The notes below the pieces were generated by a model, which worked only from the letters and a program-made list of their open reading frames with translations, had not been told where the DNA came from and searched no databases. From contig PCXQ01000007.1 in the NCBI GenBank assembly GCA_002794035.1, positions 1,785 through 65,784 of the forward strand: DNA of 64,000 nucleotides, given 5' to 3'. The position numbers were made by a program, and so were the translations under genes. Every line of letters begins with the position of its first letter. Positions within the stretch are counted from its first letter, which is position 1. This DNA comes from Candidatus Yanofskybacteria bacterium CG10_big_fil_rev_8_21_14_0_10_36_16 (lineage in GTDB: Bacteria; Patescibacteriota; Minisyncoccia; 2-02-FULL-40-12; IGHO2-01-FULL-4-A). Shown in pieces: positions 1-64,000 of the stretch.

Positions 1-2132
1 TATACAAAACCTGGGAAGAGTCGGGCTTTTTCACGCCTGAAAATCTTCCAGACAAAAGAGAAGCTTCTTTCTCGGTATCCATTCCCCCTCCAAATGCAAC
101 AGGCACGCTTCATCTTGGACATTCTCTTGAGTACTCCCTTCAAGACGCCGTAGTTAGATATCATAGAATGAAAGGAGATCTTACGTTGTGGCTGCCTGGC
201 ACAGATCACGCAGCAATTGCTACAAATACAAAGGTTGAAAAAAAACTCATTAAGGAAACCGGTAAAAACCGACACGCCATAGGAAGAGAGGCTTTTGTTA
301 AAGAAGTTGAAGATTTTGTTGCTGAAAGTCGAGGTGTAATGCAAAAACAAATAAGACAAATTGGTGCATCTGTAGATTGGAGTCGTGAAGCTTTTACGAT
401 GGACGACAAAAGAAGTTTAGCTGTTAAAACCGCATTCAAAAAAATGTATGATGCCGGACTTATTTACAAAGATTACAAAGTAATTAACTGGGATCCAAAA
501 GGACAAACCTCAGTTTCCGATGATGAGGTAGAACATCGGCCTGAAAAAGGAATGCTGTATACTTTTAAATATTCCTCTGACTTTCCTATCGAAATATCCA
601 CAACCAGACCAGAAACTAAAGTCGGTGACACTGCTGTAGCGATTCACCCTGATGATAAACGATATAAACAATACATAGGAAAAGAATTCAAAAATATTGA
701 ATTTGCAGGAACAAAACTCAACATAAAAATAATTGCTGATGAAAATATTGATCCTGAATTCGGAACAGGAGCAGTAGGTGTTACACCAGCTCACAGTCTT
801 GTTGATGCTGACATAGCACAAAGGCACTCCCTGCCCATGGTACAGGTAATCAACGAATATGCCAAAATGACAGAGGAAGCGGGCACGCTTGTGTCGGGCA
901 AAAAAACAAAAGAAGCAAGAGAAATTATAGTAACATGGCTCAAAGAAAATAAATTACTATCTGGGGAAGAAAATATTGATCTTAACATCAGTATCGCCGA
1001 CAGGTCAGGCGGAATAATCGAACCTCTGCCTAAATTGCAATGGTTTGTTGCAGTTAATAAAAAATTTAAAATAAAAGAATCTAAAATCAAGGGCATCGAA
1101 AGTAATTCGGAAACAACACTCAAAGAGATAATGAAAAAAAGCGTAGAAAATGGACAGATTGAAATAATGCCGGGCAGATTCAACAAAACATACTTTCATT
1201 GGATAAATAATTTGCGGGACTGGAATATAAGCAGACAGCTTTGGTATGGCCACAGGATACCAGTTTGGTATAAAGGAGACGAAACCTTGTGTGACATAAA
1301 TCACCCAGAAGGCTCTGGTTGGGAACAAGATCCCGACACCCTAGATACATGGTTTTCTTCAGCACTTTGGACTTTCTCAACTCTTGGCTGGCCTGATAAA
1401 AACGCGCCTGATCTTAAAAAATTCCACCCCACAAGTTTTATGAATCCCGGATATGAAATAATATTCTTCTGGGTTGCCAGAATGATACTAGCCAGCGGAT
1501 TTTTACTTGGAGAAGTTCCCTTCAAAAAGGTTTACCTGCATGGAATATTAAGAGATTCTAAAGGAAGAAAATTTTCAAAGTCACTAGATAATGGGATAGA
1601 CCCGATAGAAATAATCGATCATTATGGAGCAGATGCATTAAGAATGTCTTTAATAATCGGAATAGGTCCAGGCAATGATGCTAACTTTGATACCAATAAA
1701 GTTAGGGGATACCAACATTTCGCAAACAAGCTCTGGAACATAGCAAGGTTTGTGTTGTTAAATGTAACGGAAAAACCAAATCTTAATGCCTCTCTTAAAG
1801 ATAAAGACCAGACAAAACTTGAAGAACAAAAAGAACTTATAAAAGACATAACAAACGACATGGAAGAATATCGATATTATATAGCTGCAGAGAAAATTTA
1901 TCATTATATCTGGCACATCTTGGCAGATGAAATAATTGAAGACTCAAAAACAGATCTTTCTAGTAAAGACCTAGAAACAAAAGAGTCGGCACAAAGAATG
2001 CTTTTGGAATTACTAATGAATTCTCTTAAAATCCTACACCCGTTTATGCCTTTTGTTACTGAAGAAATATACTCTAAACTACCTAACAAAAATAAAATTC
2101 TACTAATCGTTGAGAAATGGCCAGTTAATTAG
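1..2132 (+). CDS. valS: valyl-tRNA synthetase (5' partial, continues upstream of window)
   Basis: Reading frame is open from window start. HLGH (HIGH-type) motif is translated from about nt 102-119 in the same frame as the ORF at 168. KFSKS (KMSKS) motif and WNISRQLWYGHRIP ValRS-type block are present. No long C-terminal coiled coil (short form). Confidence 0.9.
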   Translation, partial: YKTWEESGFFTPENLPDKREASFSVSIPPPNATGTLHLGHSLEYSLQDAVVRYHRMKGDLTLWLPGTDHAAIATNTKVEKKLIKETGKNRHAIGREAFVKEVEDFVAESRGVMQKQIRQIGASVDWSREAFTMDDKRSLAVKTAFKKMYDAGLIYKDYKVINWDPKGQTSVSDDEVEHRPEKGMLYTFKYSSDFPIEISTTRPETKVGDTAVAIHPDDKRYKQYIGKEFKNIEFAGTKLNIKIIADENIDPEFGTGAVGVTPAHSLVDADIAQRHSLPMVQVINEYAKMTEEAGTLVSGKKTKEAREIIVTWLKENKLLSGEENIDLNISIADRSGGIIEPLPKLQWFVAVNKKFKIKESKIKGIESNSETTLKEIMKKSVENGQIEIMPGRFNKTYFHWINNLRDWNISRQLWYGHRIPVWYKGDETLCDINHPEGSGWEQDPDTLDTWFSSALWTFSTLGWPDKNAPDLKKFHPTSFMNPGYEIIFFWVARMILASGFLLGEVPFKKVYLHGILRDSKGRKFSKSLDNGIDPIEIIDHYGADALRMSLIIGIGPGNDANFDTNKVRGYQHFANKLWNIARFVLLNVTEKPNLNASLKDKDQTKLEEQKELIKDITNDMEEYRYYIAAEKIYHYIWHILADEIIEDSKTDLSSKDLETKESAQRMLLELLMNSLKILHPFMPFVTEEIYSKLPNKNKILLIVEKWPVN

Positions 2133-2152
2133 ATTCAAAAAATATAATTTCA

Positions 2153-2190
2153 AAAAACAGCCCCGCCAAAGCGGTACTGTTTTTTTTAAT
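2153..2190 (+). terminator. rho-independent terminator after valS
   Basis: GC hairpin acagCCCCGCCaaaGCGGtactgt followed by T8 run. Confidence 0.6.
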
Positions 2191-2243
2191 TAAAATATCC
2201 AACTGTTTAATTCTTAAATTGATTTATGTGTTAAAATAAAAGT

Positions 2244-2981
2244 GTGGCTATAATTTATTCTCCACCACTCTTGGTTTTGCTAGGCTTAACACCCAGTTTG
2301 TTTTGGTTGTTTTTATATTTAAGAAAAGATCTCCATCCAGAACCTAGATCACTTATTATTAAAGTGTTTTTTATGGGCATAGTAATAGCCCCACTAGCAG
2401 TAATTTTTCAATGGCTAACCCTAGGTACTGGCAAATTTTTTAATCCTGATTTTCAATCTTCAGAATCAATTTTATTCTTTTTAATTGCTGCTTTCATAGA
2501 GGAAGTGGTTAAATATCTGGCAGTTAGATTTACAGTCTTAAACAATGCTGACTTTGATGAGCCTGTTGATGCAATGATTTATATGATCATAGCTGCGCTG
2601 GGCTTCGCTGGAATTGAAAACATTCTTGTTTTGTTTAAAACCTTAGGTGATATTACAACAGAAAATCCATACATCATATTTCAAGTCTTGGGTTTAAGAT
2701 TTGTAGGTGCTACACTTTTGCATGCACTATCATCTGCCATTGCAGGCTATTTCTTAGCAATGTCATGGTTTTACAGCCATCACAGCAAAAAACTAGTCAC
2801 ATTTGGTATTTTAATAGCTACTCTTTTCCACACAACATTCAATATTATAATTTTAAAATCAGCACTAAATCAGGATATTTCTTTTTACTTAATGCCTCTT
2901 TTAATTTTCATGGCAATATTAATATCAATACTGTTTAACCGGTTAAAAAAGAGAAGATTAGTTAATACAATAGAATACTAA
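2244..2981 (+). CDS. PrsW-family intramembrane metalloprotease-like membrane protein
   Basis: GTG start. Multi-TM protein carrying EEVVK (EExxK), F..LLHAL and HTTFN (HxxxN) motifs typical of the PrsW/CPBP-like protease family. Confidence 0.55.
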   Translation: MAIIYSPPLLVLLGLTPSLFWLFLYLRKDLHPEPRSLIIKVFFMGIVIAPLAVIFQWLTLGTGKFFNPDFQSSESILFFLIAAFIEEVVKYLAVRFTVLNNADFDEPVDAMIYMIIAALGFAGIENILVLFKTLGDITTENPYIIFQVLGLRFVGATLLHALSSAIAGYFLAMSWFYSHHSKKLVTFGILIATLFHTTFNIIILKSALNQDISFYLMPLLIFMAILISILFNRLKKRRLVNTIEY

Positions 2982-3071
2982 TATTAATATACTTTCAACT
3001 TATTACATCAAATATATTTTTTATCCACCGATTTTATTAACTAAGTTAGTTTTTTTTATTATAATAATAAT

Positions 3072-3506
3072 ATGGGAGACGAATTAAAAAAATTAGAAAA
3101 TGAAGACAATGAAGAAGAGACGACTGATGAGGATTCTGAGGAAGCCGATCTTGTTGCAGCTCAAACAAAAAAAACAACCTCGGATAATGAGGAAGGGACT
3201 CTTACTGTTGATGTCCTTAGGACCAGTGATGATGTTTATATAAAATCAGCCATTGCTGGAGTAACAGCAAAAGATCTTGATATAACAATCAATAATGATA
3301 TGGTCACAATTAAAGGCAATAGAAAGCAAGATGAAACCTTAAAAACTGCCTCCTATGACTGGAGAGAACTTTATTGGGGACCTTTTTCAAGAACAGTAAT
3401 ATTGCCGGAAGAAATTGATGTTGATAGTTCTAAAGCATCTATAAAAAACGGGGTTTTAACTATTAAATTACCCAAGGTCAGCAAAAATAAAACTAAGAAA
3501 ATATAG
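3072..3506 (+). CDS. Hsp20/alpha-crystallin family small heat-shock protein
   Basis: Acidic N-terminal region followed by an alpha-crystallin domain (LTVDVL..DDVYIKSAIAGV..DLDITINNDMVTIKG...GVLTIKLPK). Confidence 0.8.
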   Translation: MGDELKKLENEDNEEETTDEDSEEADLVAAQTKKTTSDNEEGTLTVDVLRTSDDVYIKSAIAGVTAKDLDITINNDMVTIKGNRKQDETLKTASYDWRELYWGPFSRTVILPEEIDVDSSKASIKNGVLTIKLPKVSKNKTKKI

Positions 3507-3520
3507 GAAAAATCACTAAA

Positions 3521-3550
3521 CAGGCCCCAACTTATCGGGGCCTGTTTTAT
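3521..3550 (+). terminator. rho-independent terminator
   Basis: caGGCCCCaacttatcGGGGCCtg hairpin followed by TTTT. Confidence 0.6.
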
Positions 3551-3718
3551 ATTTAATTCATTACAAGTTAATTATAAAATTGTCATGTGAAGCCCCACAA
3601 TAAAATCCATAAGGTGGAACCCCGCACAAAAAAACTCCTTAAAATTGAGCTACTTATGGCCAAATTATAAACCCTGGGTAAATATTATTTCCTAATTGTG
3701 GTATATTAATATTAATCT

Positions 3719-4891
3719 ATGACAATAAAATATAATTATAAAAATCTTGCAATACCAGGACTTTTGGCTGTTTTTTTATCTGGCTTTATGTGGTATTCGA
3801 GCAGTCATTACGACTCTCTCTCTATAGAGGCTCACGATACTGCATTAGCGGAGTTTGATGACTATTCTAAAAATATAAACAAATCCGTTGAAAATGGTTT
3901 TATTTTAACCAGCAACAGTACTAAAATTAATATCGCCTCTGAAATTACCAAGGAATGGCAGATAGAAATAACTAGAAGTAATGGCATAGAACAGTCAATT
4001 CCAAACAATGAGAAAATAACTTCACATCTTAATAATTTTGTATCAAACAAAGTCAAAATTGAACCCAAGAGTCCCCTTTTTGATGTAACCAATGGCGTGG
4101 TATATGAAATTGCACCTGCAACCCCCGGCAGGAATCTAAATACCGTCCAAACGCTTTCAAACATAACCAGGGCAATGATTAAAGGAGAAAACAGGGCAAG
4201 TATTTCTTTTACAGAAACATACTCCTCTATTACAGCAAACTCATTGAATGTTCTGGGTATAAACAAACTAATAGGACGAGGAGAGTCTGACTTTAAAGGA
4301 TCATCTGAGGCCAGAATACACAACATTAAAGTTTCCACTGCTCTTTTCGATGGAGTTGTTATAAAACCAAAAGAAGAATTTTCATTTAATAAAATCTTGG
4401 GGGAAGTTGATGGTTCAACAGGATATAAATCTGAATTAGTAATCAAAGGTGATAAAATAATTCCCGAGTATGGAGGTGGGATTTGCCAAGTTTCAACTAC
4501 TGTATTCAGGAGCGCAATCAATTCAGGCTTGCCCATTACTCAAAGAAAACCCCATTCATTGCCTGTTAGGTATTATAGCCCCCAAGGCATGGATGCCACT
4601 ATCTACCCCGGGGTTGTCGACCTAAAATTTATAAACGACACAGAAAATTACATAATTATAAATGCTGGATTTAATGGCACACAATTAATATTTGAAATAT
4701 ACGGGCAAGAAAAAGATAGAGAGGTTGTTGTCAGCCCACCAAGCTATTACGATGTTCAACCTGATGGAGGATTAAAGGCTGTTTTCACAAGAACTATTAG
4801 TTATGCTAATGGGAGACAAGAATCTGAACAATTTTATTCCAGTTATAAATCACCCTCTAAATTTGAGAGTCTTAGAAACCCATTGGAATAA
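3719..4891 (+). CDS. VanW-domain protein with N-terminal TM anchor
   Basis: GGGICQVSTTVFRSAINSGLPITQRKPHS block matches the VanW family signature (GGGxCQVSTTLY...). N-terminal hydrophobic helix. Confidence 0.7.
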   Translation: MTIKYNYKNLAIPGLLAVFLSGFMWYSSSHYDSLSIEAHDTALAEFDDYSKNINKSVENGFILTSNSTKINIASEITKEWQIEITRSNGIEQSIPNNEKITSHLNNFVSNKVKIEPKSPLFDVTNGVVYEIAPATPGRNLNTVQTLSNITRAMIKGENRASISFTETYSSITANSLNVLGINKLIGRGESDFKGSSEARIHNIKVSTALFDGVVIKPKEEFSFNKILGEVDGSTGYKSELVIKGDKIIPEYGGGICQVSTTVFRSAINSGLPITQRKPHSLPVRYYSPQGMDATIYPGVVDLKFINDTENYIIINAGFNGTQLIFEIYGQEKDREVVVSPPSYYDVQPDGGLKAVFTRTISYANGRQESEQFYSSYKSPSKFESLRNPLE

Positions 4892-4979
4892 ACTAAAAAA
4901 ACCCTTGTATGCAAAGGTCTTAATATTTCCACCACGGGGGCAAAATAGTTCAAATCCTATCTTAAAATATCACAAACAC

Positions 4980-5064
4980 GGTGGGGGCGAGAGGATTTGA
5001 ACCTCCACGCTCGTGAGAGCACCAGCTCCTAAGGCTGGCGTGTCTGCCATTCCACCACACCCCC
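4980..5064 (-). tRNA. tRNA-Leu (anticodon UAG), long variable arm
   Basis: Reverse complement folds as GGGGGTG/CGCCCCC acceptor stem, anticodon loop CUUAGGA, long variable arm and GGTTCAAATCC T-loop; discriminator A plus CC. Confidence 0.85.
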
Positions 5065-5104
5065 ATATGAAAAACATCTTAGCATAAATTTAGCTCTATT
5101 TCTA

Positions 5105-6631
5105 ATGAATTTAAGATATTTTAAACTTATAATTAGCGCGATAATCCTTGCGGGGTTTTTTTATATTACTTGGATTATGATTGATCCTGATATTTTTTGG
5201 CATTTAAAGGTTGGCCAAGAAATATACACAACAGGAGGAATCCCCCACTTTGACCACTTTAGCCACACGATGCCGTACCATGCATGGGTAGACCACGAAG
5301 CACTCACTGAAGTGTGGTTTTATTTAATGTACTCAAGCGGCTTTTGGTGGATTTTAAAAATAATATTTAGCCTAATTATATCTATACCTTTTATTTTTTG
5401 GATTTATAAAAGCAATAATTATTTCTTGCCGGTTGTGATACTGTTTTCATCTATATACCTTCTGGGAATAGCGGGAGTGAGACCTCAGTGGATTTCTTTT
5501 TTGTTATTCTTTGTTGTTTTTCAAATATTACTCCAAAAATATTGGCACAAAAAGAACAACAAATCATTTTATTTTCTACCGTTAATTTTTCTAGTTTGGG
5601 CTAATTTGCATGCCGGGTTTTTTATGGGTTTGATGACATTTGGTTTTTTGGTGATGATGAACCTATTTCAGAACAGAAACATAAATCAGGAAATTCGCCC
5701 AATAATAATTTTGGGATTAAGTACAATTGTTACACTTATTAATCCTTATGGCTGGCATATTTATGAAGAAATTTTTAAAGTAGCTACATCTTCTTCTACA
5801 TTAAAATACATTGCTGAGTGGCAACCAGTATTCACAACGCCAGATCTATCACTAGTACTATTTGGCGGGGTTTTTATTTCTTTTATTTTAATCTTTAAAT
5901 CATACAAAAAATATCCCCTGCCTTTTTTGGCTTTGTCTTTGATAATGTTTTGTATGTTTTTAATGTCAAAAAGACACGGACCTTTATTCTTTATAACTTC
6001 AATGCCAATAATTTTTAATGGATTTGAAATTATAAAAAACAAGATATATGTTTTGCGAAACAACAAACCTTTTTCCCAAACCGAAACCAACAAAGCACTT
6101 TCGGGAGTTTTAATATTGTTTATTATAGCATTGGGTTCTTTTGGTTATAAAATTTTAAATTATCAAGTATATAAAATTCCCGAAAATGCTGTTATCTTTC
6201 TGAAAGAAAATAAATATGGCCAAAAAGATTTAAAGCTATTCAATAATTATGGATGGGGTGGATATTTAATCTGGGAAACACCTGAAATAAAAGTGTTCAT
6301 AGACGGCAGAATGCCTCACTGGCAAAAAAACAAAGAATCCGCAATGAGCGATTATATTAAAACTGTATTCAATCCCGAAACAGAAGAATGGAAAAAAGTA
6401 TTTAATAAATACAAAATAAACACAGTAATAATGCCTGCAAATATATACCAACAAGAACACATATCAAAATATTCAATCAAAAAAATAGAGAATAAAATAA
6501 AAACATGGCTTAAAACTAAAGAAACCACAAAGAATAAAACTCTTGTGGGAATATTAAAAGAAAATGGCTGGAGCACCTCATACCAAGATGATGTTGCTAT
6601 AGTTCTAGAATGCGAAAAAGATTGTTATTAA
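5105..6631 (+). CDS. GT-C fold membrane glycosyltransferase-like protein (PMT/ArnT-like)
   Basis: More than 10 predicted TM helices with an acidic IDPD motif in the first external loop and a soluble C-terminal domain. Family assignment is inferential. Confidence 0.45.
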   Translation: MNLRYFKLIISAIILAGFFYITWIMIDPDIFWHLKVGQEIYTTGGIPHFDHFSHTMPYHAWVDHEALTEVWFYLMYSSGFWWILKIIFSLIISIPFIFWIYKSNNYFLPVVILFSSIYLLGIAGVRPQWISFLLFFVVFQILLQKYWHKKNNKSFYFLPLIFLVWANLHAGFFMGLMTFGFLVMMNLFQNRNINQEIRPIIILGLSTIVTLINPYGWHIYEEIFKVATSSSTLKYIAEWQPVFTTPDLSLVLFGGVFISFILIFKSYKKYPLPFLALSLIMFCMFLMSKRHGPLFFITSMPIIFNGFEIIKNKIYVLRNNKPFSQTETNKALSGVLILFIIALGSFGYKILNYQVYKIPENAVIFLKENKYGQKDLKLFNNYGWGGYLIWETPEIKVFIDGRMPHWQKNKESAMSDYIKTVFNPETEEWKKVFNKYKINTVIMPANIYQQEHISKYSIKKIENKIKTWLKTKETTKNKTLVGILKENGWSTSYQDDVAIVLECEKDCY

Positions 6632-6667
6632 TTATTAATTTAAATCTTCTAACACATTCTGAAACAA

Positions 6668-6698
6668 AAACACCCCTGCCTAAGCGGGGGTGTTTTTA
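6668..6698. terminator. bidirectional rho-independent terminator
   Basis: aCACCCCtgcctaagcGGGGGTGttttt hairpin with A/T runs on both sides. It lies between a plus-strand gene and the minus-strand pilin-like array. Confidence 0.6.
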
Positions 6699-6712
6699 AG
6701 TTTAGGATTTGT

Positions 6713-7099
6713 TTATAGAGTTCCTTGTGACAAGGCATCTAATACGTATCCTGCGGTTGATAGAAGAACACCTACACCTAATACAACCATAGCACCAATC
6801 AAACCGTTAATGATTGTTGTTCTTGCTTCACCGGCTTTAGCAGCGTCACCTCCTGCAGCCATGTATTTAATACCACCGATAATAATGAATATTACAGCGA
6901 TAATAACACCTATAGCAATCAAGAAGTTACCAATTCTTGTTATAACTGATTCTATGTCAGCTAATTCCACAGCATCACCTGTAAGAGGAGGGCTGGGCTC
7001 ATTTAATACCTGGCCAAATACTACAACTGGCACAACTAATAAAGTAACAAGAGCCAAAGTAGGCGCAAGCACTTTCACAATTTTTAATGTTTTAGACAT
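6713..7099 (-). CDS. VirB2/TrbC-like (T4SS-pilin-like) small membrane protein, paralog 1
   Basis: Signal peptide, then hydrophobic helix, GGIKYMAAGGDAAKAGEAR loop and a second hydrophobic helix. Same architecture as the six paralogs that follow. Confidence 0.5.
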   Translation of the reverse strand: MSKTLKIVKVLAPTLALVTLLVVPVVVFGQVLNEPSPPLTGDAVELADIESVITRIGNFLIAIGVIIAVIFIIIGGIKYMAAGGDAAKAGEARTTIINGLIGAMVVLGVGVLLSTAGYVLDALSQGTL

Positions 7100-7468
7100 G
7101 TTTAATTTTTTCAGCGAATAGAGGAACGGGAATAATGCTTAAGCTTCTCTAAAGAGATTATTCTTGTTCCGCCATTCTTATATGAATTAATTTAGACCAA
7201 CGCTACGACCGAACCCTGCCTAATAAAAGCAACGCCCCGTCGGTCTTTAGTATTTTAAGGTTTTTATCCGACCTGTCTGGGAAAATCAATATTTATTGAT
7301 TCTACCAAACAGACCCCCTTTTATTATTATAATGTACTTAATTTATTGTCACAATAAAGCTATCAACAACTATATTTTTCTAATAAATCATATAAAAATC
7401 ATCGCATTATCTATACCCTATCTATCAGCAATCATTTAAAACCTTCATTCTGAAAATAAAATTAACGA

Positions 7469-7834
7469 TTATAAACCAAACCCTCCTGAAAGTGCACCGA
7501 CTATATGCTCTGCTGTTGAAAATATAGTGCCTATACCAAGAACAATCATTGCACCTATTAGTCCGTTTATTATGGTTTTTCTGGCGTCTGCAACCTTAGT
7601 GGTGTCTCCTTTGGCCGACATCCATTTAATACCTCCGTAAACTATGAAAATTACCGCAATAAAAGCTCCTGCAAAAAGCATAAACTGGGCAATGGTTTCT
7701 ATTACATCAAGAATGTTCTCAAGAGTGACAGGTGTAGCATCGCTAAATTGGGCAAAAACTGGAAACGCCAAAAACACCTGAACGAAGACTAGCAGAACCC
7801 AAAATACCTTTTTGTTTTCTTTAAAATTCAACAT
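7469..7834 (-). CDS. VirB2/TrbC-like pilin-like protein, paralog 2
   Basis: FAGAFIAVIFIVYGGIKWMSAKGDTTKVADARKTIINGLIGAMIVLGIG is the shared core. Start trimmed to the internal Met (MLNFKENKK) to avoid overlap with the next paralog. Confidence 0.5.
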   Translation of the reverse strand: MLNFKENKKVFWVLLVFVQVFLAFPVFAQFSDATPVTLENILDVIETIAQFMLFAGAFIAVIFIVYGGIKWMSAKGDTTKVADARKTIINGLIGAMIVLGIGTIFSTAEHIVGALSGGFGL

Positions 7835-7856
7835 AAAAAATTGTTTGAAATGAGAA

Positions 7857-8258
7857 TTATAAACTTCCTCCAGCAATTGCATTAAACAAGTAACCAGCCG
7901 TTGACATTATTGTACCAATACCAAGAACGATAATAGAACCAATCAAACCATTTATTATAGTTTGTCTTGCTCTTGCAACCTTAGATGAATCACCTCCTGC
8001 TGACATCCACAAAATACCGCCCCAAACAATAAATATTACCGCAATAAGCGCACCTGCAAACAATAGGAATTGGGCAATTGTTGTTATCGCATCTAGAATA
8101 CTGGTTAAATTAAGCTCTTCTGAATCTGGCACTGGATTACCTGGTATCTCTAATGCTCCTTCCGGATTAGTAAATTGAGCATTGGCCGACAAAGCAAACC
8201 CCGCTAAAAATAGAAGGACCGCTACCTTGCTTATATTTTTTTTATTAAAAATCTTCAT
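7857..8258 (-). CDS. VirB2/TrbC-like pilin-like protein, paralog 3
   Basis: FAGALIAVIFIVWGGILWMSAGGDSSKVARARQTIINGLIGSIIVLGIG. Start is probably MKIFNKK, preceding a signal peptide ending in ANAQ. Confidence 0.5.
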   Translation of the reverse strand: MKIFNKKNISKVAVLLFLAGFALSANAQFTNPEGALEIPGNPVPDSEELNLTSILDAITTIAQFLLFAGALIAVIFIVWGGILWMSAGGDSSKVARARQTIINGLIGSIIVLGIGTIMSTAGYLFNAIAGGSL

Positions 8259-8409
8259 TTTTAAATACAGCTCGGGAATAAGGACAAAAGATTGCCCAAC
8301 CGTTCCCAAAAGCCAAATTATTAATTATTTACTTAATTATATCTAAAAAACCTAAACAAATCTAATTTTTATACACAGAACTCATATTTTACTATAAATC
8401 TATTTTTTA

Positions 8410-8808
8410 CTAAAAAGATATTGAGCTAGTTACTATCTCACATGTAAAAGTAACTTCTACGCCTACTGCGTTTGCCACAGTTACCACTATTGTTCCGACA
8501 CCAAATATAACAACAGCTGCAATAAAAGCATACATAAGACCCTTTCTTGCTTCTCCTGATTTTTGGACATCACCCTTAGCTGACATTAATTTGACTGCTT
8601 CAACCATAAAAAAGATGACCAAACCAAACATGGCGGCATAGAATGTCCAACAAGCAAGGCCTGTAGCTATAGCCACCAAATCCTTAACGCTAAAATCCTC
8701 AATACCAAGTCCTTCTTGAGCATAAAGCGGAAATGGGAAACCAACCATAACCATCATAGATACAATTAACAGTGATGATAATAATTGTGTTTTGTTTATT
8801 TTATACAT
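8410..8808 (-). CDS. VirB2/TrbC-like pilin-like protein, paralog 4 (divergent)
   Basis: Signal peptide ending in LYAQ, then two hydrophobic helices separated by a KLMSAKGDVQKSGEARK loop. Confidence 0.45.
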   Translation of the reverse strand: MYKINKTQLLSSLLIVSMMVMVGFPFPLYAQEGLGIEDFSVKDLVAIATGLACWTFYAAMFGLVIFFMVEAVKLMSAKGDVQKSGEARKGLMYAFIAAVVIFGVGTIVVTVANAVGVEVTFTCEIVTSSISF

Positions 8809-8839
8809 TATAATTTTTATTCAATATTAATTAAAATAT

Positions 8840-9217
8840 TTAACCGTTGCCTCTTAGCGCAAGCACGCTCTCTATTAATGCTACAAATCCCCTGCCTATC
8901 AACACAACTGCCAGCCCTATAATTGCATACCACAAAGTTCTTGTGCCTTGTTGAAATTTCTGGGAATTGCCTCTTGAAGTATACATAATAACCCCAGCCA
9001 CGATTATCATTATTACAACAATGGGAATTGCAATTAATATGAGCTGGTCGGCTATTTGCTCAACAAGTTCTATAAATGTATCGGGGACATTATTACAACC
9101 ACCACCCAAGACACAAAGAGGATTTTCAAACTCTAAAGCAAAAACAGAACCAGCATTTAATACAACTACGGTGATCAATAAAAAGAGTAGCGCTACCTTG
9201 TTGTTTAAATTAGCCAT
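8840..9217 (-). CDS. VirB2/TrbC-like pilin-like protein, paralog 5
   Basis: Signal peptide, a CxxGGGC pair, and two hydrophobic helices with a YTSRGNSQKFQQG loop. Confidence 0.45.
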   Translation of the reverse strand: MANLNNKVALLFLLITVVVLNAGSVFALEFENPLCVLGGGCNNVPDTFIELVEQIADQLILIAIPIVVIMIIVAGVIMYTSRGNSQKFQQGTRTLWYAIIGLAVVLIGRGFVALIESVLALRGNG

Positions 9218-9371
9218 ATTTAAAAAATTCAATTTACAATTTTTAATTCTTAATTTTCATTTAATTTTCAATGAATTAATTTTTAAACATAATACATTCC
9301 AAAACCATGTTTCAGAATTAGAAATTAAAAATTCATTAAAAATTATAAAATTATAAATTAAAAATTAAAAT

Positions 9372-9734
9372 TTAATTGCCGCCACGCAACACACTAACAA
9401 CCAAATTTACAAATCCTTGTCCTATAAAAATAACTGCAAGGCCTATTATGGCATATTTTAACATATCCATACCCTGTTTAAATTTTTGGGGATTACCTCC
9501 TGCGGTAAACATCCTAACACCAGCAATAATGATAACAATAATTGATATTGGAATTGATAATGTTACCAACCAAGTTCCAATTGTCTTTATTAATTCTTCA
9601 AAACTGCCGTAGCCAACAAAGTCAGGAAGTTGTGCATATGCATTATTTACAGCAAAAATACTTATAAAAAGCATTGGTATTATTGCAAAAAATAAAGCTT
9701 TTGATTTTGTTGGCATAATTGTTGTACTTAACAA
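9372..9734 (-). CDS. VirB2/TrbC-like pilin-like protein, paralog 6
   Basis: Signal peptide ending in AYAQ, then IIVIIIAGVRMFTAGGNPQKFKQG loop and a second helix. Confidence 0.45.
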   Translation of the reverse strand: MLSTTIMPTKSKALFFAIIPMLFISIFAVNNAYAQLPDFVGYGSFEELIKTIGTWLVTLSIPISIIVIIIAGVRMFTAGGNPQKFKQGMDMLKYAIIGLAVIFIGQGFVNLVVSVLRGGN

Positions 9735-9753
9735 TTAAAAATTGAAAATTATT
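9735..9753. repeat. AT-rich 19-mer TTAAAAATTGAAAATTATT (copy 1 of 2), candidate promoter/operator of pilin genes
   Basis: Exact 19-nt match to 11375-11393, both immediately upstream (minus-strand sense) of pilin-like genes. A degenerate third copy lies at 11409-11426. Confidence 0.5.
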
Positions 9754-9774
9754 TAAAAATTACGAAATTAATTT

Positions 9775-11304
9775 TTATATTCCCTCACACCCTATAAATG
9801 CGCCATTATTATCACCCGCGGTCACGTGCACATGAGTGACCCCCCCGTTTGAACAACCAGGGCCAGACTCAAGAAGATTACCTGCACCATCAACACATCT
9901 AGGACATTCCACAAAACCTCCGGAACCCGTTTCGCAATTAGCAGCTTTGGCTCCACATTCAATTGCTGCTTTCTGTATAATAGCTCCAACGCCTGGATAT
10001 TTAAATTGATCATAATCATAATCAATAGCTAGAGCGCCTTGATCACCCGTTCTGCCCCCATAATGACATGAGTTTGGAGAATGAGCACATGGACCACACC
10101 AATTATATCCTCTAGTATAATTACATCGCCAATTTGATATTGATAGTTCATAAGTAGATATCGTACCAACATTTTTACCCCTTGTTTTGGTACCTATACA
10201 TGATTGCAAAGCATCTGTTGATGGTGCATCACCAAAAGGATATTTTTCTCCGCAAATTGAAGCAATTGCTACCCATCCTGGATTAGAAGATGACCATGTA
10301 GCACAAGCAGGGTCTATACCTGCACCAGTTGCACAATTAGGAATTGGCGTAGAAGTAACCGTTGGTTGAGGTGGTGGTGGAGGTGGTGCAGTAGCTGTTA
10401 CTGTCGGAGGTGGTGGAGGTGGCTGAGTTGGTACAGACGAAACTGTTACCAAACAAGCATCTGCATCAGATTCACCGCTACCCCCTTCGTCCGTAACTGT
10501 AAAATTAATAATGTAAATTCCTGGGGAAGAATATGATGTTTGGAAAGCAAAACAACTTGTACTAGATACATTGGAAGCGCCTTCTGCATGCCAGCTACAA
10601 CTCAAGGGGGCGATGCCGTTTGTAAATGCACCAAAATTGATAATTTGACCCACCAACGCTGTAACTGCTTCGCCAGCCCCAAACCCATTTGGTTCAACGC
10701 AATCTGCAAAAGCCTCGGCACTAATACAAAGACCACATCCATCATTTTCAGGAGCACCGCAATCTATTTCATTCATTGTGCAATTGCGATCAACATCAAC
10801 ACAACCTGCCGGAAATTCACAAGGGCCAGGACCTGGCAACTCACTAGGCAAACTAAGCGGTGGTGGTATAACAACAACATCGCCACCCTGACAGTCAATT
10901 TGATTCCATGCTCTAAAATCAACCCCGTTATCCCCGTTAGTTAAAGAAAGCAAAATAGTATTGGTAATCATCCATGCTCCATATATTATAAGCAGAGCTA
11001 TTAATGTATTTTTAAAAATATTCTTGCCCCTTTGGAACATGTCTGGCTTGGCTCCGCCCATAAGCATCATCAAGCCCCCAATAATTATGAATACGGCAGC
11101 CAATACGGGCACTATGTTATATGACAAAAAATTGATAATTCTTTGTATCATGACAAAGATATCACATATAGTACACGGGCTCTGTCCCTCATTTCCACAA
11201 GGAACAAAACCTCCTTGGGCATACACATCGTTTACAATAAAACCACTGACAAAGAGGATCAGGGTTATTATAAAAAAGAAGGTTTTAAATTGTTTTAGTG
11301 CCAA
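9775..11304 (-). CDS. pilin-like N-terminal domain fused to PKD-like domain, poly-Pro linker and C-terminal LAS/M15-like zinc peptidase domain
   Basis: N-terminus has the same signal peptide/helix/GG..K-loop/helix layout as the six small paralogs. A PKD-like block follows (GIYIINFTVTDEGGSGESDADACLVTV), then PPPPPPTVTATAPPPPPPQP. The Cys-rich C-terminal domain carries SCHYGGRTGD (SxHxxGxAxD-like) and THVHV (HxH) zinc-peptidase motifs. Confidence 0.55.
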   Translation of the reverse strand: MALKQFKTFFFIITLILFVSGFIVNDVYAQGGFVPCGNEGQSPCTICDIFVMIQRIINFLSYNIVPVLAAVFIIIGGLMMLMGGAKPDMFQRGKNIFKNTLIALLIIYGAWMITNTILLSLTNGDNGVDFRAWNQIDCQGGDVVVIPPPLSLPSELPGPGPCEFPAGCVDVDRNCTMNEIDCGAPENDGCGLCISAEAFADCVEPNGFGAGEAVTALVGQIINFGAFTNGIAPLSCSWHAEGASNVSSTSCFAFQTSYSSPGIYIINFTVTDEGGSGESDADACLVTVSSVPTQPPPPPPTVTATAPPPPPPQPTVTSTPIPNCATGAGIDPACATWSSSNPGWVAIASICGEKYPFGDAPSTDALQSCIGTKTRGKNVGTISTYELSISNWRCNYTRGYNWCGPCAHSPNSCHYGGRTGDQGALAIDYDYDQFKYPGVGAIIQKAAIECGAKAANCETGSGGFVECPRCVDGAGNLLESGPGCSNGGVTHVHVTAGDNNGAFIGCEGI

Positions 11305-11374
11305 TTTTTAAATTCTCGTTAAATTTTTAATGAATAAATTTTAAAACAAAACTCTATTAACGTTTGTTCAATTA

Positions 11375-11393
11375 TTAAAAATTGAAAATTATT
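11375..11393. repeat. AT-rich 19-mer TTAAAAATTGAAAATTATT (copy 2 of 2)
   Basis: Exact repeat of 9735-9753, located upstream of the first (largest) pilin-like gene on the minus strand. Confidence 0.5.
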
Positions 11394-11458
11394 TTAAAAT
11401 TATAAAATTAAAAAATTGAAAATTCTAAATTATTTAAATATTTAAACAATTAAATAAT

Positions 11459-12796
11459 TTAGTTCCTAGCTCTGCGCATTAACACGTTTACCTGCCTTTC
11501 TGCATTTTCAAGAGCATCTCTTACTGAGCGTCGGCCAAAGTTAACATCATCTATCATATCAGCAAAAATCTTTTCTATATCTGTGTTATCTACTTGATAC
11601 CAAGACCGAGCCGACAAAGACTGCTCAGCGAATATCCCTATGTCTGGTTTCCTTTTCTGTTGCTCTATTAAGTCACGGCGGGCAGCTGGACGCCCAGATG
11701 CATCGAGATAAGCAGCAGCACCCTCTGCAGAACTCATAAACAGAACAAACTTCCATGCCTCAATTGCATTACCTGATGATTTAGATACGGTGGGCGCCCA
11801 ATAGTTAGCATAGTTTACTTTTATCGGGGCATCTTTTATTTGAGGCATAGAAGCAATCCCAAAGTTAAACCTTGCTGCCTTATCTCTAATGGTAGCTATA
11901 TGATGAGAATAGTTAAACATCATTGCTGTATCACCCTCTATAAAGTCGTCTATGGAATAATTCTGACCATCATTCCAAGTGTAAACCTTCCTCTTTAGCG
12001 GATTGGCAAAGTCTGTGTAATACTGAAGCGCTAATTCTCCCACTTTTTCTCTATCAACAGCACTGGTAAAAGTGGCTGTAGTATTGGTGGAGTTTGTCAT
12101 TTGAACTCCACTTTGAAGCATCATGAGCATTAAAATGTCTGTTGAACGGTTAACATTCCTGGCCGTACCGATTGCTGCTCCAGATCTTACAATATTTCCA
12201 TCATTATCAACAACTGTCAGACGATTTACTGCATCGTTAAATTCTTCCCAAGTTTCAGGCGCCCTAGTCAAGCCAACGGAATTAAATAAGTCCTTGTTGT
12301 AATACAAGGCTAACGTATCAATATAAACAGGCAAGGCTGCAATCCTGCCGTCTATTGTTAGGTCATCTACCGCAACGTCAACAAATTGATTCTGGAAATC
12401 AGTGATAGTAAACAACGGCTCCCCGTCCTCTCCTTGGAGATTTTGAGGCAAGGCTACGATTTTGTCTCCATGCTTTGGCAACCAAGTATTGTGCATCATC
12501 CAAATATCAGGACCGGTTCCTGAAGCAAAAGCATCTATCAGTTTTTGTTCATATTCATCATAGCTAAACTGTTTATAAACTATTCGAATCTGCCTGTTTA
12601 CACTCTTGTATTTATCCAAAACAGCATTTATGACTTCCCGGTCATCAAAAACCCCCCAAAATTGTAACGTAGTCGTCTGAGTTGGAGCTCTGCTTTTTAT
12701 ATTGCCAAGTAGCAATATCATAATCAAAATTATTACAACAACTGCTGCAACAATAGCTATAAAAAACATTTTGTTTTGACCTAGAGAAAACTTCAT
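11459..12796 (-). CDS. extracellular solute-binding protein (ABC transporter SBP family 1, sugar-type)
   Basis: N-terminal TM/signal anchor followed by MalE-like periplasmic binding-protein composition. No cognate permease or ATPase is adjacent. Confidence 0.6.
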   Translation of the reverse strand: MKFSLGQNKMFFIAIVAAVVVIILIMILLLGNIKSRAPTQTTTLQFWGVFDDREVINAVLDKYKSVNRQIRIVYKQFSYDEYEQKLIDAFASGTGPDIWMMHNTWLPKHGDKIVALPQNLQGEDGEPLFTITDFQNQFVDVAVDDLTIDGRIAALPVYIDTLALYYNKDLFNSVGLTRAPETWEEFNDAVNRLTVVDNDGNIVRSGAAIGTARNVNRSTDILMLMMLQSGVQMTNSTNTTATFTSAVDREKVGELALQYYTDFANPLKRKVYTWNDGQNYSIDDFIEGDTAMMFNYSHHIATIRDKAARFNFGIASMPQIKDAPIKVNYANYWAPTVSKSSGNAIEAWKFVLFMSSAEGAAAYLDASGRPAARRDLIEQQKRKPDIGIFAEQSLSARSWYQVDNTDIEKIFADMIDDVNFGRRSVRDALENAERQVNVLMRRARN

Positions 12797-12811
12797 ATTT
12801 TTATTTTAATA

Positions 12812-13411
12812 CTATTTCTTATGAAAAACGAATCCATAATGAAAACTGCCTACATTTATTTCTCTTTCTACTTCAAATCCAATACCAGAAATAAGCTTGC
12901 TCATTTCTTCCTTGCTAGTTCGTTCTTCATCAGGAGGACCAAATCCATTAACGCCCTTTTCCCAATCCATAAAAACCAACTTGCCTCCTGGTTTTAATAT
13001 TCTTTTTGCTTCTGAAATTATATTTTCCTTTTTGCTTGATTGAAACAAAACATTAACAATTAAAACCATGTCTTGGGAATTGTCTTCTAAACCAGAACTT
13101 CCCGGAATTTCAAGGTTGGCTCTTACCAATTCTATATTAGAAAGACCTTTTTCCTCAGCTTTAGCCTTTAAATGTTCTAGAACATCACTTAAAACATCGA
13201 TAGCGACCACCTTGCCTGTGTCGCCAACCTTTTTGGCAGCCAAGATAGTAAAGTAGCCTGAACCGGACCCAAAATCAGCAATCCTTATACTCTCTTCGAT
13301 ACCAAATTCTTCCACGACTATATCCGGATTTAAAAACCCTCCAGAACCGGGAGTAGGCATATTAGAAATATTATTTAACTTAGGAGCTATATCAACCATA
13401 ACTTGAACCAA
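12812..13411 (-). CDS. class I SAM-dependent methyltransferase
   Basis: IADFGSGSGYFT is the GxGxG SAM-binding motif I, with acidic motif II downstream. Confidence 0.75.
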   Translation of the reverse strand: MVQVMVDIAPKLNNISNMPTPGSGGFLNPDIVVEEFGIEESIRIADFGSGSGYFTILAAKKVGDTGKVVAIDVLSDVLEHLKAKAEEKGLSNIELVRANLEIPGSSGLEDNSQDMVLIVNVLFQSSKKENIISEAKRILKPGGKLVFMDWEKGVNGFGPPDEERTSKEEMSKLISGIGFEVEREINVGSFHYGFVFHKK

Positions 13412-13494
13412 AAATAAATTTTAAAAATTTAGATTCTTTATTAATAATTATAACATTTAAATACTTGAGATAAACCAACAATTGTTCACAACCA

Positions 13495-13530
13495 AAAACC
13501 CCGCCCTTGCTAGCAAGGGCGGGGTTAATT
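13495..13530. terminator. rho-independent terminator (bidirectional)
   Basis: aaaaaCCCCGCCCTTGCtaGCAAGGGCGGGGtt perfect hairpin. Confidence 0.65.
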
Positions 13531-13558
13531 TAAATATTATTTATTAATTATAATTTTC

Positions 13559-15997
13559 CTAAACTATTACGGCAGATGCAATCTTATCTCCCTGTCCCAA
13601 TTTCATTATTCTAACTCCCTGTGTTGCCCTACCCAACAAAGGAATGCTTGAAATTTCAGTTTTAATAACATTGCCTTTTCCTGAAATTGCAATTAAATCA
13701 TTGTCTTCTTCTGTTATGACATTTGCAAATACAATTTCACCTGTCTTTGCAGTAACCTTAGCAGTTGTAATACCTCTACCCCCTCTTTTTTGAACCTTAT
13801 AAGAAGAGAGGTGTGTCATTTTTCCATAACCATTAGCCATGGCAATAAAAAGTTTAAGACCTTTTGAAGAACCATCGGACACAATACTAGCACCAACAAC
13901 CTTTGCATTGTTTTCATTTAATCTTATCCCCAAAACACCAGCAGCACTTCTTCCCATAGGTCTTACGTCTTTTTCTTTAAATCTTATAGAGCTTCCGTTT
14001 GAAGCGGCAACCAGAATTTCATCAGAACCTGAGGTTGCAAGAACCCAACCAAGCTCATCATCTTTGTTTAATCGTATAGCAATCATTCCGCTTCGTCTTA
14101 CATTGGCAAATTCTTCTGCATCAACTTTTTTAACAATCCCCTTTGATGTAACCATAAACAAATATGTTTTTTTACTGTCTTTTGGCACAGGTATAACAGC
14201 TGTTACAATACTGTCTTGAGCAATCTGTAAAAAGTTAGCCAAAGATTTGCCTTTTGACTGTCGTGACGACTCCGGTACTTCGTAGCCTTTGGTCTGAAAA
14301 ACCTTGCCCGTGTTAGTAAAAAACATTAAATCATCATGAGTATTGGCAAGGAAAAAATGCCTAACCACGTCTTCTTCTTTTGTAGAAATACCGACAAGAC
14401 CCTTACCGCCCCTCTTTTGAGCCTTCAGAATGGTCGGGGTCATACGCTTGATATATCCGCCTTGAGTAATCACAAAAAGAGAATCTTCCTCAGGCACAAG
14501 CTCTTCTTCTCCTATTTCTCTAACTGCTGATTTAACAATCTTGGTTTTTCTTTCGTCTCCATATTTTTCTTTTATTTCGTTAAATTCTTCCTTTACGACT
14601 CCCAAAAGTTTTTTAGGACTAGCCAAAAGTGATTTCAAATAATCTATTAATTTTCTCTTCTCCTCTAATTCATCATCAATCTTTTTTCTTTCGAGTCCTG
14701 CCAAGCTCTGTAAACGCATGTCCAAAATTGCATTAGTCTGACGGTCTGAAAACTTAAATCTTTTAATCAAGTTAAAAAAAGCGTCTTCTCTAGAGGCTGA
14801 TTTTTTTATTATTTTTATTATTTCATCTATATGATCAAGTGCTTTTTTTAAACCTTCTAAGATATGCGCGCGTTCTTCAGCCTTTCTTAAATCATGTTTT
14901 GTTCTTCTCGCAACAACCTCTTTTCTGTGTTCAAGAAATTTTTCAAGAAATAATTTGAGGCCAAAAACTTGAGGCTGGATACCGTCGATTAAACCAAGCA
15001 TGTTTATATGAAATGCTTTTTGCATCTCTGTATATTTATAAAGCTGGTTTAAAATTTTCTTTGGGAAAGAATCATTTTTTAAATCAATAGCAATCCTCAA
15101 TCCATCCTTATCAGATTCATCCCTTATATCCTTTATGCCTTCAACTTTTTTATCTTTAACCAAAGTTGCTATTTTTGATATTAATTCAGCTTTATTGGTT
15201 TGATATGGTATTTCGGTAACTATTATTTGGAAACCTCCTTTTTTAGTTTCTATAATTTCTGCTTTAGCCCTTATAACCACAGAGCCCTTGCCTGTAGCAT
15301 AAGCAGAGTCAATATCATTTTGACCATAAAGAGTGCCACCTGTTGGGAAATCCGGCCCTTTAACATATTGCGACAGTTCTGTAACATCCGTATCTGGATT
15401 ATCTGCAAGATGAATCAACCCGTCGATTATTTCATTCAAATTATGCGGAGGTATGTTAGTTGCCATACCCACAGCAATACCCATAGAGCCATTAATTAAT
15501 AGATTAGGAATTCGCGTTGGTAAAACTGTCGGCTCTTTCTTTGTGCCGTCATAATTATCTACAAAACTAACAGTATCTTTTTCAATATCTGAAAGCATCA
15601 TTTCTGCTATTGGAGCCATCTTTGCTTCTGTATAACGCATAGCTGCGGGAGGATCTCCGTCAACCGAACCAAAATTACCCTGACCTTTTACCAGGGGATA
15701 TCTCATTGAAAAATCTTGAGCCATGCGAACCATTGAGTCATAAGCTGCCGCATCTCCATGCGGATGATATTTACCCAAAACCTCACCGACAACTGTTGCT
15801 GATTTTCGAAACTTGGCTGAGGATGTTAAACCCATATCCCGCATTGCATAAAGTATCCGGCGATGTACCGGTTTTAGTCCGTCTCGTATATCAGGCAAGG
15901 CTCTACCAACGATTACGCTCATGGCATAATCAAGGTAAGATTCTCGCATCTCGTCTGTTATGGTACGAGAAGATATTCTTGTGTCTTCTACGGCCAC
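13559..15997 (-). CDS. gyrA: DNA gyrase subunit A
   Basis: [30 protein letters not shown] catalytic N-terminal signature. GyrA-box QKRGGKG in the C-terminal beta-pinwheel. GTG start. Confidence 0.95.
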
Positions 15998-16280
15998 AAG
16001 AAAATATTAAACATCAGTTACCAAATATCAAAAACCAGGTGTCCCGCCAAAGCGGGACAAGAATTATTATTTTGATATCTAATAATTTTGATATTTAATT
16101 TTTAATATTAGTTTAATTCTAGCAAATATAGCATGCTTTGCCAAGTTGCCATAAATCATAAAATTAAGTTAATAACCGGTAAAATTAAATCCCCATATCA
16201 GCTTTAAAAGACCGCCAAAAAAAATAAAAAGCCCGACCGAAAAATAATCGAGCCAACTCAAAATCAAAATAGTTTTATTA

Positions 16281-16625
16281 TTATTCTACCAAGGGCAATC
16301 TCTGTGGCCCTACATCTGGCTGTCCACTATCGCCCTGTTGTGGTAAATCTTCTTTAACACCAACTAATTCAAGTATTGTATCTTTGAAACCTGATACAGA
16401 ACCCCCAATTGCCGCAAACAGTGAAGGCTGGTTTTCTTTTTCCTGTTCCGCAAGAATTCGTTGTTGCTCAACCTCTTCAGGATGTAGCATTGCATACATA
16501 TCGTCCTGAGCTGACTTAAACCATGTAAAAATCACGAGAGACGAAACCACAAAAACCGAAATCCACATAAAAATTTCTCTTATGTGTTCGGGTTGTTTTC
16601 TAATTTCTTGTAATATGTTGGGCAT
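16281..16625 (-). CDS. hypothetical small membrane-anchored protein
   Basis: ORF with one predicted TM helix and a Q/E-rich C-terminus. No recognisable motif. Confidence 0.4.
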   Translation of the reverse strand: MPNILQEIRKQPEHIREIFMWISVFVVSSLVIFTWFKSAQDDMYAMLHPEEVEQQRILAEQEKENQPSLFAAIGGSVSGFKDTILELVGVKEDLPQQGDSGQPDVGPQRLPLVE

Positions 16626-16659
16626 CTTTTATACGATCCTAATATTGTTAGGATCGCGA

Positions 16660-17301
16660 TTATGTTATAAACATAACTAATTTAGTTTCATCTATAGGCA
16701 AACCTTTTTCATTAATACGCCAACTTGTACCAACCTTTTCTGGCTTAATACCAATTTCTTTAATAAACTTATCAGGTCCCTCTATATCTAATTTTAAATC
16801 TTTTGTCTTATAATGCATAGGCACAATCATCTTGGGGCTAATTTGGTTTATTATTTTTAAAGCTTTTTGAGCGTCTATCGTACATTTTCCTCCCACAGGA
16901 ATAAACAAAACATCAATATCGCCTATACTCTCTATTTGTTCGTGGCTTAATTCTTTTTCTCCAAAATCACCTAAATGACAAAACTTAATTCCCTCAAATC
17001 TAATCACATAAATAGTGTTAAGTCCCCTGTCTTTGCCCTCATTTTCATCATGATAAGAAACAATCCCCTCTATTTGAACACCGCCTTTTTCATATTCACC
17101 CGGACCGCTTACCAAAAAAGCGTCATCGGACTTCCCCTCTAAATTGTGGTGATCATCGTGATTGTGTGTTGTTAGCAGAATATTGTCTTTGCCCAATCGT
17201 GGCGCTCTAAGACCAATTTCTTTGGAAAAAGGGTCTATCATAATACTCATATTTTTACCTTCCAAACGAAAACACGAATAACCGTAGTAATTAATATTCA
17301 T
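16660..17301 (-). CDS. MBL-fold metallo-hydrolase
   Basis: TTHNHDDHHNLEG is the HxHxDH metal-binding motif. Start trimmed to the internal Met (MNINYYGYSCF) to avoid overlap with rpsA. Confidence 0.7.
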   Translation of the reverse strand: MNINYYGYSCFRLEGKNMSIMIDPFSKEIGLRAPRLGKDNILLTTHNHDDHHNLEGKSDDAFLVSGPGEYEKGGVQIEGIVSYHDENEGKDRGLNTIYVIRFEGIKFCHLGDFGEKELSHEQIESIGDIDVLFIPVGGKCTIDAQKALKIINQISPKMIVPMHYKTKDLKLDIEGPDKFIKEIGIKPEKVGTSWRINEKGLPIDETKLVMFIT

Positions 17302-17441
17302 GCTCAAATTATACCAAACAACAACCAGTAATTCAATTGCTTTATTTTTTATAATGTTTTTAAATTTTGTAAATTCAAAACTAGAACAAACAGCAAAAAT
17401 AACCCTTGCCTCGTTTGGCAACTTATGATATCTTTACCACC

Positions 17442-18689
17442 ATGAATACAACAACAATACAACACAGCAGTGTTTCAATGAAAGACCTGCTAACTCAGGC
17501 AAATTTTGATTTACCAAAAGAAGGAGATGTTGTTAAGGGAGAAATTATTAGTGTAAGCAAAAACAACATTTTTATAGACTTGGGTGCTTTTGGTACCGGA
17601 ATAGTTTACCCGGGTGAATTTTATGATAATCTAAATATGCAAAAAACCTTAATCCCAGGTCAAAAAATATCTGCAATTCTTATTGATATAGAAACTGAAG
17701 ACGGGTTTAGAGAATTATCACTTAAACAAGCTCAAAAAACCACAGCTTGGCACGACATTAAAAAATTAAAGGACGACGGCACTGTCATAACAACTCCAAT
17801 AATAAACATAAACAAAGGAGGGGCAATTGTTGAAATCGGAGGAATTCAAGGATTTTTGCCTTTATCTCAATTAAGTTCTGAAAATTATCCAAAAGTAGAG
17901 GGAGGTGACACCACAAAAATAGTCCAGCATCTTCAAAAATTAAAAAATAAAAACGTTAAAATAAAAATATTAGATTTTAACGAAGAAGAAACCAAACTTA
18001 TTGTTTCTGAAAAAGCTGTAGGAGATGAAGAAACAAAAAAAGAGATAGAGAAATTTGAAATTGGTGATGTAGTTGAAGGAATAATAACAGGCGTAACGGA
18101 TTTTGGTGCATTTGTATCCTTAACCCCAAACACACCCGATAAAGAAACGGGGGGCGACAAACCAGAAGATATTAATAAAACAGGAGATTCAGAACAAGAA
18201 GAGCCAGAGGAAGATGGCAACATGCCAGAAGTCACTTCAGTTGAAGGCCTGATTCACATTTCTGAAATTGACTGGAAGTTAATAAGCGACCCGCGTGACT
18301 TTCTTAAAAAAGGACAAAGAGTTAAGGCAAAAATAATAAGTATAGATGGAACAAAGATATCCCTGTCTCTAAAAGCTCTTAAACAAGACCCGTGGCAAGG
18401 CATAGACAAAAAGTATCCTGTTGGCACATCATTAAAAGCAACAATAACAAAAGTTAACAATTACGGAGCGCTGGCTGCGCTTGATGAAGAAATAACCGGC
18501 TTGATACCTTCTTCGGAATTTGTGGGTAAAAAACCTGCTGATTCAGCTGAAGCGGGAAATGAGATTGATGTTACTGTAGTATCAGTAGATCCAGAAGAAC
18601 ACAAACTCATATTAACACTTTCCCAACATGATAAATCTAAAGACGTAGAACCTGAAACCAGTGATAACCCAAACAACGAAGAAGACTAA
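17442..18689 (+). CDS. rpsA: 30S ribosomal protein S1-like (four S1 domains)
   Basis: Repeated S1-domain blocks (GDVVKGEIISV..., GAIVEIGGIQGFLP..., GDVVEGIITGVTDFGAFV..., GTSLKATITKVNNYGALAAL) and an acidic C-terminus. ATG at 17442 is preferred over the upstream TTG. Confidence 0.8.
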   Translation: MNTTTIQHSSVSMKDLLTQANFDLPKEGDVVKGEIISVSKNNIFIDLGAFGTGIVYPGEFYDNLNMQKTLIPGQKISAILIDIETEDGFRELSLKQAQKTTAWHDIKKLKDDGTVITTPIININKGGAIVEIGGIQGFLPLSQLSSENYPKVEGGDTTKIVQHLQKLKNKNVKIKILDFNEEETKLIVSEKAVGDEETKKEIEKFEIGDVVEGIITGVTDFGAFVSLTPNTPDKETGGDKPEDINKTGDSEQEEPEEDGNMPEVTSVEGLIHISEIDWKLISDPRDFLKKGQRVKAKIISIDGTKISLSLKALKQDPWQGIDKKYPVGTSLKATITKVNNYGALAALDEEITGLIPSSEFVGKKPADSAEAGNEIDVTVVSVDPEEHKLILTLSQHDKSKDVEPETSDNPNNEED

Positions 18690-18847
18690 AGAAACCAAAA
18701 ATACAAACAACACAAAAACATTTAAAAACACCCCCCAACTAAGAGGTGTTTTTAGTTTGACATAATTCATATTTTTGTGTTAGTATATAAATAGCGTTAA
18801 ATGCCCTTTAAAAATTTTATTTTAGTCAACTGACACCGAGGACGAAA

Positions 18848-19519
18848 ATGAGAAGAAAGAAATCAAAGCGAAATGTGGCAGGCAATAGACCATGGGAAAC
18901 TCCCCCGGAAGACATGAAGCATTTTGCAATAACTGCTGATATGTTCCCTCCGGGACAAGAGTATCTAGCTCATGATCTAGCTCGGGAGCATAGAATGTTC
19001 GAAGAATCGGGATGTTTAAAGGATTTAGAAGAACACTCCGACCAAACTGTGGTCGCCATCGGCCTTTTTGATGAAAAATTTATATTAGTTGATGACCAAA
19101 ACAAATCTGGCTTAGGATTTCCCGGAGGTTCTGTTACCCCTGGAGAGATGCCGGTCAAAACCCTGATTAGAGAGATCGGCGAAGAAGTAGATCTCTCAGC
19201 CGAAGTTTTTGAAAGTTATTATGTTGAATTTCCAGTTGGAGAAACCCAAGAAGATCCTCATATTTTTTCGGCCTATTGGGTTAGCTTTATTGGCAATAAG
19301 CCAAATATAAAAAAATTCGACAAAGAGGAGCCTATTACAGCCATTTATCTCGTGTCTTATGATACAATTCTCAGACTATGCCAAACAAATGGCATTTTAA
19401 TTCATGAAGGCAAAAGAACTAAGCCCATTCTAAGAAACCACAGAATAGCGTTTCTCCAAATGGTTGAGCTTTTAAATTCAAGATCAGAAAATTCTGAAAA
19501 GGAGGCTTCTTATGTATAA
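18848..19519 (+). CDS. NUDIX hydrolase
   Basis: Nudix box GGSVTPGEMPVKTLIREIGEEVDL (Gx5Ex7REUxEExGU with the last G replaced by D). Confidence 0.7.
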   Translation: MRRKKSKRNVAGNRPWETPPEDMKHFAITADMFPPGQEYLAHDLAREHRMFEESGCLKDLEEHSDQTVVAIGLFDEKFILVDDQNKSGLGFPGGSVTPGEMPVKTLIREIGEEVDLSAEVFESYYVEFPVGETQEDPHIFSAYWVSFIGNKPNIKKFDKEEPITAIYLVSYDTILRLCQTNGILIHEGKRTKPILRNHRIAFLQMVELLNSRSENSEKEASYV

Positions 19520-20363
19520 TTTTGATGAAAGACTGAAATGCCTTAGTAAATTAGGCATAGATATTAGGGTTTTAAACTTAACTTCTGAGATAAAAGATGG
19601 AAATCTATTTTTTGCTGAAGTATTGTCTCCCAAAAATAATTCAGGTCTTCTGATTATGGCTGAACCCAACGAAGAAGTTAAATTTGGAGTTGTTGTGGAC
19701 TTGGAAAAAAATTCTGAATTAATTGTGTTTGAAGTTTCGGGGAAAAACAGAAACATCACTCTGCTTGGAAACAAGTCCCCCTCAAACTCAGCCACGAAAA
19801 CATTTATCAAGAGGGTGCGTACCCACCCTGATAAAACAGGGTGCTACACAACTAAAAATAATGCCTTCCAAAACAACGGGCTTTGGGTAGCCAAAATTGG
19901 TCCTAAAAGTCTTGAAATGTGGGAAATCGCTATAGTAACCCAAATACAGGGATTGTCGAAATATTACCTATCCCTGCAAAAAGTGTACTGTGCCGATTTA
20001 TATGAAAATAATGGAGAGATATTCGTTCCTGAAGAACAATTTCTAAATTATAACAATTGGCAATCCTTAAATGAGTTAGTTAAGAAATGTGTAAATGTTG
20101 AAAAACTAACCTCAGCAAAAAATTATTCTCCGCCAAACGATACCGCGCCAGAACTTGAACCAAATAAATGCCAAATTCAATGGTTCAACCAGTCGCGACG
20201 TTATGGACTTGGGAACATCAATGGGCACCGAGGCCCAGTCATGATTCACTCTTCTGAAATTTTAGACCAAGAATTCCCGGCCTTAGATCCGGGAACAATC
20301 GTCAGTTTTGACAAAATAAAAAGAACACCTCAGGGATTACAACTCCAAGGTGTAAAGGAATAA
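19512..20363 (+). CDS. hypothetical protein with C-terminal cold-shock (CSD/OB) domain
   Basis: C-terminal QIQWFNQSRRYGLGNINGHRGPVMIHSSEI...GTIVSFD matches the CspA pattern (G.VKWFN..KGFGFI...DVFVHFSAI). Overlaps the Nudix gene by 8 nt, so probably operonic. Confidence 0.55.
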   Translation: MYNFDERLKCLSKLGIDIRVLNLTSEIKDGNLFFAEVLSPKNNSGLLIMAEPNEEVKFGVVVDLEKNSELIVFEVSGKNRNITLLGNKSPSNSATKTFIKRVRTHPDKTGCYTTKNNAFQNNGLWVAKIGPKSLEMWEIAIVTQIQGLSKYYLSLQKVYCADLYENNGEIFVPEEQFLNYNNWQSLNELVKKCVNVEKLTSAKNYSPPNDTAPELEPNKCQIQWFNQSRRYGLGNINGHRGPVMIHSSEILDQEFPALDPGTIVSFDKIKRTPQGLQLQGVKE

Positions 20364-20396
20364 AAAAAATCCCCCCGCCAAAGCGGGGGGTTTTAG
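20364..20396. terminator. bidirectional rho-independent terminator
   Basis: aaaaaaaTCCCCCCGCCaaaGCGGGGGGtttt. Confidence 0.65.
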
Positions 20397-20434
20397 TCCC
20401 CGAAGGGATAAATTCAGTGTTGAGTCAGCAGCGA

Positions 20435-21520
20435 TCAGCTGGCGGCACCCGTCTTGCGGAGCACCTTGCCGCTGGATCCCTGGACCTTTAAGGTCTTGGA
20501 CTTTTTGTTCGGTTTGGGAGCATCGGCTCCCGCACCTTGTTGGCGGCGCCCCTTCAGTTGGGACACCACCGTGACGTCGCCCTCCACCGATTCGTCTTCC
20601 TCGGCCCGTTGAAAGGCCATGGAAATCGCACCGATGGAACCCGGGTGGCAGGATGCCACGCGATCGTCTCCGATCAGCGACCCGTTTTGGACCGCTTCTC
20701 GTGCCGATTCCAGGTCATACCCGGCTTCGGTAAGCTCATTGGCGGTCCGCTCGTGGAGCGACACGCCGTTCCAATTGACCAAGGTCGGCTTGGGCCGGCC
20801 TTGCCAGTTTCGCTGGCGATCCTGACGATCGTTGTTTCCGCCGAAGCCGGTCGGGCGACCGCGATGATCACTGCTGTTCGGATTCCTCTGGCTCTGGGGC
20901 AAGTTTCTTGAGATCTGCTTGCGCAAATCTCCAAGTTTCCACTTGCCGGCGAGCTCTGGCCCTTCCGCCTTCTTGTTCGCATAGGTTCCCCAGCGGATGT
21001 TGAACAGATCACGGCAGCCCTCGCATGCCGTGAACATGAAGAGATCGCTCGGCTTTTCGTTGCCGAACGCCTCTTGGGTCAGGGTTTCCGCCCTGTCCAT
21101 GATCTCGTCCTTCCCGTCGACGCCTTCGACTAGCTTCTCCAAGGTCTTCGCCTTGAATAAGTAGAAGTTACCGCCGACAACGATGGCCTCGCCGTCATCG
21201 CTCTCTCGAGTGATTACACGCGGCTGGAACATTTGGTCGCAGACGGTGCAAGACCGTTGCGGACCGTCAGGCTCGTAGCCGGTGAACAGGCTCATGCCCT
21301 CCAACAGAACCCCCTCGAGGTCGGCCCGGGTCCACAGCCGATTCTCCTTCTGGAGATCGGCGTTGTGGCCACGCATCCGGCCGGGGTCGAACGGCTTACG
21401 CCGAACGTTCATCTTGAGAAGGTTGAATGCCTCCTCTGTGCAGGAGAGATTTACTTCGATCTTATCCCCCTGCTCGGTATAGGCGCGGAACTGAAAGTCC
21501 CGCCGTTCTTCTTGTGCCAT
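20435..21520 (-). CDS. hypothetical protein A encoded in a high-GC (about 60%) islet; two CxxC pairs, basic C-terminal tail
   Basis: Long ORF on the minus strand in a sharply GC-rich segment (about 20395-21620). Several shorter overlapping ORFs in other frames occur in the same segment. CTVC and CEGC motifs and a KPNKKSKTLK tail. No recognisable family. Confidence 0.5.
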   Translation of the reverse strand: MAQEERRDFQFRAYTEQGDKIEVNLSCTEEAFNLLKMNVRRKPFDPGRMRGHNADLQKENRLWTRADLEGVLLEGMSLFTGYEPDGPQRSCTVCDQMFQPRVITRESDDGEAIVVGGNFYLFKAKTLEKLVEGVDGKDEIMDRAETLTQEAFGNEKPSDLFMFTACEGCRDLFNIRWGTYANKKAEGPELAGKWKLGDLRKQISRNLPQSQRNPNSSDHRGRPTGFGGNNDRQDRQRNWQGRPKPTLVNWNGVSLHERTANELTEAGYDLESAREAVQNGSLIGDDRVASCHPGSIGAISMAFQRAEEDESVEGDVTVVSQLKGRRQQGAGADAPKPNKKSKTLKVQGSSGKVLRKTGAAS

Positions 21521-21871
21521 CGTGGCACCTCCTTTAAAGTAACGGGTTGAACCGCCAAAATACCCCTGAACTCAACAGAGGAACTGGCGTTTTGAACACG
21601 ATTAATGATTGATTCAACAATCAGAAACGTAGCCAAAATACCAGCTCCTCTAAAACATATTTAATATTTTAAAAGTCCTGTATCTTTCCTATCTTTATCA
21701 GTATATAATCATTATAACAAATTGACATGTTTTGTCAACCCCGCTCTTGAAATAATTCGGAGTTTTGAGCTAGACCCTTAAAAACCCTTATAAATAGCCG
21801 TTATGTGGGCCTTAAATAATAAAAAGGCCCGCCTGCTTAATTTAATAACACAGGCGGGTTATTAGCCATTC

Positions 21872-23254
21872 CTAGAAACTAATTATATTACCATTTGAAG
21901 GCTTTATAATGCTCCCCAAAAAACCATTTGATAAAATAAGTTTTTCAAGGCCTTCTCGGCCATTTTTTTCTCCATGATTTAATATCACTCGTTTGGGGTT
22001 CAGGTTTTTAACAAAACCAGAGAGCTGGAGACCGTCTGCGTGACTGGTAAGTTCAAATTTCTCAACACGGGCTGAGAGATTGATTTCGTCACCATACACA
22101 TTAACAATTCCTCCGTTTTGACTGGCATGAAAGATTTCATAACCCTCAGTTAGAGGTGCCTGGTATCCGGTAATTCCGAGCATGTTTCTAGTTCTTTCAA
22201 GGAAACGGCCGGATGTTAAGTGGGCTTGAGCGCAACTTCCTCTAACCATCATGCCTGCAGTTGTAACCACTGCAAGAGGATTAGGATTTCCTGAAGATAA
22301 AATCTCCATTCTTTGAGCTCTGTTATAAATTTTAAGCAAATCAATTTCTCCCGAGTTCAAATCAATCCCAGAAGAATGATCTAAATTAGACCAATACCCA
22401 AACTTACTGGCATATACATCGAACATGGTCACACACATGCCATCAATAAAAGGCTTTAATCCTCTACTTAACAAAGCCAGAAAAACATCCGGGCCTCGTC
22501 CGACACCAAAAGCTGGGAATACGGCTTTGCCGTTTCCATTCATAACATCCGATGCAATACGTGCCAATCTGTCTTCTTCAGGATAGCGCTCTACAATGGA
22601 GCGATCTCCATAAGTTGACTCAATAAATAGGTGATCAACCCTGCCGACAAATTCTTCAGGCATTTCCATGCCCCTAACTGTCGGGGTGTCATAAAAAGAC
22701 ATATCTCCTGAAAAACAGGTTATTGTTTCTCCAACTTTAAGGAATATCATCGCTGAACCGCGAATGTGACCGTTTGGCCAATAAAAAGCATCCACACCTG
22801 GAAACAAATTAATCCATCCCGGTTTTTCAATCTTTGTTATTTTCTCACATGCCTTTGCTGCAGCATCTGAAAAAATCAGGGATTCTCTAACACCTTCATT
22901 TTGTTCTTTGATGTATGAGGTGTTAAGCCATAACTGCATCGCAATAGCCGAAGTTGGAACCGTCATATAAATTGACGCTTCGGGATTTTCTTTTAAAACA
23001 TAGGGAATGTTGCCAGTATGGTCAGAGTGAGCATGAGTAATTAATACAGCATGCACAATATAATCTGGCATAATATGGCCCTCTGAATAACTAAACCTCT
23101 CGCCATAATCATCTAAACCGGTTCTTGTCTTAACTCCGGAATCAATTAAAATGTTTCTATTGTTTCCAAGGTCATCCTTTACTCTAACAAGAGTGGCTGA
23201 TGCACCTACTTCATCAAATCCTCCAAGACATTCAAAAGCCTTAATTTCGGCCAT
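21872..23254 (-). CDS. beta-CASP family MBL-fold ribonuclease/hydrolase
   Basis: LITHAHSDHTG (MBL motif 2), ESTYG, LTSHAD and LNHGE motifs in beta-CASP order. AT-rich codon usage like the rest of the window. Confidence 0.7.
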   Translation of the reverse strand: MAEIKAFECLGGFDEVGASATLVRVKDDLGNNRNILIDSGVKTRTGLDDYGERFSYSEGHIMPDYIVHAVLITHAHSDHTGNIPYVLKENPEASIYMTVPTSAIAMQLWLNTSYIKEQNEGVRESLIFSDAAAKACEKITKIEKPGWINLFPGVDAFYWPNGHIRGSAMIFLKVGETITCFSGDMSFYDTPTVRGMEMPEEFVGRVDHLFIESTYGDRSIVERYPEEDRLARIASDVMNGNGKAVFPAFGVGRGPDVFLALLSRGLKPFIDGMCVTMFDVYASKFGYWSNLDHSSGIDLNSGEIDLLKIYNRAQRMEILSSGNPNPLAVVTTAGMMVRGSCAQAHLTSGRFLERTRNMLGITGYQAPLTEGYEIFHASQNGGIVNVYGDEINLSARVEKFELTSHADGLQLSGFVKNLNPKRVILNHGEKNGREGLEKLILSNGFLGSIIKPSNGNIISF

Positions 23255-23342
23255 TTCATTTTCTCCTTGTTCTCAAAAAATATTGTAAAACTACTAAATT
23301 ATAATATTACCACTTAAAAAACAAAAAGTCAATATAAATTAA

Positions 23343-23377
23343 AGGCCCGCAAGGTAGTGTTTCCACCTTGCGGGCGC
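23343..23377 (-). terminator. rho-independent terminator downstream of GC-rich ORF B
   Basis: CCCGCAAGGtagtgtttccaCCTTGCGGG hairpin just 3' of the minus-strand stop. Confidence 0.55.
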
Positions 23378-23380
23378 ATG

Positions 23381-24340
23381 TTAGCCGGCCATTAGAACCG
23401 GCTCATCATCGGGGGATTCTTCGTCATCCCCCTCTTCGGGAGCTCCCGGGGTCGGGATCAGATTTTGGTCCGACGCCGGCCGCCAGTCTACTGAGGTCGA
23501 AGATTTCTCAACCCCGTTTAAGATCACGTAGTTTGCGAACGTAGCCGGGACTTCCAACCCGTTCGCATAAACCCAGTCGATGGCCTTGTAGATGTCCGTG
23601 GCCTCGTCTTCGGAAATCGGCACAAGGAGCCATGGTGGGACCCACATGCCGTGCTGGAACGTGCCCTCATCCGGATTGAACTCGTCGGTCCGGAATTCTT
23701 CTTCCTTGTGGTATCCATCTTGGTCATACCACTCATAGAAGACCGAGTACGCATGGGTGAACTGGACATACGTCCACGCCCGCTCCTCAGCATACCTCCA
23801 GTAGGGCTGAGGCTGGACCAACTTACAACACCGTCCGTCGGGGTAGAACTCCCGCGCCGCCTCGAAAGGCAACACGACCTTCAGCCAGACTTCCTGTTCA
23901 AGCTCGGGTTCCGAGTCAGGCTGACCCGGAATGGCTCTCCGTTCCACAGGAAGTTCCTCGAGGAAAGGCAATTGACTTAGCCACTCCTCGGGGGTGAGGG
24001 TCAGGTGGAATCCGTTTTGATGACCGTTCCGAGAACTCGGATCGGACATCTTGAACTTCCTCCACTGAATCGATCGCGCGGTCACGGTGATCAGGTCCGG
24101 GACTTCGCCCGGATCGAACACCAAGCCCTGCTTCGATTCTCCTTCGCCAACGAATACCGTAACGGATCCGTCGGCATGGCGCTTTTCCACCACGTCCCCA
24201 TCAGGGGTCATGATGGTCCGGCACTCTCGTTCCTCTCCTCCCTGAGTCGTCCAACGACGGACGACTTCCTTGAAAGCGGGTTTTGTTTCAGAGGCCGCTT
24301 TACCCTCTGTTTCCTTGGTCATTCTTTTCTCCTTCACCAA
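23381..24340 (-). CDS. hypothetical protein B encoded in a second high-GC (about 58-60%) islet; acidic C-terminus
   Basis: Long ORF on the minus strand. The GC-rich segment (about 23345-24360) is bounded by AT-rich intergenic DNA. No recognisable motifs. Confidence 0.5.
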   Translation of the reverse strand: MVKEKRMTKETEGKAASETKPAFKEVVRRWTTQGGEERECRTIMTPDGDVVEKRHADGSVTVFVGEGESKQGLVFDPGEVPDLITVTARSIQWRKFKMSDPSSRNGHQNGFHLTLTPEEWLSQLPFLEELPVERRAIPGQPDSEPELEQEVWLKVVLPFEAAREFYPDGRCCKLVQPQPYWRYAEERAWTYVQFTHAYSVFYEWYDQDGYHKEEEFRTDEFNPDEGTFQHGMWVPPWLLVPISEDEATDIYKAIDWVYANGLEVPATFANYVILNGVEKSSTSVDWRPASDQNLIPTPGAPEEGDDEESPDDEPVLMAG

Positions 24341-24486
24341 GTTATCCCTTAATAAAGGGGTTGGTGTACTGATAATATATTAACAAATTTAGACGCAAAA
24401 GTCAAATCTGATTTTTTGATATTTTTAACAAAAATAACTCCAAATAAATTCTTGAGTTCTTCACTTTTTTGTGTTATTTTAGCTAG

Positions 24487-26304
24487 ATGAAATCAATATT
24501 TAAGTATCTAACAATTGTATTTATTGTTTTGCTTGTTCTATCCGGTTTTGCGGCTATTTTGCAGTCGCCATTATCTACTGAGAACAAAGATGTCTCGTTA
24601 ACCGGCCTTGCGGGTAAAATTAACAATGGAGAGGTAAAAGAAATAATAGTTAAGGGTGACAATTTAGAAATAACCTTAAATGACGCTACTGAACTTAAAT
24701 CTAAAAAAGAAATCGGGGTTTCAATCACCGAGTCGCTTCTTAATGTTGGGGTAACTGAAGAGGGATTAAATGCCGTTAATATTGATATCCAAAATGAAAG
24801 CGGTTTCGCATTTTACGCCATTAATATTTTGCCAATACTACTTCCTTTCATATTTATCGTATTTATATTCTGGTTCATGTTCCGTCAAGCTCAACGCGGT
24901 TCCATGCAAGCATTTTCTTTCGGTAAATCAAAGGCTCGTCTAGCAACTGAAGGGGGTAAAAAAAGAGTTACCTTTAAAGATGTAGCTGGACTAATAGAAG
25001 CCAAAGAGGAAGTTACAGAGGTTGTAGAATTTCTAAGAGATCCCGACAAATTTAAAAAACTTGGCGCCCGCATTCCAAGAGGCGTTCTTCTTGTCGGTTC
25101 TCCCGGTACAGGAAAAACACTCCTTGCTAAAGCTGTCGCCAATGAAGCAAAGGTTCCTTTCTTTTATGTTTCTGGCTCAGAATTTGTAGAAATGTTTGTC
25201 GGTGTTGGCGCTTCACGTGTAAAAGATACTTTTGAAACAGCTAAAAAAGCATCCCCTTCTATTATTTTTGTAGATGAAATAGATGCAGTTGGACGACAAA
25301 GAGGCGCAGGCCTTGGCGGAGGACATGATGAGCGAGAGCAAACACTTAACCAAATATTAGTTGAAATGGACGGTTTTGATACTGACGATGCTGTTATTGT
25401 AGTTGCAGCTACCAATAGACCCGACACTCTTGACCCCGCTTTGCTTCGTCCGGGCAGATTTGATCGCAGGATAATACTTGACGAACCTTCAATGAAAGAC
25501 CGCGAAGAAATACTAAAATTACACGCAACAGACAAGCCCTTAGCTGAAGATGCCGACCTAAAGGTTGTAGCCGAAAGAACTCCCGGATTCTCAGGGGCAG
25601 ACTTAGCAAACATATTGAATGAAGCAGCTATTCTTGCCGCCCGTAAAAATCAAAAAGAAATAACTAACGAAAATCTTGTTGAAGCTATAGAAAAAGTGAT
25701 ACTTGGTCCTGAAAGAAAATCAAAAGTCTTCAGTCCTAAAGAAAAAAAGATTGCTGCCTTCCACGAAGCAGGCCATGCCCTTGTTGCTAGTTCCCTGCCC
25801 AACACTGATCCCGTACATAAAGTTTCTATAATTTCACGCGGACGAGCTGGTGGTTATACATTAAAACTTCCAAGCGAAGATAGGCATCTTAAATCCCGAG
25901 CTGAATTTGAATCAGAATTAGCAGTACTTTTAGGTGGCCAAACAGCTGAAGAAATCGTATTTAATGAAATAACGACTGGTGCATCAAACGATCTTAAAGT
26001 TGCATCAGATATTGCCAGAAAAATGGTCACTCAATATGGAATGTCCGAAAAATTAGGGCCAATTACATTTGGCGAAAAAGATGAACTTGTATTTTTAGGC
26101 AAAGAAATTACGGCTGACAAAAATTATTCTAATGAAATTGCTTACCAAATTGACCAGGAAGTAAACCGTCTTATTACTACCGCCAAAGAAACTGCCAAAA
26201 AAACAATAAAGAACAAGATAGAAACCCTTAATAAGATAGCCGAAGTGTTAATTGAAAAAGAGACTCTTGAACGAAATGAGTTCTATGCTTTGGTCAAAGC
26301 ATAA
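24487..26304 (+). CDS. ftsH: ATP-dependent zinc metalloprotease FtsH
   Basis: N-terminal TM helices, AAA Walker [12 protein letters not shown] region and HEAGHA zinc-binding motif. Confidence 0.95.
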
Positions 26305-26332
26305 CAAAATTGTTAAAAATATTGTTAAAAGT

Positions 26333-26360
26333 AAAACCCCGCCATGGCGGGGTTTTACTT
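26333..26360. terminator. rho-independent terminator
   Basis: aaaaCCCCGCCatGGCGGGGtttt. Confidence 0.65.
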
Positions 26361-26366
26361 TTATAT

Positions 26367-26441
26367 GTGGGCGCACTAGGACTCGAACCTAGGACCTTCT
26401 GTGTGTAAAACAGACGCTCTAACCAACTGAGCTATGCGCCC
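26367..26441 (-). tRNA. tRNA-Val (anticodon UAC)
   Basis: Reverse complement folds as GGGCGCA/TGCGCCC acceptor stem, D-arm GCTCAGTTGGTTAGAGC, anticodon loop UUUACAC and T-loop GGTTCGAGTCC. Confidence 0.85.
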
Positions 26442-26477
26442 CTTAAACGTTTTTATAACCAACAAAACCAAGCCTTG

Positions 26478-26551
26478 TGGGCATGGGTGGACTCGAACCA
26501 CCGACCCCGGCTTTATAAGAGCCGTGCTCTAACCAGCTGAGCTACATGCCC
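26478..26551 (-). tRNA. tRNA-Ile (anticodon UAU)
   Basis: Reverse complement folds as GGGCATG/CATGCCC acceptor stem, anticodon stem CGGCT/AGCCG with loop CUUAUAA (U33-UAU-A37), and T-loop GGTTCGAGTCC. Confidence 0.7.
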
Positions 26552-26669
26552 CTCGTTTAGTACATATTCTATTATTTTAAAACAAAATAGTCAATTTTTT
26601 GTCTTTTAATTTTAAAAATTCGAACCTATGTGTTACTATTGTAGTAGAAATAACTCATTCTTATTTATA

Positions 26670-27356
26670 ATGCACAAGAAAGATAAAGAAAAAACAAGAG
26701 CCAGACAACTAAGAAGCCGCGGGGGTTCTATCAAAGAGATTGCTAGAAAATTAAGTGTTTCTCAAAGCAGTGTGAGTACATGGGTCAGAGATATAAACTT
26801 AACCCAAAACCAAATAAATTTTTTAAAACACAAAGGACATTTAAAAGAAGTTATTAAAAAAAGAATTCAGACAAGATTAAAAAATGAAAAAAATAAAAGA
26901 AGAAACATAATCAATAATCACAAAACCCTATTCCCCAATTACAAAACAACTAACGATAACCTCTTAATAATAGGAACTGTACTTTATTGGGCAGAAGGAA
27001 CTAAAAGCGACAAAAGTCGTATGTTTAAATTTTCCAACAGCGATCCCCACATGATAAAGATCATGATAAATTTCTTAAAAAAAATATGTAGAATTCCCAA
27101 AAATAGACTCAGAGGACATATTCATTTACACCCTCATTTGAATAATAAGGTTGCAGAAAAATATTGGTCAAAGGTATCTAAAATACCCTTAGATCAATTT
27201 TACAAAACCAGTCAATCTTTAAACAAGCGCAGCAAAAACATCAAAGATAAATTACCATATGGAACATTTAATATTGAAATTTGCTCTGTTGATTTATATC
27301 TTAAAATGTTAGCTTGGATAGAAGCACTGAAAGAAAAGACACTGCAAGAAACTTAA
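26670..27356 (+). CDS. HTH-domain protein, tRNA-adjacent paralog 1 (possible LAGLIDADG-like or homing-endonuclease-like C-terminal domain)
   Basis: N-terminal HTH (SIKEIARKLSVSQSSVSTWVRD). C-terminal domain shares LYWxEGxKS, FxNSDPxM, FLKKI..PK and WIE blocks with the ORF at 35525-36193. Start set at MHKKDKEK by alignment to the paralog. Confidence 0.5.
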   Translation: MHKKDKEKTRARQLRSRGGSIKEIARKLSVSQSSVSTWVRDINLTQNQINFLKHKGHLKEVIKKRIQTRLKNEKNKRRNIINNHKTLFPNYKTTNDNLLIIGTVLYWAEGTKSDKSRMFKFSNSDPHMIKIMINFLKKICRIPKNRLRGHIHLHPHLNNKVAEKYWSKVSKIPLDQFYKTSQSLNKRSKNIKDKLPYGTFNIEICSVDLYLKMLAWIEALKEKTLQET

Positions 27357-27422
27357 CATTTACTTGACTTTTTTAAAATATCATTATAATATAGGAACAG
27401 CTCCAAAGGAGGTGCAGAAAAA

Positions 27423-28361
27423 ATGTCTCACACGCACTTTCAAAATCATAAAAGTACCTTACAATTGCAAATTGAAGCTATATGGGAATTGCTTAATAAT
27501 GACGCTAATGCAAGATCTAACCCAGTACAAGCATCCCGAACCTGTCTTGCTAATCAATTTGGACTAGCACCACAATCGGCATACCAAAAGTCCCTAAAAA
27601 TTATTAAACTTTTGGATGAAAAAGGTAAAATTGAAATTTGTTATAGAAGAGGCAAGGGCCGACCGATTGATTCAGTCGAAATTAAATACAAAGGTGTTTT
27701 AAATTCTGCTGAGTTAATTAACTCCGTTACTATCCCGAATAGTAAAGAGAAAAGGATAACCCAAGCAGTGCAAGATGAGATTTCAGAAATCAAACGCCAA
27801 CTTTCTGTATTAACCTCACAAACTCCTCATAACAGTGCACCCCCTGCTCTACCAGTACAAGAAAAGCCAACTGTTAGAAATGTAGCTGTGTGGATAGACA
27901 CGCCCAACATATCAAAAACGTGCCGTAGCTGTAATATCGAACCTCCATATAGAAAAATAATTGATACCATCAGAGAAAATCTTGGTGATATAGTAATCGT
28001 GGGTGCGTTTTGTAACCAAAATGCTCCAGAAGGTCTGTTAAAAATGTTCAAAACTTTCGACTTTGTCATAATTAATTGCGTAAGCCCGAAATCCGAATTT
28101 ATACAAGGATATGATCCTGTTGATCAAGAAATGGACAGGGTCGCCAGAATGCTGGCAGATGTTGCAAGTTCGCATGTGATTATATCCGGGGATAGAGATT
28201 TTAATCCATTGGCTTCATTTTTGAGAACCAAAGGTAAAACTGTCGGAAGAATGTATGTTGATCAAGAATCTCAAGTTATGAAATTGAGGATCAACGGCAC
28301 AATAATCACAATAGGATGCAAATTTAAGCCTGCCCCTGCCGGGCACGCTATTGCCTATTAA
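27423..28361 (+). CDS. NYN/LabA-like (PIN-fold) nuclease-domain protein
   Basis: C-terminal VAVWIDTPNI...IVIVGAF...DFVIINCV...VIISGDRDFNPLASFLRTKGKTV matches the NYN/LabA signature (..IDG.N...SGDSDF.PL...LR..G..V). Confidence 0.6.
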   Translation: MSHTHFQNHKSTLQLQIEAIWELLNNDANARSNPVQASRTCLANQFGLAPQSAYQKSLKIIKLLDEKGKIEICYRRGKGRPIDSVEIKYKGVLNSAELINSVTIPNSKEKRITQAVQDEISEIKRQLSVLTSQTPHNSAPPALPVQEKPTVRNVAVWIDTPNISKTCRSCNIEPPYRKIIDTIRENLGDIVIVGAFCNQNAPEGLLKMFKTFDFVIINCVSPKSEFIQGYDPVDQEMDRVARMLADVASSHVIISGDRDFNPLASFLRTKGKTVGRMYVDQESQVMKLRINGTIITIGCKFKPAPAGHAIAY

Positions 28362-28387
28362 AACATAGGCGCATTACCTCAATTATC

Positions 28388-28420
28388 CCGGCCCGCCTTC
28401 TTGGCGGGCCAAACTTTTTT
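28388..28420 (+). terminator. rho-independent terminator
   Basis: GGCCCGCCttcttGGCGGGCC followed by a T-run. Confidence 0.6.
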
Positions 28421-28435
28421 TATAATAATTAAAAC

Positions 28436-29161
28436 ATGGACATACAAACAATTTATGAGGATAAGGATCTGCTGATCATAGATAAACCATCAGGTCTTAT
28501 CACTCACAAAAAAAATATTGAAGACGACCAGCCGAGTGTAGTTGATTGGGTTGTTAAAAATTATCCCGAATTAAAAGATGTCGGGGATTTTTTCATGGCT
28601 TCAGGCCATGAAGTCCAAAGAGCAGGCATTGTTCACCGACTTGATAAAGAAACTTCGGGTCTTATGGTTATAGCCAAAAATAATCCGGCATTTGAATACA
28701 TGCAAAAACAATTTCATGACCGAAAAGTTGAAAAACAATATGTTGCTTTGGCAAACGGTGTCCCCCCAAAAAAATCAGGCGTCATTTCCCTGCCCCTTGG
28801 ACGATTGGGCACAATACGAACTACAAGAACTGATGGCGATAAAAAATTGGTAGATAAAAAAGAAGCTGAGACACATTACAAAATTATTAAAACTTATAGC
28901 GAAAATAAATATTCTCTACTTGAACTTACGCCAAAAACAGGCAGAACACACCAACTTCGCGTCCATCTTAAATCAATTGGCGTGCCGATAGTCTGCGATT
29001 GGCTTTATGGAGAAAAAAGGTTTACATGCCCTTCGGAACTAAGACGTCTTTTCCTTCACGCTAAAAAATTATCGTTCACCTCGCCATCTGGCCATGCAAT
29101 ATCTGCCGAAACAGATTTACCGAAAGAATTAGATGACTTCTTAAAAACACTTGTACAATAA
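28436..29161 (+). CDS. RluA-family pseudouridine synthase (no S4 domain)
   Basis: Catalytic HRLDKETSGLMVIAK motif (HRLDxxTSG). Confidence 0.85.
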   Translation: MDIQTIYEDKDLLIIDKPSGLITHKKNIEDDQPSVVDWVVKNYPELKDVGDFFMASGHEVQRAGIVHRLDKETSGLMVIAKNNPAFEYMQKQFHDRKVEKQYVALANGVPPKKSGVISLPLGRLGTIRTTRTDGDKKLVDKKEAETHYKIIKTYSENKYSLLELTPKTGRTHQLRVHLKSIGVPIVCDWLYGEKRFTCPSELRRLFLHAKKLSFTSPSGHAISAETDLPKELDDFLKTLVQ

Positions 29162-29242
29162 TTTTACTTGTGATAGCATAACAAAGCCGATGGTATTTCG
29201 GCCTTTACTGCCGAACGAGGCAAACTACCGAACCCCTCGACA

Positions 29243-29285
29243 GCCCCCGCCCAGGCGAATTGCTGGGCGGGGCATTTATTTTATC
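29243..29285 (+). terminator. rho-independent terminator
   Basis: CCCCGCCCAGgcgaattgCTGGGCGGGG followed by a T-rich tract. Confidence 0.6.
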
Positions 29286-29365
29286 AATTTTAGCCAAAAA
29301 AATTTGCAAAAAATAAAGTTTTGTATTATTATTCCCAAATAAGATACTAGGGAAAATATTCAATT

Positions 29366-29926
29366 ATGGATGCTGTTCAAATATACAATTTAACTCAAAA
29401 ATTAAAAGAATTGCCTGAAATCAGGCCCGGTTTTACTGTTCGAGTACATCAAAGAATAAAAGAAGGAGAGAAATCAAGAATACAGGTTTTTGAAGGATTG
29501 GTTATCGCCAGAAAACACGGCAAGGGTGTAAATAGCACCATAACAGTAAGAAAAACAGCAAGTGGCGTAGGGGTTGAAAGAATATTTCCTCTCCACTCTC
29601 CAGTTATTGAAAAATTTGAAGTTATTAAAATTGCAAAAACTCGCAGAGCAAAACTTTATTATATCCGTGAAAAAGCAGCAAAAGAAATACGAAAGAAAAT
29701 GAAAACATCTCAATTTCAAGACAAACTAAAAGAAATACAAGAACAACAAAATGAGACTGAAAATACCAACTTATCCGCAGAGCAAAATCCTGAAACCGAA
29801 GAAAAAGAAACCATAAAAACAGAAGAGGTTCAACAAGAACCAGAAACAAAAGAAACACCTTCTCAAAAATCGGAAGAAGATAAATCCGACACGTCTTCAA
29901 AGGAGCAGCCACAAGAAAAAAAGTAA
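29366..29926 (+). CDS. rplS: 50S ribosomal protein L19 with KE-rich C-terminal extension
   Basis: [60 protein letters not shown] is the L19 core. It is followed by a low-complexity E/K-rich tail of about 70 aa. Confidence 0.9.
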
Positions 29927-29995
29927 TGCGGACGTGGCGGAACCGGTATACGCGCTACCTTGAGGTGGTAGTGGGAGCAATCCCGTGGAGGTTCA

Positions 29996-30126
29996 CCCCG
30001 CACTTGAAAAGTTGTATATCCTAGGGCACGTGGCGGAACCGGTATACGCGCTACCTTGAGGTGGTAGTGGGAGCAATCCCGTGGAGGTTCAAATCCTCTC
30101 GTGCCCACAACCTTTCAAGTGCGGGG
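29996..30126 (+). other. intervening sequence in the tRNA-Leu T-loop: 14-bp closing stem enclosing a complete tRNA-Leu(GAG)
   Basis: Stem arms at 29996-30009 and 30113-30126 are exact reverse complements. A TTCA direct repeat lies at both junctions. tRNA-B sits between the arms. Confidence 0.6.
30024..30107 (+). tRNA. tRNA-Leu (anticodon GAG), complete copy nested inside the interrupted tRNA-Leu
   Basis: GGGCACG/CGTGCCC acceptor stem. Its body (positions 8-60) is identical to the outer tRNA: anticodon loop UUGAGGU, long variable arm, T-arm GGAGGTTCAAATCCTCT. No encoded CCA. Confidence 0.8.
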
Positions 30127-30373
30127 TTCAAATCCTCTCGTCCGCACCAGTAAGGAAATTGCAAGTTTTGAAGATTCGCCTCGCTTCGCTCGGCGGTCAA
30201 AACGTATTGCATTTTGGGCTCAAAAAGGAATTCAAGATTTAGTTTGAGAGTAAGATTTTGACCAACAAACAGCAGAAATGCTGATTTTTAATTTACAATA
30301 TTTTTCTATTGTTTTTAAGGCGTTTAAATGCTAATATCGTTTTAAGTTCCAACATCGGACAAGGAGGTTAGAA

Positions 30374-31042
30374 ATGAAATTAACACTAGTTCTTTTATTA
30401 TTCCTTCCGCTCATAGCACAACAACAGCCAAACTTCTCCAAAGATGATAACCAACAGGCTGAAGAAGCAATTAGAGAACAGCCCTACGATGGACCTTTGG
30501 AAGTGCAGACCTGCAGGACCATCTTTAACTACGAAAAAATGGATTGGCTTGAAAATTATTCTGCAAAACACACAACCACATTGAGTAAACTTGGCATTAC
30601 CCCAACTTCGGTCAACATTTTAAAAACAACAGTTGCAAAGAGGCTAGCGCAAGACCTTGTCAGTCGTATTAAGAACAACCTACCAGTCGAAGAAATATGC
30701 ATGTATTGCATTTGCGGTGATGGTATATGCGCCACGTCCAGCGTGGAATTGCAAAAAATTTATCAAATCGGCGACTTGCTCGACTATATTGTCAAAGAAG
30801 TTCCAGCAGTCAATGAAGGCATACTCTTGGTAGACACCCTTGAACCATGGAAGAAGTCAGTGATTCAAGAGGCTAGCAGTATTAAGACTAAGTGCGAAAC
30901 GGACATGAAGGATATACCGAACCATTGGCCTAAATATAGCCGGGAATGCAAGACACTACTCAAAGCTTTATCTTACGGCATTGAACCATCAGCTCTGAAG
31001 CTAACTGCATCAATGATAGTAAAACTCCGTACTATAAACTAA
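30374..31042 (+). CDS. secreted Cys-containing hypothetical protein
   Basis: Signal peptide MKLTLVLLLFLPLIAQQ. Strong RBS AAGGAGGT sits 8 nt upstream. No recognisable domain. Confidence 0.5.
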   Translation: MKLTLVLLLFLPLIAQQQPNFSKDDNQQAEEAIREQPYDGPLEVQTCRTIFNYEKMDWLENYSAKHTTTLSKLGITPTSVNILKTTVAKRLAQDLVSRIKNNLPVEEICMYCICGDGICATSSVELQKIYQIGDLLDYIVKEVPAVNEGILLVDTLEPWKKSVIQEASSIKTKCETDMKDIPNHWPKYSRECKTLLKALSYGIEPSALKLTASMIVKLRTIN

Positions 31043-31221
31043 TAAAAAAAGTAACTACTATCGTCTCGAGTTTGATCGCTCCGCGATAATTTAAATGAGC
31101 GAACTTTAATTCCTTTTTTGAAACTCCAATTGTTGAGCTCAAATTATTTGCCACCAAATAAAAATTATAGATTGTTAATTTTTTTAGTCCAAATAAATTC
31201 AAACTAACTAAAAAATGCTAA

Positions 31222-31250
31222 ACAAAAACCCCGTTGAGGGGTTTTTAAAT
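31222..31250. terminator. bidirectional terminator
   Basis: aaaaaCCCCGttgaGGGGttttt. Confidence 0.55.
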
Positions 31251-31254
31251 TTTA

Positions 31255-31740
31255 TTAATCAGTTTTTTGATCACTTATTGTACGAACTGCTTTTTCAAAC
31301 AAATCAGCTGGTGGTCTATATTGCCTATAATCAATTTCACTAAATGGGATTTCATTACAAGCATTATATAATGACATCATTAATTCTATGCCCTGCTCTG
31401 CTATTTCTTTGGCAACATCTTCATCACCGGCAATTTTTTCCATTAAATCAACCGCGAATTCTCTGTTGATTTTTGTAAAAAAATAATCAAGGACAGCATG
31501 TTTAGCAAAACTAATTTGCATGCTAAGTTTGTTCTGATTTTCAAAATCATCATAATATTTAAATATATTTAAAATTTTCTGAGCATTATTTTTTAGCTTC
31601 TTGGCATCATACTCTTCCCCTTCAACTAAAAGAATAAGATCAGTCAGAATCGTCATAGAAGCCAACATCGTCAAATCTCCTAAAAGTAGAAATCTTTCTT
31701 GTTGTTGTCTAATTATATCACCAAAACCACATCCGCCCAT
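31255..31740 (-). CDS. hypothetical protein
   Basis: ORF only; no recognisable motif. Confidence 0.4.
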   Translation of the reverse strand: MGGCGFGDIIRQQQERFLLLGDLTMLASMTILTDLILLVEGEEYDAKKLKNNAQKILNIFKYYDDFENQNKLSMQISFAKHAVLDYFFTKINREFAVDLMEKIAGDEDVAKEIAEQGIELMMSLYNACNEIPFSEIDYRQYRPPADLFEKAVRTISDQKTD

Positions 31741-31873
31741 GATGAATCTCCTTTATTTTATTATTAAAAAACTATCCAAAAGATAGCACAATTAATTATA
31801 ATATCAAACAGTTTTTAAAATTATATGGATTTTGGATTTAAAACATGCTATCTTTCAAAAGTAAACAGAAAAT

Positions 31874-31947
31874 TAGGGCCTGTAGCTCAGCTGGTTAGAG
31901 CGCATCGTTGACATCGATGAGGTCAGCCGTTCGAGTCGGCTCAGGCC
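31874..31947 (+). tRNA. tRNA-Val (anticodon GAC)
   Basis: GGGCCTG/CAGGCCC acceptor stem, anticodon stem CATCG/CGATG with loop UUGACAU, T-loop GTTCGAGTC. Confidence 0.85.
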
Positions 31948-32075
31948 CACACTTAAATAATAAAAACAGCCCCGCCTTAGCAGGGTTTTTTAAATTCTTG
32001 TATTTTTAATTATTTCATGCTTTAATTACCACGAATTTTGTTATTTATCAAGTTCTTTAACAAGGAGATAGCCCA

Positions 32076-33371
32076 ATGAAACAACCCGCAGGTTACTACT
32101 TTATAATTTTATCTTTGGTTTTTTGTTTTTGTGGTTCAGCTTCAGCTAAAACTCACGACTGTGGCACAGCAACTTATAAAAAAGATTTTCTTTATTCTAT
32201 TGATTACAAAATGTGCCTTAATGGAAAAGAATACAAACAAATCGGACTTAATAAATTTGATCTGTTTTTCCAGTACCTTGAGTGCAATCCGAGCGAAAAT
32301 TGTCCTCAAAAATCTAAAGCCAAAAAAGCCCTTAAAGAAATGGGTGACCATGGTTTTAAAATTATAAGACTAATAGGGTCTGATTTTTATACAAAACAAT
32401 TCTACGAAAGATTCTTTGATAAAGATCCCGAGATTCAAAAGCAAAAAAGAGCAAAGCATAAAGCAACCGTTGATGAACTTTTGAATGACTGCGAAAAAAG
32501 CGGTATAGACAAAGTTATTTGGGTGAATGTTTGGAACATTGAGTTGTTGGCTGATCTTGGCGGACACTCTTTGCGTGGAGGCCTAACCGACCCTAATTCC
32601 ATTGGATTCAGACGAGCTATGGAATATGTTAGATTTATGGTTGAAAACTTTAAGGACGATCCCAGGATTGCAGGCTGGGAAGTTCCCGGAAATGAATATG
32701 ATCTTTCTGCTAATCACGATAATAAATATGGAATTCTTCAGTCCAGAAATGAAAAAGAATGCAAAATATTACACGAAGGTCCTGATAAACCCTTGCGTCT
32801 GTGTTTTGATGATCCTTTAAGCATAATGCCTGTGGTTAGAGATCGGAGTAATAATTTCACCTATGATGATTTAGCAAAATACAATCATTTAATGTCTGCA
32901 GTCGTAAGAGAAATTGATAAAAATCACTTAATTATAAGCGGTCACTCAAGTGTAAGAGGCGTAGGAGTTACCGACCAACAACGGGCTGATGATTTTAAAA
33001 AAATACACAGCGGTTTGGAAGTAACAAGTTTCCATTCCTATGAACATTTGTATTTGTTTGATGTTTTTGAAAAATCTACAAAGGAAATGAGTAAACCGGG
33101 AATTGTGGGGGAAATTGGACCCGATGCTTCCGTAAAACCAAGAGATTTAAGCTGGACATCAAAAAGAAACATTGAATATACAAAAAAAATTATAAGAAAA
33201 TTCCTAAAATCAGATTTTTCGATAATGCTTCCTTGGGCTTATGCTGATGACAGAGGAATCGAAGATGAAAGCAACCGAATTTTTTATCTTCGCTATGGTG
33301 ATACAGATACACCACTTAGATTGTTTGAAAAAGCAAATAAACAAATTAGGGCAAGATTAAACAATAATTAA
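32076..33371 (+). CDS. secreted glycoside hydrolase, GH5-like (TIM-barrel)
   Basis: Signal peptide. GWEVPGNEYD is a candidate acid/base (NEP-like) motif and IVGEIGPD a candidate nucleophile (GEIG). Family assignment is inferential. Confidence 0.5.
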   Translation: MKQPAGYYFIILSLVFCFCGSASAKTHDCGTATYKKDFLYSIDYKMCLNGKEYKQIGLNKFDLFFQYLECNPSENCPQKSKAKKALKEMGDHGFKIIRLIGSDFYTKQFYERFFDKDPEIQKQKRAKHKATVDELLNDCEKSGIDKVIWVNVWNIELLADLGGHSLRGGLTDPNSIGFRRAMEYVRFMVENFKDDPRIAGWEVPGNEYDLSANHDNKYGILQSRNEKECKILHEGPDKPLRLCFDDPLSIMPVVRDRSNNFTYDDLAKYNHLMSAVVREIDKNHLIISGHSSVRGVGVTDQQRADDFKKIHSGLEVTSFHSYEHLYLFDVFEKSTKEMSKPGIVGEIGPDASVKPRDLSWTSKRNIEYTKKIIRKFLKSDFSIMLPWAYADDRGIEDESNRIFYLRYGDTDTPLRLFEKANKQIRARLNNN

Positions 33372-33399
33372 TTTAAGCCAATATTATAATTCAAAGCGC

Positions 33400-33428
33400 C
33401 ATTTCTGGCGCTTTTTTTATCCCTATAT
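33400..33428 (+). terminator. rho-independent terminator
   Basis: AGCGCCAtttcTGGCGCT followed by T7. Confidence 0.6.
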
Positions 33429-33578
33429 CCATCCCGCCAAAGTAGAGTTAGTATGAGGATTTATTATTTTTTATATTACGATTAGACAAAATTATATAAA
33501 TATAGTCAATATTTTTTGATATCGAAATTATGGTTAGGCTGTTCCCAGACATTTAACAATAGAAAAACGAGGTGAAAA

Positions 33579-35222
33579 ATGTTGAAATCAAAGAATCTCT
33601 ACTTGGTTTCGTGTTTTTTATTTATTTGGGTTTCAAGTGTGCTTGGTCAAAATGGCACCTGTTCTCTACCTGAAATTAAAGACAGTAATAGCCTGAGAAT
33701 TCTTTTACCAAGAGATTGGAAAGGAATCAATTATTATCCAGAGAATCACCATTTTTATCACATGCTAAATGATTGGTGGACCGTTGATGAAAAGACTAAC
33801 TTGCCTGTTCATCAAGTAGTAGATAATGACATGGCACTAATGAGAAAAAATGGATTTAATTTTTTGCATCTGTATATTTGGGATAATGTTTGGTTCAGAG
33901 AGCTCAATGATTGGCCCGGCATTGGGTTTAATCCTATTGGCCAAAATCCCTGCCTTTCTAACAATGATCAGTTTCTAGCGCTTGATGATTTTATAACCAA
34001 AGCCAGAAGACACAATTTGTATGTCGGGATAAGTTTCGTAACCAAACCTGTAATAGATAAGTTAAATTCAGGAATCACAGCAGAAGAGGCGGCCAAGCTT
34101 GGCAAAAATTACTATGATTGGACTTCCGTCTTTATTAACAGTCTTGCGCCCAGGCACAGAAACATTTTGCTTTGGGGGTTTATTTATGGATTTGGGCCTT
34201 CGCCTGATGCTGGAGTTGAAAATCCATGGAATGTCTTTTATAAAAACGCCTATGAGCCTTTTTATCAATTAGCCAAAGACACAGCGTTATATCCCGGGTT
34301 AGGACTAGTTGGTGTTAACCTAACAATGCCAAGCAGACAAACAGAAGATGGATCGTTTGTTTGGGATACTAAGCATGCGCAAAAACAGGCTGGAATAATA
34401 ACAGAGATGAATTTGCCTGATCCTGATATATACATGTTACAACTCTACAATGCAAATTCTTTGGATTTAACTAAAGCACTTAAAGAGCTGTCTGAATCTA
34501 AATTAGATGAAAAATCTAAAACTATCCCGTATGAAAAAATATTTGCTATTGAATTTGGGAGTTCCTCTTCATTCGCAGACCCGCCTTATGGAAATAACAT
34601 GGAGGGATTCGGCGATGCCCTGTCGCCGTCATTTGATGCTGAGGGTCACGCACAAAGCATCAGCAATACTCTTTGTGCCTTAGAATCCGTCGGTATTAAT
34701 AAATTGGGATACTGGACACTATATGATGCTTGGAATTTCTGGCAAAAACCCCCTTTTAACTTTGATATAAACACATTCAATTTGGCATGGAATGGCTATT
34801 GGGGTTTATTGCCTCATACACCCAGTACTCAAAATCAATCACCCCCAAAGCCTGCTTTTAAAACTCTCTCTTCGTTTTATAAGACCAAAAGTTTGCATTG
34901 CGAAGTCCCTCCTGAACCTATTGTAAAACTACAGCTTCACAAACAAACAGTCTTGCTCGACGACATTCAAAAAGTGACACTTGCATGGACTGCGGCCGAA
35001 GCTAGAAATTTAGTTTTAAAAAATGGCAATAAAGAAATACCCCTCCATGGAACTGCGGGTCGTATTGAATTAGAAATCAGTTTAAAATCCGGAGAAGAAA
35101 GGATTATAACCTTAGTTGCTAATAATTTTAACAATAATGAAACTATTGTTTCTAAAACATCTGTTACGATAAAATACAAACAAACAGAAACGCCTATGAG
35201 ATCACGGTCTAACCAACGCTAA
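33579..35222 (+). CDS. secreted glycoside hydrolase-like protein (GH5-like catalytic domain plus C-terminal beta-sandwich region)
   Basis: Signal peptide and an AIEFGSS candidate nucleophile motif. Second secreted hydrolase-like gene in tandem with 32076-33371. Confidence 0.45.
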   Translation: MLKSKNLYLVSCFLFIWVSSVLGQNGTCSLPEIKDSNSLRILLPRDWKGINYYPENHHFYHMLNDWWTVDEKTNLPVHQVVDNDMALMRKNGFNFLHLYIWDNVWFRELNDWPGIGFNPIGQNPCLSNNDQFLALDDFITKARRHNLYVGISFVTKPVIDKLNSGITAEEAAKLGKNYYDWTSVFINSLAPRHRNILLWGFIYGFGPSPDAGVENPWNVFYKNAYEPFYQLAKDTALYPGLGLVGVNLTMPSRQTEDGSFVWDTKHAQKQAGIITEMNLPDPDIYMLQLYNANSLDLTKALKELSESKLDEKSKTIPYEKIFAIEFGSSSSFADPPYGNNMEGFGDALSPSFDAEGHAQSISNTLCALESVGINKLGYWTLYDAWNFWQKPPFNFDINTFNLAWNGYWGLLPHTPSTQNQSPPKPAFKTLSSFYKTKSLHCEVPPEPIVKLQLHKQTVLLDDIQKVTLAWTAAEARNLVLKNGNKEIPLHGTAGRIELEISLKSGEERIITLVANNFNNNETIVSKTSVTIKYKQTETPMRSRSNQR

Positions 35223-35242
35223 AGCTAAAAACCCCGCCTTGA

Positions 35243-35275
35243 CGAGGTTTTTGTCCCCACACTCATTGCATGAGT
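35243..35275 (+). terminator. rho-independent terminator (second of two hairpins after the GH genes)
   Basis: CCCCACACTCATtgcATGAGTGTGGGG 12-bp stem followed by ATTT ATTT. Confidence 0.55.
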
Positions 35276-35294
35276 GTGGGGATTTATTTAGCAG

Positions 35295-35368
35295 TGCCGC
35301 GGGTCAGATTCGAACTGACGACACAAGGCTCTTCAGGCCTCTGCTCTAACCAACTGAGCTACCGCGGC
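35295..35368 (-). tRNA. tRNA-Phe (anticodon GAA)
   Basis: Reverse complement folds as GCCGCGG/CCGCGGC acceptor stem, anticodon stem GAGGC/GCCTT with loop CUGAAGA, T-loop GTTCGAATC. Confidence 0.85.
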
Positions 35369-35524
35369 ATAAACACATATTAACATTTTAGGGTTAAATT
35401 TCAATACTTTTGGGCTTTTATTGTAAACCCATCAAAGTTATCAACAGAGTTATCTACAAAACCTGAACCCCTTTGTTATAATTAACATATATACTGTAAT
35501 ACCAACCAAATCACTTATCAACAA

Positions 35525-36193
35525 ATGCGAAAAGACAAAGAAATAGCCTTTCAATTAAGGCGTTCTGGTAAAAGTTACAAACAAATAAGCTTTGAACTTG
35601 GAGTACCACCAAGCACTCTTTCAAATTGGTTCAAAAATGAACCTTGGTCTACAGAAATAAGAGACAGTCTGGCATCCACTGAATCACTCGCCTACCCCGA
35701 AAAACTAAAAAGAGTAGTTTCTGCAATCAAAAACAAACATGCTAAACTTAATGAATTTTATAAAAAAGAAGCTTCTGTTGAATTTACAGAACTTAAAAAA
35801 AATCCTCTTTTTATGGCAGGCATAATGCTCTATTGGAGTGAAGGAGGTAAATCAACAAAAAACAGTGTATTGCGTTTTACCAACAGTGATCCTGACATGG
35901 TAAGATTATATTGTCTTTTTTTAAAAAAAATATTAAAGCTACCCAAACATAAAATAGCTACAAGATTGCTTTTATACCCTGACTCAACTGACGAACCACA
36001 AAAAAGATTCTGGAGTAGGATTATTGACATGCCCTTAGAAAATTTTAGAAAATCTATTTATATAAAGGGCAAACAGCCAAAAAACAGAAAATCTTATGGT
36101 GTTTGCAGTGTTGAAGTTTATAACCGAAAACTCATTGAAAAAATGCTAAAATGGATTGAGTTAAGTAGACAACACTTATTAAATAAATTATAA
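35525..36193 (+). CDS. HTH-domain protein, tRNA-adjacent paralog 2 (possible LAGLIDADG-like or homing-endonuclease-like C-terminal domain)
   Basis: Paralog of 26670-27356 (shared LYWSEGGKS, FTNSDPDM, FLKKILKLPK, KMLKWIE blocks). 157 nt from the divergent tRNA-Phe; its stop is 12 nt before tRNA-Gly. Confidence 0.5.
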   Translation: MRKDKEIAFQLRRSGKSYKQISFELGVPPSTLSNWFKNEPWSTEIRDSLASTESLAYPEKLKRVVSAIKNKHAKLNEFYKKEASVEFTELKKNPLFMAGIMLYWSEGGKSTKNSVLRFTNSDPDMVRLYCLFLKKILKLPKHKIATRLLLYPDSTDEPQKRFWSRIIDMPLENFRKSIYIKGKQPKNRKSYGVCSVEVYNRKLIEKMLKWIELSRQHLLNKL

Positions 36194-36204
36194 TCAACCT
36201 TATT

Positions 36205-36275
36205 GCGGGTATGGTATAGTGGTATTACGCGACCTTGCCAAGGTCGAGAGAGGGGTTCAATTCCCCTTACCCGCT
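36205..36275 (+). tRNA. tRNA-Gly (anticodon GCC)
   Basis: GCGGGTA/TACCCGC acceptor stem, anticodon stem CGACC/GGTCG with loop UUGCCAA, T-loop GGGGTTCAATTCCCC, discriminator U. Confidence 0.85.
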
Positions 36276-36335
36276 CATAGAAATTTAAATTTGCATTTCA
36301 TGATTTGGTGTTGAAATCATGATTTGTGTTAAAAA

Positions 36336-36689
36336 ATGTCTAAATTAAAACTCATATATCTCTACATTTTTTCATCAGTCGGATTGATTTTGATCATAAT
36401 AGGCGGAGTTAGTTTAATCAACCTAGGTCTCAAAACTTACATTTTTACAAAAGCAGATCAAGACTATTACTACAGAATTCCTGTTGCACAGAAAATCATA
36501 ATTGAAGACGGCGTAGAAAAAGCAGTAGAAAAGGAGCTCACTGAAGAGGAGATTAAAGAGCAAGAAGAGACTGCCAAAGAACAGCGTTCTGCTCAAAGAC
36601 AGCGAGATGCTGCCCAAGCAGTTGCAATGCTCATAGTAGGTATTCCTCTTTATACCTACCACTGGAGACAAGTTAGAAAAAAGGATTAA
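36336..36689 (+). CDS. small membrane protein with charged coiled segment
   Basis: N-terminal and C-terminal hydrophobic helices flank an E/K/Q-rich segment. No known family. Confidence 0.4.
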   Translation: MSKLKLIYLYIFSSVGLILIIIGGVSLINLGLKTYIFTKADQDYYYRIPVAQKIIIEDGVEKAVEKELTEEEIKEQEETAKEQRSAQRQRDAAQAVAMLIVGIPLYTYHWRQVRKKD

Positions 36690-36700
36690 TATTGATTTAA

Positions 36701-37228
36701 ATGTTTTTTACTGCACTGCTCAAAAAAATGCGCCTCAATATTAAGAGAAAATTTGACCATGGAGATTCACTCTATTTGGCTTTAGCTTTCCCAATTTTAT
36801 TTACCTTTATTGCAACTTTTGCGGTATCTCGCGTAATAAGCTACTTCTGGCCTTATATTTATCTTGAGCTTGGACCTGATTTACATGTACACCACTACAC
36901 ATATGGAATTATCATCATGGCGCTTGCAGGATACTTGGCATTAGCTATGAGAACTCCGCGAGGTAAATTTTGGGTTGCCATGTTGCACGGTATCGGTATG
37001 GGGCTAGCAATGGACGAATTTGCCATGTGGCTACACCTCAAAGAAGATGACATCGTTCGCTGGAGCTATGACGGCATCACAGTTACAATAGGCATTTTTC
37101 TGTTTGTATTCACAGTAAGACCGGGAATACTATTATTAAAAAATCTCTGGCCAAAAACATGGAACAAGAAAGCAATTACAATATTGGCAGAAAATCCAAT
37201 ACCAAAAGACCCAAAAATTTCTGAGTAA
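36701..37228 (+). CDS. hypothetical multi-pass membrane protein
   Basis: Four or five predicted TM helices. No known family. Confidence 0.4.
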   Translation: MFFTALLKKMRLNIKRKFDHGDSLYLALAFPILFTFIATFAVSRVISYFWPYIYLELGPDLHVHHYTYGIIIMALAGYLALAMRTPRGKFWVAMLHGIGMGLAMDEFAMWLHLKEDDIVRWSYDGITVTIGIFLFVFTVRPGILLLKNLWPKTWNKKAITILAENPIPKDPKISE

Positions 37229-37350
37229 ACACAACAATTTCGTGCATATATTATTTTGTACATCTATTTTTATTTAACCCCGCCCTTGAAAACCATAGTT
37301 AAAAATAAAAATACCAAAATAATACAAGAGAATATTTTTCAAGGGCGGGA

Positions 37351-37378
37351 TTGACTTTTTATGTCAGTTTGCTATAAT
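37351..37378 (+). promoter_or_regulatory. near-consensus sigma70-type promoter (TTGACT-16-TATAAT)
   Basis: TTGACT at 37351-37356, a 16-nt spacer, TATAAT at 37373-37378. Immediately downstream of a 13-bp inverted repeat (37277-37349) and upstream of the 3D-domain gene. Confidence 0.5.
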
Positions 37379-37510
37379 TAAGATACAATAAAGTAATGGC
37401 CCAACAAGGGTCATATCGAGAAATAGCTTTAAATATAGCTATTTTTTATTGGTTTTATAAGGTTTTTAAGGACTATTTAGCCCTTATATCCATAATAAAA
37501 CCACATAAAA

Positions 37511-38125
37511 ATGAACATAAAATTAAGAATTTTTTCAGGAATTGTTACAATTATTTTACTATTTGTAACTATTGTGCCTAAACAAGCTGATGCCGGATTA
37601 CTTAGTTGGTTTAAAGATGCAATTAAGGGACCCGAGGAGTCAAAAAACACAGCAAGCCATGAAGACGTTTACATGGATCCCGGCATATTATTTGCCTTAA
37701 GGAAAACCACAGAAAAAGAAAACAATAAGCTGGATATGATACAAGGAAATTCACTTATTCAATTCAGCAATCCTTTTGGAGCTGATATATTGCAAAACAC
37801 TGCCTATATCTCTGCAAGCAATACAGTAGTAATAAGAGAACTTACAATTCCTGCGAGTGCTTATTCTTCAACACCAGACCAAACAGATGATTCGCCATTT
37901 ATTACAGCTATGGGAACAACTGTTAGAGATGGAATAATAGCAGCAAATTTTCTTCCATTTGGTACAAAAATTAAAATACCAGATGTTTATGGAGATAAGA
38001 TATTCGTAGTTGAAGATCGCATGAATCGCAGATATTGGCACAAAATAGATATTTGGTTTCCAGATAGACAATCCGCTTTACAGTTCGGTCTTAGAACAGT
38101 AAGAATACAGGTTCTTGAATCATAA
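37511..38125 (+). CDS. secreted 3D-domain protein (MltA/YuiC-like cell-wall binding or lytic domain)
   Basis: Signal peptide. C-terminal GTTVRDGIIAANFLPFGTKIKIPDVYGDKIFVVEDRMNRRYWHKIDIWF matches the 3D domain with its conserved Asp triad. Confidence 0.6.
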   Translation: MNIKLRIFSGIVTIILLFVTIVPKQADAGLLSWFKDAIKGPEESKNTASHEDVYMDPGILFALRKTTEKENNKLDMIQGNSLIQFSNPFGADILQNTAYISASNTVVIRELTIPASAYSSTPDQTDDSPFITAMGTTVRDGIIAANFLPFGTKIKIPDVYGDKIFVVEDRMNRRYWHKIDIWFPDRQSALQFGLRTVRIQVLES

Positions 38126-38138
38126 AAACAACCACTAT

Positions 38139-38600
38139 CTACACTGCCACTCTGTTTCTGTTTACCAACCTTATTTTTATTTCAAGAAAAACATACATCA
38201 ATAAAGAAGGCACCAGGATATTAGGAACCATAAAATTAGGTAGGGCCACTAAATAAGCGTAAGGATACGGCACCGGCATGGCTCTAAATAAAAATATGAT
38301 AACATTGGCGCCGCCAAAAACAAACAATGCTTGTTTTAATGCTTTTTTATATATCACTCCTAATGTTTCCTTCTTAAAATCTGAAATAAAAGAGCTAAGG
38401 AATCTTAAAAATATAATATAAGGAAATACTTTGATCCATGATATTACTAACAAAAATGAAAAAGGAGGACTAGCAAACATTGTGAAAGTACTTCCACCTG
38501 GTGGCTGATAAGTTTCAATATAAATAATAAATAATATTATAGCCACAATAATAAATATGGCTAAATAACCTCTCAGTACTTTTAATGAATTTGGGATCAT
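38139..38600 (-). CDS. hypothetical membrane protein
   Basis: Four predicted TM helices. No known family. Confidence 0.4.
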   Translation of the reverse strand: MIPNSLKVLRGYLAIFIIVAIILFIIYIETYQPPGGSTFTMFASPPFSFLLVISWIKVFPYIIFLRFLSSFISDFKKETLGVIYKKALKQALFVFGGANVIIFLFRAMPVPYPYAYLVALPNFMVPNILVPSLLMYVFLEIKIRLVNRNRVAV

Positions 38601-38691
38601 TAATTATATTATAACAAATTTTTAAAAAAATAATAAAAAAAGCCTTATGGAGTTTTGATACCCCATAAGGTCAATATGAGAAAATATTTCT

Positions 38692-39117
38692 CTACTTTTT
38701 AAGCTCAATCATTAATAACCTATACAGCAAATAATGGCGAATCCGGGAGAAAAAACTTAAACTAGATGGCTCATTTTTGGGATTTCGTTCATATATTATG
38801 TTTCGGCAAATTTGAGCAATTTCCTCAGGAAATTTTTGTTCAATTTCCGGAAGTTTTAAATTTTTAATCTGATCAACAACCTCTGACCTTACCCGGTCAG
38901 GAAGAATGGAAACCCTTATGCATTTTCCATTGCAGGGTTCTACTGTAATTTTTCTTGTTGAAAAACGCGGATCATGTGGACCACTCGATAGTTCTTCGTG
39001 GCTATGAACATGAAATTTTCTACCTTCAACAACAATACACCACGATCTATAGCGAGCGACAATACCACCACAACCTCCTGAACCAGGATCTTTGCAATAA
39101 AACAATAGTCCTTTCAT
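38692..39117 (-). CDS. hypothetical protein (Cys/His-containing)
   Basis: ORF only. Cys-rich N-terminal half; not assigned to a family. Confidence 0.35.
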   Translation of the reverse strand: MKGLLFYCKDPGSGGCGGIVARYRSWCIVVEGRKFHVHSHEELSSGPHDPRFSTRKITVEPCNGKCIRVSILPDRVRSEVVDQIKNLKLPEIEQKFPEEIAQICRNIIYERNPKNEPSSLSFFSRIRHYLLYRLLMIELKK

Positions 39118-39239
39118 TTGGATCCTCCTAATGATTATTTACAAAGTACTACAACTAAACAATATATCACATGTTGTTTAATCTGTCAATATAAACACGC
39201 CCCCTTGGTGGGGCTATTTTTATATAATTACTTAAATTG

Positions 39240-39311
39240 TACCCCCGGAAAGAATTGAACTCTCATCCCTGGTTCCGAAGACCAGTGCTTTATCCGTTAA
39301 GCTACGGGGGC
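39240..39311 (-). tRNA. tRNA-Arg (anticodon UCG)
   Basis: Reverse complement folds as GCCCCCG/CGGGGGU acceptor stem (G1.U72), anticodon stem CTGGT/ACCAG with loop CUUCGGA, T-loop GTTCAATTC. A terminator hairpin lies at 39195-39222. Confidence 0.75.
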
Positions 39312-39490
39312 TTTAAAAGCTAACTAAACAATACTAAAAAACTTGCCAAAAATCAATATATTTGCTAACATTGTCAAGTAAAATGAAGGGGCTAAACCTT
39401 CGTTTTTTTAATGGATTAATAATTTATTTTTTAAAAATAATACATGATTTAATTGACAAAATAATTTAATTATGTTAATATATAAGCACT

Positions 39491-40927
39491 GTGAAGGATT
39501 TAAATTTTTTATCACCAAAAAATAAAGGATCAAAACCAAACAATACCGCGACTAAAGTCGCTACCTTTTTGGCATTCTTTGCTATTGCTTTCTCTGCTTC
39601 CCTTACTTATGTAGCATCGGAAACAAAACCAATTCAATTAAATCTCAGCCACATTGAGTGTAATTATAATAATACTGATGGTATCAATGTTCACTTTGTG
39701 GCAATAAATTTACCGGATGATGTCAGTGATTTTGGACAAGTAACCTATATAGTTAATAGTGAAGGCCGTACTGCTGAATTTACTAAGCTTTCCGGCAATA
39801 CTGCACACTACAATGATTACTTACTAGAAGTTTCTGATACATATTCTGTAACCGATGGCTATGTTGTTATTGACGGACAAACCGTACAACTTCATAATCC
39901 TAAATCTATAAAGATAACTTGTGGTGAAAATCCTACCCCTACACCAACACCAGAACCTACTCCTACTGTAATCCCTACACCTACACCTACTCCTACTGTA
40001 ATCCCTACACCTACACCTACTAGCTGCTTTTTAGAAATCACCAAAACAGTTGATCAGGAAACATCGGTTCCTGGTCAAATATTGGAATATAAATTAAATT
40101 TTGAAAATACAGGAACAACCAACTGCACAGGTGGTGGAGTAGAAATAGAAGACACATTAGTGAATGAGTTAACTTTTGTTGACCAATCTCATTCTGAAAA
40201 TGTAACTTGGGTAGGTCAAAATGAACAAACCCTTCAATGGAATGCTGGCACTCTAACCCCCGGTGAAAAAGGATGGGTTCAGTTTGACGCTCAAGTTAAC
40301 ACACCTCAAAGCTGTGGCAATTATACAATTAATAACAAAGGCAAGATTACTGCATTTGAATTGTCTTGGCAGTGGGTACTAAGTAATAACGTAGAGATAA
40401 ATATCAACAACAACTGCCCTACTTCTACACCAACTCCTACTCCTACTGTAACCCCTACTTCTACACCTACACCAACTGTTACACCTACTCCTACTGTAAC
40501 CCCTACTTCTACACCTACACCAACTGTTACACCTACTCCTACTTCTACACCTACACCAACTGTTACACCTACTCCTACTTCTACACCTAGTGGTGGAGGT
40601 GGGGGTGGTGGGGGTTTCTTCCCTCAGCCTACTCCTACACCGACACCTACTGTAACTCCTACACCTACTCCCGTTGTTCTTGGTTCAAGTACAACTGAAA
40701 AACCTAAAACAGCAACATCTAGCACAGCAACATCAAATTTGGCACAAGTTGCTGGCGTAAGCACAGGAACCGATACAATTATTGTTTCGTGGATTATAGC
40801 ATTAGTGTTCTCAACGTTATTTGCTATATATAAAACAACAGAGCAATCAAACTTAAAAGAAATCCTTAAAATTATAAAAATTCAAAAAAAGGACAAAAAT
40901 AAATTTAATTTCGCTCTCCACAACTAA
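39491..40927 (+). CDS. cell-surface protein with DUF11-like repeat domain, Pro/Thr-rich linkers and C-terminal TM anchor
   Basis: N-terminal TM/signal anchor. CFLEITKTVDQETSVPGQILEYKLNFENTGTTNCTGGGVEIEDTL is a DUF11-like block. Long (TPTPTVTP)n tracts, a Gly8 run and a C-terminal hydrophobic anchor. Confidence 0.6.
   Translation: MKDLNFLSPKNKGSKPNNTATKVATFLAFFAIAFSASLTYVASETKPIQLNLSHIECNYNNTDGINVHFVAINLPDDVSDFGQVTYIVNSEGRTAEFTKLSGNTAHYNDYLLEVSDTYSVTDGYVVIDGQTVQLHNPKSIKITCGENPTPTPTPEPTPTVIPTPTPTPTVIPTPTPTSCFLEITKTVDQETSVPGQILEYKLNFENTGTTNCTGGGVEIEDTLVNELTFVDQSHSENVTWVGQNEQTLQWNAGTLTPGEKGWVQFDAQVNTPQSCGNYTINNKGKITAFELSWQWVLSNNVEININNNCPTSTPTPTPTVTPTSTPTPTVTPTPTVTPTSTPTPTVTPTPTSTPTPTVTPTPTSTPSGGGGGGGGFFPQPTPTPTPTVTPTPTPVVLGSSTTEKPKTATSSTATSNLAQVAGVSTGTDTIIVSWIIALVFSTLFAIYKTTEQSNLKEILKIIKIQKKDKNKFNFALHN
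40425..40600 (+). repeat. in-frame tandem nucleotide repeats encoding the Pro/Thr linker
   Basis: Repeated cctac(t/a)cctact(g/t)taac/acacc units, followed by a G-rich run ggtggaggtgggggtggtggggg. A smaller PT repeat block lies at 39945-40020. Confidence 0.7.
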
Positions 40928-40966
40928 AAAACCTTGCCTTCTTAATATGTGATAAAATGAAGGCAT

Positions 40967-41959
40967 ATGGTAATAAACAAAGATATGTTAATACGTGTTG
41001 AAAAACTATTTACACGCAAGTTAATTGTGTGGAACTTGGTCCTTTTTGCTCTTGTAAAATTTGTACTTTCTTACTCAGGACTCCAACTGGCTACAGTTCT
41101 AGAACACATAGAGCTTTTTGACTCAAGAGAAATCATAACTAAAACAAATATAGTCAGAGCAAATAATAATTTGCCGCCTTTAAATGCTAATGTTGAATTA
41201 GACTTAGCCGCATCAAAAAAACTTCAGGATATGATTTCAAATGGATATTTTGCTCACATAAGTCCTGAGGGTACGACACCTTGGTTCTGGATAAAAAATA
41301 GCGGTTACAAATACGTATACGCAGGCGAAAATCTTGCTATTGGGTTCACTGAGGCTGAAGCTACTGTTGAAGCATGGTTTGAATCCCCTTCCCACAGAGA
41401 AAACCTTTTAAACAGCAACTACGATGAGATTGGAGTTGCTGTAGGAAAGGTTGAAAACTTGGATGGATACTCAGGCATCTTGGTTGTTCAAATGTTTGGC
41501 AAAAGACCAATATTTGCAATTAACGAAGCCAATGCCTTTGAAACATCTAATAAGACCCCAAACACAGAAGGGACTACTGTACCAGAAATTACACCTAATT
41601 CGTTTGTTGCAGGCAGTCAGCCGGCAACAAATCCCAATACTTCAGCAATTACCCCAATAACAGATGACGAAGTGGTAATGCTTCAATACGTATCTACAGA
41701 TAAAAACTTAGGTGGGTCAGAGGAGCCGATTGAAATAACAACAAACGAAAATAATTTAAATATAAACTCCGTATCAAAGACTGTTAATAATGCTTATATT
41801 ATTTATGCCCTAATAATAGCCGCTATATCTATCCTATTCGTAACATTTGTTGAAAATAGTAAAAAACATGTTGCTGGAGCTACGTTTAATATAATTCTGT
41901 TTATAATAGCTACAACAATGCCTGTATTAGAAATAATAAGCAAGGGAGCAATATTCTAA
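40967..41959 (+). CDS. CAP/SCP/PR1-like domain protein with N- and C-terminal TM segments
   Basis: GYFAHISPEGTTPWFWIKNSGYKYVYAGENLAIGF...AWFESPSHRENLL..YDEIGVAV are the CAP domain signature blocks. Confidence 0.7.
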   Translation: MVINKDMLIRVEKLFTRKLIVWNLVLFALVKFVLSYSGLQLATVLEHIELFDSREIITKTNIVRANNNLPPLNANVELDLAASKKLQDMISNGYFAHISPEGTTPWFWIKNSGYKYVYAGENLAIGFTEAEATVEAWFESPSHRENLLNSNYDEIGVAVGKVENLDGYSGILVVQMFGKRPIFAINEANAFETSNKTPNTEGTTVPEITPNSFVAGSQPATNPNTSAITPITDDEVVMLQYVSTDKNLGGSEEPIEITTNENNLNINSVSKTVNNAYIIYALIIAAISILFVTFVENSKKHVAGATFNIILFIIATTMPVLEIISKGAIF

Positions 41960-41977
41960 AGATGACAGAATATAAAA

Positions 41978-42646
41978 ATGAAAAAAAATACCAAAACAAT
42001 TATTTATTCTCTTTTAATATTTTTAGTGGTTTTAACAGCACTAAATTTTAGGTTTGTATTCTCATATTTAAATTATCAATTCAATAAGCCCAATGATGAA
42101 GCTATAAATACTGCTGCTCATACAGTAAAATACGGCGCTTATTTATTACCTGTTGTTGAAGGACCAGAAAGAGCTGTCTCTATAGCAGTGAAATCATCTA
42201 ACACAATTAAAAGCGATATTTTACTTGAAATTCCTAGATTAAGAGTAAGTGCGCCAATAATAATAGAGCCGAGCACGAACACAGATACTATCTACAAAAG
42301 ACTTGAGAATGGAGTAGTTCACTATGCTTCAACACCTATGCCGGGAGAAGCCGGAACATCTATAATTCTAGGTCATAGCTCAGCTTATCCTTGGTATCGC
42401 GGTCAATACGGATCTGTGTTTGCCTTACTCAACCAGCTTAATGCAGGAGACGTTATACAAATTCAGAATGGTAACGAGATTTTAAATTACAAGGTTGCAG
42501 GTTCGTTGGTTTTCTCACCTTTCTCTGAAGACAATTTAAAATTAGCAGAATTTGAAAGCACAGACGGATCATCTCTTGTGCTATTATCTTGCTGGCCTGT
42601 TGGAACTAATTATAAAAGAATTGCTATTAAAGCCGACCTTATTTAA
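41978..42646 (+). CDS. sortase-family transpeptidase
   Basis: N-terminal TM anchor. Catalytic His in SIILGHSS. LVLLSCWP is an (L/V)xTC-like active-site Cys motif with a conserved Arg downstream. Confidence 0.65.
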   Translation: MKKNTKTIIYSLLIFLVVLTALNFRFVFSYLNYQFNKPNDEAINTAAHTVKYGAYLLPVVEGPERAVSIAVKSSNTIKSDILLEIPRLRVSAPIIIEPSTNTDTIYKRLENGVVHYASTPMPGEAGTSIILGHSSAYPWYRGQYGSVFALLNQLNAGDVIQIQNGNEILNYKVAGSLVFSPFSEDNLKLAEFESTDGSSLVLLSCWPVGTNYKRIAIKADLI

Positions 42647-42659
42647 AAACTATTTGAAA

Positions 42660-42698
42660 TAAAACAAACCCCGCCCAGGCGGGGTTTGTTTTATTTAT
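42660..42698 (+). terminator. rho-independent terminator
   Basis: AAACAAACCCCGCCcagGCGGGGTTTGTTT perfect 14-bp stem followed by TAT. Confidence 0.7.
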
Positions 42699-42699
42699 G

Positions 42700-42894
42700 G
42701 TCCGCCCTGGTAGGCGGTTGAAATGAACTGCTTCATTTCAACCCCTGATTTTAGTGAGAATATCTGTCTCCAGACAGAGCGAGCGTTAAAAAATCAGGTA
42801 GAACATCTCCGCCGGAGGCGGAGCAGGTTCGATGCTTACGAAGAAAGCTTCATAAACTAAACGGCTCACCTAGGTGAGCCGTTTAGTTTATGTG
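42700..42894 (-). ncRNA. hairpin-rich structured region downstream of tRNA-Lys carrying a duplicate of the tRNA 3' end (candidate ncRNA or att-site remnant)
   Basis: On the minus strand: an 18-bp perfect hairpin (CATAAACTAAACGGCTCACC/GGTGAGCCGTTTAGTTTATG), a CCTGATTTT...AAAATCAGG stem enclosing CTGTCTGGAGACAG, a 12-bp hairpin GGTTGAAATGAA/TTCATTTCAACC, then CCTACCAGGGCGGAC. That last segment nearly duplicates the tRNA-Lys T-stem and acceptor 3' strand. Confidence 0.35.
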
Positions 42895-42967
42895 TCCGCC
42901 CTGTAGGATTCGAACCTACGACCCGCGGATTAAGAGTCCGTTGCTCTACCAGCTGAGCTAAGGGCGG
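42895..42967 (-). tRNA. tRNA-Lys (anticodon CUU), C1-G72 acceptor pair
   Basis: Reverse complement folds as CCGCCCT/AGGGCGG acceptor stem, D-arm GCTCAGCTGGTAGAGC, anticodon loop CUCUUAA, T-loop GGTTCGAATCC. Confidence 0.75.
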
Positions 42968-43005
42968 ATATTACCGTATTATTATGCCTTAAAATTTATT
43001 GTTTT

Positions 43006-44196
43006 TCAAGATTTTAATACGTTTTTTAACTGCTTAATAAAATAATCAATATCTTCTTTTTTAGTAAATCGACCAAGGGTAATTCTTAGATTATCTCCTG
43101 TGCCTACTGACTCGCCCTTGGCTTGATTGTGATGAGAAGCTCGAATCCATCGAATAGCTTTTAACACATGAGAGGGGTCTGCTTGTCCTGAGTTTTCCGA
43201 ACGGATTTCAGTTGAAGTACATGCTGAACCAGTTGATACCTCAACTCCTTTTTGATCTAAAATCAAAACTAACATCTCCCCATCTTTACCAGCAAAAGAC
43301 ATATTTATATTATTAGGCAATCTTTCCTTTTGACTACCATTTAATTTGCTACTAGGTATTTCATTAATAATCTTATCTATTGTGTAATCTCTCAACTTCT
43401 TTAATCTATTATTTTCTTTTTCTTTTATACTATCAGTAATTTCAAGTGCCTTGGCAAAACCTGCAATTAAAGCAGTATTCTCCGTACCAGGTCTTAATCC
43501 TCTTTCTTGTGAACCCCCAAACATTATTGGTTGAATAGTTGTTCCTCGTCTTATATATAAGCACCCTGCTCCTTTTGGCCCATATATTTTAGAACCATTA
43601 AAAGACATCGAGTCGATTCCTAATTTTTGAACATTTAAATCTAAATATCCAACAGCCTGTGTAGCATCAGTATGAAAAATTATTTGTTTATTGAAATTTT
43701 TAATAATTTTAGCAATTTGCTGTATAGGTTGAATGGTGCCTATTTCATTATTGGCATACATTATAGAAACCAAGACGGTATTAGGATTAAGAGCTTTTTT
43801 TACATCTTCAGGGTTAATCAATCCGCCCTCATTAACATTTACACAGGTTATTTTAAAACCTTCTTGTTCAAGCTGTTTACAGGCGTTTAAAACTGCATGA
43901 TGCTCAATTTTTGTAGTTATTATATGCTTACCCTTTTTTTTATTTGCCCTAGCTGCGCCTAGGACAGCTAAATTGCACGATTCTGTTCCTGAACCTGTAA
44001 AAATAATTTCATCTGCCCCAGCATTTAAAATCTTGGCTATTTTTTCCCTTGAATTATTAATTATTTTTTTTGCCCCTTTTCCTGAAGCATATAAAGACGA
44101 AGCATTTCCAAATGCTTTTTCGTATTTATCCATTTCCCGTTTAACCCTAGGATCAAGCGGGGTGGCTGCTGCATTGTCTAAATAAATTCTTTTCAT
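43006..44196 (-). CDS. cysteine desulfurase (NifS/IscS family, PLP-dependent)
   Basis: N-terminal IYLDNAATT-like start, PLP-lysine region SFNGSKIYGPKGAGCLY, and the catalytic-Cys loop STGSACTS. Confidence 0.85.
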   Translation of the reverse strand: MKRIYLDNAAATPLDPRVKREMDKYEKAFGNASSLYASGKGAKKIINNSREKIAKILNAGADEIIFTGSGTESCNLAVLGAARANKKKGKHIITTKIEHHAVLNACKQLEQEGFKITCVNVNEGGLINPEDVKKALNPNTVLVSIMYANNEIGTIQPIQQIAKIIKNFNKQIIFHTDATQAVGYLDLNVQKLGIDSMSFNGSKIYGPKGAGCLYIRRGTTIQPIMFGGSQERGLRPGTENTALIAGFAKALEITDSIKEKENNRLKKLRDYTIDKIINEIPSSKLNGSQKERLPNNINMSFAGKDGEMLVLILDQKGVEVSTGSACTSTEIRSENSGQADPSHVLKAIRWIRASHHNQAKGESVGTGDNLRITLGRFTKKEDIDYFIKQLKNVLKS

Positions 44197-44262
44197 AAAA
44201 ACAGTTCGCTCTTCAGCGAACTTTATAATAACACAATTTTTTATTTTTGGATAGATCTAAAT

Positions 44263-44643
44263 TTATCTTTGGGGCCAAAAAACAATAGCCAGTAAACCAG
44301 CCATCAAGCCAATGTCTCTTATAATAACTTCGTTAAATCCAAAAAATATAGCCACAGTAACTAAAAACAAAATTGCAATAACTGATAAAATCCTCATAAA
44401 TACACCCGTTATCAATCCAAGACCAACAACAACTTCAAATATACCATTTAGATATATAAATTGAATATCAGAGATGTTTAAATTGCTTATAAAAGACAAA
44501 ACATTTATTGGAACCCAGGCATTGATCCAATATGTTGGGTGAAAAAATTTATGAATACCAAACCATAAAAAAACTGCGGCCAATCCAAGCCGTAGAATCC
44601 AAAAAGAATACCTATAATCTCTACTTGACATTGATAATATCAT
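44263..44643 (-). CDS. DoxX-family membrane protein
   Basis: About 126 aa with four TM helices and a LRLGLAAVFLWFGIHKF DoxX-like N-terminal motif. Confidence 0.55.
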   Translation of the reverse strand: MILSMSSRDYRYSFWILRLGLAAVFLWFGIHKFFHPTYWINAWVPINVLSFISNLNISDIQFIYLNGIFEVVVGLGLITGVFMRILSVIAILFLVTVAIFFGFNEVIIRDIGLMAGLLAIVFWPQR

Positions 44644-44825
44644 ATGCTATAATATAGTTATCTGGTGCTGGGCATGCGTGACTTAGGGCAGCTCACCCCA
44701 GGCCCCGCTTTGCGAAGGCCTGGGCGGTAAGATTATTATTATTTTATCATGATCTTACTTTGTCTTCAAGGAGGGTTTAACCCATAATCGCTTGCTTGGT
44801 ACCATAAAAATATATTTAAAACATT

Positions 44826-44860
44826 AAAATCCCCTAATGGGGATTTTAATGTTTTTTATC
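44826..44860 (-). terminator. rho-independent terminator downstream of tig
   Basis: AAAATCCCCtaaTGGGGATTTT hairpin with T-runs on both sides. Confidence 0.6.
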
Positions 44861-44872
44861 TTTTGTTTAAAT

Positions 44873-46156
44873 TTAAACAAACTCTGCTTTTTTCTCTAAA
44901 AACTGAAAAACTTTTTCGTTAAGAAGTGTGTCATGAATTCTATCTTTAAGTTTGTTTAGCTCATCTTCATTTTTAACACTTCCTCCTTGGCCCACAAATT
45001 GCTGAATGGCCAAATTGAATTCCTCCTCAACTTCTTCTGGTTTAACATCGATAGATTCTTGTTTTGCAATCTCTCTTGAAACTAAAGCCATTTTAACTTG
45101 TTTTAAAGCATTTTTGCGCCAATCATTTCTAAGCTCATCTTGTGTTTTTTTAATATGAGCAAGATACAAACTTAATTCCATTCCTTTCTGATGAAGTTCG
45201 TAATCAAAACCTTTCATCATTGAATCAAGCTGTTTTTCTACTAATACTTCGGGCGGTTCAACTTTGCTCTTTTCGGTTATTTGTTCAAGCATCTGAAGCC
45301 TAGTGCTGTCTTTTGCTTTCATTTCTTTTTCCATTTTAATACCCTGCTCAATGTTTTTCTTTAAATCAGCAAGGGAAGCAAACCCTCCTAGATCTTTAGC
45401 AAACTCATCATTAATTTCCGGCACAATCACATGGTCAACCTTCTTTACTTTTACATTACATTCTAACTCCTTGCCTGCAATTGGTTTATGTCCATAATCT
45501 ACCGGAACTTTTAATTTAAAGGTTTTCTCATCATCTTTTTTCATGCTTATTAGGTTATCCTCAAAGCCAGGCAAAAAAGCACCACTACCTATTACAACAG
45601 GGTGGTTCTCACTTTTACCACCCTCTATTGTTGTCCCGTCTAGTTTTATATCAAAATCAACCTCAACTCTATCCCCCTTCTTGGCTGATTCATTGCTTTC
45701 CTCAAGATTTGTTCTTGTTTTTTGAATTTCTTTAAGTGTATTTTCTAAATCTTCTGGATGTACGTCAGTGCTTGTCTTTTTAACTTTTACGCCACCATAG
45801 GAACCTAATTCAATTTTTGGAAAAACAGAAAACACAACTTCGTAAACTAATTTGTCTTCTGAGTTTTCTTTAATTTGAAGATCAGAATACTCGATAACAT
45901 CAAGTTTGTTTTCCCTTATCAAATCAACGGAGCTTTGTTTTAAAGCAAGATCAAGAGCTTCTTTTCTTATGGGTTCTTCCCCTAGTTGTTTTCGGGCAAC
46001 TTCTGTCGGCACCTTGCCTTTTCTAAATCCTTTTACTTCAATTTGGTTAGCGAGTCTCTTCTCAGCTTCACGCATATAAAAACCAAGGTCGTCTTTATTA
46101 AGTTCAACTATTAATTTAACTTGTGATTTTTTTAATTGTTCAATTTTTGAATCCAT
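44873..46156 (-). CDS. tig: trigger factor
   Basis: Ribosome-binding N-domain, FKBP-type PPIase segment (FKLKVPVDYGHKPIAGKELECNVKVKKV) and a C-terminal chaperone arm. Start set at MDSKIEQ. Confidence 0.85.
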   Translation of the reverse strand: MDSKIEQLKKSQVKLIVELNKDDLGFYMREAEKRLANQIEVKGFRKGKVPTEVARKQLGEEPIRKEALDLALKQSSVDLIRENKLDVIEYSDLQIKENSEDKLVYEVVFSVFPKIELGSYGGVKVKKTSTDVHPEDLENTLKEIQKTRTNLEESNESAKKGDRVEVDFDIKLDGTTIEGGKSENHPVVIGSGAFLPGFEDNLISMKKDDEKTFKLKVPVDYGHKPIAGKELECNVKVKKVDHVIVPEINDEFAKDLGGFASLADLKKNIEQGIKMEKEMKAKDSTRLQMLEQITEKSKVEPPEVLVEKQLDSMMKGFDYELHQKGMELSLYLAHIKKTQDELRNDWRKNALKQVKMALVSREIAKQESIDVKPEEVEEEFNLAIQQFVGQGGSVKNEDELNKLKDRIHDTLLNEKVFQFLEKKAEFV

Positions 46157-46255
46157 CAATGTGAGGTAGCTGAGATACCAGATCAATAATTAAGTTGCTG
46201 GTGCAAAACTACGAGTTAATTTCTATTTTATAGTCAGTTTATTTCCTTCAACTTC

Positions 46256-47635
46256 TTATTTGTCATTGTTTTTATTTTTTACACTTTCTTCAACTTCTTG
46301 ATACAAGCCTTCTTTTAATGAGGGCTCCAAATCCGCCGAAGATTTTTCCTCCTCTTTGTTTTCTGCTTTTTTTTCCGGACTGTTTTTTCCTTCCTCAACG
46401 ATTTTTTCAGCTTCTTCAGCTGTTATTTCTTCTTTAGGCGATCTTACATCAATTTTCCAACCAGTTAATTTAGCGGCCAATCTTACATTCTGACCTTTTT
46501 TACCTATAGCAAGAGAAAACTGATCATCAGATACCTCAACTAAAGCATGCTTACTCTCGTCATCTAGTATTTTTACACCCACAACCTTGGCTGGGGCCAA
46601 ACTATTGGCAATATATTTAACAGGGTCTTCTCTCCATTCTATAATGTCTATTTTCTCACCATTAAGTTCGTTTATAACAGTTTGGACCCTTACTCCTTTT
46701 TGACCAACCAATGAACCGATTGGATCAACATTCTCTTCATTTGATAAAACAGCAACTTTAGATCTTGAACCGGCTTCTCTAGCTACAGATTTTATTTCAA
46801 CATTTCCTGCTTCAATTTCAGGAACCTCAAATTCAAATAACTTTAATACCAATCTGGGGTGTGATCTTGAAAGAAATATTGAAGGTCCTCTATTTGTTTC
46901 TTCAACTCTTAAAACTAAAAACTTAAGTCTTTGGCCAATTCTGTAATTATCAGAAAACACCTGTTCAATAGCAGGTAAAATACCGTTTGTTTTTCCAAGA
47001 TCAACAAACACCGTTCTACCCTCAGTTCTTTGAACAACTCCGGAAACAACTTCACCTTCAAGATTTTTGAATTCCTTAAACACAACCTCTCTTTCTGCTT
47101 CACGCAATCTTTGTATAATAACCTGTTTTGCTGTTTGAGCTGCTATCCTGCCGAACTCAGTCTTTGTTTCAAGCTCTGTTACTACTTCATCGCCTATTTT
47201 TAATTTTTTGTCTGTTTTCTTTGCATCTTCAAGAGTTATATATTTTTCAGGATTAAATTTAATTCTTAAATCTTCTTCCTCTTCTTCTTCATTTTTACCA
47301 TCCTTATCTTCTTTTTTGTTTGAATCACTATCTTCTTCTTTTTTTACTTTTTCATTTTTGCTTTGTGGCTCTATGTTTTCATCAAACTTAGGCAATTCCC
47401 CAACAACATACCCTTCTTCATCAACTCCTTCAATAACTATTTTTACCTGCCAAACCTTAATACCACCAGTCTCCTGGTTAAGTTTTGCTTTTATGATCTG
47501 CCCCTTTTCTCCATAATCTTTTTTGTAAGCAGCAGCAATTGCGGCTTCTATTGTTTCAACAATTCTATCTTCAGAAATACCTTTTTCTTCAGCTATTTGC
47601 CTTATTGATGTAATAAATTCTTTTGTGTTTAACAT
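46256..47635 (-). CDS. nusA: transcription termination/antitermination factor NusA (with acidic insertion)
   Basis: NusA N-terminal domain (IRQIAEEKGISEDRIVETIEAAIAAAYKK), S1 domain (GEVVSGVVQRTEGRTVFVDLG), tandem KH domains (SLAIGKKGQNVRLAAKLTGWKIDV) and a long E/K-rich insertion. Confidence 0.9.
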   Translation of the reverse strand: MLNTKEFITSIRQIAEEKGISEDRIVETIEAAIAAAYKKDYGEKGQIIKAKLNQETGGIKVWQVKIVIEGVDEEGYVVGELPKFDENIEPQSKNEKVKKEEDSDSNKKEDKDGKNEEEEEEDLRIKFNPEKYITLEDAKKTDKKLKIGDEVVTELETKTEFGRIAAQTAKQVIIQRLREAEREVVFKEFKNLEGEVVSGVVQRTEGRTVFVDLGKTNGILPAIEQVFSDNYRIGQRLKFLVLRVEETNRGPSIFLSRSHPRLVLKLFEFEVPEIEAGNVEIKSVAREAGSRSKVAVLSNEENVDPIGSLVGQKGVRVQTVINELNGEKIDIIEWREDPVKYIANSLAPAKVVGVKILDDESKHALVEVSDDQFSLAIGKKGQNVRLAAKLTGWKIDVRSPKEEITAEEAEKIVEEGKNSPEKKAENKEEEKSSADLEPSLKEGLYQEVEESVKNKNNDK

Positions 47636-48003
47636 AACTTTAGTTTACAACATTAACGCCTTAACAAAAACACACGCAAATTTTAAGATTAAAAATTTTT
47701 AAGTATTTTTAGTTTAAAACGTTAATATTTTTTTAATAAAACGGGTCGCTTTTTTAGCGACCTTGATATCATTCAACCTTAAATATAAGTATATTATTTT
47801 TTTAAAGGAGTGTCAATAGTTACAAAATTATTTGCCCACAAGTTATCCCCCGGTAGAGGTATTTACCCAATTATGTCAAAATGGTAAGTAACAGTTTGCC
47901 CCTGTTGAAAACAAATAACAATTTGAATGCTATAATTCAGTTATATGTTATGCGTTATATTTAATATCAAAAATATTACATATAATGCATAAAATACTTA
48001 ATA

Positions 48004-49713
48004 ATGCCATCGATACCCCAAAAAGATACAAGGAACACAGAGCTTGAAAAAGAACTTGATAAAAAAATGTCAGAGATTGAAGTAGATCGTGAAAAAGAAG
48101 AAGCGCAAGCCCTAGCTCAAAAAGTGGGGCTACCTTTTGTTAATTTAACAGGATTCCCTATCGATGTTAGCGCTCTTAGTATAATACCGGAAGAAGAAGC
48201 ACAGAGGGGTCGCATCGCAATAGTATCAAAAGATGGCAACAATCTAAAAGTTGTGACCGAAAACCCAGACAATCCAGAAACTAAAAAGATTTTAGAATCT
48301 CTAGAAAGCAAAGGATACTCTTATGCACTTGCAGTAGTATCTATAAATGACTTTAATAAGGTTCTCAAAAGATATAAAGAGGTTAAACAGAAAAAAAGAG
48401 TACAGCTTGGTGTTGTCGGAATACCCGAAGAAGAGGTTTCTGAACTTCAAAAAGAAATTCAAAGCATCTCGGACCTAAAAGAAAAATTAGGATCCATGAG
48501 TATAAGCAAGGTTCTCAATATTTTACTTGCTGGTGCTTTAAAAACCCAAGCCTCAGACATTCACTTTGAAACCGAAGAAAAAGGAATCAGGTTAAGATAT
48601 AGGGTTGATGGATTGTTAATAAACGTAGTTGAAACGAAAAAAGAAGGCTATGAAAAACTTTTGAGTAGAATAAAGTTGATGTCTGGATTAAAAATAAATA
48701 TAAATTCTAAACCCCAAGACGGCAGGTTCACAATAAGACAAGGAAAATTAGACATTGAAATTAGAGTCTCAGTAATACCAAGTGAGTATGGAGAAAGCAT
48801 TGTAATGAGAGTTCTTGACCCCAGAGTCATCAAGCAGCATCTTGAAGAACTTGGCATGAGAGATGAGACATTAACAACGGTGAAACGTCTCCTTAAAAAA
48901 ATAACGGGAGCCATTGCAACAACCGGGCCTACTGGTTCTGGAAAAACCACTACTCTTTATGCTTTTCTTAGACACGTTAATGCTCCTGAAATAAAAATAA
49001 TTACAATCGAAGACCCAATAGAGTATCATATAGAAAGCGTCACTCAAACCCAAGTTGACCCGGCTTCAGGTTATACATTCTCTAACGGCCTTCGGTCAAT
49101 TGTGCGTCAGGACCCTGATGTGATATTGGTAGGAGAGATAAGAGATGTTGAAACAGCAGAGATTGCCATGCAAGCTTCCCTTACCGGTCACCAGGTATTT
49201 ACAACTCTTCACACAAATGATGCTTCTGGAGCAATACCAAGACTTATTGACTTAGGTGTTAAACCAATAACAATTGCTCCCGCCCTAAATGCATCGATGG
49301 CACAAAGATTAGTTAGACGCCTCTGTGATAACTGTAAAGTTAAACAAAAGTTATCTATTAATGATTACAAAAAAATCGAGTTCGAATTTAGTAAGGTTTC
49401 AGAGGTGTCCAGAGATCAACTGCCTGAGCTGAATCAATCAATAGAAATTTACTATCCAGCAAAATGCAAAGAGTGTCACGATACTGGTTATAGAGGAAGA
49501 ATGGGTATTTTTGAAATATTTGAAATTGATACTGAATTAGAAAAATTAATACAAACATCTCCTGCAATATCTGATATTAGAGATTTGGCTATTAAAAAAG
49601 GTATGGTAACCATGGTTCAAGACGGTATGATAAAAGCCCTCAAAGGGCTGACGTCAATGGAAGAAGTAATGAGAGTAACAGGAGATACTCAAATACCGCT
49701 AGAAATAAAGTAA
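48004..49713 (+). CDS. pilB: type IV pilus/type II secretion assembly ATPase (PilB/GspE family)
   Basis: N-terminal GSPII_E-like domain, Walker A ATTGPTGSGKTTTLYA, Asp/His boxes, and a C-terminal tetracysteine motif (CDNC...CKEC). Confidence 0.85.
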   Translation: MPSIPQKDTRNTELEKELDKKMSEIEVDREKEEAQALAQKVGLPFVNLTGFPIDVSALSIIPEEEAQRGRIAIVSKDGNNLKVVTENPDNPETKKILESLESKGYSYALAVVSINDFNKVLKRYKEVKQKKRVQLGVVGIPEEEVSELQKEIQSISDLKEKLGSMSISKVLNILLAGALKTQASDIHFETEEKGIRLRYRVDGLLINVVETKKEGYEKLLSRIKLMSGLKININSKPQDGRFTIRQGKLDIEIRVSVIPSEYGESIVMRVLDPRVIKQHLEELGMRDETLTTVKRLLKKITGAIATTGPTGSGKTTTLYAFLRHVNAPEIKIITIEDPIEYHIESVTQTQVDPASGYTFSNGLRSIVRQDPDVILVGEIRDVETAEIAMQASLTGHQVFTTLHTNDASGAIPRLIDLGVKPITIAPALNASMAQRLVRRLCDNCKVKQKLSINDYKKIEFEFSKVSEVSRDQLPELNQSIEIYYPAKCKECHDTGYRGRMGIFEIFEIDTELEKLIQTSPAISDIRDLAIKKGMVTMVQDGMIKALKGLTSMEEVMRVTGDTQIPLEIK

Positions 49714-49735
49714 AAACGAATTTAAAATTCAATAC

Positions 49736-49905
49736 AAAGCCCCTGTAACCCGCAGGCAAAATAAACCCGGATCTTGGGAAATACCGGGGCAGAGCAAAAC
49801 AGAGGTATAATCCAGTCGGAACCAGGTTACCCATCTGAAAAATGCTCCGATTGAGACGAGTGCATCAACAAACCTCTCAAGATACCTGCGGGTTATAGGG
49901 GCTTT
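49736..49905 (+). ncRNA. 170-nt element closed by a 21-bp stem containing a G.U pair (candidate structured ncRNA or miniature IR element)
   Basis: AAAGCCCCTGTAACCCGCAGG (49736-49756) pairs with CCTGCGGGTTATAGGGGCTTT (49885-49905). The single imperfection is G.U only on the plus-strand transcript. An internal TATAAT lies at 49805-49810. Confidence 0.35.
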
Positions 49906-49981
49906 ATTTATTGTTTTTTTGTAATCAAAACACCCTTTGTTTAGGGAACTTTTACTTATATTCTATATAAAATTTCACAAT

Positions 49982-51022
49982 ATGTCAAATACTATTCAGA
50001 AAAAAAAGACCAAAGAACCCTCTGTAAAAAACAACCCCGAAGACCAGGAATTTGACCTTGCTTTAAGACCATTGGGTTTTAATGAGTATGTAGGCCAAGA
50101 AAACATAAAGAAAAACCTTGCCATACTTGTTGGTGCAGCAAAAAAAAGAGGAGATTCGTTAGATCACATTCTTGTACATGGTCCTGCAGGGCTTGGGAAA
50201 ACAACTCTTGCTTTAATAGTAGCCAAAGAATATGGCTCTGGCATAAGAATAACGTCAGGAGCAGCTCTTGAAAAAGCTGGAGATATTGGATCTATACTAA
50301 CCGGACTCTCAGACGGTGATTTTTTGTTTATAGATGAAGTGCACCGTTTAAATAAAACAGTTGAGGAAACTCTGTATCCAGCAATGGAAAACCATAGTTT
50401 GGATATTATAATAGGCAAAGGCACATCAGCTAAAACATTACAAATTAAACTCCCCCGCTTTACTTTAATTGCTGCAACAACAAAAATTTCATTGCTTTCA
50501 AACCCTTTTCGTTCCAGATTTGGCGCTTCATACAAGCTTGATTTTTATAATCAAGAAGAAATGGAAAAAATAATTAGACGTTCCTCAGATCTTTTGGGTA
50601 TAAAGACTTCACCAGAAGCAATATATATTATAGCTCGTGCTTCAAGATACACACCAAGGATAGCTAACAGACTTTTGCGTCGTGCTAGAGATTATGCTCA
50701 ATTTAACGAGTCGGGTTTTTTAGATGCAGAAGTAGCAAAAAAATCACTTGATCTTTTAGGTGTAGATGAGATAGGTCTTGAGAATACAGACAGAAGAATC
50801 CTAGAGGTTGTTGCTAAAAATTTCAAAGGAGGGCCAGCAGGCCTTAAATCAATTGCAGCAGCAGTAGCAGAAGAAGAATCAACAATAGAAGATGTTTATG
50901 AACCATATCTTATGAGAATTGGCTTTTTAGCAAGAACCCCTAGGGGTAGGATTGTTACAGACGCAGGATATAAACACATCGGACTTGAACAGCCAAAAGA
51001 ATCACAAGCATCATTGTTGTAA
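49982..51022 (+). CDS. ruvB: Holliday junction branch-migration helicase RuvB
   Basis: LRPLGFNEYVGQENIKKNL followed by Walker A GPAGLGKTTLA, sensor motifs and a C-terminal winged helix. Start set at the ATG at 49982. Confidence 0.95.
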   Translation: MSNTIQKKKTKEPSVKNNPEDQEFDLALRPLGFNEYVGQENIKKNLAILVGAAKKRGDSLDHILVHGPAGLGKTTLALIVAKEYGSGIRITSGAALEKAGDIGSILTGLSDGDFLFIDEVHRLNKTVEETLYPAMENHSLDIIIGKGTSAKTLQIKLPRFTLIAATTKISLLSNPFRSRFGASYKLDFYNQEEMEKIIRRSSDLLGIKTSPEAIYIIARASRYTPRIANRLLRRARDYAQFNESGFLDAEVAKKSLDLLGVDEIGLENTDRRILEVVAKNFKGGPAGLKSIAAAVAEEESTIEDVYEPYLMRIGFLARTPRGRIVTDAGYKHIGLEQPKESQASLL

Positions 51023-51088
51023 ATTTTAAACTTGTTGGTATTGATTAAAAATAGCCAGACGTTTAAAAATTAACAACTAAACTTTGTT

Positions 51089-51805
51089 TTGAGCGGACAT
51101 TCTAAGTGGTCACAAATAAAACACAAAAAAGGAGCAACCGACCAAAAACGCGGTCAACTTTTTAGTAAGTTAGCAAAAAAAATATCTATCGCAGCAAAAG
51201 ACAATCCTGATCCATCTACAAATTACAAACTGCAGGCTGCAATTGACGAAGCCAAGTCTGCCAATGTACCAAAAGACAATATAGAACGAGCAATAAAAAG
51301 TTCTTCTGAAAAGGACTCGGCTGAATTAAAAGAGGTGGTTATACAGGCTGTGGGTCCAGAGTCCATAGCTATAATAATTGAAGCAATAACAGACAATTCA
51401 AACAGAACAATAAATGAAGTAAAGAATATACTCAGCAAAAATAATGCAAAGATGGCAGAAGTTGGATCTTTAGATTGGATGTTTGATAAACTCGGAGTTG
51501 TTAAGTTCACCAAAGAAAACAAAGATCTCAACGAAGAACAAGAACTAATCTTAATAGAAGCAGGGGTTCAAGATATTCAAAAAAACAATGAAGAAATTAG
51601 TACATTGTGCCAAACAGAAGATTTATACACCATAAAAAATCTACTTATAGAAATGGGGATAAAACCTGATTATGCTGAAATTGAATATATACCAAAAAAT
51701 CCAATATTAATGCAGGACAATTCTGAAAAAAATAAATTAGAAAAACTGTTTGAGGAATTAAACGACCACGATGATGTAGAGAATATCTACTCAAACAATG
51801 GGTAA
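51089..51805 (+). CDS. yebC: YebC/PmpR family DNA-binding transcriptional regulator
   Basis: N-terminal MSGHSKWSQIKHKKGATDQKRGQLFSKLAKKISIAAK is the YebC signature. Confidence 0.9.
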   Translation: MSGHSKWSQIKHKKGATDQKRGQLFSKLAKKISIAAKDNPDPSTNYKLQAAIDEAKSANVPKDNIERAIKSSSEKDSAELKEVVIQAVGPESIAIIIEAITDNSNRTINEVKNILSKNNAKMAEVGSLDWMFDKLGVVKFTKENKDLNEEQELILIEAGVQDIQKNNEEISTLCQTEDLYTIKNLLIEMGIKPDYAEIEYIPKNPILMQDNSEKNKLEKLFEELNDHDDVENIYSNNG

Positions 51806-51883
51806 TGTTAGTTAACACTTAATCACTTTGTTTTTAAATAATAAAAAATAAAAAAACAGGTGTTTATTTGCTTATTTATTTAA

Positions 51884-52369
51884 TTGGTTATTTTAGGTAT
51901 TGACCCTGGAACATCCTTAATAGGTTACGGGGTTATAAAAACAAACAAAGAAGGTTACACGACTTTAGATTATGGTAAATTTGAGACATTAAAAAATATA
52001 AAGAATAAGGACAAGGTACTTGAAATTTTTAATTATTTTGATAAAATTATTAAAGGTTATAAACCTAACAGAATAGCTATAGAAAGCTTATTTTTTTTTA
52101 AAAACAGCAAAACGGTCATAAAAGTAAGTGAAATAAGAGGAATTTTAATGTTAGCTGCTGCAAAAAATGGTGTTGAAATAAATGAATTTACACCATTACA
52201 AGTAAAACAAGCTGTATCAACATATGGCAGAGCCGGGAAAGACCAAGTACAAAGAATGGTTAAATTAATATTGAATCTAGAAACAGAACCCAAACCTGAC
52301 GATATTGCAGATGCTTTAGCTCTTGCTATTTGTTGTGCTAATACACTAAAATACGAAGATGGTATATAA
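51884..52369 (+). CDS. ruvC: Holliday junction resolvase RuvC
   Basis: VILGIDPGTSLIGYGVI RNase H-fold N-terminus with the catalytic Asp, and the DIADALALAIC C-terminal motif. Confidence 0.9.
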   Translation: MVILGIDPGTSLIGYGVIKTNKEGYTTLDYGKFETLKNIKNKDKVLEIFNYFDKIIKGYKPNRIAIESLFFFKNSKTVIKVSEIRGILMLAAAKNGVEINEFTPLQVKQAVSTYGRAGKDQVQRMVKLILNLETEPKPDDIADALALAICCANTLKYEDGI

Positions 52370-52370
52370 C

Positions 52371-52402
52371 TTCTTCCTGAATAAAAAATTTTTTATTCAG
52401 GA
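52371..52402 (+). terminator. AT-rich palindromic terminator after ruvC
   Basis: CTTCCTGAATAAAAAATTTTTTATTCAGGAAG perfect palindrome. Confidence 0.5.
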
Positions 52403-52493
52403 AGGGGTTATCCCCTTTTTAATTTGTTCTGTTACACGATAGTAAAAACTGCCCTCAGGGAAGTTTTGCTATTTAACAGGGCACGGCGTCTAA

Positions 52494-52622
52494 ATGGAAG
52501 ACATTAAATATTTGTTAGACGACGAAGAAACCACTGATGATTCAGATGGTTCAGACGAAGAAGAGGTGGATGAAGATTCTGATGATTCAGATGACTCTGG
52601 TGACGAAGAAGATTCTGAATAA
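52494..52622 (+). CDS. 42-aa highly acidic peptide (MEDIKYLLDDEETTDDSDGSDEEEVDEDSDDSDDSGDEEDSE)
   Basis: ATG-initiated ORF below the 60-aa cut-off of the ORF track. About 70% Asp/Glu/Ser. Followed by its own 17-bp stem terminator (52640-52677). Confidence 0.4.
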   Translation: MEDIKYLLDDEETTDDSDGSDEEEVDEDSDDSDDSGDEEDSE

Positions 52623-52639
52623 ACACTTCTCTTCAGTTA

Positions 52640-52677
52640 GTAATCAAAAACACCCAATTGGGTGTTTTTGATTACTA
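52640..52677. terminator. bidirectional rho-independent terminator
   Basis: AGTAATCAAAAACACCCAattGGGTGTTTTTGATTACT perfect 17-bp stem between the acidic-peptide gene (+) and tyrS (-). Confidence 0.7.
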
Positions 52678-52690
52678 AGTTTAATTTTGT

Positions 52691-53896
52691 TTATTTGTCA
52701 GAATCAAAAGACGTTATTTTTAAAAACTTTCTTGGACCAACTTTTATTATATCTCCGGGTCTAACCTTAATGTCCCATTTCTTAACTGCCTCATTGTTAA
52801 CCCTAACGCCCCCTTGTTGAACCAAACGTTTAGCTTCACTCGAAGAAGATGTTAACCTCGAAGCAACCATTACAGATAACAAATCCCCCTCTATTGAAAG
52901 TTTAAATTTTTGTATTTCTTCGGGGGTTTCTTTGTTAACTATTTTTTCAAACACTTCTTTGGCTTCTTTGGCCCTACTTTCATCATAATAAATTTTAACA
53001 ACCTCAAAAGCTAGCTCTTTTTTTACATTAACAGGATTTTCTTTTTTGTTATCAATAGCTTTTTGTTTGTTTTCAATATACTCACTATCTTTATCTGTAG
53101 CTAATTCAAAAAAAGTTTTTATCATTTCATCAGGAACTCCTGCCATAATTTTTCCATACACATCTTCTGGTGAATCACTTAGAGCAATGAAACTTTTTTC
53201 AGTCTTACTTAATTTTTTACCACTATCTGCATCTACTAGCAATTTTGTGGCTAAAACTATTTTGTTTTTATCCAAATAAATCTTTTCTAAATCTCTTCCA
53301 ATTAACATATTAAATACCTGATCATTACCCCCTACTTCTCCGTCAACTTCCATAGCCACAGAATCATAGCCCTGCATTAAGGGATACAAAAATTCATGCA
53401 TATATATGGGTTTTTCTTTCTCAATTCGTTTCTGAAACATATCTCTTGCTTCAATTTGCTGAACAGTAATATTGCTAGCTAAATCAATAATTTTTTCAAA
53501 TGTCATTTTTTTAAGCCACTTACTATTGTATTCGATTTTAAATAATTTTTTCGGTATGATTTTTTCTATCTGATTAATGTAGTTTTTCATGTTTTCTTTA
53601 ACTTCTTTCTCTTCAAGTTTTTTCCTTGTTGCTTCTTTGTCGGTAGGATCTCCAATCATAGCCGTAAAATCACCTATCAGTATTATTACTTTATGACCTA
53701 TTTCGGCTAATTTTTTCAACAAAAAAAGCTGAACCGTGTGTCCAATATGCAAACTAGGTCCTGTTGGATCTATACCGTAATAAAACTTAAGCTTCTCTTT
53801 ACCCAATCTTTCAAAAACCTCCTCTTTTAACGGATAAGCAACATTTATATATCTACTAAATAATTCACTTATTTTATTGTTGTCTTTATTAGTCAT
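52691..53896 (-). CDS. tyrS: tyrosyl-tRNA synthetase
   Basis: HIGH motif in GPSLHIGHTVQ, KMSKS-like KLSKT, and a C-terminal S4 RNA-binding domain (RLVQQGGVRVNNEAV). Confidence 0.9.
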   Translation of the reverse strand: MTNKDNNKISELFSRYINVAYPLKEEVFERLGKEKLKFYYGIDPTGPSLHIGHTVQLFLLKKLAEIGHKVIILIGDFTAMIGDPTDKEATRKKLEEKEVKENMKNYINQIEKIIPKKLFKIEYNSKWLKKMTFEKIIDLASNITVQQIEARDMFQKRIEKEKPIYMHEFLYPLMQGYDSVAMEVDGEVGGNDQVFNMLIGRDLEKIYLDKNKIVLATKLLVDADSGKKLSKTEKSFIALSDSPEDVYGKIMAGVPDEMIKTFFELATDKDSEYIENKQKAIDNKKENPVNVKKELAFEVVKIYYDESRAKEAKEVFEKIVNKETPEEIQKFKLSIEGDLLSVMVASRLTSSSSEAKRLVQQGGVRVNNEAVKKWDIKVRPGDIIKVGPRKFLKITSFDSDK

Positions 53897-54006
53897 AATC
53901 TAAATATACTTAAAAATCGTTTTAAATTCAATCAAAAACATAATTTAAAAACATTGAAAAAAACCATAAAATATGGCAATATTTAGAAATGCACAAAAAA
54001 GAAAAC

Positions 54007-56121
54007 ATGAAAACAATCTGGCTAAAAAGAACTTTTATAGTCCTTTTTAGTTTGTTTGTATTAGGTTTAGCGCTTTCTGTCAGCGTTTTTTTATATTATT
54101 CAAGGCAAATACCTGATCCAAACGTTATTTCTTCTAGAAGAATCAGTGAGTCCACAAAAATATACGCCCAAGACGGCGAAACACTTCTTTACAACATTCA
54201 TGGCGAAGAAAAGAGAACTATTATTCCCTGGGAAGAAATCTCTGACGATGTTAAAAATGCCACACTAGTAGCAGAAGATGCTGACTTTTACACACACAAA
54301 GGTTTGGATATTAGAGGTATTTTAAGAGCTTTTTACAAAAACATTGTCGGTTTAGAAGTATCCCAAGGAGGTTCAACAATTACTCAGCAACTAATAAAAA
54401 ATTCTCTTCTTAGTAACGAGAGGGTTCTTTCAAGAAAAATAAAAGAGGCTGTGCTATCTGTTGAGATTGAACGAAGGTTTTCTAAAGACGAAATATTTTG
54501 GATGTATTTAAACCAAATTCCTTATGGATCAAATGCTTATGGAATAGAGGCGGCTAGTCAAACTTTTTTTGATAAAACAGCTAATGAATTAACCCTATCT
54601 GAAGCAGCTCTGCTCGCAGCACTACCAAATGCTCCTTCTTATTATTCGCCTTATGGTAACCACTACCCAGAACTCATAGCAAGAAGAGATTTTATATTGG
54701 AATCAATGCTTAGAAATAATTATATTAATCAAGATGAGTTTAGAGAGGCAGTGGAAGAACAGCCATCTTTCCAACCTCCTAGAGATATTATAGTAGCACC
54801 TCATTTTGTAATAATGGTTAGAGAATACTTAACCAGAAAATACGGAGAGGATATTGTCCAAAATGGAGGTCTTCAAGTTGTAACAACCCTAGATCACAAA
54901 TTACAGTCCCTGGCTGAGGATGTCATATCAAAACACGCAGATGACATCAAGACACGTTTTAATGCAGGAAACGCCGCATTGACCGCTGTAGACCCTAGAA
55001 CAGGCAAAATTTTAGCCATGGTAGGATCAAAAGATTACTTTGATGTTATAAACGAAGGAAACTTTAATGTTGCTACAGCATTAAGACAACCGGGTTCTGC
55101 TTTTAAGCCCTTTGCTTATATGACAGCTGTTGAAAAAGGATTTACTGATTCAACTATTGTTTTCGACCTTCTCACTGAATTCAACCCCGAGTGTGAGCCC
55201 GGAGCTTTTCAAGAAAAAGATAGATATGGTATAGATTGTTACCACCCCAAAAACTATTCGGGTGTTTTCAAGGGACCTGTAACACTCCGACAAAGTTTAG
55301 CCCAATCACTAAACATACCCTCAGTAAAAATACTACACCTTGCAGGTATTAATAAGACAATAGAAAATGCAAAAAAAATGGGAATAACATCCCTAACAGA
55401 ACCTGAAAGATATGGTCTATCATTAGTTTTAGGAGGTGCTGAGGTTAGGTTGGTTGATATAGTTTCAGCTTATGGAGTTCTAGCAAATGATGGGATTAAA
55501 AATCCCACCACTTTTATCCAAAAAGTGACAACTAGTGATGGTGTAATTCTTGAAGAATACAGAAAAAATGAAGACCGTGTAATAGATAAAAAAGTAACAC
55601 GCTTAATGAATGACATTATGTCTGATAATTTATCCAGAGCACCGGTTTTTGGATTCAATAACTATTTAAATCTTGGAGAAAGGCCTGTTGCAGCAAAAAC
55701 AGGAACAACACAAGAAAACCGTGATGCTTGGCTAATAGGATACACTCCGTCACTTGTCGCTGGTGTCTGGTCAGGAAACAATGATAATTCCAAAATGTCA
55801 GGAACAGCAGCAGGCGCTTCTGTTGCAGGACTAATATGGAATGATTTTATGAGGAAAGCATTAGAAGGAACCCCAATTGAACAATTTCCTGATCCTGACC
55901 CATCTACAAGCTCTAAAACAATGTTAAATGGTCGTTATGTAGGTGAAAACGGGGTTCATAACATATTATACTATGTTGACAAAAACGATCCTCAAGGACC
56001 AATACCATCAAATCCATATACAGACCCCCAATATGAAAACTGGGAATCATCTGTTGCAAGATGGGCAAGTAATGTTTTTAACACCCCATCATTAATTCCT
56101 AGTCCCAGTCCTACACAATAG
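54007..56121 (+). CDS. mrcA: class A penicillin-binding protein (bifunctional glycosyltransferase/transpeptidase, PBP1A-type)
   Basis: N-terminal TM anchor. GT51 motifs (EDADFYTHKG, GGSTITQQLIKN). Transpeptidase SxxK (GSAFKPF), SxN and KTGTT motifs. Confidence 0.9.
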   Translation: MKTIWLKRTFIVLFSLFVLGLALSVSVFLYYSRQIPDPNVISSRRISESTKIYAQDGETLLYNIHGEEKRTIIPWEEISDDVKNATLVAEDADFYTHKGLDIRGILRAFYKNIVGLEVSQGGSTITQQLIKNSLLSNERVLSRKIKEAVLSVEIERRFSKDEIFWMYLNQIPYGSNAYGIEAASQTFFDKTANELTLSEAALLAALPNAPSYYSPYGNHYPELIARRDFILESMLRNNYINQDEFREAVEEQPSFQPPRDIIVAPHFVIMVREYLTRKYGEDIVQNGGLQVVTTLDHKLQSLAEDVISKHADDIKTRFNAGNAALTAVDPRTGKILAMVGSKDYFDVINEGNFNVATALRQPGSAFKPFAYMTAVEKGFTDSTIVFDLLTEFNPECEPGAFQEKDRYGIDCYHPKNYSGVFKGPVTLRQSLAQSLNIPSVKILHLAGINKTIENAKKMGITSLTEPERYGLSLVLGGAEVRLVDIVSAYGVLANDGIKNPTTFIQKVTTSDGVILEEYRKNEDRVIDKKVTRLMNDIMSDNLSRAPVFGFNNYLNLGERPVAAKTGTTQENRDAWLIGYTPSLVAGVWSGNNDNSKMSGTAAGASVAGLIWNDFMRKALEGTPIEQFPDPDPSTSSKTMLNGRYVGENGVHNILYYVDKNDPQGPIPSNPYTDPQYENWESSVARWASNVFNTPSLIPSPSPTQ

Positions 56122-56126
56122 AGAAA

Positions 56127-56399
56127 CTATTTAATGACTAGATCTTTAACTCCCTTGATTTGATCAATTATTGTTTCCTTAACTAAAAGCAATTCATTTG
56201 AGAAAGATTTATTCGTAGTGAGTATATACAATTTTTCATTTTTAGAATAAAAATCCTTTACATATTGTAAAGGTTTTTTAATATCAGGGAATAATTCATT
56301 TATTATTTTTTTAAATTCTTGCCTAAGTTTTTTATCTTTATCTTCCTGTTTTTTGATTATCTCCTTGGTTTTACTTAAATCAAAATTTATTTTTTTCAT
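56127..56399 (-). CDS. DUF721/DciA-like small protein immediately downstream of dnaN
   Basis: 90-aa ORF. Its C-terminal half (NEKLYILTTNKSFSNELLLVKETIIDQIKG..VKDLVIK) follows the DUF721 pattern (..dG.L.V.v.ssaW..EL.....l...l......v.di.i). The position next to dnaA-dnaN is typical for dciA. Confidence 0.4.
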   Translation of the reverse strand: MKKINFDLSKTKEIIKKQEDKDKKLRQEFKKIINELFPDIKKPLQYVKDFYSKNEKLYILTTNKSFSNELLLVKETIIDQIKGVKDLVIK

Positions 56400-56429
56400 C
56401 TGGTTTAAAATTTATATTTAGACATCTTA

Positions 56430-57524
56430 CTAGGAACGCAATGGCATTATAAGATAAAGAAAACCATCTTCTTTGTCTGGGACCATTAACAATGGGCTCC
56501 CGTCTCCTGTGTGTTTTATTATCACATTTTCAGTGCTTATATTTTTTAAACCATCAAGAAGGTAGTTATAATTAACAGTAACTTCAAATGGATTGTTTTT
56601 TAGTTCAGAACTTAGAGATGCAACCATATTACCTTTATCATTGTTTTGAGCTATTATTTCAGTTTTATTATTTGTAACCTTTAATTTAATGTCATATATG
56701 CTTGATGAAAAAAAACCAGCAGTTCTTATACTTCTTTCAAAATCACCTTTTTTTAACCTAAGCAAAGAAACAATTTTATCTGGAATTATTTTTTTATAAT
56801 CTGGATATCTACCGTCAACCAATCGGGATACAAGTTCAAAATCGTTACCATATGCCATGATTTGATTCTCGGCTATTACAATATTTATCTTACCATTATA
56901 AGTTTCAGCTATTCTCATTAACTCTACAGCAGTTTGCCTGGGCAATATTAAACTCCCCTTATAACTTCCGCCTTCAATATTATCAACAATTTTTTCAGAC
57001 AACCTAAAACTATCAGTTGAAGCAAACTCTATTTTTTTATCACCGACATTTATAAAAACACCGGCTAATTCAGGTCTTGTATCTGAAGGCAAAACTGAAT
57101 CTATAACACTGGCGAGTGATTGTTTTAATTCTTGAGGATTAAAAGATACTTCATTTTCTTTTTTAATTTTAGGAATAATCGGAAAATCTTCAGTACTATA
57201 ACCTAGTAATTTTGTTTTATAATCTTCTGAATCAATTTTTAATGTATTGCCGTCTGTTACTAAAGATATTTTTTCATCTTTTATATTAGAAACCAGTCCT
57301 GAGAATAACCTCGCTGGAACAGCAACTTCACCATCTTTAGCAATTTTAGCTCCCAACCAACAATTTATACCTAGTTCAAGATTTGTAGCTGAAATTTTAA
57401 CATTGTTTTTCTCTGTCTTTAATTTTACCGTGCTTAAAATTGGCAAAGAAACATTTTTAGAAATTATCCTTTCTAAAATCCTGAGTGCATTATTTAATTT
57501 TTCCCTATTAACGGTAATCTGCAT
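56430..57524 (-). CDS. dnaN: DNA polymerase III beta sliding clamp
   Basis: MQITVNREKLNNALRILERIISKN..LPILSTVKLK N-terminus, three-domain length (364 aa), and position directly downstream of dnaA. Confidence 0.9.
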   Translation of the reverse strand: MQITVNREKLNNALRILERIISKNVSLPILSTVKLKTEKNNVKISATNLELGINCWLGAKIAKDGEVAVPARLFSGLVSNIKDEKISLVTDGNTLKIDSEDYKTKLLGYSTEDFPIIPKIKKENEVSFNPQELKQSLASVIDSVLPSDTRPELAGVFINVGDKKIEFASTDSFRLSEKIVDNIEGGSYKGSLILPRQTAVELMRIAETYNGKINIVIAENQIMAYGNDFELVSRLVDGRYPDYKKIIPDKIVSLLRLKKGDFERSIRTAGFFSSSIYDIKLKVTNNKTEIIAQNNDKGNMVASLSSELKNNPFEVTVNYNYLLDGLKNISTENVIIKHTGDGSPLLMVPDKEDGFLYLIMPLRS

Positions 57525-57769
57525 AATTATATTATTATATATTTAATTAAATATATTATTATTATTATACCTGTTTATATCTGTATAACTCTTTTTAGTG
57601 TTTAAATACAATACTAAATGATGTGTGATGATTACTAATAACCTGTGGAAAATATATTTATAAAAAATGGATAATTGGTACATGGTCGGTTATCACCAAA
57701 CATAGAAACTCAATATCAACATAGTTATCAGACGTGTTATACACATAATCTCAACTTAATTTACCTTAA
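57525..57769. promoter_or_regulatory. candidate oriC region (dnaA-dnaN intergenic): AT-rich with DnaA-box-like 9-mers
   Basis: TGTGGAAAA (57644-57652), TTATCACCA (57690-57698), TTATCAGAC (57725-57733) and TTATACACA (57737-57745) each differ by 1-2 nt from TTATCCACA/TGTGGATAA. Flanked by long A/T tracts. Confidence 0.45.
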
Positions 57770-59140
57770 TTAGGCATCAAAAGTTTGGTATATTTTTTCC
57801 TTTATTAATGTTAATTCTTGCTTTGTTCTTTGATCAGCGTCTTCTTCTGCTTTTATTTTTTCATATCCATGAATAATTGTAGAGTGATCTCTGTTTCCAA
57901 GCTTTGATCCTATCTCAGGGAAAGAATATTTTGTCTCCTCTCTTAATAAAAACATGCAAACCTGTCTTGGTCTCACAACTTCTTTTTTACGGCTCCTTTT
58001 TACAATATCATTTATTGAAACATCATAAAAATCAGATACCGCTTTAAGTATTGTCTGGTGGGTGGTTTTCTTAAATGGAGTACTTAAGTAAGCAGCAAGA
58101 AGTTTTTTAACTTCCTTAAAGTTTGGTATTTTGTTGTAGATTTGACTAAAAGCATAAATTCTATTTAGTGCTCCCTCTAACTCTCTAACATTTCTTTGTA
58201 TGTTTGTTGCAATATAGGACAACGATTGATCGTCTATATCAAAATCTTTTTGTGTTGCTTTTAACTTTAATATAGCAAGACGTGTTTCAAAATCAGGTAT
58301 ACCAATATCTGCTATCATTCCACCTTCAAATCTTGACCTAAGTCTTTCTTCTAATGTTGGTATGGCACTAGGAGGCCTGTCTGAAGATAATATTATTTGT
58401 TTATTTTTACTATAAAGCTCATTAAATGTTGAGAATATTATTTCTTGAGTTTTTTCTTTTCCAGCTACAAACTGAATATCATCTATTATTAGTAAATCTA
58501 AAAGACAATATTTTTGTTTTAAATCCTCTATTGTTTTGTTTTTTAATGAATCTAAAATTTCAGCGGTGATTTTCTCTGCTGGTGTGTAAAGTATTTTACA
58601 ACTGGGATCTTTTGAGAATATTTTGTTACCAATTGAGTGTAAAAGATGAGTTTTTCCTAAACCAACTCCGCCATAAAGAAATAAAGGGTTATAAGTTTTA
58701 CCTAGATTTTTTACAACTGCTAAACTTGCTGCGTGAGCCAATTCATTGTTTGAACCAACTATGAAGAAATCGAAAGTATATCTTTTGTTTAGGTTGTTAG
58801 TCTTGTTAACCTCTAAATCTGCAGACTCCTTTTTAACAGATTCATTTTTTATAAATTGAGCAAAGTCGCCTTTTTGAATTCTTTCAGCTAAATTGCCACC
58901 TCCGATAGTGTATTTTATTTCTCTTACTTCGGGCTTAACATCTCCAATTATTTTAAAAATTGTTTTATTAAACTTCTTTTCCAGCCACTCTTTAGCAAAA
59001 CCATTGGGGACATTAATTAAAATAGCAGTATCACTACTTGAAACAATTGATGTGTTTTTAAACCAGGTAGTAAAATTTGCCTTAGATAAAGACAATTCCA
59101 TCTCATCTAAAACAATTTTCCACAATTCTTGATTTGTCAT
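57770..59140 (-). CDS. dnaA: chromosomal replication initiator protein DnaA
   Basis: AAA+ Walker A GGVGLGKTHLLHSIGN, the RSRFEGGMIADI box, and the C-terminal DNA-binding signature IGSKLGNRDHSTIIHGYEKI. Confidence 0.95.
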   Translation of the reverse strand: MTNQELWKIVLDEMELSLSKANFTTWFKNTSIVSSSDTAILINVPNGFAKEWLEKKFNKTIFKIIGDVKPEVREIKYTIGGGNLAERIQKGDFAQFIKNESVKKESADLEVNKTNNLNKRYTFDFFIVGSNNELAHAASLAVVKNLGKTYNPLFLYGGVGLGKTHLLHSIGNKIFSKDPSCKILYTPAEKITAEILDSLKNKTIEDLKQKYCLLDLLIIDDIQFVAGKEKTQEIIFSTFNELYSKNKQIILSSDRPPSAIPTLEERLRSRFEGGMIADIGIPDFETRLAILKLKATQKDFDIDDQSLSYIATNIQRNVRELEGALNRIYAFSQIYNKIPNFKEVKKLLAAYLSTPFKKTTHQTILKAVSDFYDVSINDIVKRSRKKEVVRPRQVCMFLLREETKYSFPEIGSKLGNRDHSTIIHGYEKIKAEEDADQRTKQELTLIKEKIYQTFDA

Positions 59141-59515
59141 AAGTTTAAGATAATATCTAAACTCTATCTCTGTTTCAAGTGATATTTTAACGTTATATTA
59201 ATTATTTTTAAAACAGATTGTATTATTATGGACCGAGTTTAGTATTCAGCTTTGTTCTTATTATAGTCAGTTTTTTAAACTCCCGATACAAATTAGTTGA
59301 TAACCTGTTAATATATTGGGTATAAGTAATAAAATAATATATAAAACGTTTAAAATATTATAATGGAAACAGTTTTTTAAAGATTAAAGTATTTATTTTG
59401 TAAATTAAACAAAAACCGCAGTAAAAAACATGATTTAAACCTGCGGTTTTGTGTAATAAAATTTAAGGTAGTTCATTTTGACTAAAATGGTTTTTTAATA
59501 TAATATAGGTGTATT
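59141..59515. promoter_or_regulatory. dnaA-rpmH intergenic region: dnaA and rpmH promoters, possible second oriC module
   Basis: AT-rich 375-bp spacer between divergent dnaA and rpmH. Contains a TTGACT...TATAAT-like pair near 59478-59504 and a hairpin AAACCGCAG(n20)CTGCGGTTT at 59412-59449. Confidence 0.35.
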
Positions 59516-59662
59516 ATGACAAGATCAAAAGCGACGACTTATCGTCCCAAAAAAGAAAAAAGGAAAAAGAAACACGGTTTCCTGGCTAGAAAGAAATCAA
59601 ATAACGGTAAAAAAGTATTAAGCAGGAGAATGAGAAAGGGCAGGAAGAGATTAACGGTGTAG
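59516..59662 (+). CDS. rpmH: 50S ribosomal protein L34
   Basis: 48-aa [51 protein letters not shown] matches the L34 consensus (..HGFRARM.T..GR.VL.RRR.KGRKRL). AGGTG RBS 5 nt upstream. Missing from the ORF track only because it is under 60 aa. Confidence 0.9.
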
Positions 59663-59715
59663 TAGAGGGTGTAAAATCCAAACTTTTTATATAACAGTTT
59701 GGATTTTACACCCTC

Positions 59716-60066
59716 ATGTCTTTACCGATAAATCTTAGATTAAAAAAGAATTCAGACTTTCAGAAAGTTATAAAAAATGGAAAATCCGTTAACGGGGAGT
59801 TTTTATTTATTAAATTTGTTAAAAATGAATTAGACCATTCAAGATTCGGCATAGTTGTTTCATCAAAAGTATCAAGCAAAGCAACTGCAAGAAATAAAAT
59901 TAAAAGGAGAATCTCTGAATCAATTTCACCTATTTACAAAAAACAAAAAACAAATCTTGATATTGTTGTTATTTCTATTCCGCGTATCTTAGAAAAAACC
60001 CAAAAAGAAATCAAGAGTAAATTGGATGAAATACTAAACAAAGTTTTTAGTCAATACAAAAAATAA
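59716..60066 (+). CDS. rnpA: ribonuclease P protein component
   Basis: RLKKNSDFQKVIKNGKSVNGEFLFIKFVKN and the basic RNR-like region KATARNKIKRRI. Canonical position after rpmH. Confidence 0.85.
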   Translation: MSLPINLRLKKNSDFQKVIKNGKSVNGEFLFIKFVKNELDHSRFGIVVSSKVSSKATARNKIKRRISESISPIYKKQKTNLDIVVISIPRILEKTQKEIKSKLDEILNKVFSQYKK

Positions 60067-60090
60067 AACAATTATTTTTAAAAAAAATAA

Positions 60091-60312
60091 ATGAAAAAAA
60101 TATTATTTAAATTCATAGATTTTTATAAAGCAATGTTTTCTCCTTTTATTCACACGCTTTATCCCTTGAATGGTTGTAAATTTTATCCAACTTGCTCAGA
60201 GTATTCGCATGATGTTATTGAAAAGCACGGAGTTATAAAAGGCGTAGGAAAGTCCGTATGGAGAATTTTAAGATGTAACCCTCTTTCCCAAGGCGGGATA
60301 GACCAAGCGTGA
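60091..60312 (+). CDS. yidD: membrane protein insertion efficiency factor YidD
   Basis: FYPTCSEYSHDVIEKHGVIKGVGKSVWRILRCNPLSQGGID is the YidD/hemolytic-domain signature. Confidence 0.85.
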   Translation: MKKILFKFIDFYKAMFSPFIHTLYPLNGCKFYPTCSEYSHDVIEKHGVIKGVGKSVWRILRCNPLSQGGIDQA

Positions 60313-60433
60313 TAATTTGTAGTAGAGTATTAAAATAACATAATTATTTTAATTAAGAATTTCCGATGTTTTAAATTGAGACTCTTAGATAAATAAATCA
60401 AGGAACTCAAAAGATTGTCGGGATTTAGACACA

Positions 60434-61153
60434 GTGTCTTTTTTATTTAACGAACTTCTTTTTAGACCAATATTTAATATTTTAGTTTTTCTATACGACG
60501 TCATACCGGGCAATGATTTTGGTGTAGCAATAATAATATTAACAATATTAATTAAGCTCATATTTTTCCCTCTCACAGCAAAGTCGTTGGTTGCACAGAG
60601 AAAATTATCCGAACTTCAACCTAAAGTAAAAGAACTACAGGAAAAATATAAAAACGATCGTCAAAAATTAGGAGCAGAAACGATGGCGTTATATAAACAG
60701 CATCAAATAAACCCTCTTAGTGGTTGCTTCCCTATTTTGATTCAATTGCCGGTTTTATTTGCCTTGTTTAAGGCTTTAAATATTGTTTTTGAGCCTGAAA
60801 GCCTGGATTTTGTATATGGTTTTATTTCAAATCCGGGAGCTATAAAAGAAACTTCTTTTTACTTTTTAAACCTATCGGTTAACAACCCTACCCTTGCTAT
60901 TACAGCTGGTGTTTTGCAATATTTCCAAATTAAAGTATCAAATACAAACAGGCCTAAACAAGGCGATGCCGTACAAGACCCTACTCAAAAGTCTTTAAAT
61001 CAAATGACAAAGCAAATGTTGTATTTTTTCCCGATTATGATTATAATTATAGCTTGGAATTTCCCTACAGGCCTAGTTCTTTATTGGGTTGTAACTACCG
61101 GACTTTCAATTGTTGAACAAAAGATTATAAATAAAAAACACTTTAGTAATTAA
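60434..61153 (+). CDS. yidC: membrane protein insertase YidC (short form)
   Basis: About 239 aa with five TM helices. The conserved region LSGCFPILIQLPVLFALF, and position after rnpA-yidD. Confidence 0.85.
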   Translation: MSFLFNELLFRPIFNILVFLYDVIPGNDFGVAIIILTILIKLIFFPLTAKSLVAQRKLSELQPKVKELQEKYKNDRQKLGAETMALYKQHQINPLSGCFPILIQLPVLFALFKALNIVFEPESLDFVYGFISNPGAIKETSFYFLNLSVNNPTLAITAGVLQYFQIKVSNTNRPKQGDAVQDPTQKSLNQMTKQMLYFFPIMIIIIAWNFPTGLVLYWVVTTGLSIVEQKIINKKHFSN

Positions 61154-61154
61154 A

Positions 61155-61646
61155 ATGAATAATGAATCAGACAATTTAGTTGTTGATTTAACCAAAAAAC
61201 TCTTAGGTTTTTTGGGTTTTGATAAAAATAGTGAGGTTGAAGCTCATAATAATGACGATGGTGTTTTAGTTTCCATAACCTCAAATGATAAAATGGGATT
61301 ATTGATTGGCAAAAACGGACAAAACATAAATGCTATAGAACATCTTATAAGGACACTAATTAACAAAAAACAGTCTAGTGAGCAATTAGACAAGTTTACC
61401 CCAATAAGATTTTCACTAGATATAAATGATTATAAAAAAATAAGATCTCAACAAGTTATAAATACTGCCCGAGATGTTGCTAATAGGGTTTCGCAAAACA
61501 GAAGGTCAGAAGCAATGTATCCTATGAATTCTTATGAAAGAAGGCTTATACATTCCGAACTTGCTTCATATAATGACATTGAAACTGAAAGTGTCGGAGA
61601 AGAACCTAGACGAAGGGTTGTGATAAAACCTACTGTTGAAATATAA
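61155..61646 (+). CDS. jag: Jag/KhpB-like RNA-binding protein (KH plus R3H domains)
   Basis: R3H motif YPMNSYERRLIHSELASYNDIETESVGEEPRRRVVI. Canonical position after yidC. Confidence 0.8.
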   Translation: MNNESDNLVVDLTKKLLGFLGFDKNSEVEAHNNDDGVLVSITSNDKMGLLIGKNGQNINAIEHLIRTLINKKQSSEQLDKFTPIRFSLDINDYKKIRSQQVINTARDVANRVSQNRRSEAMYPMNSYERRLIHSELASYNDIETESVGEEPRRRVVIKPTVEI

Positions 61647-63087
61647 AAAACAACCGATATTTTTAATTTTAAATTGTAAGCTCTTGTTTTTTAGAACAAT
61701 ATTTTCAAACTTCAGTATTGCAACTATATCCCGCCTTTTGATTGGCGGGATTAGTTTGATTATAGTGGCTATGTTAACAAGACATCTTGGTCCTGATGGT
61801 TATGGTGATTACAACACTATATTTGCTTATATTTTTTTATTTGTAACAGGAGCTGATCTTGGTCTGTACACTGTATTAACTAGAGAAATATCAAGACCTG
61901 GTGCAGACGAAGAAAAAATAATAGGTAATATATTTACCATTCGATTAGGGGCAATATTATTAGGGGCTGTTGTGGCAAACATAATAGCTGTTTTTTTGCC
62001 TTATTCTGGTTTAGTTAAGTTAGGAATTTTTATTGGGACCATATTCATGGTTTTGTCATCATTGGGTCAGGTTTTGATGGGGATTTTTCAAAAAAGACTT
62101 AGGGTTTACTTAGTTTCAGCAGCCGACTTGATAGCAAGAATAGTTCAATTGTTTTTAATATTTTTACTTATCTTTCTAAAAGCACCATTTTTGTTTTTTA
62201 TAGGAGTTGTGGTAATTTCTGAAGTTATACATTTTGTCTCTATATTTATGTTTGCTTTAAAGCTGGTTAAAATCAGAGTTCTTTTTGATCTTGATTATTG
62301 GAAGGAGGTTTTTAAAATCGCATTACCGATAGCTGCATCTTTGGTTTTTGTTTTAATCTATTTTAAGATAGATACATTTTTGTTGTCCATAATGAAACAA
62401 CCATATGATGTAGGTGTCTATTCTGTTGCTTATAAAATACTTGAGTTTGTGATATTTTTCCCGGCAATTTATCTAGGTCTTGTTATGCCGGTTTTATCAA
62501 AATATGCAATATCGAATAAAGATAAATTTAAAGAACTATTCAAAAAAATTTTTAATAACCTTTCTGTTTTTGGATTGCCTTTGGCGGCAATTATTTTTAC
62601 TGCTCCGGACCAGATTGCGGTAGTTCTTGGGGGAAGTCAGTTTTTAGAATCTGGATCTGTTTTACAAATATTAAGCATTGCAGTTTTGCTTATATTTTTT
62701 GGAAACCTCGGAGGGCACGCACTTGTTGCTCTAAACTTACAAAAGAAGGGTATGTGGATATATATGTTGGGCATGGTTATTAATCTTATGGGAAATATTA
62801 TTTATATTCCTAAGTATTCTTTTGTTGCAGCTGCTTGGACGACAGTAATTACTGAAATTATAGTTACTATTACTATGTTTTATATTATAAAAAAACACAT
62901 AAAACTTGTTCCTGATTTCGATATACTCCTTAAATCTTTATTCGCAAGTTTAATAATAGGAAGTCTTATATATATATTAAATCCAAGCAATATCTTTTTT
63001 GTGGGGTTAATTTCCCTAATTTACTTACCAGCGATATATCTATTTGGAGGAATTAAAAAAGAAGATTTTGTATCTTTGGTTGGTTAA
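61636..63087 (+). CDS. MOP-superfamily flippase (Wzx/MurJ-like polysaccharide or lipid-II flippase)
   Basis: About 12-14 predicted TM helices with Wzx/MurJ-like organisation. Overlaps jag by 11 nt. Confidence 0.5.
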   Translation: MKYKKQPIFLILNCKLLFFRTIFSNFSIATISRLLIGGISLIIVAMLTRHLGPDGYGDYNTIFAYIFLFVTGADLGLYTVLTREISRPGADEEKIIGNIFTIRLGAILLGAVVANIIAVFLPYSGLVKLGIFIGTIFMVLSSLGQVLMGIFQKRLRVYLVSAADLIARIVQLFLIFLLIFLKAPFLFFIGVVVISEVIHFVSIFMFALKLVKIRVLFDLDYWKEVFKIALPIAASLVFVLIYFKIDTFLLSIMKQPYDVGVYSVAYKILEFVIFFPAIYLGLVMPVLSKYAISNKDKFKELFKKIFNNLSVFGLPLAAIIFTAPDQIAVVLGGSQFLESGSVLQILSIAVLLIFFGNLGGHALVALNLQKKGMWIYMLGMVINLMGNIIYIPKYSFVAAAWTTVITEIIVTITMFYIIKKHIKLVPDFDILLKSLFASLIIGSLIYILNPSNIFFVGLISLIYLPAIYLFGGIKKEDFVSLVG

Positions 63088-63094
63088 TTTGAAT

Positions 63095-63122
63095 AAAAAA
63101 CCCGCCTAGGCGGGTTTTTTAT
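63095..63122. terminator. bidirectional rho-independent terminator
   Basis: AAAAAACCCGCCtagGCGGGTTTTTT. Confidence 0.7.
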
Positions 63123-63138
63123 TCGAGTCTCTAATAGT

Positions 63139-64000
63139 TTATATTTCTAATGAATACAGCCTGTTGTTATTTAAGTTTTTAAATATAAGGTAGTCTTCTG
63201 TGGGTGTTAACATTAATCCTTCTACATCAATATCTACACTAGGTGTATATATATTTTCTGATTCTCCTGTCTCAATGTTTATTTTATAAAAAGTGTCTCC
63301 ACCGAATTGGCCTGTTTTAGCACAATAAATAGTTTTATCATCTATACCCCAAGCACACTTGGAGGCCGTTGTTTCAAAGTCTATCTTTGTTTCTATTCTT
63401 TGATTCATATTTTGATAATACAGATTATTTACTTCATCATAAATATTATAATAGGAGTATAAAACTTTGTTGCCACCTTTAGACCACTTAAATTCTAGGT
63501 CTTTTTTAATACCTAAAACATTCTGTAGTCCGGCTGTTTCAGTATTTAAAATAAAGACATCATGTGTTCGCCTGTCTTGACCGCTTCTTTTTGTTAAATA
63601 AAGTTCTGTTGAACCTAACCAGTTAATTGTCCAGTCAGACACCCTTGTTTGCATAAGGTTTTTATATGAACTAATTTGCGAATCAGACACTCTAATATTT
63701 CCTTTATTCTCATCTTCATCAAAACTCAAGTAAGCCAGTTTGTCTTCAAAAGGCGATAATGCTGGTGATATAAGACCTGTGCTGAATTTTTTTGAGGCAC
63801 CTGTTTCTAGATTCAAAAAAGTACTGTTTTTACCAACTGTTATAAACAATTTTTTTCTATCCCCTGACCAGCTTACATGGTTGGCTGATGTGGGTGTGTT
63901 GGATATCACTTGAGGAGAATTAGAGCCGTCAACAGATACAGAACGTAACTCCCCGCTTGAAGGCACATAATATAGTACGTTTTTTCCGTTTTCGGACAAA
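63139..64000 (-). CDS. beta-propeller (TolB/WD40-like) protein, C-terminal part (gene continues beyond window end)
   Basis: ORF open to the window edge on the minus strand. Repetitive beta-strand-rich segments typical of TolB-like propellers. Function not assignable. Confidence 0.4.
   Translation of the reverse strand, partial: LSENGKNVLYYVPSSGELRSVSVDGSNSPQVISNTPTSANHVSWSGDRKKLFITVGKNSTFLNLETGASKKFSTGLISPALSPFEDKLAYLSFDEDENKGNIRVSDSQISSYKNLMQTRVSDWTINWLGSTELYLTKRSGQDRRTHDVFILNTETAGLQNVLGIKKDLEFKWSKGGNKVLYSYYNIYDEVNNLYYQNMNQRIETKIDFETTASKCAWGIDDKTIYCAKTGQFGGDTFYKINIETGESENIYTPSVDIDVEGLMLTPTEDYLIFKNLNNNRLYSLEI

What the first reader, a model, noticed from the sequence alone, without database searches (positions are those of the whole stretch)
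29928..30149. Nested tRNA: tRNA-Leu(GAG) whose T-loop is split by a stem-closed insert carrying a second complete tRNA-Leu(GAG)
The 5' portion (29928-29995: acceptor GCGGACG, D-arm, anticodon loop UUGAGGU, long variable arm, T-stem GGAGG, TTCA) and the 3' portion (30127-30149: TTCAAATCCTCTCGTCCGCACCA) together form a perfect tRNA-Leu with encoded CCA. The 3' acceptor strand CGTCCGC is exactly complementary to the 5' GCGGACG. They are separated by 131 nt bounded by a perfect 14-bp inverted repeat (CCCCGCACTTGAAA / TTTCAAGTGCGGGG) and a TTCA direct repeat. Inside sits an intact second tRNA-Leu(GAG) (30024-30107) that is identical in body but has a different acceptor stem (GGGCACG/CGTGCCC). The flanking complementary arms resemble the leader/trailer pairing that joins split tRNA halves in Nanoarchaeum and the processing stems of archaeal non-canonical (T-loop) tRNA introns. 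No equivalent has been described in bacteria. If the pre-RNA is processed by RNase P/Z at the inner tRNA, the outer halves would be released as a trans-annealable split tRNA. Alternatives are a hairpin-type mobile insertion or a duplication relic leaving a tRNA pseudogene.
Basis: seen in the sequence. Interest (0 to 1): 0.85.

Follow-up and report, generated by a model that had tools for sequence, protein, structure and literature searches.

The report
tRNA gene interrupted by another tRNA
In one uncultured groundwater bacterium, the leucine tRNA gene that normally follows ribosomal protein L19 is cut in its T-loop by a 131-base hairpin-bounded insert carrying a second, intact copy of the same tRNA; this is most likely a gene-replacement scar, not a working split tRNA.

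Summary
The outer tRNA-Leu(GAG) is split into 29928-29995 and 30127-30149. The 131-nt insert (29996-30126) has 14-bp perfect arms (21 nt at 95%) and a TTCA repeat. It carries an intact tRNA-Leu(GAG) at 30024-30107. The two copies differ only by two flipped acceptor pairs.

Independent assemblies confirm the left end up to 29991 and the right side from 30048. Positions 29992-30047 rest on the window assembly alone.

The organism is a Patescibacteria (CPR) bacterium, Ca. Yanofskybacteria from Crystal Geyser. About 40 relatives keep one uninterrupted tRNA-Leu(GAG) after rplS. The nearest lineage has exactly the outer acceptor stem, CCA and 3' flank, so the outer gene is the ancestral resident. 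The inner copy is 83/84 identical to a tRNA-Leu type found at another locus in other CPR lineages.

There is no bulge-helix-bulge motif, no intron family match, and no integrase, transposase, EndA, RtcB or RNase III in the window. Both nearest lineages carry debris of older tRNA-Leu copies at this same locus.

Best reading: recurrent tRNA gene replacement. The inner tRNA works, and the outer halves are leader and trailer. A functional fragmented tRNA is not excluded (about 0.1).

The parts
29366..29926 (+). rplS (ribosomal protein L19, with a long E/K/Q-rich C-terminal tail). It is the conserved upstream neighbour and the probable source of the transcript that carries the tRNA region.
   Evidence: Pfam Ribosomal_L19, E = 3.5e-38. 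A promoter-like site lies at 29304-29332, after a terminator-like hairpin at 29245-29272. An rplS-then-tRNA-Leu(GAG) arrangement is seen in about 40 relatives.
29928..29995 (+). 5' part of the resident ('outer') tRNA-Leu(GAG): acceptor GCGGACG, D arm, anticodon arm, long variable arm, T-stem 5' strand and TTCA.
   Evidence: Sequence. 64 nt are identical to the inner tRNA. The acceptor is identical to the uninterrupted orthologue in the nearest lineage, L153-L156. Rfam gives only 16 bits.
29995..30015 (+). Left arm of the inverted repeat (ACCCCGCACTTGAAAAGTTGT).
   Evidence: the repeat finder I1/I8: 21 nt, 95% complementary. The 14-nt core is exact.
30016..30023 (+). Unpaired 8-nt leader (ATATCCTA) directly before the inner tRNA. 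Inferred RNase P substrate leader.
   Evidence: MFE structure.
30024..30107 (+). Intact 'inner' tRNA-Leu(GAG): acceptor GGGCACG/CGTGCCC, discriminator A, no encoded CCA. This is the functional gene.
   Evidence: ARAGORN. Rfam 54.2 bits. 83/84 identical to the tRNA-Leu(GAG) of locus L137. The other 8 tRNAs in the window also lack an encoded CCA.
30107..30127 (+). Right arm of the inverted repeat (ACAACCTTTCAAGTGCGGGGT). It overlaps the inner discriminator base and the first T of the outer T-loop.
   Evidence: Reproduced in the independent JGI contig L146.
30127..30149 (+). 3' part of the resident ('outer') tRNA-Leu(GAG): full T-loop TTCAAAT, T-stem 3' strand, acceptor CGTCCGC, A, and an encoded CCA.
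   Evidence: Sequence. It is identical, including CCA and the following GTA, to the 3' end of the orthologue in L153-L156. Reproduced in L146.
37276..37352 (.). A second hairpin with nearly the same arms (AACCCCGCCCTTGAAAA / TTTTCAAGGGCGGGATT) around a 43-nt AT-rich loop. It is either the same repeat family or only the same terminator style.
   Evidence: The motif gave 5 matches against 0.33 expected; two of the five are the tRNA arms themselves.

Best explanation
This is a gene-replacement scar. The ancestral tRNA-Leu(GAG) gene lies directly after rplS. It has acceptor GCGGACG and an encoded CCA.

A single insertion cut this gene inside its T-loop. The inserted DNA is 131 nt long and ends in inverted repeats. 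It sits between two copies of (GG)TTCA. It carries a complete tRNA-Leu(GAG) of another acceptor type (GGGCACG, no CCA).

The inner tRNA is the working gene. It is transcribed with rplS. RNase P would cut it out at the 8-nt single-stranded leader, and a 3' nuclease plus the CCA-adding enzyme would finish it.

The two halves of the old gene are now only its long leader and trailer. They pair with each other, which gives the nested-cloverleaf picture, but they are most likely discarded.

What is shown:
- the anatomy;
- that the outer gene is the orthologue;
- that the inner gene is a separately known type;
- that the arrangement is confined to one lineage;
- that the same locus has been overwritten before in sister lineages.

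What is inferred:
- the processing route;
- the non-function of the outer halves;
- the way the DNA got in.

For the insertion route I rank two options about equally. One is a recombinase or transposase acting in trans on the inverted arms, with TTCA as the crossover or target duplication. The other is repair of a break in the T-loop by copying a patch from another tRNA-Leu locus, joined at GGTTCA microhomology.

The 64/64 identity of the two bodies includes a D-loop C (AACCGG). That base is absent from every other tRNA-Leu sequence I inspected with this otherwise identical body, which have AACTGG. This is best explained by a very recent event or by gene conversion between the copies. Conversion would leave only the ends, the acceptor pairs, different.
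For: (1) Orthology of the outer gene.
- RluD-rplS-tRNA-Leu(GAG) is conserved in 18 of 23 genome loci. It is also present in about 18 metagenome loci and in L151 and L153-L156. In every case there is one uninterrupted tRNA.
- The nearest lineage (75% L19 identity, four assemblies) has GCGGACG...CGTCCGCACCA-gta. That is identical to the outer ends.

(2) The inner type exists as an ordinary single-copy gene.
- L137 is 83/84 identical to it. L098 and L115 are close. All sit in an IF2-RbfA-NrnA-tRNA-Leu-RNase HII context.

(3) Signature of one insertion.
- 21-nt arms at 95% complementarity, with a (GG)TTCA repeat at both junctions.

(4) Only the inner copy scores as a tRNA.

(5) The locus has been overwritten before.
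- L153-L156 carry a D-arm fragment of a different tRNA-Leu type between rplS and the intact gene. It is 20/23 identical, and 0 of 2000 shuffles reach its score.
- L151 carries a 5' fragment that ends in the anticodon loop (25/31 identical, 0 of 2000 shuffles). A LAGLIDADG endonuclease gene follows, and then an intact tRNA-Leu(GAG).

(6) Partial tRNA copies next to intact tRNAs are common in this material.
- They occur at about 9 of 342 tRNAs. They include T-loop-to-3'-end repeats in L040, L056 and L110.

(7) The DNA immediately downstream is lineage-specific.
- The next gene has no homologue among 5.8 billion proteins.
- The ancestral Leu-Val-Phe-Gly tRNA cluster is broken up here.

(8) No splicing machinery or motif was found.
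Against: - Nothing here shows directly that the outer halves are non-functional. They remain perfect: 7/7 acceptor pairs, 5/5 T-stem pairs, a complete T-loop on the 3' piece and an encoded CCA.
- After removal of the inner tRNA the two pieces would stay annealed. The predicted energy is -68.5 kcal/mol.
- The two acceptor stems differ by exactly two compensated pairs and nothing else. That would also be expected if cross-pairing between the copies had to be avoided.
- No integrase, transposase or homing endonuclease lies in or beside the insert.
- No second copy of the cassette and no donor locus was found. The only similar arms, at 37276-37352, have no target duplication and an unrelated interior.
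- No empty-site allele was seen.
- Only 64 kb of the genome could be examined.
Confidence: 0.65

Rival explanations
1. A functional fragmented tRNA, by analogy with rRNA intervening sequences. The 15+5 bp stem would be cut by RNase III, and the inner tRNA released by RNase P and RNase Z. The two outer pieces would stay base-paired through the acceptor stem, the T stem and the stem remnant. They would act, nicked or religated, as a second tRNA-Leu(GAG).
For: - The nested fold is the MFE and the centroid, with z = -5.5.
- The outer halves cofold at -68.5 kcal/mol into a cloverleaf plus stem.
- The outer sequence is undamaged and keeps its CCA, the only encoded CCA among the 10 tRNA 3' ends in the window.
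- The acceptor stems differ in a way that prevents cross-pairing.
- A stem of about 20 bp at the tip of a conserved hairpin loop is how rRNA IVS elements are built and excised by RNase III (PMC4990558).
- CPR bacteria are rich in insertions at the tips of rRNA stem-loops (PMC11270868).
Against: - It is seen in one species. About 40 relatives, including the nearest lineage, have the uninterrupted gene, so there is no evidence of selection for the arrangement.
- A redundant intact tRNA with the same anticodon sits inside, so nothing requires the outer one.
- From established knowledge: the T-loop/D-loop elbow is contacted by RNase P and the ribosome, and tertiary structure contributes to bacterial LeuRS recognition. 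A helix emerging from the elbow would probably be disruptive.
- No RNase III or RtcB gene lies in the 64 kb. This is weak evidence, because the rest of the genome is unseen.
Confidence: 0.1
2. A self-compensating mobile mini-cassette. The unit is about 135 bp: inverted arms plus a tRNA. A recombinase or transposase mobilises it in trans. It targets the T-loop of its cognate tRNA gene and supplies the replacement copy, so it cannot be lost once inserted.
For: - Terminal inverted repeats of 21 nt and a 4-nt direct repeat (TTCA) at the two ends.
- If the ends are joined, they form GTGCGGGG-TTCA-CCCCGCAC. This palindrome mimics a T arm (GGAGG-TTCAAAT-CCTCT), the kind of symmetric core used by T-loop-targeting integrases (PMC1762012).
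- Similar arms occur elsewhere in the window: 37276-37352, and a half-site at 21739.
Against: - No second copy carrying a tRNA was found.
- The other hairpin has no target duplication and an unrelated interior.
- The arms are of the same CCCCGC...GCGGGG style as this genome's ordinary terminators, so the similarity may be compositional.
- No recombinase lies in the window.
- The motif is absent from 148 other loci, from phages and plasmids, and from viral contigs.
- The two bodies share a D-loop base seen in no other tRNA-Leu inspected. That fits a local origin or later gene conversion.
Confidence: 0.2
3. A local duplication relic. A tandem array of tRNA-Leu genes, each followed by a palindrome, was reduced by two microhomology (GGTTCA) deletions. 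No foreign DNA entered.
For: - The insert is a circular permutation of a 'tRNA + 19-bp hairpin with a TTCA loop' unit.
- Two other tRNAs in the window, Val(TAC) and Lys, are followed directly by roughly 40-nt palindromes.
- GGTTCA is present at all the breakpoints this scenario needs.
Against: - It needs three gene copies and two independent deletions.
- It needs the first and third copies to be of one acceptor type and the middle copy of another.
- No relative shows a tandem tRNA-Leu(GAG) array at this locus.
- The hypothetical palindrome has its G-rich arm first. Every palindrome actually seen in this genome has the opposite order.
Confidence: 0.1
4. An assembly artefact, caused by three near-identical tRNA-Leu bodies in the community: outer, inner, and that of a co-occurring organism with 47% GC.
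For: - Contigs from two other assemblies break inside the repeat.
- Contig L105, from the same sample, shares 60 nt with the inner tRNA and then diverges.
- Positions 29992-30047 were seen only in the window's assembly.
Against: - The right half, including the unusual junction GCGGGG|TTCAAATCC, is reproduced by an independent JGI contig that continues into the downstream gene.
- The left arm is complementary to that verified right arm, with one mismatch. No misjoin or fold-back would create that.
- The inner 5' end joins the GGGCACG acceptor to this genome's own D-loop variant, not to that of the 47% GC organism.
- The Logan k=31 contig ends exactly at the first 31-mer lying inside the repeat. 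This implies two different left contexts for this genome-specific 31-mer in a separate read set.
Confidence: 0.04

Closest known systems
Integrative elements that target the T-loop of tRNA genes (for example mycobacteriophage Ms6 at tRNA-Ala, PMC1762012), and the partial tRNA repeats they leave behind
   Same: - The break lies in the T-loop.
- A direct repeat of the T-loop-to-3' segment is present: 17 nt, GGTTCAAATCCTCTCGT.
- Symmetric arms flank a short crossover-like core.
- Comparable T-loop-to-3'-end repeats occur in L040, L056 and L110.
   Different: - The insert is 131 nt and has no integrase.
- It does not rebuild the resident tRNA with a substitute 3' end. It brings a whole tRNA and leaves both halves of the old gene as fragments.
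- The shared identity block at the junction is only 4-6 nt.
Archaeal non-canonical tRNA introns, and the split and permuted tRNAs of Nanoarchaeum, Caldivirga and Cyanidioschyzon (PMC3218864, PMC4033280, PMC3978253)
   Same: - A tRNA coding sequence is interrupted outside the anticodon loop.
- Complementary flanks would bring the two halves together.
- A functional RNA sits inside the interrupting sequence, as archaeal pre-tRNA-Trp introns carry a C/D box RNA (from my own knowledge).
   Different: - The host is bacterial.
- There is no bulge-helix-bulge at the junctions.
- No EndA or RtcB was seen.
- The halves are not separate transcription units.
- A redundant intact copy is present.
- The arrangement is not conserved in any relative.
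Intervening sequences of bacterial 23S rRNA, removed by RNase III without religation (for example Coxiella, PMC4990558), and insertions in CPR rRNA genes (PMC11270868)
   Same: - An extended stem of about 20 bp is inserted at the tip of a conserved hairpin loop of a structural RNA.
- The host phylum is known for such insertions.
- It offers a plausible route to a fragmented but still paired RNA.
   Different: - The host molecule is a tRNA, where the loop concerned forms the functional elbow.
- The cargo is another tRNA.
- There is no evidence of cleavage, or that the fragments function.
Group I introns in bacterial tRNA genes, including those of Patescibacteria (PMC13011429)
   Same: An interrupted tRNA gene in the same phylum that standard tRNA finders miss.
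   Different: - Those introns lie in the anticodon loop (33/34 to 36/37), are longer than 200 nt and self-splice.
- Here there is no Rfam intron match, and the 131 nt are almost fully accounted for by a tRNA plus a stem.
Miniature inverted-repeat transposable elements (MITEs)
   Same: Small size, terminal inverted repeats, a short direct repeat at the insertion site, and no coding capacity.
   Different: - No family of copies could be shown.
- The arms look like this genome's ordinary terminator stems.
- To my knowledge, a complete tRNA gene as cargo is not a described MITE feature in bacteria.
Free-standing LAGLIDADG homing endonuclease next to a tRNA gene (seen here in L150-L152)
   Same: It sits at the same locus in a sister lineage: rplS, then a 5' fragment of an old tRNA-Leu(GAG), then inserted DNA, then an intact tRNA-Leu(GAG).
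   Different: - The window's insert has no endonuclease gene.
- The break is in the T-loop, not the anticodon loop.
- The old 3' part is also retained.

Membership tests
Archaeal/eukaryal protein-spliced tRNA intron (BHB type) | Bulge-helix-bulge (or relaxed HBh') motif at both exon-intron junctions | tested here: not met
   In the MFE and centroid structures, the T stem is followed by a 3-nt / 6-nt internal loop and then an uninterrupted 15-bp helix. There are no two 3-nt bulges separated by 4 bp.
Archaeal/eukaryal protein-spliced tRNA intron (BHB type) | The host encodes a splicing endonuclease (EndA) and an RtcB-type ligase | tested here: inconclusive
   None was found among about 48 ORFs of the 64-kb window scanned with Pfam. 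The rest of the genome could not be reached. The host is bacterial (FtsH, DnaA/DnaN, L19, NusA).
Split tRNA (Nanoarchaeum type) | Halves encoded at separate loci and joined in trans through complementary leader and trailer sequences | tested here: not met
   Both halves lie 131 nt apart on one strand, behind one gene. Complementary arms are present, but within a single transcript.
Self-splicing group I / group II intron in a tRNA | Match to the intron RNA families, and a size compatible with a ribozyme core | tested here: not met
   Rfam finds only tRNA hits, at the gathering threshold and at E <= 10. Of the 131 nt, 84 are a tRNA and about 40 are a stem.
tRNA-targeting integrative element (tyrosine integrase island or prophage) | Insertion within the 3' part of a tRNA gene, with a direct repeat of the tRNA segment at the far end | tested here: met
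   The break lies in the T-loop. GGTTCAAATCCTCTCGT is repeated at 30086-30102 and 30125-30141, and (GG)TTCA is present at both junctions.
tRNA-targeting integrative element (tyrosine integrase island or prophage) | An integrase gene, and kilobases of cargo, between the repeats | tested here: not met
   The insert is 131 nt with no ORF. There are no integrase or recombinase domains anywhere in the window.
MITE | Terminal inverted repeats plus a target-site duplication | tested here: met
   Arms of 21 nt at 95% complementarity, with TTCA on both sides.
MITE | Multiple related copies in the genome | tested here: inconclusive
   One further hairpin with near-identical arms lies at 37276-37352, and a half-site at 21739. 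They have no duplication and unrelated interiors. The arms resemble ordinary terminators. Only 64 kb were available.
RNase III-excised intervening sequence (rRNA IVS type) | An extended double-stranded stem replacing the tip of a conserved hairpin loop | tested here: met
   A 15+5 bp stem emerges from the T-loop.
RNase III-excised intervening sequence (rRNA IVS type) | Cleavage in vivo, with the fragments retained in a functional molecule | not testable with these tools
   This needs RNA data from the organism.
Integron cassette (attC) | Imperfect palindrome with RYYYAAC / GTTRRRY core sites, and an IntI integrase | tested here: not met
   The junction reads G|TTCAAA, so a C stands where the core needs a purine. 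No integrase is in the window.
Canonical bacterial tRNA-Leu gene (the inner copy) | Full cloverleaf with a long variable arm, A73 and GAG anticodon, scoring above the family threshold | tested here: met
   ARAGORN calls it. Rfam gives 54.2 bits against a threshold of 29. It is 83/84 identical to a single-copy gene in another lineage.

The most novel reading that the evidence does not exclude
The nested precursor is used. The long stem is cleaved (RNase III-like), and the inner tRNA is released. The two outer pieces persist as a base-paired, nicked or religated tRNA-Leu(GAG). This would be the first fragmented or split tRNA in Bacteria, and the first tRNA counterpart of an rRNA intervening sequence.

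A related but less radical reading is that the 135-bp unit is a mobile, self-compensating tRNA cassette. It would disrupt its cognate gene and make itself indispensable (about 0.2).
Probability: 0.1. Interest if true: 0.85.

Novelty: new variant of a known kind. Interest (0 to 1): 0.45.

Why it matters
tRNA genes are classic landing sites for mobile DNA. Normally the incoming element restores the gene with a substitute 3' end. Here the resident gene is cut in two, and a complete replacement tRNA sits in the gap, held in a hairpin.

Together with the debris of older copies in the two nearest lineages, this suggests that an essential single-copy tRNA gene is repeatedly overwritten, not repaired, in these very small genomes. 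That bears on three things:
- how tRNA sets turn over in CPR bacteria;
- annotation, because the outer gene is invisible to tRNA finders while the 64-nt repeat breaks assemblies;
- whether bacteria ever tolerate fragmented tRNAs, as they tolerate fragmented rRNAs.

If the outer halves turned out to function, split tRNAs would no longer be confined to archaea and a few eukaryotes.

Tried and rejected
- **Bulge-helix-bulge or archaeal splicing.** Rejected on the fold and on host identity.
- **Group I or II intron, or another known RNA in the insert.** Rfam gives no hit, even at E <= 10.
- **Fold-back or misassembly artefact.** Largely rejected. An attempt to recover further contigs through the 81-aa antisense ORF found nothing.
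- **Tandem tRNA-Leu pair in relatives.** Not found in about 40 syntenic loci.
- **Closer relatives.** None exists in the protein collection. The best L19 match is 75% identical, and the downstream gene is an orphan.
- **Same architecture elsewhere.**
  - 119 metagenome contigs with the same variable-arm and T-arm sequence each hold one copy.
  - Phage and plasmid collections give only ordinary single tRNA-Leu hits.
  - Viral contigs have neither the junction nor the hypothetical joined palindrome.
  - The arm motif is absent from 148 other loci.
- **Recombinase, endonuclease or ligase genes nearby.** None. ORF 26628-27356 has only weak HTH hits and is unrelated to the LAGLIDADG protein of L151.
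- **Contig L105 (same sample) as the donor locus in the same genome.** Rejected. It is 100% identical to L098, has 47% GC, and carries a different D-loop.
- **A decayed 5' tRNA fragment in L151 matching L151's own tRNA.** Not significant. The fragment is significant against another tRNA-Leu(GAG) type.
- **Integron attC core.** Does not fit.
Full report
**1. What is in the sequence**

- 29928-29995 is a tRNA-Leu(GAG) from acceptor GCGGACG through the T-stem 5' strand and TTCA.
- 30127-30149 is TTCAAATCCTCTCGTCCGCACCA. This is the full T-loop, the T-stem 3' strand, the exactly complementary acceptor strand, A73 and an encoded CCA.
- Between them lie 131 nt, bounded by CCCCGCACTTGAAA and its exact complement. 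The complementarity extends to 21 nt at 95%.
- Inside is a complete tRNA-Leu(GAG) at 30024-30107. It is the only copy called by ARAGORN and by Rfam, at 54.2 bits. Rfam gives the outer 5' part 16 bits.

The two copies share an exact 64-nt block and an exact 17-nt block. They differ only at pairs 2-71 and 4-69, which are flipped on both strands.

The 222 nt fold as two nested cloverleaves joined by a 15+5 bp stem. The energy is -104.3 kcal/mol, z = -5.5, and 0 of 200 shuffles fold as well.

**2. Is the structure real?**

Three other assemblies of the same organism exist.
- One JGI contig ends at 29991. Another starts at 30048 and reproduces the inner 3' end, the right arm, the outer 3' fragment and the downstream gene at 100% identity.
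- A Logan k=31 contig ends at 29961. That is the last position before the first 31-mer lying wholly inside the 64-nt repeat.
- The repeat carries a D-loop variant that I saw only in this genome. So two different left contexts exist in an independent read set.
- The left arm differs from the exact reverse complement of the verified right arm by one base, which argues against a fold-back chimera.
- A third, near-identical tRNA body in the same sample (L105 = L098, 47% GC) explains the contig breaks. It has a different D-loop and a different 3' flank.

I put the artefact explanation at about 4%. Positions 29992-30047 rest on the window's assembly alone.

**3. Host and locus**

The window is core chromosome of a Patescibacteria (CPR) bacterium. 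It carries LeuRS, GyrA, FtsH, NusA, trigger factor, RuvABC and DnaA/DnaN. The L19 protein is recorded as Candidatus Yanofskybacteria bacterium CG10_big_fil_rev, from Crystal Geyser.

A tRNA-Leu(GAG) after rplS, usually with RluD upstream, is widely conserved:
- 18 of 23 species-representative loci;
- about 18 further metagenome loci;
- the two nearest lineages.

All of these have one uninterrupted tRNA.

The nearest lineage has 75% L19 identity and is represented by four assemblies. Its tRNA reads GCGGACG...CGTCCGCACCA followed by gta. That is exactly the outer acceptor, CCA and first flanking bases. The outer gene is therefore the ancestral resident, and its interruption is specific to this lineage.

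No closer relative exists among 5.8 billion proteins. The gene immediately downstream is an orphan.

**4. The inner copy**

The GGGCACG/CGTGCCC acceptor, the AAT T-loop and the absence of CCA match a tRNA-Leu(GAG) type that is a normal single gene in other CPR lineages. L137 is 83/84 identical, and L098 and L115 are close. There it lies in an IF2-RbfA-NrnA-tRNA-RNase HII-tRNA-Ser context.

Both window copies share a D-loop C (AACCGG). Every other tRNA-Leu sequence I inspected with this otherwise identical body has AACTGG. So the two bodies have either only just diverged or are homogenised by gene conversion. Conversion would naturally spare the acceptor positions, which lie at the very ends of the homology blocks.

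**5. Anatomy of the insert**

Inverted arms plus a (GG)TTCA repeat at both junctions are the signature of a single insertion.
- If the two ends are joined, they give GTGCGGGG-TTCA-CCCCGCAC. This palindrome mimics a T arm.
- The permuted unit folds as a tRNA followed by a 19-bp hairpin.
- T-loop-targeting integrases use such symmetric cores (PMC1762012).

Against a mobile family:
- The arms have the same CCCCGC...GCGGGG style as this genome's ordinary terminators at 13497, 26326, 29245, 42657 and 63091.
- The one hairpin with near-identical arms (37276-37352) has no target duplication and an unrelated interior.
- No recombinase is nearby.

The route of insertion therefore stays open. Either a recombinase or transposase acted in trans, or a T-loop break was repaired with a copied patch joined at GGTTCA microhomology.

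**6. RNA level**

- The junction is a 3 x 6 internal loop on a continuous helix, not a bulge-helix-bulge.
- No intron family matches.
- Known bacterial tRNA introns are group I or II elements in the anticodon loop, with one in the D-loop (PMC13011429).

The following steps are inferred.
- The region is transcribed with rplS. A promoter-like site lies at 29304-29332.
- RNase P cuts after the 8-nt unpaired leader.
- The 3' end is trimmed and CCA is added, as must happen for the other eight CCA-less tRNAs in the window.
- The outer halves remain as a stable paired by-product, predicted at -68.5 kcal/mol.

Whether that by-product is degraded, or used as an RNase III-processed fragmented tRNA in the manner of rRNA intervening sequences (PMC4990558, PMC11270868), cannot be decided here. 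The redundancy of the inner copy, the lack of conservation and the position at the functional elbow argue against use.

**7. The locus has been overwritten before**

- In L153-L156, a D-arm fragment of a different tRNA-Leu type lies between rplS and the intact gene. It is 20/23 identical, and 0 of 2000 shuffles reach its score.
- In L150-L152, a 5' fragment ends in the anticodon loop (25/31 identical, 0 of 2000 shuffles). It is followed by a LAGLIDADG endonuclease gene (Pfam E = 2.9e-10) and then an intact tRNA-Leu(GAG).
- Among 342 tRNAs in the roughly 1 Mb collected, about nine have partial copies nearby. Only the window shows fragments on both sides of an intact copy.
- The window's tRNA-Leu(TAG) also has tRNA debris next to it.
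- The ancestral Leu-Val-Phe-Gly cluster is broken up by lineage-specific genes.

**8. Verdict**

The best explanation, at about 0.65, is a replacement scar: a resident tRNA gene disrupted in its T-loop by a hairpin-bounded insert that carries the working copy.

A self-compensating mobile tRNA cassette is possible (about 0.2).

It is a new variant of a known kind, namely insertion at a tRNA T-loop with partial duplication. It is unusual in three ways: its topology, its cargo, and the perfect preservation of the old gene. I found nothing like it in the literature searched or in the sequence collections scanned.

**9. Limits**

- Only 64 kb of the genome could be read.
- No RNA data and no read-level data were available.

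Noticed in passing
window 4925-5064 (minus strand): Two tRNA-derived pieces follow tRNA-Leu(TAG) (4980-5064, minus strand), starting 18 nt downstream. One is an inverted copy of its own T-loop and T-stem (GTTCAAATCCTATC at 4948-4961; 13/14 identical, 0 of 2000 shuffles). The other is a direct D-arm-like piece (GTGGTGGAA; borderline, 44 of 2000 shuffles). The inverted piece could pair with the tRNA's own T arm. The LeuRS gene lies just upstream, at 168-2132.
   Followed up: partly
window 37276-37352; also 21738-21752 and 13497-13526: The motif AACCCCGC-N-CTTG(AAAA) recurs. It forms a hairpin with a 43-nt AT-rich loop directly before a perfect TTGACT-16-TATAAT promoter (37276-37352). It also appears as a lone half-site (21739) and as a loop-less 30-nt palindrome after gyrA (13497). 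These could be a repeat family or simply this genome's terminator style.
   Followed up: partly
window 20435-21520 (-) and 23381-24340 (-): Two ORFs have 57-62% GC in a 35% GC genome. They have no Pfam match, and their sequences are not low-complexity. They flank an RNA-metabolising metallo-beta-lactamase gene (21872-23254). They are probably recently acquired foreign genes.
   Followed up: partly
window, all 9 called tRNAs: None of the nine intact tRNA genes encodes CCA. Each has C (or CC for Leu-TAG) after the discriminator base. The only full CCA is on the orphaned outer 3' fragment.
   Followed up: partly
window 26367-26551, 31876-31950, 35294-36276, compared with L002, L004, L013, L015: The ancestral order is FtsH - Ile(TAT) - Val(GAC) ... 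RluD - rplS - Leu(GAG) - Val(TAC) - Phe - Gly. It is rearranged here. Val(TAC) and Ile(TAT) are inverted next to FtsH, Val(GAC) has moved downstream of Leu(GAG), and orphan genes lie between the tRNAs. This points to recombination at or between tRNA genes.
   Followed up: no
L150-L152 (L151 735-1546): In the lineage with the closest L19 match (72% identity), a two-motif LAGLIDADG endonuclease gene sits between rplS and tRNA-Leu(GAG). Its last ~35 nt overlap the tRNA. A 5' fragment of an older tRNA-Leu(GAG), ending at the anticodon loop, lies upstream of it.
   Followed up: partly
L153-L156 (L153 743-765): The nearest lineage with the same acceptor stem as the outer tRNA carries a 23-nt D-arm fragment of another tRNA-Leu type between rplS and the intact tRNA.
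   Followed up: partly
L005 5469-5640, L020 370-520, L046 3153-3490, L135 6282-6560, L040, L056, L110: Other loci also show partial tRNA copies beside intact genes:
- 3' halves of tRNA-Ile(TAT) starting at the anticodon loop. In L020 the copy has a different acceptor strand.
- A tRNA-Leu(CAG) 5' fragment interrupted by a 19-nt palindrome.
- A tRNA-Glu copy with an insert of about 170 nt at the anticodon loop, next to an intact tRNA-Glu.
- T-loop-to-3'-end repeats 94-200 nt downstream of tRNA-Leu genes.

No Rfam intron hit was found in any of them.
   Followed up: partly
window 26477-26551 and loci L002, L004, L005, L013, L015, L020: A tRNA-Ile with anticodon TAT is present here and in many relatives. 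It suggests AUA is read by a UAU anticodon and not by a lysidine-modified CAU tRNA.
   Followed up: no
window 29366-29926: L19 carries a C-terminal extension of about 70 residues, rich in E, K and Q, that relatives (113-158 aa) lack. The outer tRNA starts one base after its stop codon.
   Followed up: no
window 26628-28361: Two genes lie between the tRNA pair and RluD. One is a 242-aa protein with only weak HTH matches, with distant homologues near rplS in L145 and in L090. The other is a NYN-domain (putative RNase) protein. Neither is part of the conserved neighbourhood.
   Followed up: partly

What the first reader, a model, noticed from the sequence alone, without database searches (positions are those of the whole stretch)
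42700..42967. Hairpin-dense 195-nt region downstream of tRNA-Lys with a duplicated tRNA 3' end
Immediately 3' of tRNA-Lys (minus strand) lie a perfect 18-bp hairpin, a 9-bp stem enclosing a palindromic CTGTCTGGAGACAG, a 12-bp hairpin, and then CCTACCAGGGCGGAC. That last segment matches the tRNA's own T-stem/acceptor 3' strand (CCTACAGGGCGGAC) with one inserted C. A direct repeat of a tRNA 3' end is the classic footprint of site-specific integration (attL/attR). Here the enclosed segment is only about 190 nt and fully structured, so it may be a miniature integrated element remnant or a tRNA-linked structured ncRNA.
Basis: seen in the sequence. Interest (0 to 1): 0.5.

Follow-up and report, generated by a model that had tools for sequence, protein, structure and literature searches.

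The report
Debris of tRNA-Lys gene turnover
The hairpin-rich DNA behind this tiny bacterium's lysine tRNA gene is probably not a new RNA gene: it reads as a terminator plus leftovers of the tRNA (a decayed mirror copy and what looks like the old 3' end), left by rearrangements that repeatedly hit tRNA genes in this bacterial group.

Summary
tRNA-Lys(CUU) (42967-42895, minus strand) is followed by a perfect 42-nt palindrome, further perfect hairpins, and a second copy of its last 14 nt (CCTAC[C]AGGGCGGAC, 42714-42700), which runs on into CCA. The copy is unlikely to be chance: it gives the only two hits in 64 kb (targeted shuffle p about 4e-5; unbiased alignment p about 0.02).

The stretch does not look like one structured RNA or a recognisable mobile element. 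The tRNA has a promoter-like site and ends at the palindrome, an intrinsic-terminator-like hairpin whose core also follows NifS in the closest relative. Beyond it lie a decayed mirror-image tRNA copy (plus strand 42784-42841), fold-back hairpins, the probably displaced older 3' end with CCA, and the convergent sortase gene's terminator.

I found no promoter-like site, Rfam family, convincing gene, integrase or second copy. Syntenic relatives have a different spacer or none.

The theme recurs. In this window an intact tRNA-Leu(GAG) sits inside the T-loop of the ancestral tRNA-Leu(GAG). Other CPR genomes show tRNAs flanked by their own fragments, usually broken in or next to the T-loop.

Best reading: scars of T-arm-directed insertion or fold-back duplication. 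A classical integrase remnant is the main rival.

The parts
42981..43009 (-). Promoter-like site TTGAAA-17 nt-CATAAT. It overlaps the NifS stop codon, and its -10 element ends 13 nt upstream of the tRNA.
   Evidence: 10 of 12 consensus matches, the best site in 42300-43400. L165 and L010 have an equivalent TTGAAA...TAnnnT directly upstream of their outer tRNA 5' fragment (read).
42895..42967 (-). Functional tRNA-Lys(CUU). No CCA is encoded; the discriminator A is followed by CA.
   Evidence: ARAGORN; Rfam tRNA 69.8 bits, E = 3e-15.
42851..42892 (.). Perfect 42-nt palindrome (T1). It is the probable intrinsic, bidirectional terminator of the tRNA-Lys unit and the centre of a longer, decayed inverted repeat.
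   Evidence: repeat I1 (21-nt arms, 100% complementary). One search scores it as terminator-like (19 pairs plus a T-rich tail). The core AAACGGCTCA...TGAGCCGTTT also forms the hairpin about 15 nt after the NifS stop in the closest relatives L181 and L190.
42784..42841 (+). Decayed mirror-image (antisense) copy of tRNA-Lys. It retains GGTAGAACA (D arm), CTCCGCC-GGA-GGCGGAG at the anticodon-arm position (the 7-bp hairpin 42807-42823) and AGGTTCGATGCTTAC (T arm). Support is moderate.
   Evidence: repeats I7 and I23, lie in register with the palindrome centre. The register-constrained alignment gives p = 0.016 against shuffles and 0.006 against genomic controls. Alignment to the tRNA-Lys genes of L009 and L182 gives p = 0.002 and 0.016. 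An unconstrained alignment to the window's own tRNA is not significant (p = 0.11-0.13). The same layout at tRNA-Cys in L093 gives p < 0.0005.
42744..42798 (.). Perfect 9-bp stem (42744-42752 with 42790-42798) enclosing the small palindrome CTGTCTGGAGACAG (42764-42777). Its right arm overlaps the D-arm region of the mirror copy.
   Evidence: repeat I15. No function is assigned.
42716..42743 (.). Perfect 12-bp hairpin GGTTGAAATGAA-GCAG-TTCATTTCAACC. Its first arm resembles the end of the T-stem plus the T-loop (GGTTCGAAT). I read the second arm as a fold-back copy inserted into the T-loop of the old gene copy.
   Evidence: repeat I5. One search scores it as terminator-like on the + strand. The reading as a T-loop derivative is inference from the sequence. 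Comparable hairpins interrupt tRNA fragments in L165, L166, L010 and L093.
42698..42714 (-). Distal copy of the tRNA 3' end, CCTACCAGGGCGGA-CCA. I read it as the displaced native 3' end of an earlier tRNA-Lys gene.
   Evidence: repeat D3; for significance. L165 has the positional equivalent GGGCGGACCATA followed by a terminator.
42657..42696 (.). Perfect 19-bp hairpin flanked by A- and T-runs (T2). It is the terminator shared with the convergent sortase gene, which ends at 42646.
   Evidence: repeat I2. It has the same form as the terminators after tRNA-Val, tRNA-Phe and tRNA-Arg in this window.

Best explanation
The region is a composite scar, not a gene.

The working unit appears to be short: a promoter-like site (43009-42981), tRNA-Lys(CUU) (42967-42895) and the palindromic terminator T1 (42892-42851). 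What lies between T1 and the sortase terminator T2 (42850-42697) is most likely untranscribed debris from earlier versions of the same tRNA gene:
- a decayed copy lying as the mirror image of the live gene across T1;
- a T-arm-to-3'-end fragment that still carries CCA and abuts T2;
- hairpins that look like fold-back copies of neighbouring sequence.

Most likely mechanism (inferred, not shown). DNA breaks or replication stalling at the natural hairpins of the gene (the T-arm and the terminator) were repaired by template switching or fold-back synthesis, or by insertion of a replacement copy. This gave one inverted and one direct partial duplication whose junction lies in or beside the T-loop. 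Selection then kept one complete tRNA and the terminators while the other copies decay.

The same process would explain three other observations: the intact tRNA-Leu(GAG) lying inside the T-loop of its ancestral copy in this window, the self-fragments around tRNAs in other CPR genomes, and the opposite orientation of tRNA-Lys in one relative.

Shown: the anatomy, the non-randomness of the direct repeat, the ancestral status of the outer tRNA-Leu copy, and the recurrence in other genomes. Inferred: that the segment is untranscribed and non-functional, that the distal Lys copy is the native end, and the fold-back mechanism.
For: Anatomy and significance of the repeat.

Separate transcription unit:
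- promoter-like and terminator-like sites;
- the T1 core is also the hairpin after NifS in L181 and L190.

Mirror copy:
- in register with the palindrome (repeats I7 and I23, p about 0.006-0.016, p = 0.002-0.02);
- the identical layout at tRNA-Cys in L093 (p < 0.0005).

Distal copy as the older end:
- L165 has GGGCGGACCATA plus a terminator at the same position;
- in L165 and L010 the promoter-like site directly precedes the outer 5' fragment.

Parallel case at tRNA-Leu(GAG):
- outer copy 29928-29994 plus 30127-29/30-30149 is interrupted in the T-loop by 132 nt that hold a complete inner tRNA;
- the rejoined outer copy is a perfect tRNA-Leu;
- the composite folds as a cloverleaf within a cloverleaf;
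- the orthologue in L169 is intact, lies 12 nt after rplS and ends in CCA.

Other CPR loci with self-fragments: L009, L010, L093, L165, L166.

Relatives without duplicates (L184, L182), and tRNA-Lys inverted in L182.

Nothing points to a gene or element:
- Rfam finds only the tRNA;
- no other copy in the window;
- no promoter-like site in the spacer;
- no integrase or transposase domain in any of the roughly 55 window ORFs scanned;
- viral scans were negative.
Against: - The mirror copy in the window is only moderately significant. An unconstrained alignment to the window's own tRNA gives p = 0.11-0.13.
- The mirror copy aligns better to the other anticodon-stem type of tRNA-Lys. That fits replacement by a different allele better than a simple self-duplication.
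- Four perfectly paired hairpins are unexpected in freely decaying DNA. They may be recent or may do something, for example act as extra terminators or protein-binding sites.
- In L165 and L166 the relic-bearing leader and trailer are 81-88% identical, while NifS third codon positions are only 53% identical. They also show compensatory changes. There, at least, such architecture is constrained or was recently exchanged.
- No close relative (>90% identity) was available to show a precise empty site.
- Relatives without a duplication (L182, L184) lack an encoded CCA. The claim that the native Lys gene carried CCA therefore rests only on position.
- No expression data were available.
Confidence: 0.55

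Rival explanations
1. Remnant of classical site-specific integration. A tyrosine-integrase element with an attP that mimics the tRNA-Lys T-arm and 3' end integrated by crossover in or near the T-loop. Its copy now completes the tRNA (attL). The native 3' end was pushed to attR. Later deletion removed the integrase and cargo, leaving about 180 nt. The segment could still be mobilised in trans.
For: - There is a direct repeat of the tRNA 3' portion, and the distal copy carries the native-looking CCA plus terminator.
- In other CPR loci the repeat starts inside the T-loop. In L009 it is a perfect 26-nt repeat running 9 nt past the tRNA end, which is typical of att identity blocks.
- The T-loop is a known crossover sublocation for integrases in tRNA genes (own knowledge: Williams 2002, Nucleic Acids Res).
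- Partial tRNA genes made by integrating elements are well documented (PMC9897764).
Against: - No integrase, excisionase or any convincing gene lies in the segment, and no integrase or transposase domain was hit in any window ORF scanned.
- There are no matches in viral contigs.
- It does not explain the mirror-image tRNA copy centred on the terminator.
- It does not explain the tRNA-Leu(GAG) case. There the interrupted gene is not repaired by the insert's end; a whole second tRNA flanked by 16-bp inverted repeats is supplied instead.
- T1 inside the 'element' is homologous to the NifS terminator of a relative, so it is resident DNA.
Confidence: 0.2
2. A new kind of T-loop-directed insertion. 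Small hairpin-ended DNA cassettes carry a replacement tRNA or tRNA 3' end and insert into the DNA encoding the T-loop of the cognate tRNA gene. The process may start with endonuclease cleavage of tRNA genes, for example by the HTH plus LAGLIDADG-like proteins encoded next to tRNAs here. The tRNA-Lys spacer would be an older, partly decayed insertion of this type.
For: - tRNA-Leu(GAG): a 132-nt insert with 16-17-nt perfect terminal inverted repeats, TTC on both sides and a complete tRNA as cargo, sitting exactly in the T-loop of the ancestral gene.
- Breakpoints in or next to the T-loop also occur in L009, L093 and L165.
- Nested 5' and 3' fragments surround complete tRNAs in L165, L166 and L010.
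- L172 has a genuine LAGLIDADG ORF between rplS and tRNA-Leu(GAG) (E = 2.9e-10).
- The window has two paralogous HTH proteins 15-65 nt from tRNAs. Apart from HTH proteins, the family profile's only matches to solved structures are weak ones to I-DmoI, over a LAGLIDADG-like motif.
Against: - No two inserts share sequence, so no element family is demonstrated.
- The Lys spacer has no terminal inverted repeats at its boundaries and carries no whole tRNA.
- The endonuclease assignment is weak: E = 0.06-0.18, and the structure model has pLDDT 56 with no fold match.
- Neither paralogue is adjacent to tRNA-Lys or tRNA-Leu(GAG).
- Adjacency to tRNAs rests on three genes, two of them orthologous.
Confidence: 0.15
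3. A functional RNA. The segment is transcribed, either by read-through of T1 or from its own start. It then acts as a structured 3' trailer-derived sRNA, or offers an alternative CCA-bearing 3' strand that can pair with the tRNA's 5' acceptor strand.
For: - Predicted folding is strong (z = -4.9).
- In the minimum-energy fold of the whole region, the tRNA 5' acceptor strand pairs with the distal AGGGCGG.
- CCA is kept in both the window and L165.
- The L165 and L166 flanks are constrained, with G-U-compatible changes on the tRNA-sense strand.
Against: - The segment lies beyond a 19-bp terminator with a T-rich tail, and no promoter-like site was found in it on either strand.
- There is no Rfam family even at E up to 10.
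- The spacer sequence is unrelated to those of L165 and L166 and is absent in L182 and L184.
- L166 has lost the CCA.
- The stems are perfect DNA palindromes without G-U pairs, so nothing indicates selection at RNA level.
Confidence: 0.07
4. Chance resemblance in an intergenic region rich in terminators.
For: - The unbiased local alignment of the tRNA to its downstream flank is only p about 0.02.
- AT-rich terminator arms resemble each other in this genome.
Against: - The 14-mer with at most 1 edit gives p about 4e-5 and is unique in 64 kb.
- CCA follows it.
- The same arrangement is found in relatives and at another tRNA.
Confidence: 0.03

Closest known systems
attL/attR duplications of tRNA 3' ends left by integrative elements (tyrosine integrases, T-loop crossover class), and the 'partial tRNA genes' they create (Williams 2002, own knowledge; PMC9897764)
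   Same: There is a direct repeat of the tRNA segment from the T-arm to the 3' end. The distal copy keeps the native downstream context. One complete tRNA is preserved.
   Different: The enclosed DNA is only about 180 nt, with no integrase or other convincing gene. Part of it is resident DNA (the terminator shared with a relative). It contains a mirror copy of the tRNA. The parallel tRNA-Leu case supplies a whole tRNA rather than repairing the interrupted one.
Inverted plus direct duplications made by template switching at inverted repeats (quasipalindrome template-switch mutation in bacteria; fold-back inversions and DUP-TRP/INV-DUP structures in eukaryotes; own knowledge)
   Same: The order is direct copy, palindrome centre, inverted copy, direct copy. 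The junctions lie at natural hairpins (the terminator and the T-arm). Short palindromic insertions occur at breakpoints.
   Different: I know of no description of this for tRNA genes. The two terminators flanking the copies differ. The mirror copy may derive from a different tRNA-Lys allele. The mechanism is inferred from anatomy only.
MITEs and other small non-autonomous transposons
   Same: The segment is small, non-coding and hairpin-rich. The tRNA-Leu insert has 16-17-nt terminal inverted repeats and a 3-nt duplication (TTC).
   Different: There are no terminal inverted repeats at the Lys boundaries, no other copies in the window, and no sequence shared among inserts in different genomes.
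Introns in tRNA genes: group I introns in Patescibacteria tRNAs (PMC13011429) and archaeal bulge-helix-bulge introns at non-canonical positions
   Same: Intervening sequence lies inside a tRNA gene of a CPR bacterium. The tRNA-Leu insert sits in the T-loop, a position known for archaeal introns (own knowledge).
   Different: There is no group I Rfam hit, and the insert is too short. The Patescibacteria introns that paper newly reports are at position 35/36 in the anticodon loop. By my reading of the fold, the junction forms a 3 x 6 internal loop rather than a bulge-helix-bulge motif. At tRNA-Lys the proximal gene is already complete, so nothing needs splicing.
Bidirectional intrinsic terminators between convergent genes
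   Same: Both T1 (42851-42892) and T2 (42657-42696) are GC-cored hairpins flanked by an A-run and a T-run, like the terminators after other tRNAs in the window.
   Different: T1 is unusually long and perfect, and its symmetry extends in decayed form into the tRNA on one side and a tRNA-like relic on the other.

Membership tests
Integrated element at a tRNA gene (attL-element-attR) | Direct repeat of the tRNA 3' portion bounding the inserted DNA | tested here: met
   CCTACAGGGCGGAC at 42907-42894 and CCTACCAGGGCGGAC at 42714-42700. These are the only two hits in the window; p about 4e-5.
Integrated element at a tRNA gene (attL-element-attR) | Integrase (tyrosine or serine recombinase) gene inside or beside the element | tested here: not met
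   The 180-nt segment has no convincing gene; its only ORF of 40 aa or more (42723-42860, 45 aa) was not tested. No recombinase or transposase domain was hit in any of the roughly 55 window ORFs scanned with Pfam. The rest of the 218-kb contig was not available.
Integrated element at a tRNA gene (attL-element-attR) | Presence/absence polymorphism with a precise empty site in relatives | tested here: inconclusive
   L184 and L182 have a single tRNA-Lys without duplicates. They are distant (NifS about 57% identical) and differ in spacing or orientation, so no precise boundary can be read. No closer genome was found.
MITE / small DNA transposon | Terminal inverted repeats at the element boundaries plus a target-site duplication | tested here: not met
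   For the Lys segment, one search found no inverted repeat pairing its two ends. The inverted repeats present are internal hairpins. The tRNA-Leu insert does have 16-17-nt terminal inverted repeats and a TTC duplication.
MITE / small DNA transposon | Multiple copies in the genome | tested here: not met
   blastn of 42640-42900 against the window finds only itself and generic terminator similarity. Only 64 kb of the genome was searched.
Described structured RNA family (Rfam) | Match to a covariance model at or near its gathering score | tested here: not met
   Only the tRNA passes. The other hits at E up to 10 score far below gathering, and most fall on the terminator hairpins.
Independent ncRNA gene | Own promoter, and conservation or covariation in relatives | tested here: not met
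   No promoter-like site lies in 42697-42850 on either strand. No homologous spacer was found in L165, L166, L182 or L184. Expression cannot be tested with these tools.
Intrinsic terminator | GC-containing stem followed by a T-rich tail, placed at the end of a transcription unit | tested here: met
   T1 is scored as terminator-like: 19 pairs, 8 of them GC, tail AAGCTTTCTT. T2 is a 19-bp stem with a GC core and a TTTGTTTTATTT tail. Actual termination was not measured.
tRNA pseudogene (mirror copy, + strand 42784-42841) | Significant colinear similarity to a tRNA without a functional cloverleaf | tested here: inconclusive
   p = 0.002-0.02 against relatives' tRNA-Lys and p = 0.006-0.016 in the register-constrained test. 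But p = 0.11-0.13 in unconstrained alignment to the window's own tRNA, and no Rfam tRNA hit at E up to 10.
tRNA intron (group I or bulge-helix-bulge) | The interrupted gene needs removal of the insert; ribozyme core or bulge-helix-bulge motif at the junctions | tested here: not met
   The proximal tRNA-Lys is complete. There is no group I hit. For tRNA-Leu the junction is a 3 x 6 internal loop next to a 15-bp helix, by my reading of the fold.

The most novel reading that the evidence does not exclude
tRNA genes of CPR/Patescibacteria may be recurrent targets of an undescribed insertion process directed at the T-loop. The process would place a replacement tRNA, or a replacement 3' end, inside the resident gene (a tRNA within a tRNA). 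It would leave the old halves as leader and trailer, which in some lineages are then kept under constraint. It may be driven by a widespread family of HTH plus LAGLIDADG-like proteins encoded next to tRNA genes. The tRNA-Lys spacer would be one decayed product of this process.
Probability: 0.2. Interest if true: 0.75.

Novelty: new variant of a known kind. Interest (0 to 1): 0.45.

Why it matters
On its own, the tRNA-Lys segment is mostly genomic debris around an ordinary promoter-tRNA-terminator unit. It should not be annotated as an ncRNA or a mobile element.

The pattern it belongs to is more interesting. In a streamlined CPR genome, where most of the nine tRNA genes seen in this window are the only copy of their anticodon, at least two tRNA loci carry pieces of earlier versions of themselves. 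One of them is a complete tRNA lying in the T-loop of its ancestral copy. Similar arrangements turn up in unrelated CPR lineages.

If this reflects a specific process that breaks or invades tRNA genes at the T-loop and replaces them, three things follow:
- It would be a new route of tRNA gene turnover and allele replacement.
- It would be a source of annotation errors (partial or nested tRNAs) and of assembly breaks at palindromes.
- It would be a possible reason why these organisms carry long, structured pre-tRNA leaders and trailers.

The nested tRNA-Leu also gives a directly testable substrate for how RNase P and RNase Z handle a tRNA within a tRNA.

Tried and rejected
1. Rfam at gathering and at E up to 10: only the tRNA passes. 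Most weak hits fall on the terminator hairpins.

2. Collection scans with NifS in genome contigs and metagenome contigs. The source contig itself was not returned.

3. Sortase homologues P0065 and P0009: synteny is not conserved, so they were uninformative.

4. Viral-contig scans for the tRNA-Lys 3' end, the 12-bp hairpin and the T1 core all found nothing. The tRNA-Leu pattern hit only an unrelated phage tRNA-Leu.

5. Contig breaks next to NifS in several assemblies looked at first like strain variation or an invertible segment. I rejected this. All contigs are 100% identical to the window up to the break, and L189 folds back at the palindrome. L181 and L190 likewise end within or just past their own version of the hairpin. 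This points to an assembly artefact of the palindrome.

6. A search for a shared sequence family among the spacers of the window, L009, L010, L093, L165 and L166 found none beyond L165 with L166. A recurring GAGCGA-rich motif remained anecdotal.

7. Bulge-helix-bulge or group I intron readings of the tRNA-Leu insert were rejected (PMC13011429).

8. A tRNA-Val-like 'fragment' downstream of tRNA-Val(tac) lies inside the FtsH coding region and was dismissed as chance.

9. Structure prediction of the HTH protein 35525-36193 gave pLDDT 56, and Foldseek found nothing meaningful. Homologues from the representative search could not be used for modelling.

10. A first attempt to test the mirror copy in L093 failed because the palindrome centre was set wrongly. 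It was redone correctly.
Full report
**Source and setting.** The window comes from a Candidatus Yanofskybacteria (CPR/Patescibacteria) metagenome-assembled genome. Its sortase, L19 and NifS proteins are the NCBI proteins of 'Candidatus Yanofskybacteria bacterium CG10_big_fil_rev_8...', on a 218-kb contig. An independent JGI contig is identical across the locus. G+C content is 35.7%, and nine scattered tRNA genes are present, none encoding CCA. The finding lies between two convergent genes: a sortase (+, ending at 42646) and the cysteine desulfurase NifS (-, ending at 43006).

**Checking the observation.**
- tRNA-Lys(CUU) occupies 42967-42895 on the minus strand (Rfam 69.8 bits).
- It is followed by a perfect 42-nt palindrome (42892-42851), longer than the 18 bp reported.
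- Then come a 7-bp hairpin (42823-42807), a 9-bp stem (42798-42790 with 42752-42744) enclosing CTGTCTGGAGACAG, and a 12-bp hairpin (42743-42716).
- Last is CCTACCAGGGCGGAC (42714-42700), which equals the tRNA's own CCTACAGGGCGGAC plus one C.

The distal copy also runs on into CCA (42700-42698). It is followed after one base by a second perfect 19-bp hairpin with an A-run and a T-run (42696-42657), which is the terminator of the convergent sortase gene. The 14-mer with at most one edit occurs only at these two places in the window. It turned up in 2 of 50,000 shuffles of the downstream 400 nt. A test that does not pre-select the segment gives p about 0.02. The 154-nt core folds better than shuffles on both strands (z = -4.9 and -3.8). 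All stems are perfect DNA palindromes, so they say nothing about strand or RNA-level selection.

**What is probably functional.** A sigma-70-like site, TTGAAA-17-CATAAT (43009-42981), overlaps the NifS stop codon. It would start transcription a few bases before the tRNA. The 42-nt palindrome scores as an intrinsic terminator. In the closest NifS relatives found (64% identity; L181 and L190), the NifS stop is followed after about 15 nt by a hairpin with the same core, AAACGGCTCA...TGAGCCGTTT. The palindrome is therefore resident DNA of this locus, not imported. Other tRNAs in the window end with the same kind of A-run, GC hairpin and T-run terminator. The live unit is thus probably promoter, tRNA and T1. 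What remains to be explained is the 154 nt between T1 and the sortase terminator T2. That stretch has no promoter-like site on either strand, no Rfam match even at E up to 10, and only a 45-aa ORF (42723-42860, +) that I did not test further. It has no other copy in the window.

**A mirror copy of the tRNA.** Two of the inverted repeats found (I7 and I23) pair pieces of the tRNA with pieces of the spacer, in register with the centre of the palindrome.
- I7 pairs 42825-42839 with 42903-42917.
- I23 pairs 42797-42805 with 42942-42950.

Read on the plus strand, 42784-42841 is ...TCAGGTAGAACA-TCTCCGCCGGAGGCGGAGC-AGGTTCGATGCTTACGA. That is a D-arm, a collapsed anticodon arm and a T-arm in the right order. 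Alignment to tRNA-Lys(CUU) genes of relatives gives p = 0.002 (L009) and 0.016 (L182). A register-constrained alignment of the two arms gives p = 0.016 against shuffles and 0.006 against genomic controls. An unconstrained alignment to the window's own tRNA is not significant (p = 0.11-0.13). I rate this as moderately supported.

The layout is much clearer at tRNA-Cys in an unrelated CPR contig, L093. There the order is tRNA, perfect AT-rich palindromic terminator, inverted copy of the T-arm (p < 0.0005), then a direct T-arm-like piece and a direct copy of the 3' end.

**The distal copy.** I found five loci with the NifS / tRNA-Lys / sortase synteny, through sortase and NifS homologues.
- L165 (NifS 59% identical to the window) has a complete tRNA-Lys. 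Its 57-nt spacer is unrelated to the window's. It is followed by GTCCTACTGGGC[hairpin]GGTGGGCGGACCA-TA and then the terminator. The GGGCGGACCATA-plus-terminator block aligns with the window's.
- L166 has the same spacer as L165 and a distal GTCCTACTGGGCGGAC without CCA.
- L165 and L166 also carry an upstream 5' fragment of the tRNA, CCGCCCATAGC[hairpin]TCAATTGGCC. In L165 the promoter-like site sits directly before that outer fragment, not before the complete inner tRNA. L010 (Uhrbacteria, tRNA-Cys) shows the same. The outer pieces there are therefore the native gene and the complete tRNA is the newcomer.
- In the window the promoter-like site directly precedes the complete tRNA. Its 5' part thus sits at the native position, and only the 3' part is duplicated.
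- L184 has a single tRNA-Lys 45 nt from the terminator and no duplicate. L182 has a single tRNA-Lys in the opposite orientation, 4 nt from the NifS stop.

The locus is evidently unstable across this clade. The tRNA-Lys genes also fall into two anticodon-stem types, GCUCC/GGAGA and ACGGA/UCCGC. These do not follow the relatedness of the flanks: L165 and L166 differ in type.

**A clean parallel in the same window.** Two bases after the rplS stop codon starts a tRNA-Leu(GAG), GCGGACG...GGAGGTTC (29928-29994). Its remainder, AAATCCTCTCGTCCGCACCA, follows only at 30130-30149. In between are 132 nt (29995-30126):
- ACCCCGCACTTGAAAAG;
- 12 nt;
- a complete second tRNA-Leu(GAG) (30024-30107, no CCA);
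- 4 nt;
- CTTTCAAGTGCGGGG.

TTC is present at both junctions. With the insert and one TTC copy removed, the outer gene is a perfect tRNA-Leu(GAG) with CCA. The composite folds as a cloverleaf whose T-loop carries a 15-bp helix topped by a second cloverleaf. Inner and outer copies are identical except for two flipped base pairs in the acceptor stem. In the relative L169, rplS is followed after 12 nt by an uninterrupted tRNA-Leu(GAG) that ends in CCA, then a terminator. The CCA-bearing outer copy is therefore the ancestral gene and the inner one an insertion. In L172 a genuine LAGLIDADG ORF (Pfam E = 2.9e-10) sits between rplS and tRNA-Leu(GAG).

**The pattern in other CPR genomes.** Among the 60 tRNAs in the first 168 fetched loci, further CPR examples were found.
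- L009 tRNA-Lys has a perfect 26-nt repeat starting inside the T-loop and running 9 nt past the gene, around about 90 nt of hairpins.
- L093 and L010 are described above.

Breakpoints lie in or next to the T-loop in the tRNA-Leu case, L009, L093 and L165. Fragments are often interrupted by short GC-rich hairpins whose sequences differ between genomes. The inserts share no sequence with each other.

**Interpretation.** The simplest account of the tRNA-Lys segment is that it is not a unit at all. It is a terminator, a decayed inverted copy of the gene, fold-back hairpins, the probable former 3' end of the gene, and the neighbour's terminator. For example, the 12-bp hairpin's first arm, GGTTGAAAT, looks like the end of the T-stem plus the T-loop, and its second arm is its complement.

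The order is direct copy, palindrome, inverted copy, direct copy, with junctions at natural hairpins. That is what template switching or fold-back repair at inverted repeats produces (established for quasipalindromes in bacteria and for fold-back and DUP-TRP/INV-DUP structures in eukaryotes; own knowledge). I therefore favour it as the mechanism. A replacement allele may have been involved, because the relic resembles the other tRNA-Lys type.

The classical alternative is an integrase-borne element that crossed over in the T-loop and was later deleted. It explains the direct repeat and L009 well. It does not explain the mirror copies, the resident origin of T1, the absence of any recombinase domain hit in the window ORFs scanned, or the tRNA-Leu structure.

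A functional RNA is unlikely for the window's segment. It cannot be dismissed for the L165/L166 architecture. There the leader and trailer are 81% and 88% identical, while NifS third codon positions are 53% identical. The leader-trailer helix also shows a U-A to C-G exchange and A-to-G changes that remain paired only as G-U on the tRNA-sense strand.

**A lead on the cause.** The window encodes two paralogous proteins of about 220-240 aa (26628-27356 and 35525-36193; 33% identical), each 15-65 nt from a tRNA gene. The orthologue of the second lies next to the same tRNA-Gly in L169.
- They have an N-terminal transposase-type HTH (Pfam HTH_23 and HTH_SB, E about 1e-3 to 1e-4, below the curated cut-offs for these proteins).
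- They belong to a large family: 3,337 cluster representatives at E up to 1e-3.
- Apart from HTH proteins, the family profile's only matches to solved structures are weak ones to the homing endonuclease I-DmoI (E = 0.06-0.16), over the motif AG.MLYWGEGDK...R.SNsDP...F..FL.
- hhalign lines this motif up with the LAGLIDADG motif of the L172 endonuclease (E = 0.18).

This is suggestive only. The structure model was poor (pLDDT 56) and gave no fold match. If these proteins cut tRNA-gene DNA, they would supply the breaks that the scar model needs.

**Comparison with the known, and verdict.** The segment works like, and in part is, the familiar footprint of insertion at a tRNA gene. It fails the membership tests for an integrative element (no integrase), a MITE (no terminal repeats, single copy), an Rfam RNA, and a tRNA intron. 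Nakagawa et al. (PMC13011429) describe group I introns in Patescibacteria tRNAs in the anticodon loop, newly at position 35/36. Nothing of that kind is here. Partial tRNA genes caused by integrating elements are known (PMC9897764). My limited literature searches turned up no description of tRNAs nested in the T-loop of their own ancestral copy, or of mirror copies across palindromic terminators.

I classify the finding as a new variant of a known kind. The tRNA-Lys segment itself is of modest interest. The recurrent, T-loop-centred remodelling of tRNA genes in CPR bacteria, best shown by the tRNA-Leu 'tRNA within a tRNA' at 29928-30149, is the part worth following up.

Noticed in passing
window 29928-30149 (+): A tRNA within a tRNA. 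The ancestral tRNA-Leu(GAG) starts 2 nt after rplS and ends in CCA. It is interrupted in its T-loop by 132 nt that carry a complete second tRNA-Leu(GAG) (30024-30107, no CCA) between perfect 16-17-nt inverted repeats, with TTC on both sides. The two copies differ only by two flipped acceptor-stem base pairs. The orthologue in L169 is uninterrupted.
   Followed up: yes
window 4925-4960 (-), downstream of tRNA-Leu(tag) 4980-5064: An antisense T-loop piece (AGGATTTGAAC) and a 17-nt tRNA-Leu 5' fragment, GCCCCCGTGGTGGAAAT. Its acceptor strand differs from that of the live gene (GGGGGTG). They lie between the tRNA and its terminator and look like another relic-bearing tRNA locus.
   Followed up: partly
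window 26628-27356 (+) and 35525-36193 (+); L169 2046-2732: Paralogous proteins of about 220-240 aa lie 15-72 nt from tRNA genes. They have a transposase-type HTH and a C-terminal domain with a LAGLIDADG-like motif (AG.MLYWGEGDK). They belong to a large family (3,337 cluster representatives). Matches to I-DmoI and to a LAGLIDADG ORF are weak (E = 0.06-0.18).
   Followed up: partly
L172 815-1495 (+): A free-standing LAGLIDADG_3 endonuclease ORF (E = 2.9e-10) is inserted between rplS and tRNA-Leu(GAG) in a relative. As called, the ORF runs into the 5' half of the tRNA and stops in the anticodon loop.
   Followed up: partly
L165 6690-6945 (-) and L166 2096-2330 (-): tRNA-Lys is nested between 5' and 3' fragments of an older tRNA-Lys. 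The leader and trailer are 81% and 88% identical between the two genomes, while NifS third codon positions are 53% identical. The leader-trailer helix shows compensatory and G-U-compatible changes. The hairpin that interrupts the 5' fragment differs in sequence but is a hairpin in both. Yet the two inner tRNAs have entirely different anticodon stems.
   Followed up: partly
L182 4196-4269: In this Yanofskybacteria genome the tRNA-Lys(CUU) between NifS and sortase is in the opposite orientation, 4 nt from the NifS stop codon, with no duplicates.
   Followed up: partly
L009 217-409; L093 740-1044; L010 60-620: Other CPR lineages (Parcubacteria, Uhrbacteria and an unassigned contig) show tRNA-Lys or tRNA-Cys genes flanked by their own fragments. 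L009 has a perfect 26-nt repeat from the T-loop to 9 nt past the gene. L093 has a mirror T-arm copy across a palindromic terminator. L010 has an outer 5' fragment directly after the promoter-like site.
   Followed up: partly
window 42880-43000 compared with L002-L004, L186-L189; also the ends of L181 and L190: Seven contigs from four independent samples, all from the same organism, break around the tRNA-Lys gene and its palindrome while remaining 100% identical to the window. One of them folds back at the palindrome. The contigs of the closest relative likewise end within or just past the homologous hairpin. Perfect palindromes appear to fragment these assemblies.
   Followed up: yes
all nine tRNA genes of the window: None encodes CCA, but in seven of the nine the discriminator base is followed by CA. 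This may be a 3'-processing signal.
   Followed up: no
window 26477-26551 (-): A tRNA-Ile with anticodon TAT (UAU), an unusual way for a bacterium to read AUA. It lies 35 nt upstream of tRNA-Val(tac).
   Followed up: no
window 7469-11304 (-): A run of six consecutive genes with T4SS-pilin/TrbC-like domains. Five are small (120-150 aa). The sixth is 509 aa with the pilin domain at its N-terminus.
   Followed up: no
window 56430-61646: Replication-origin neighbourhood: dnaN and dnaA on the minus strand, then rnpA (RNase P protein), yidC and a KH/R3H (Jag-like) gene on the plus strand.
   Followed up: no
window 39491-40927 (+): A DUF11-domain protein with long Pro/Thr-rich repeats and a run of eight glycines, upstream of the CAP-domain and sortase genes. 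It is probably a sortase-anchored surface protein.
   Followed up: no
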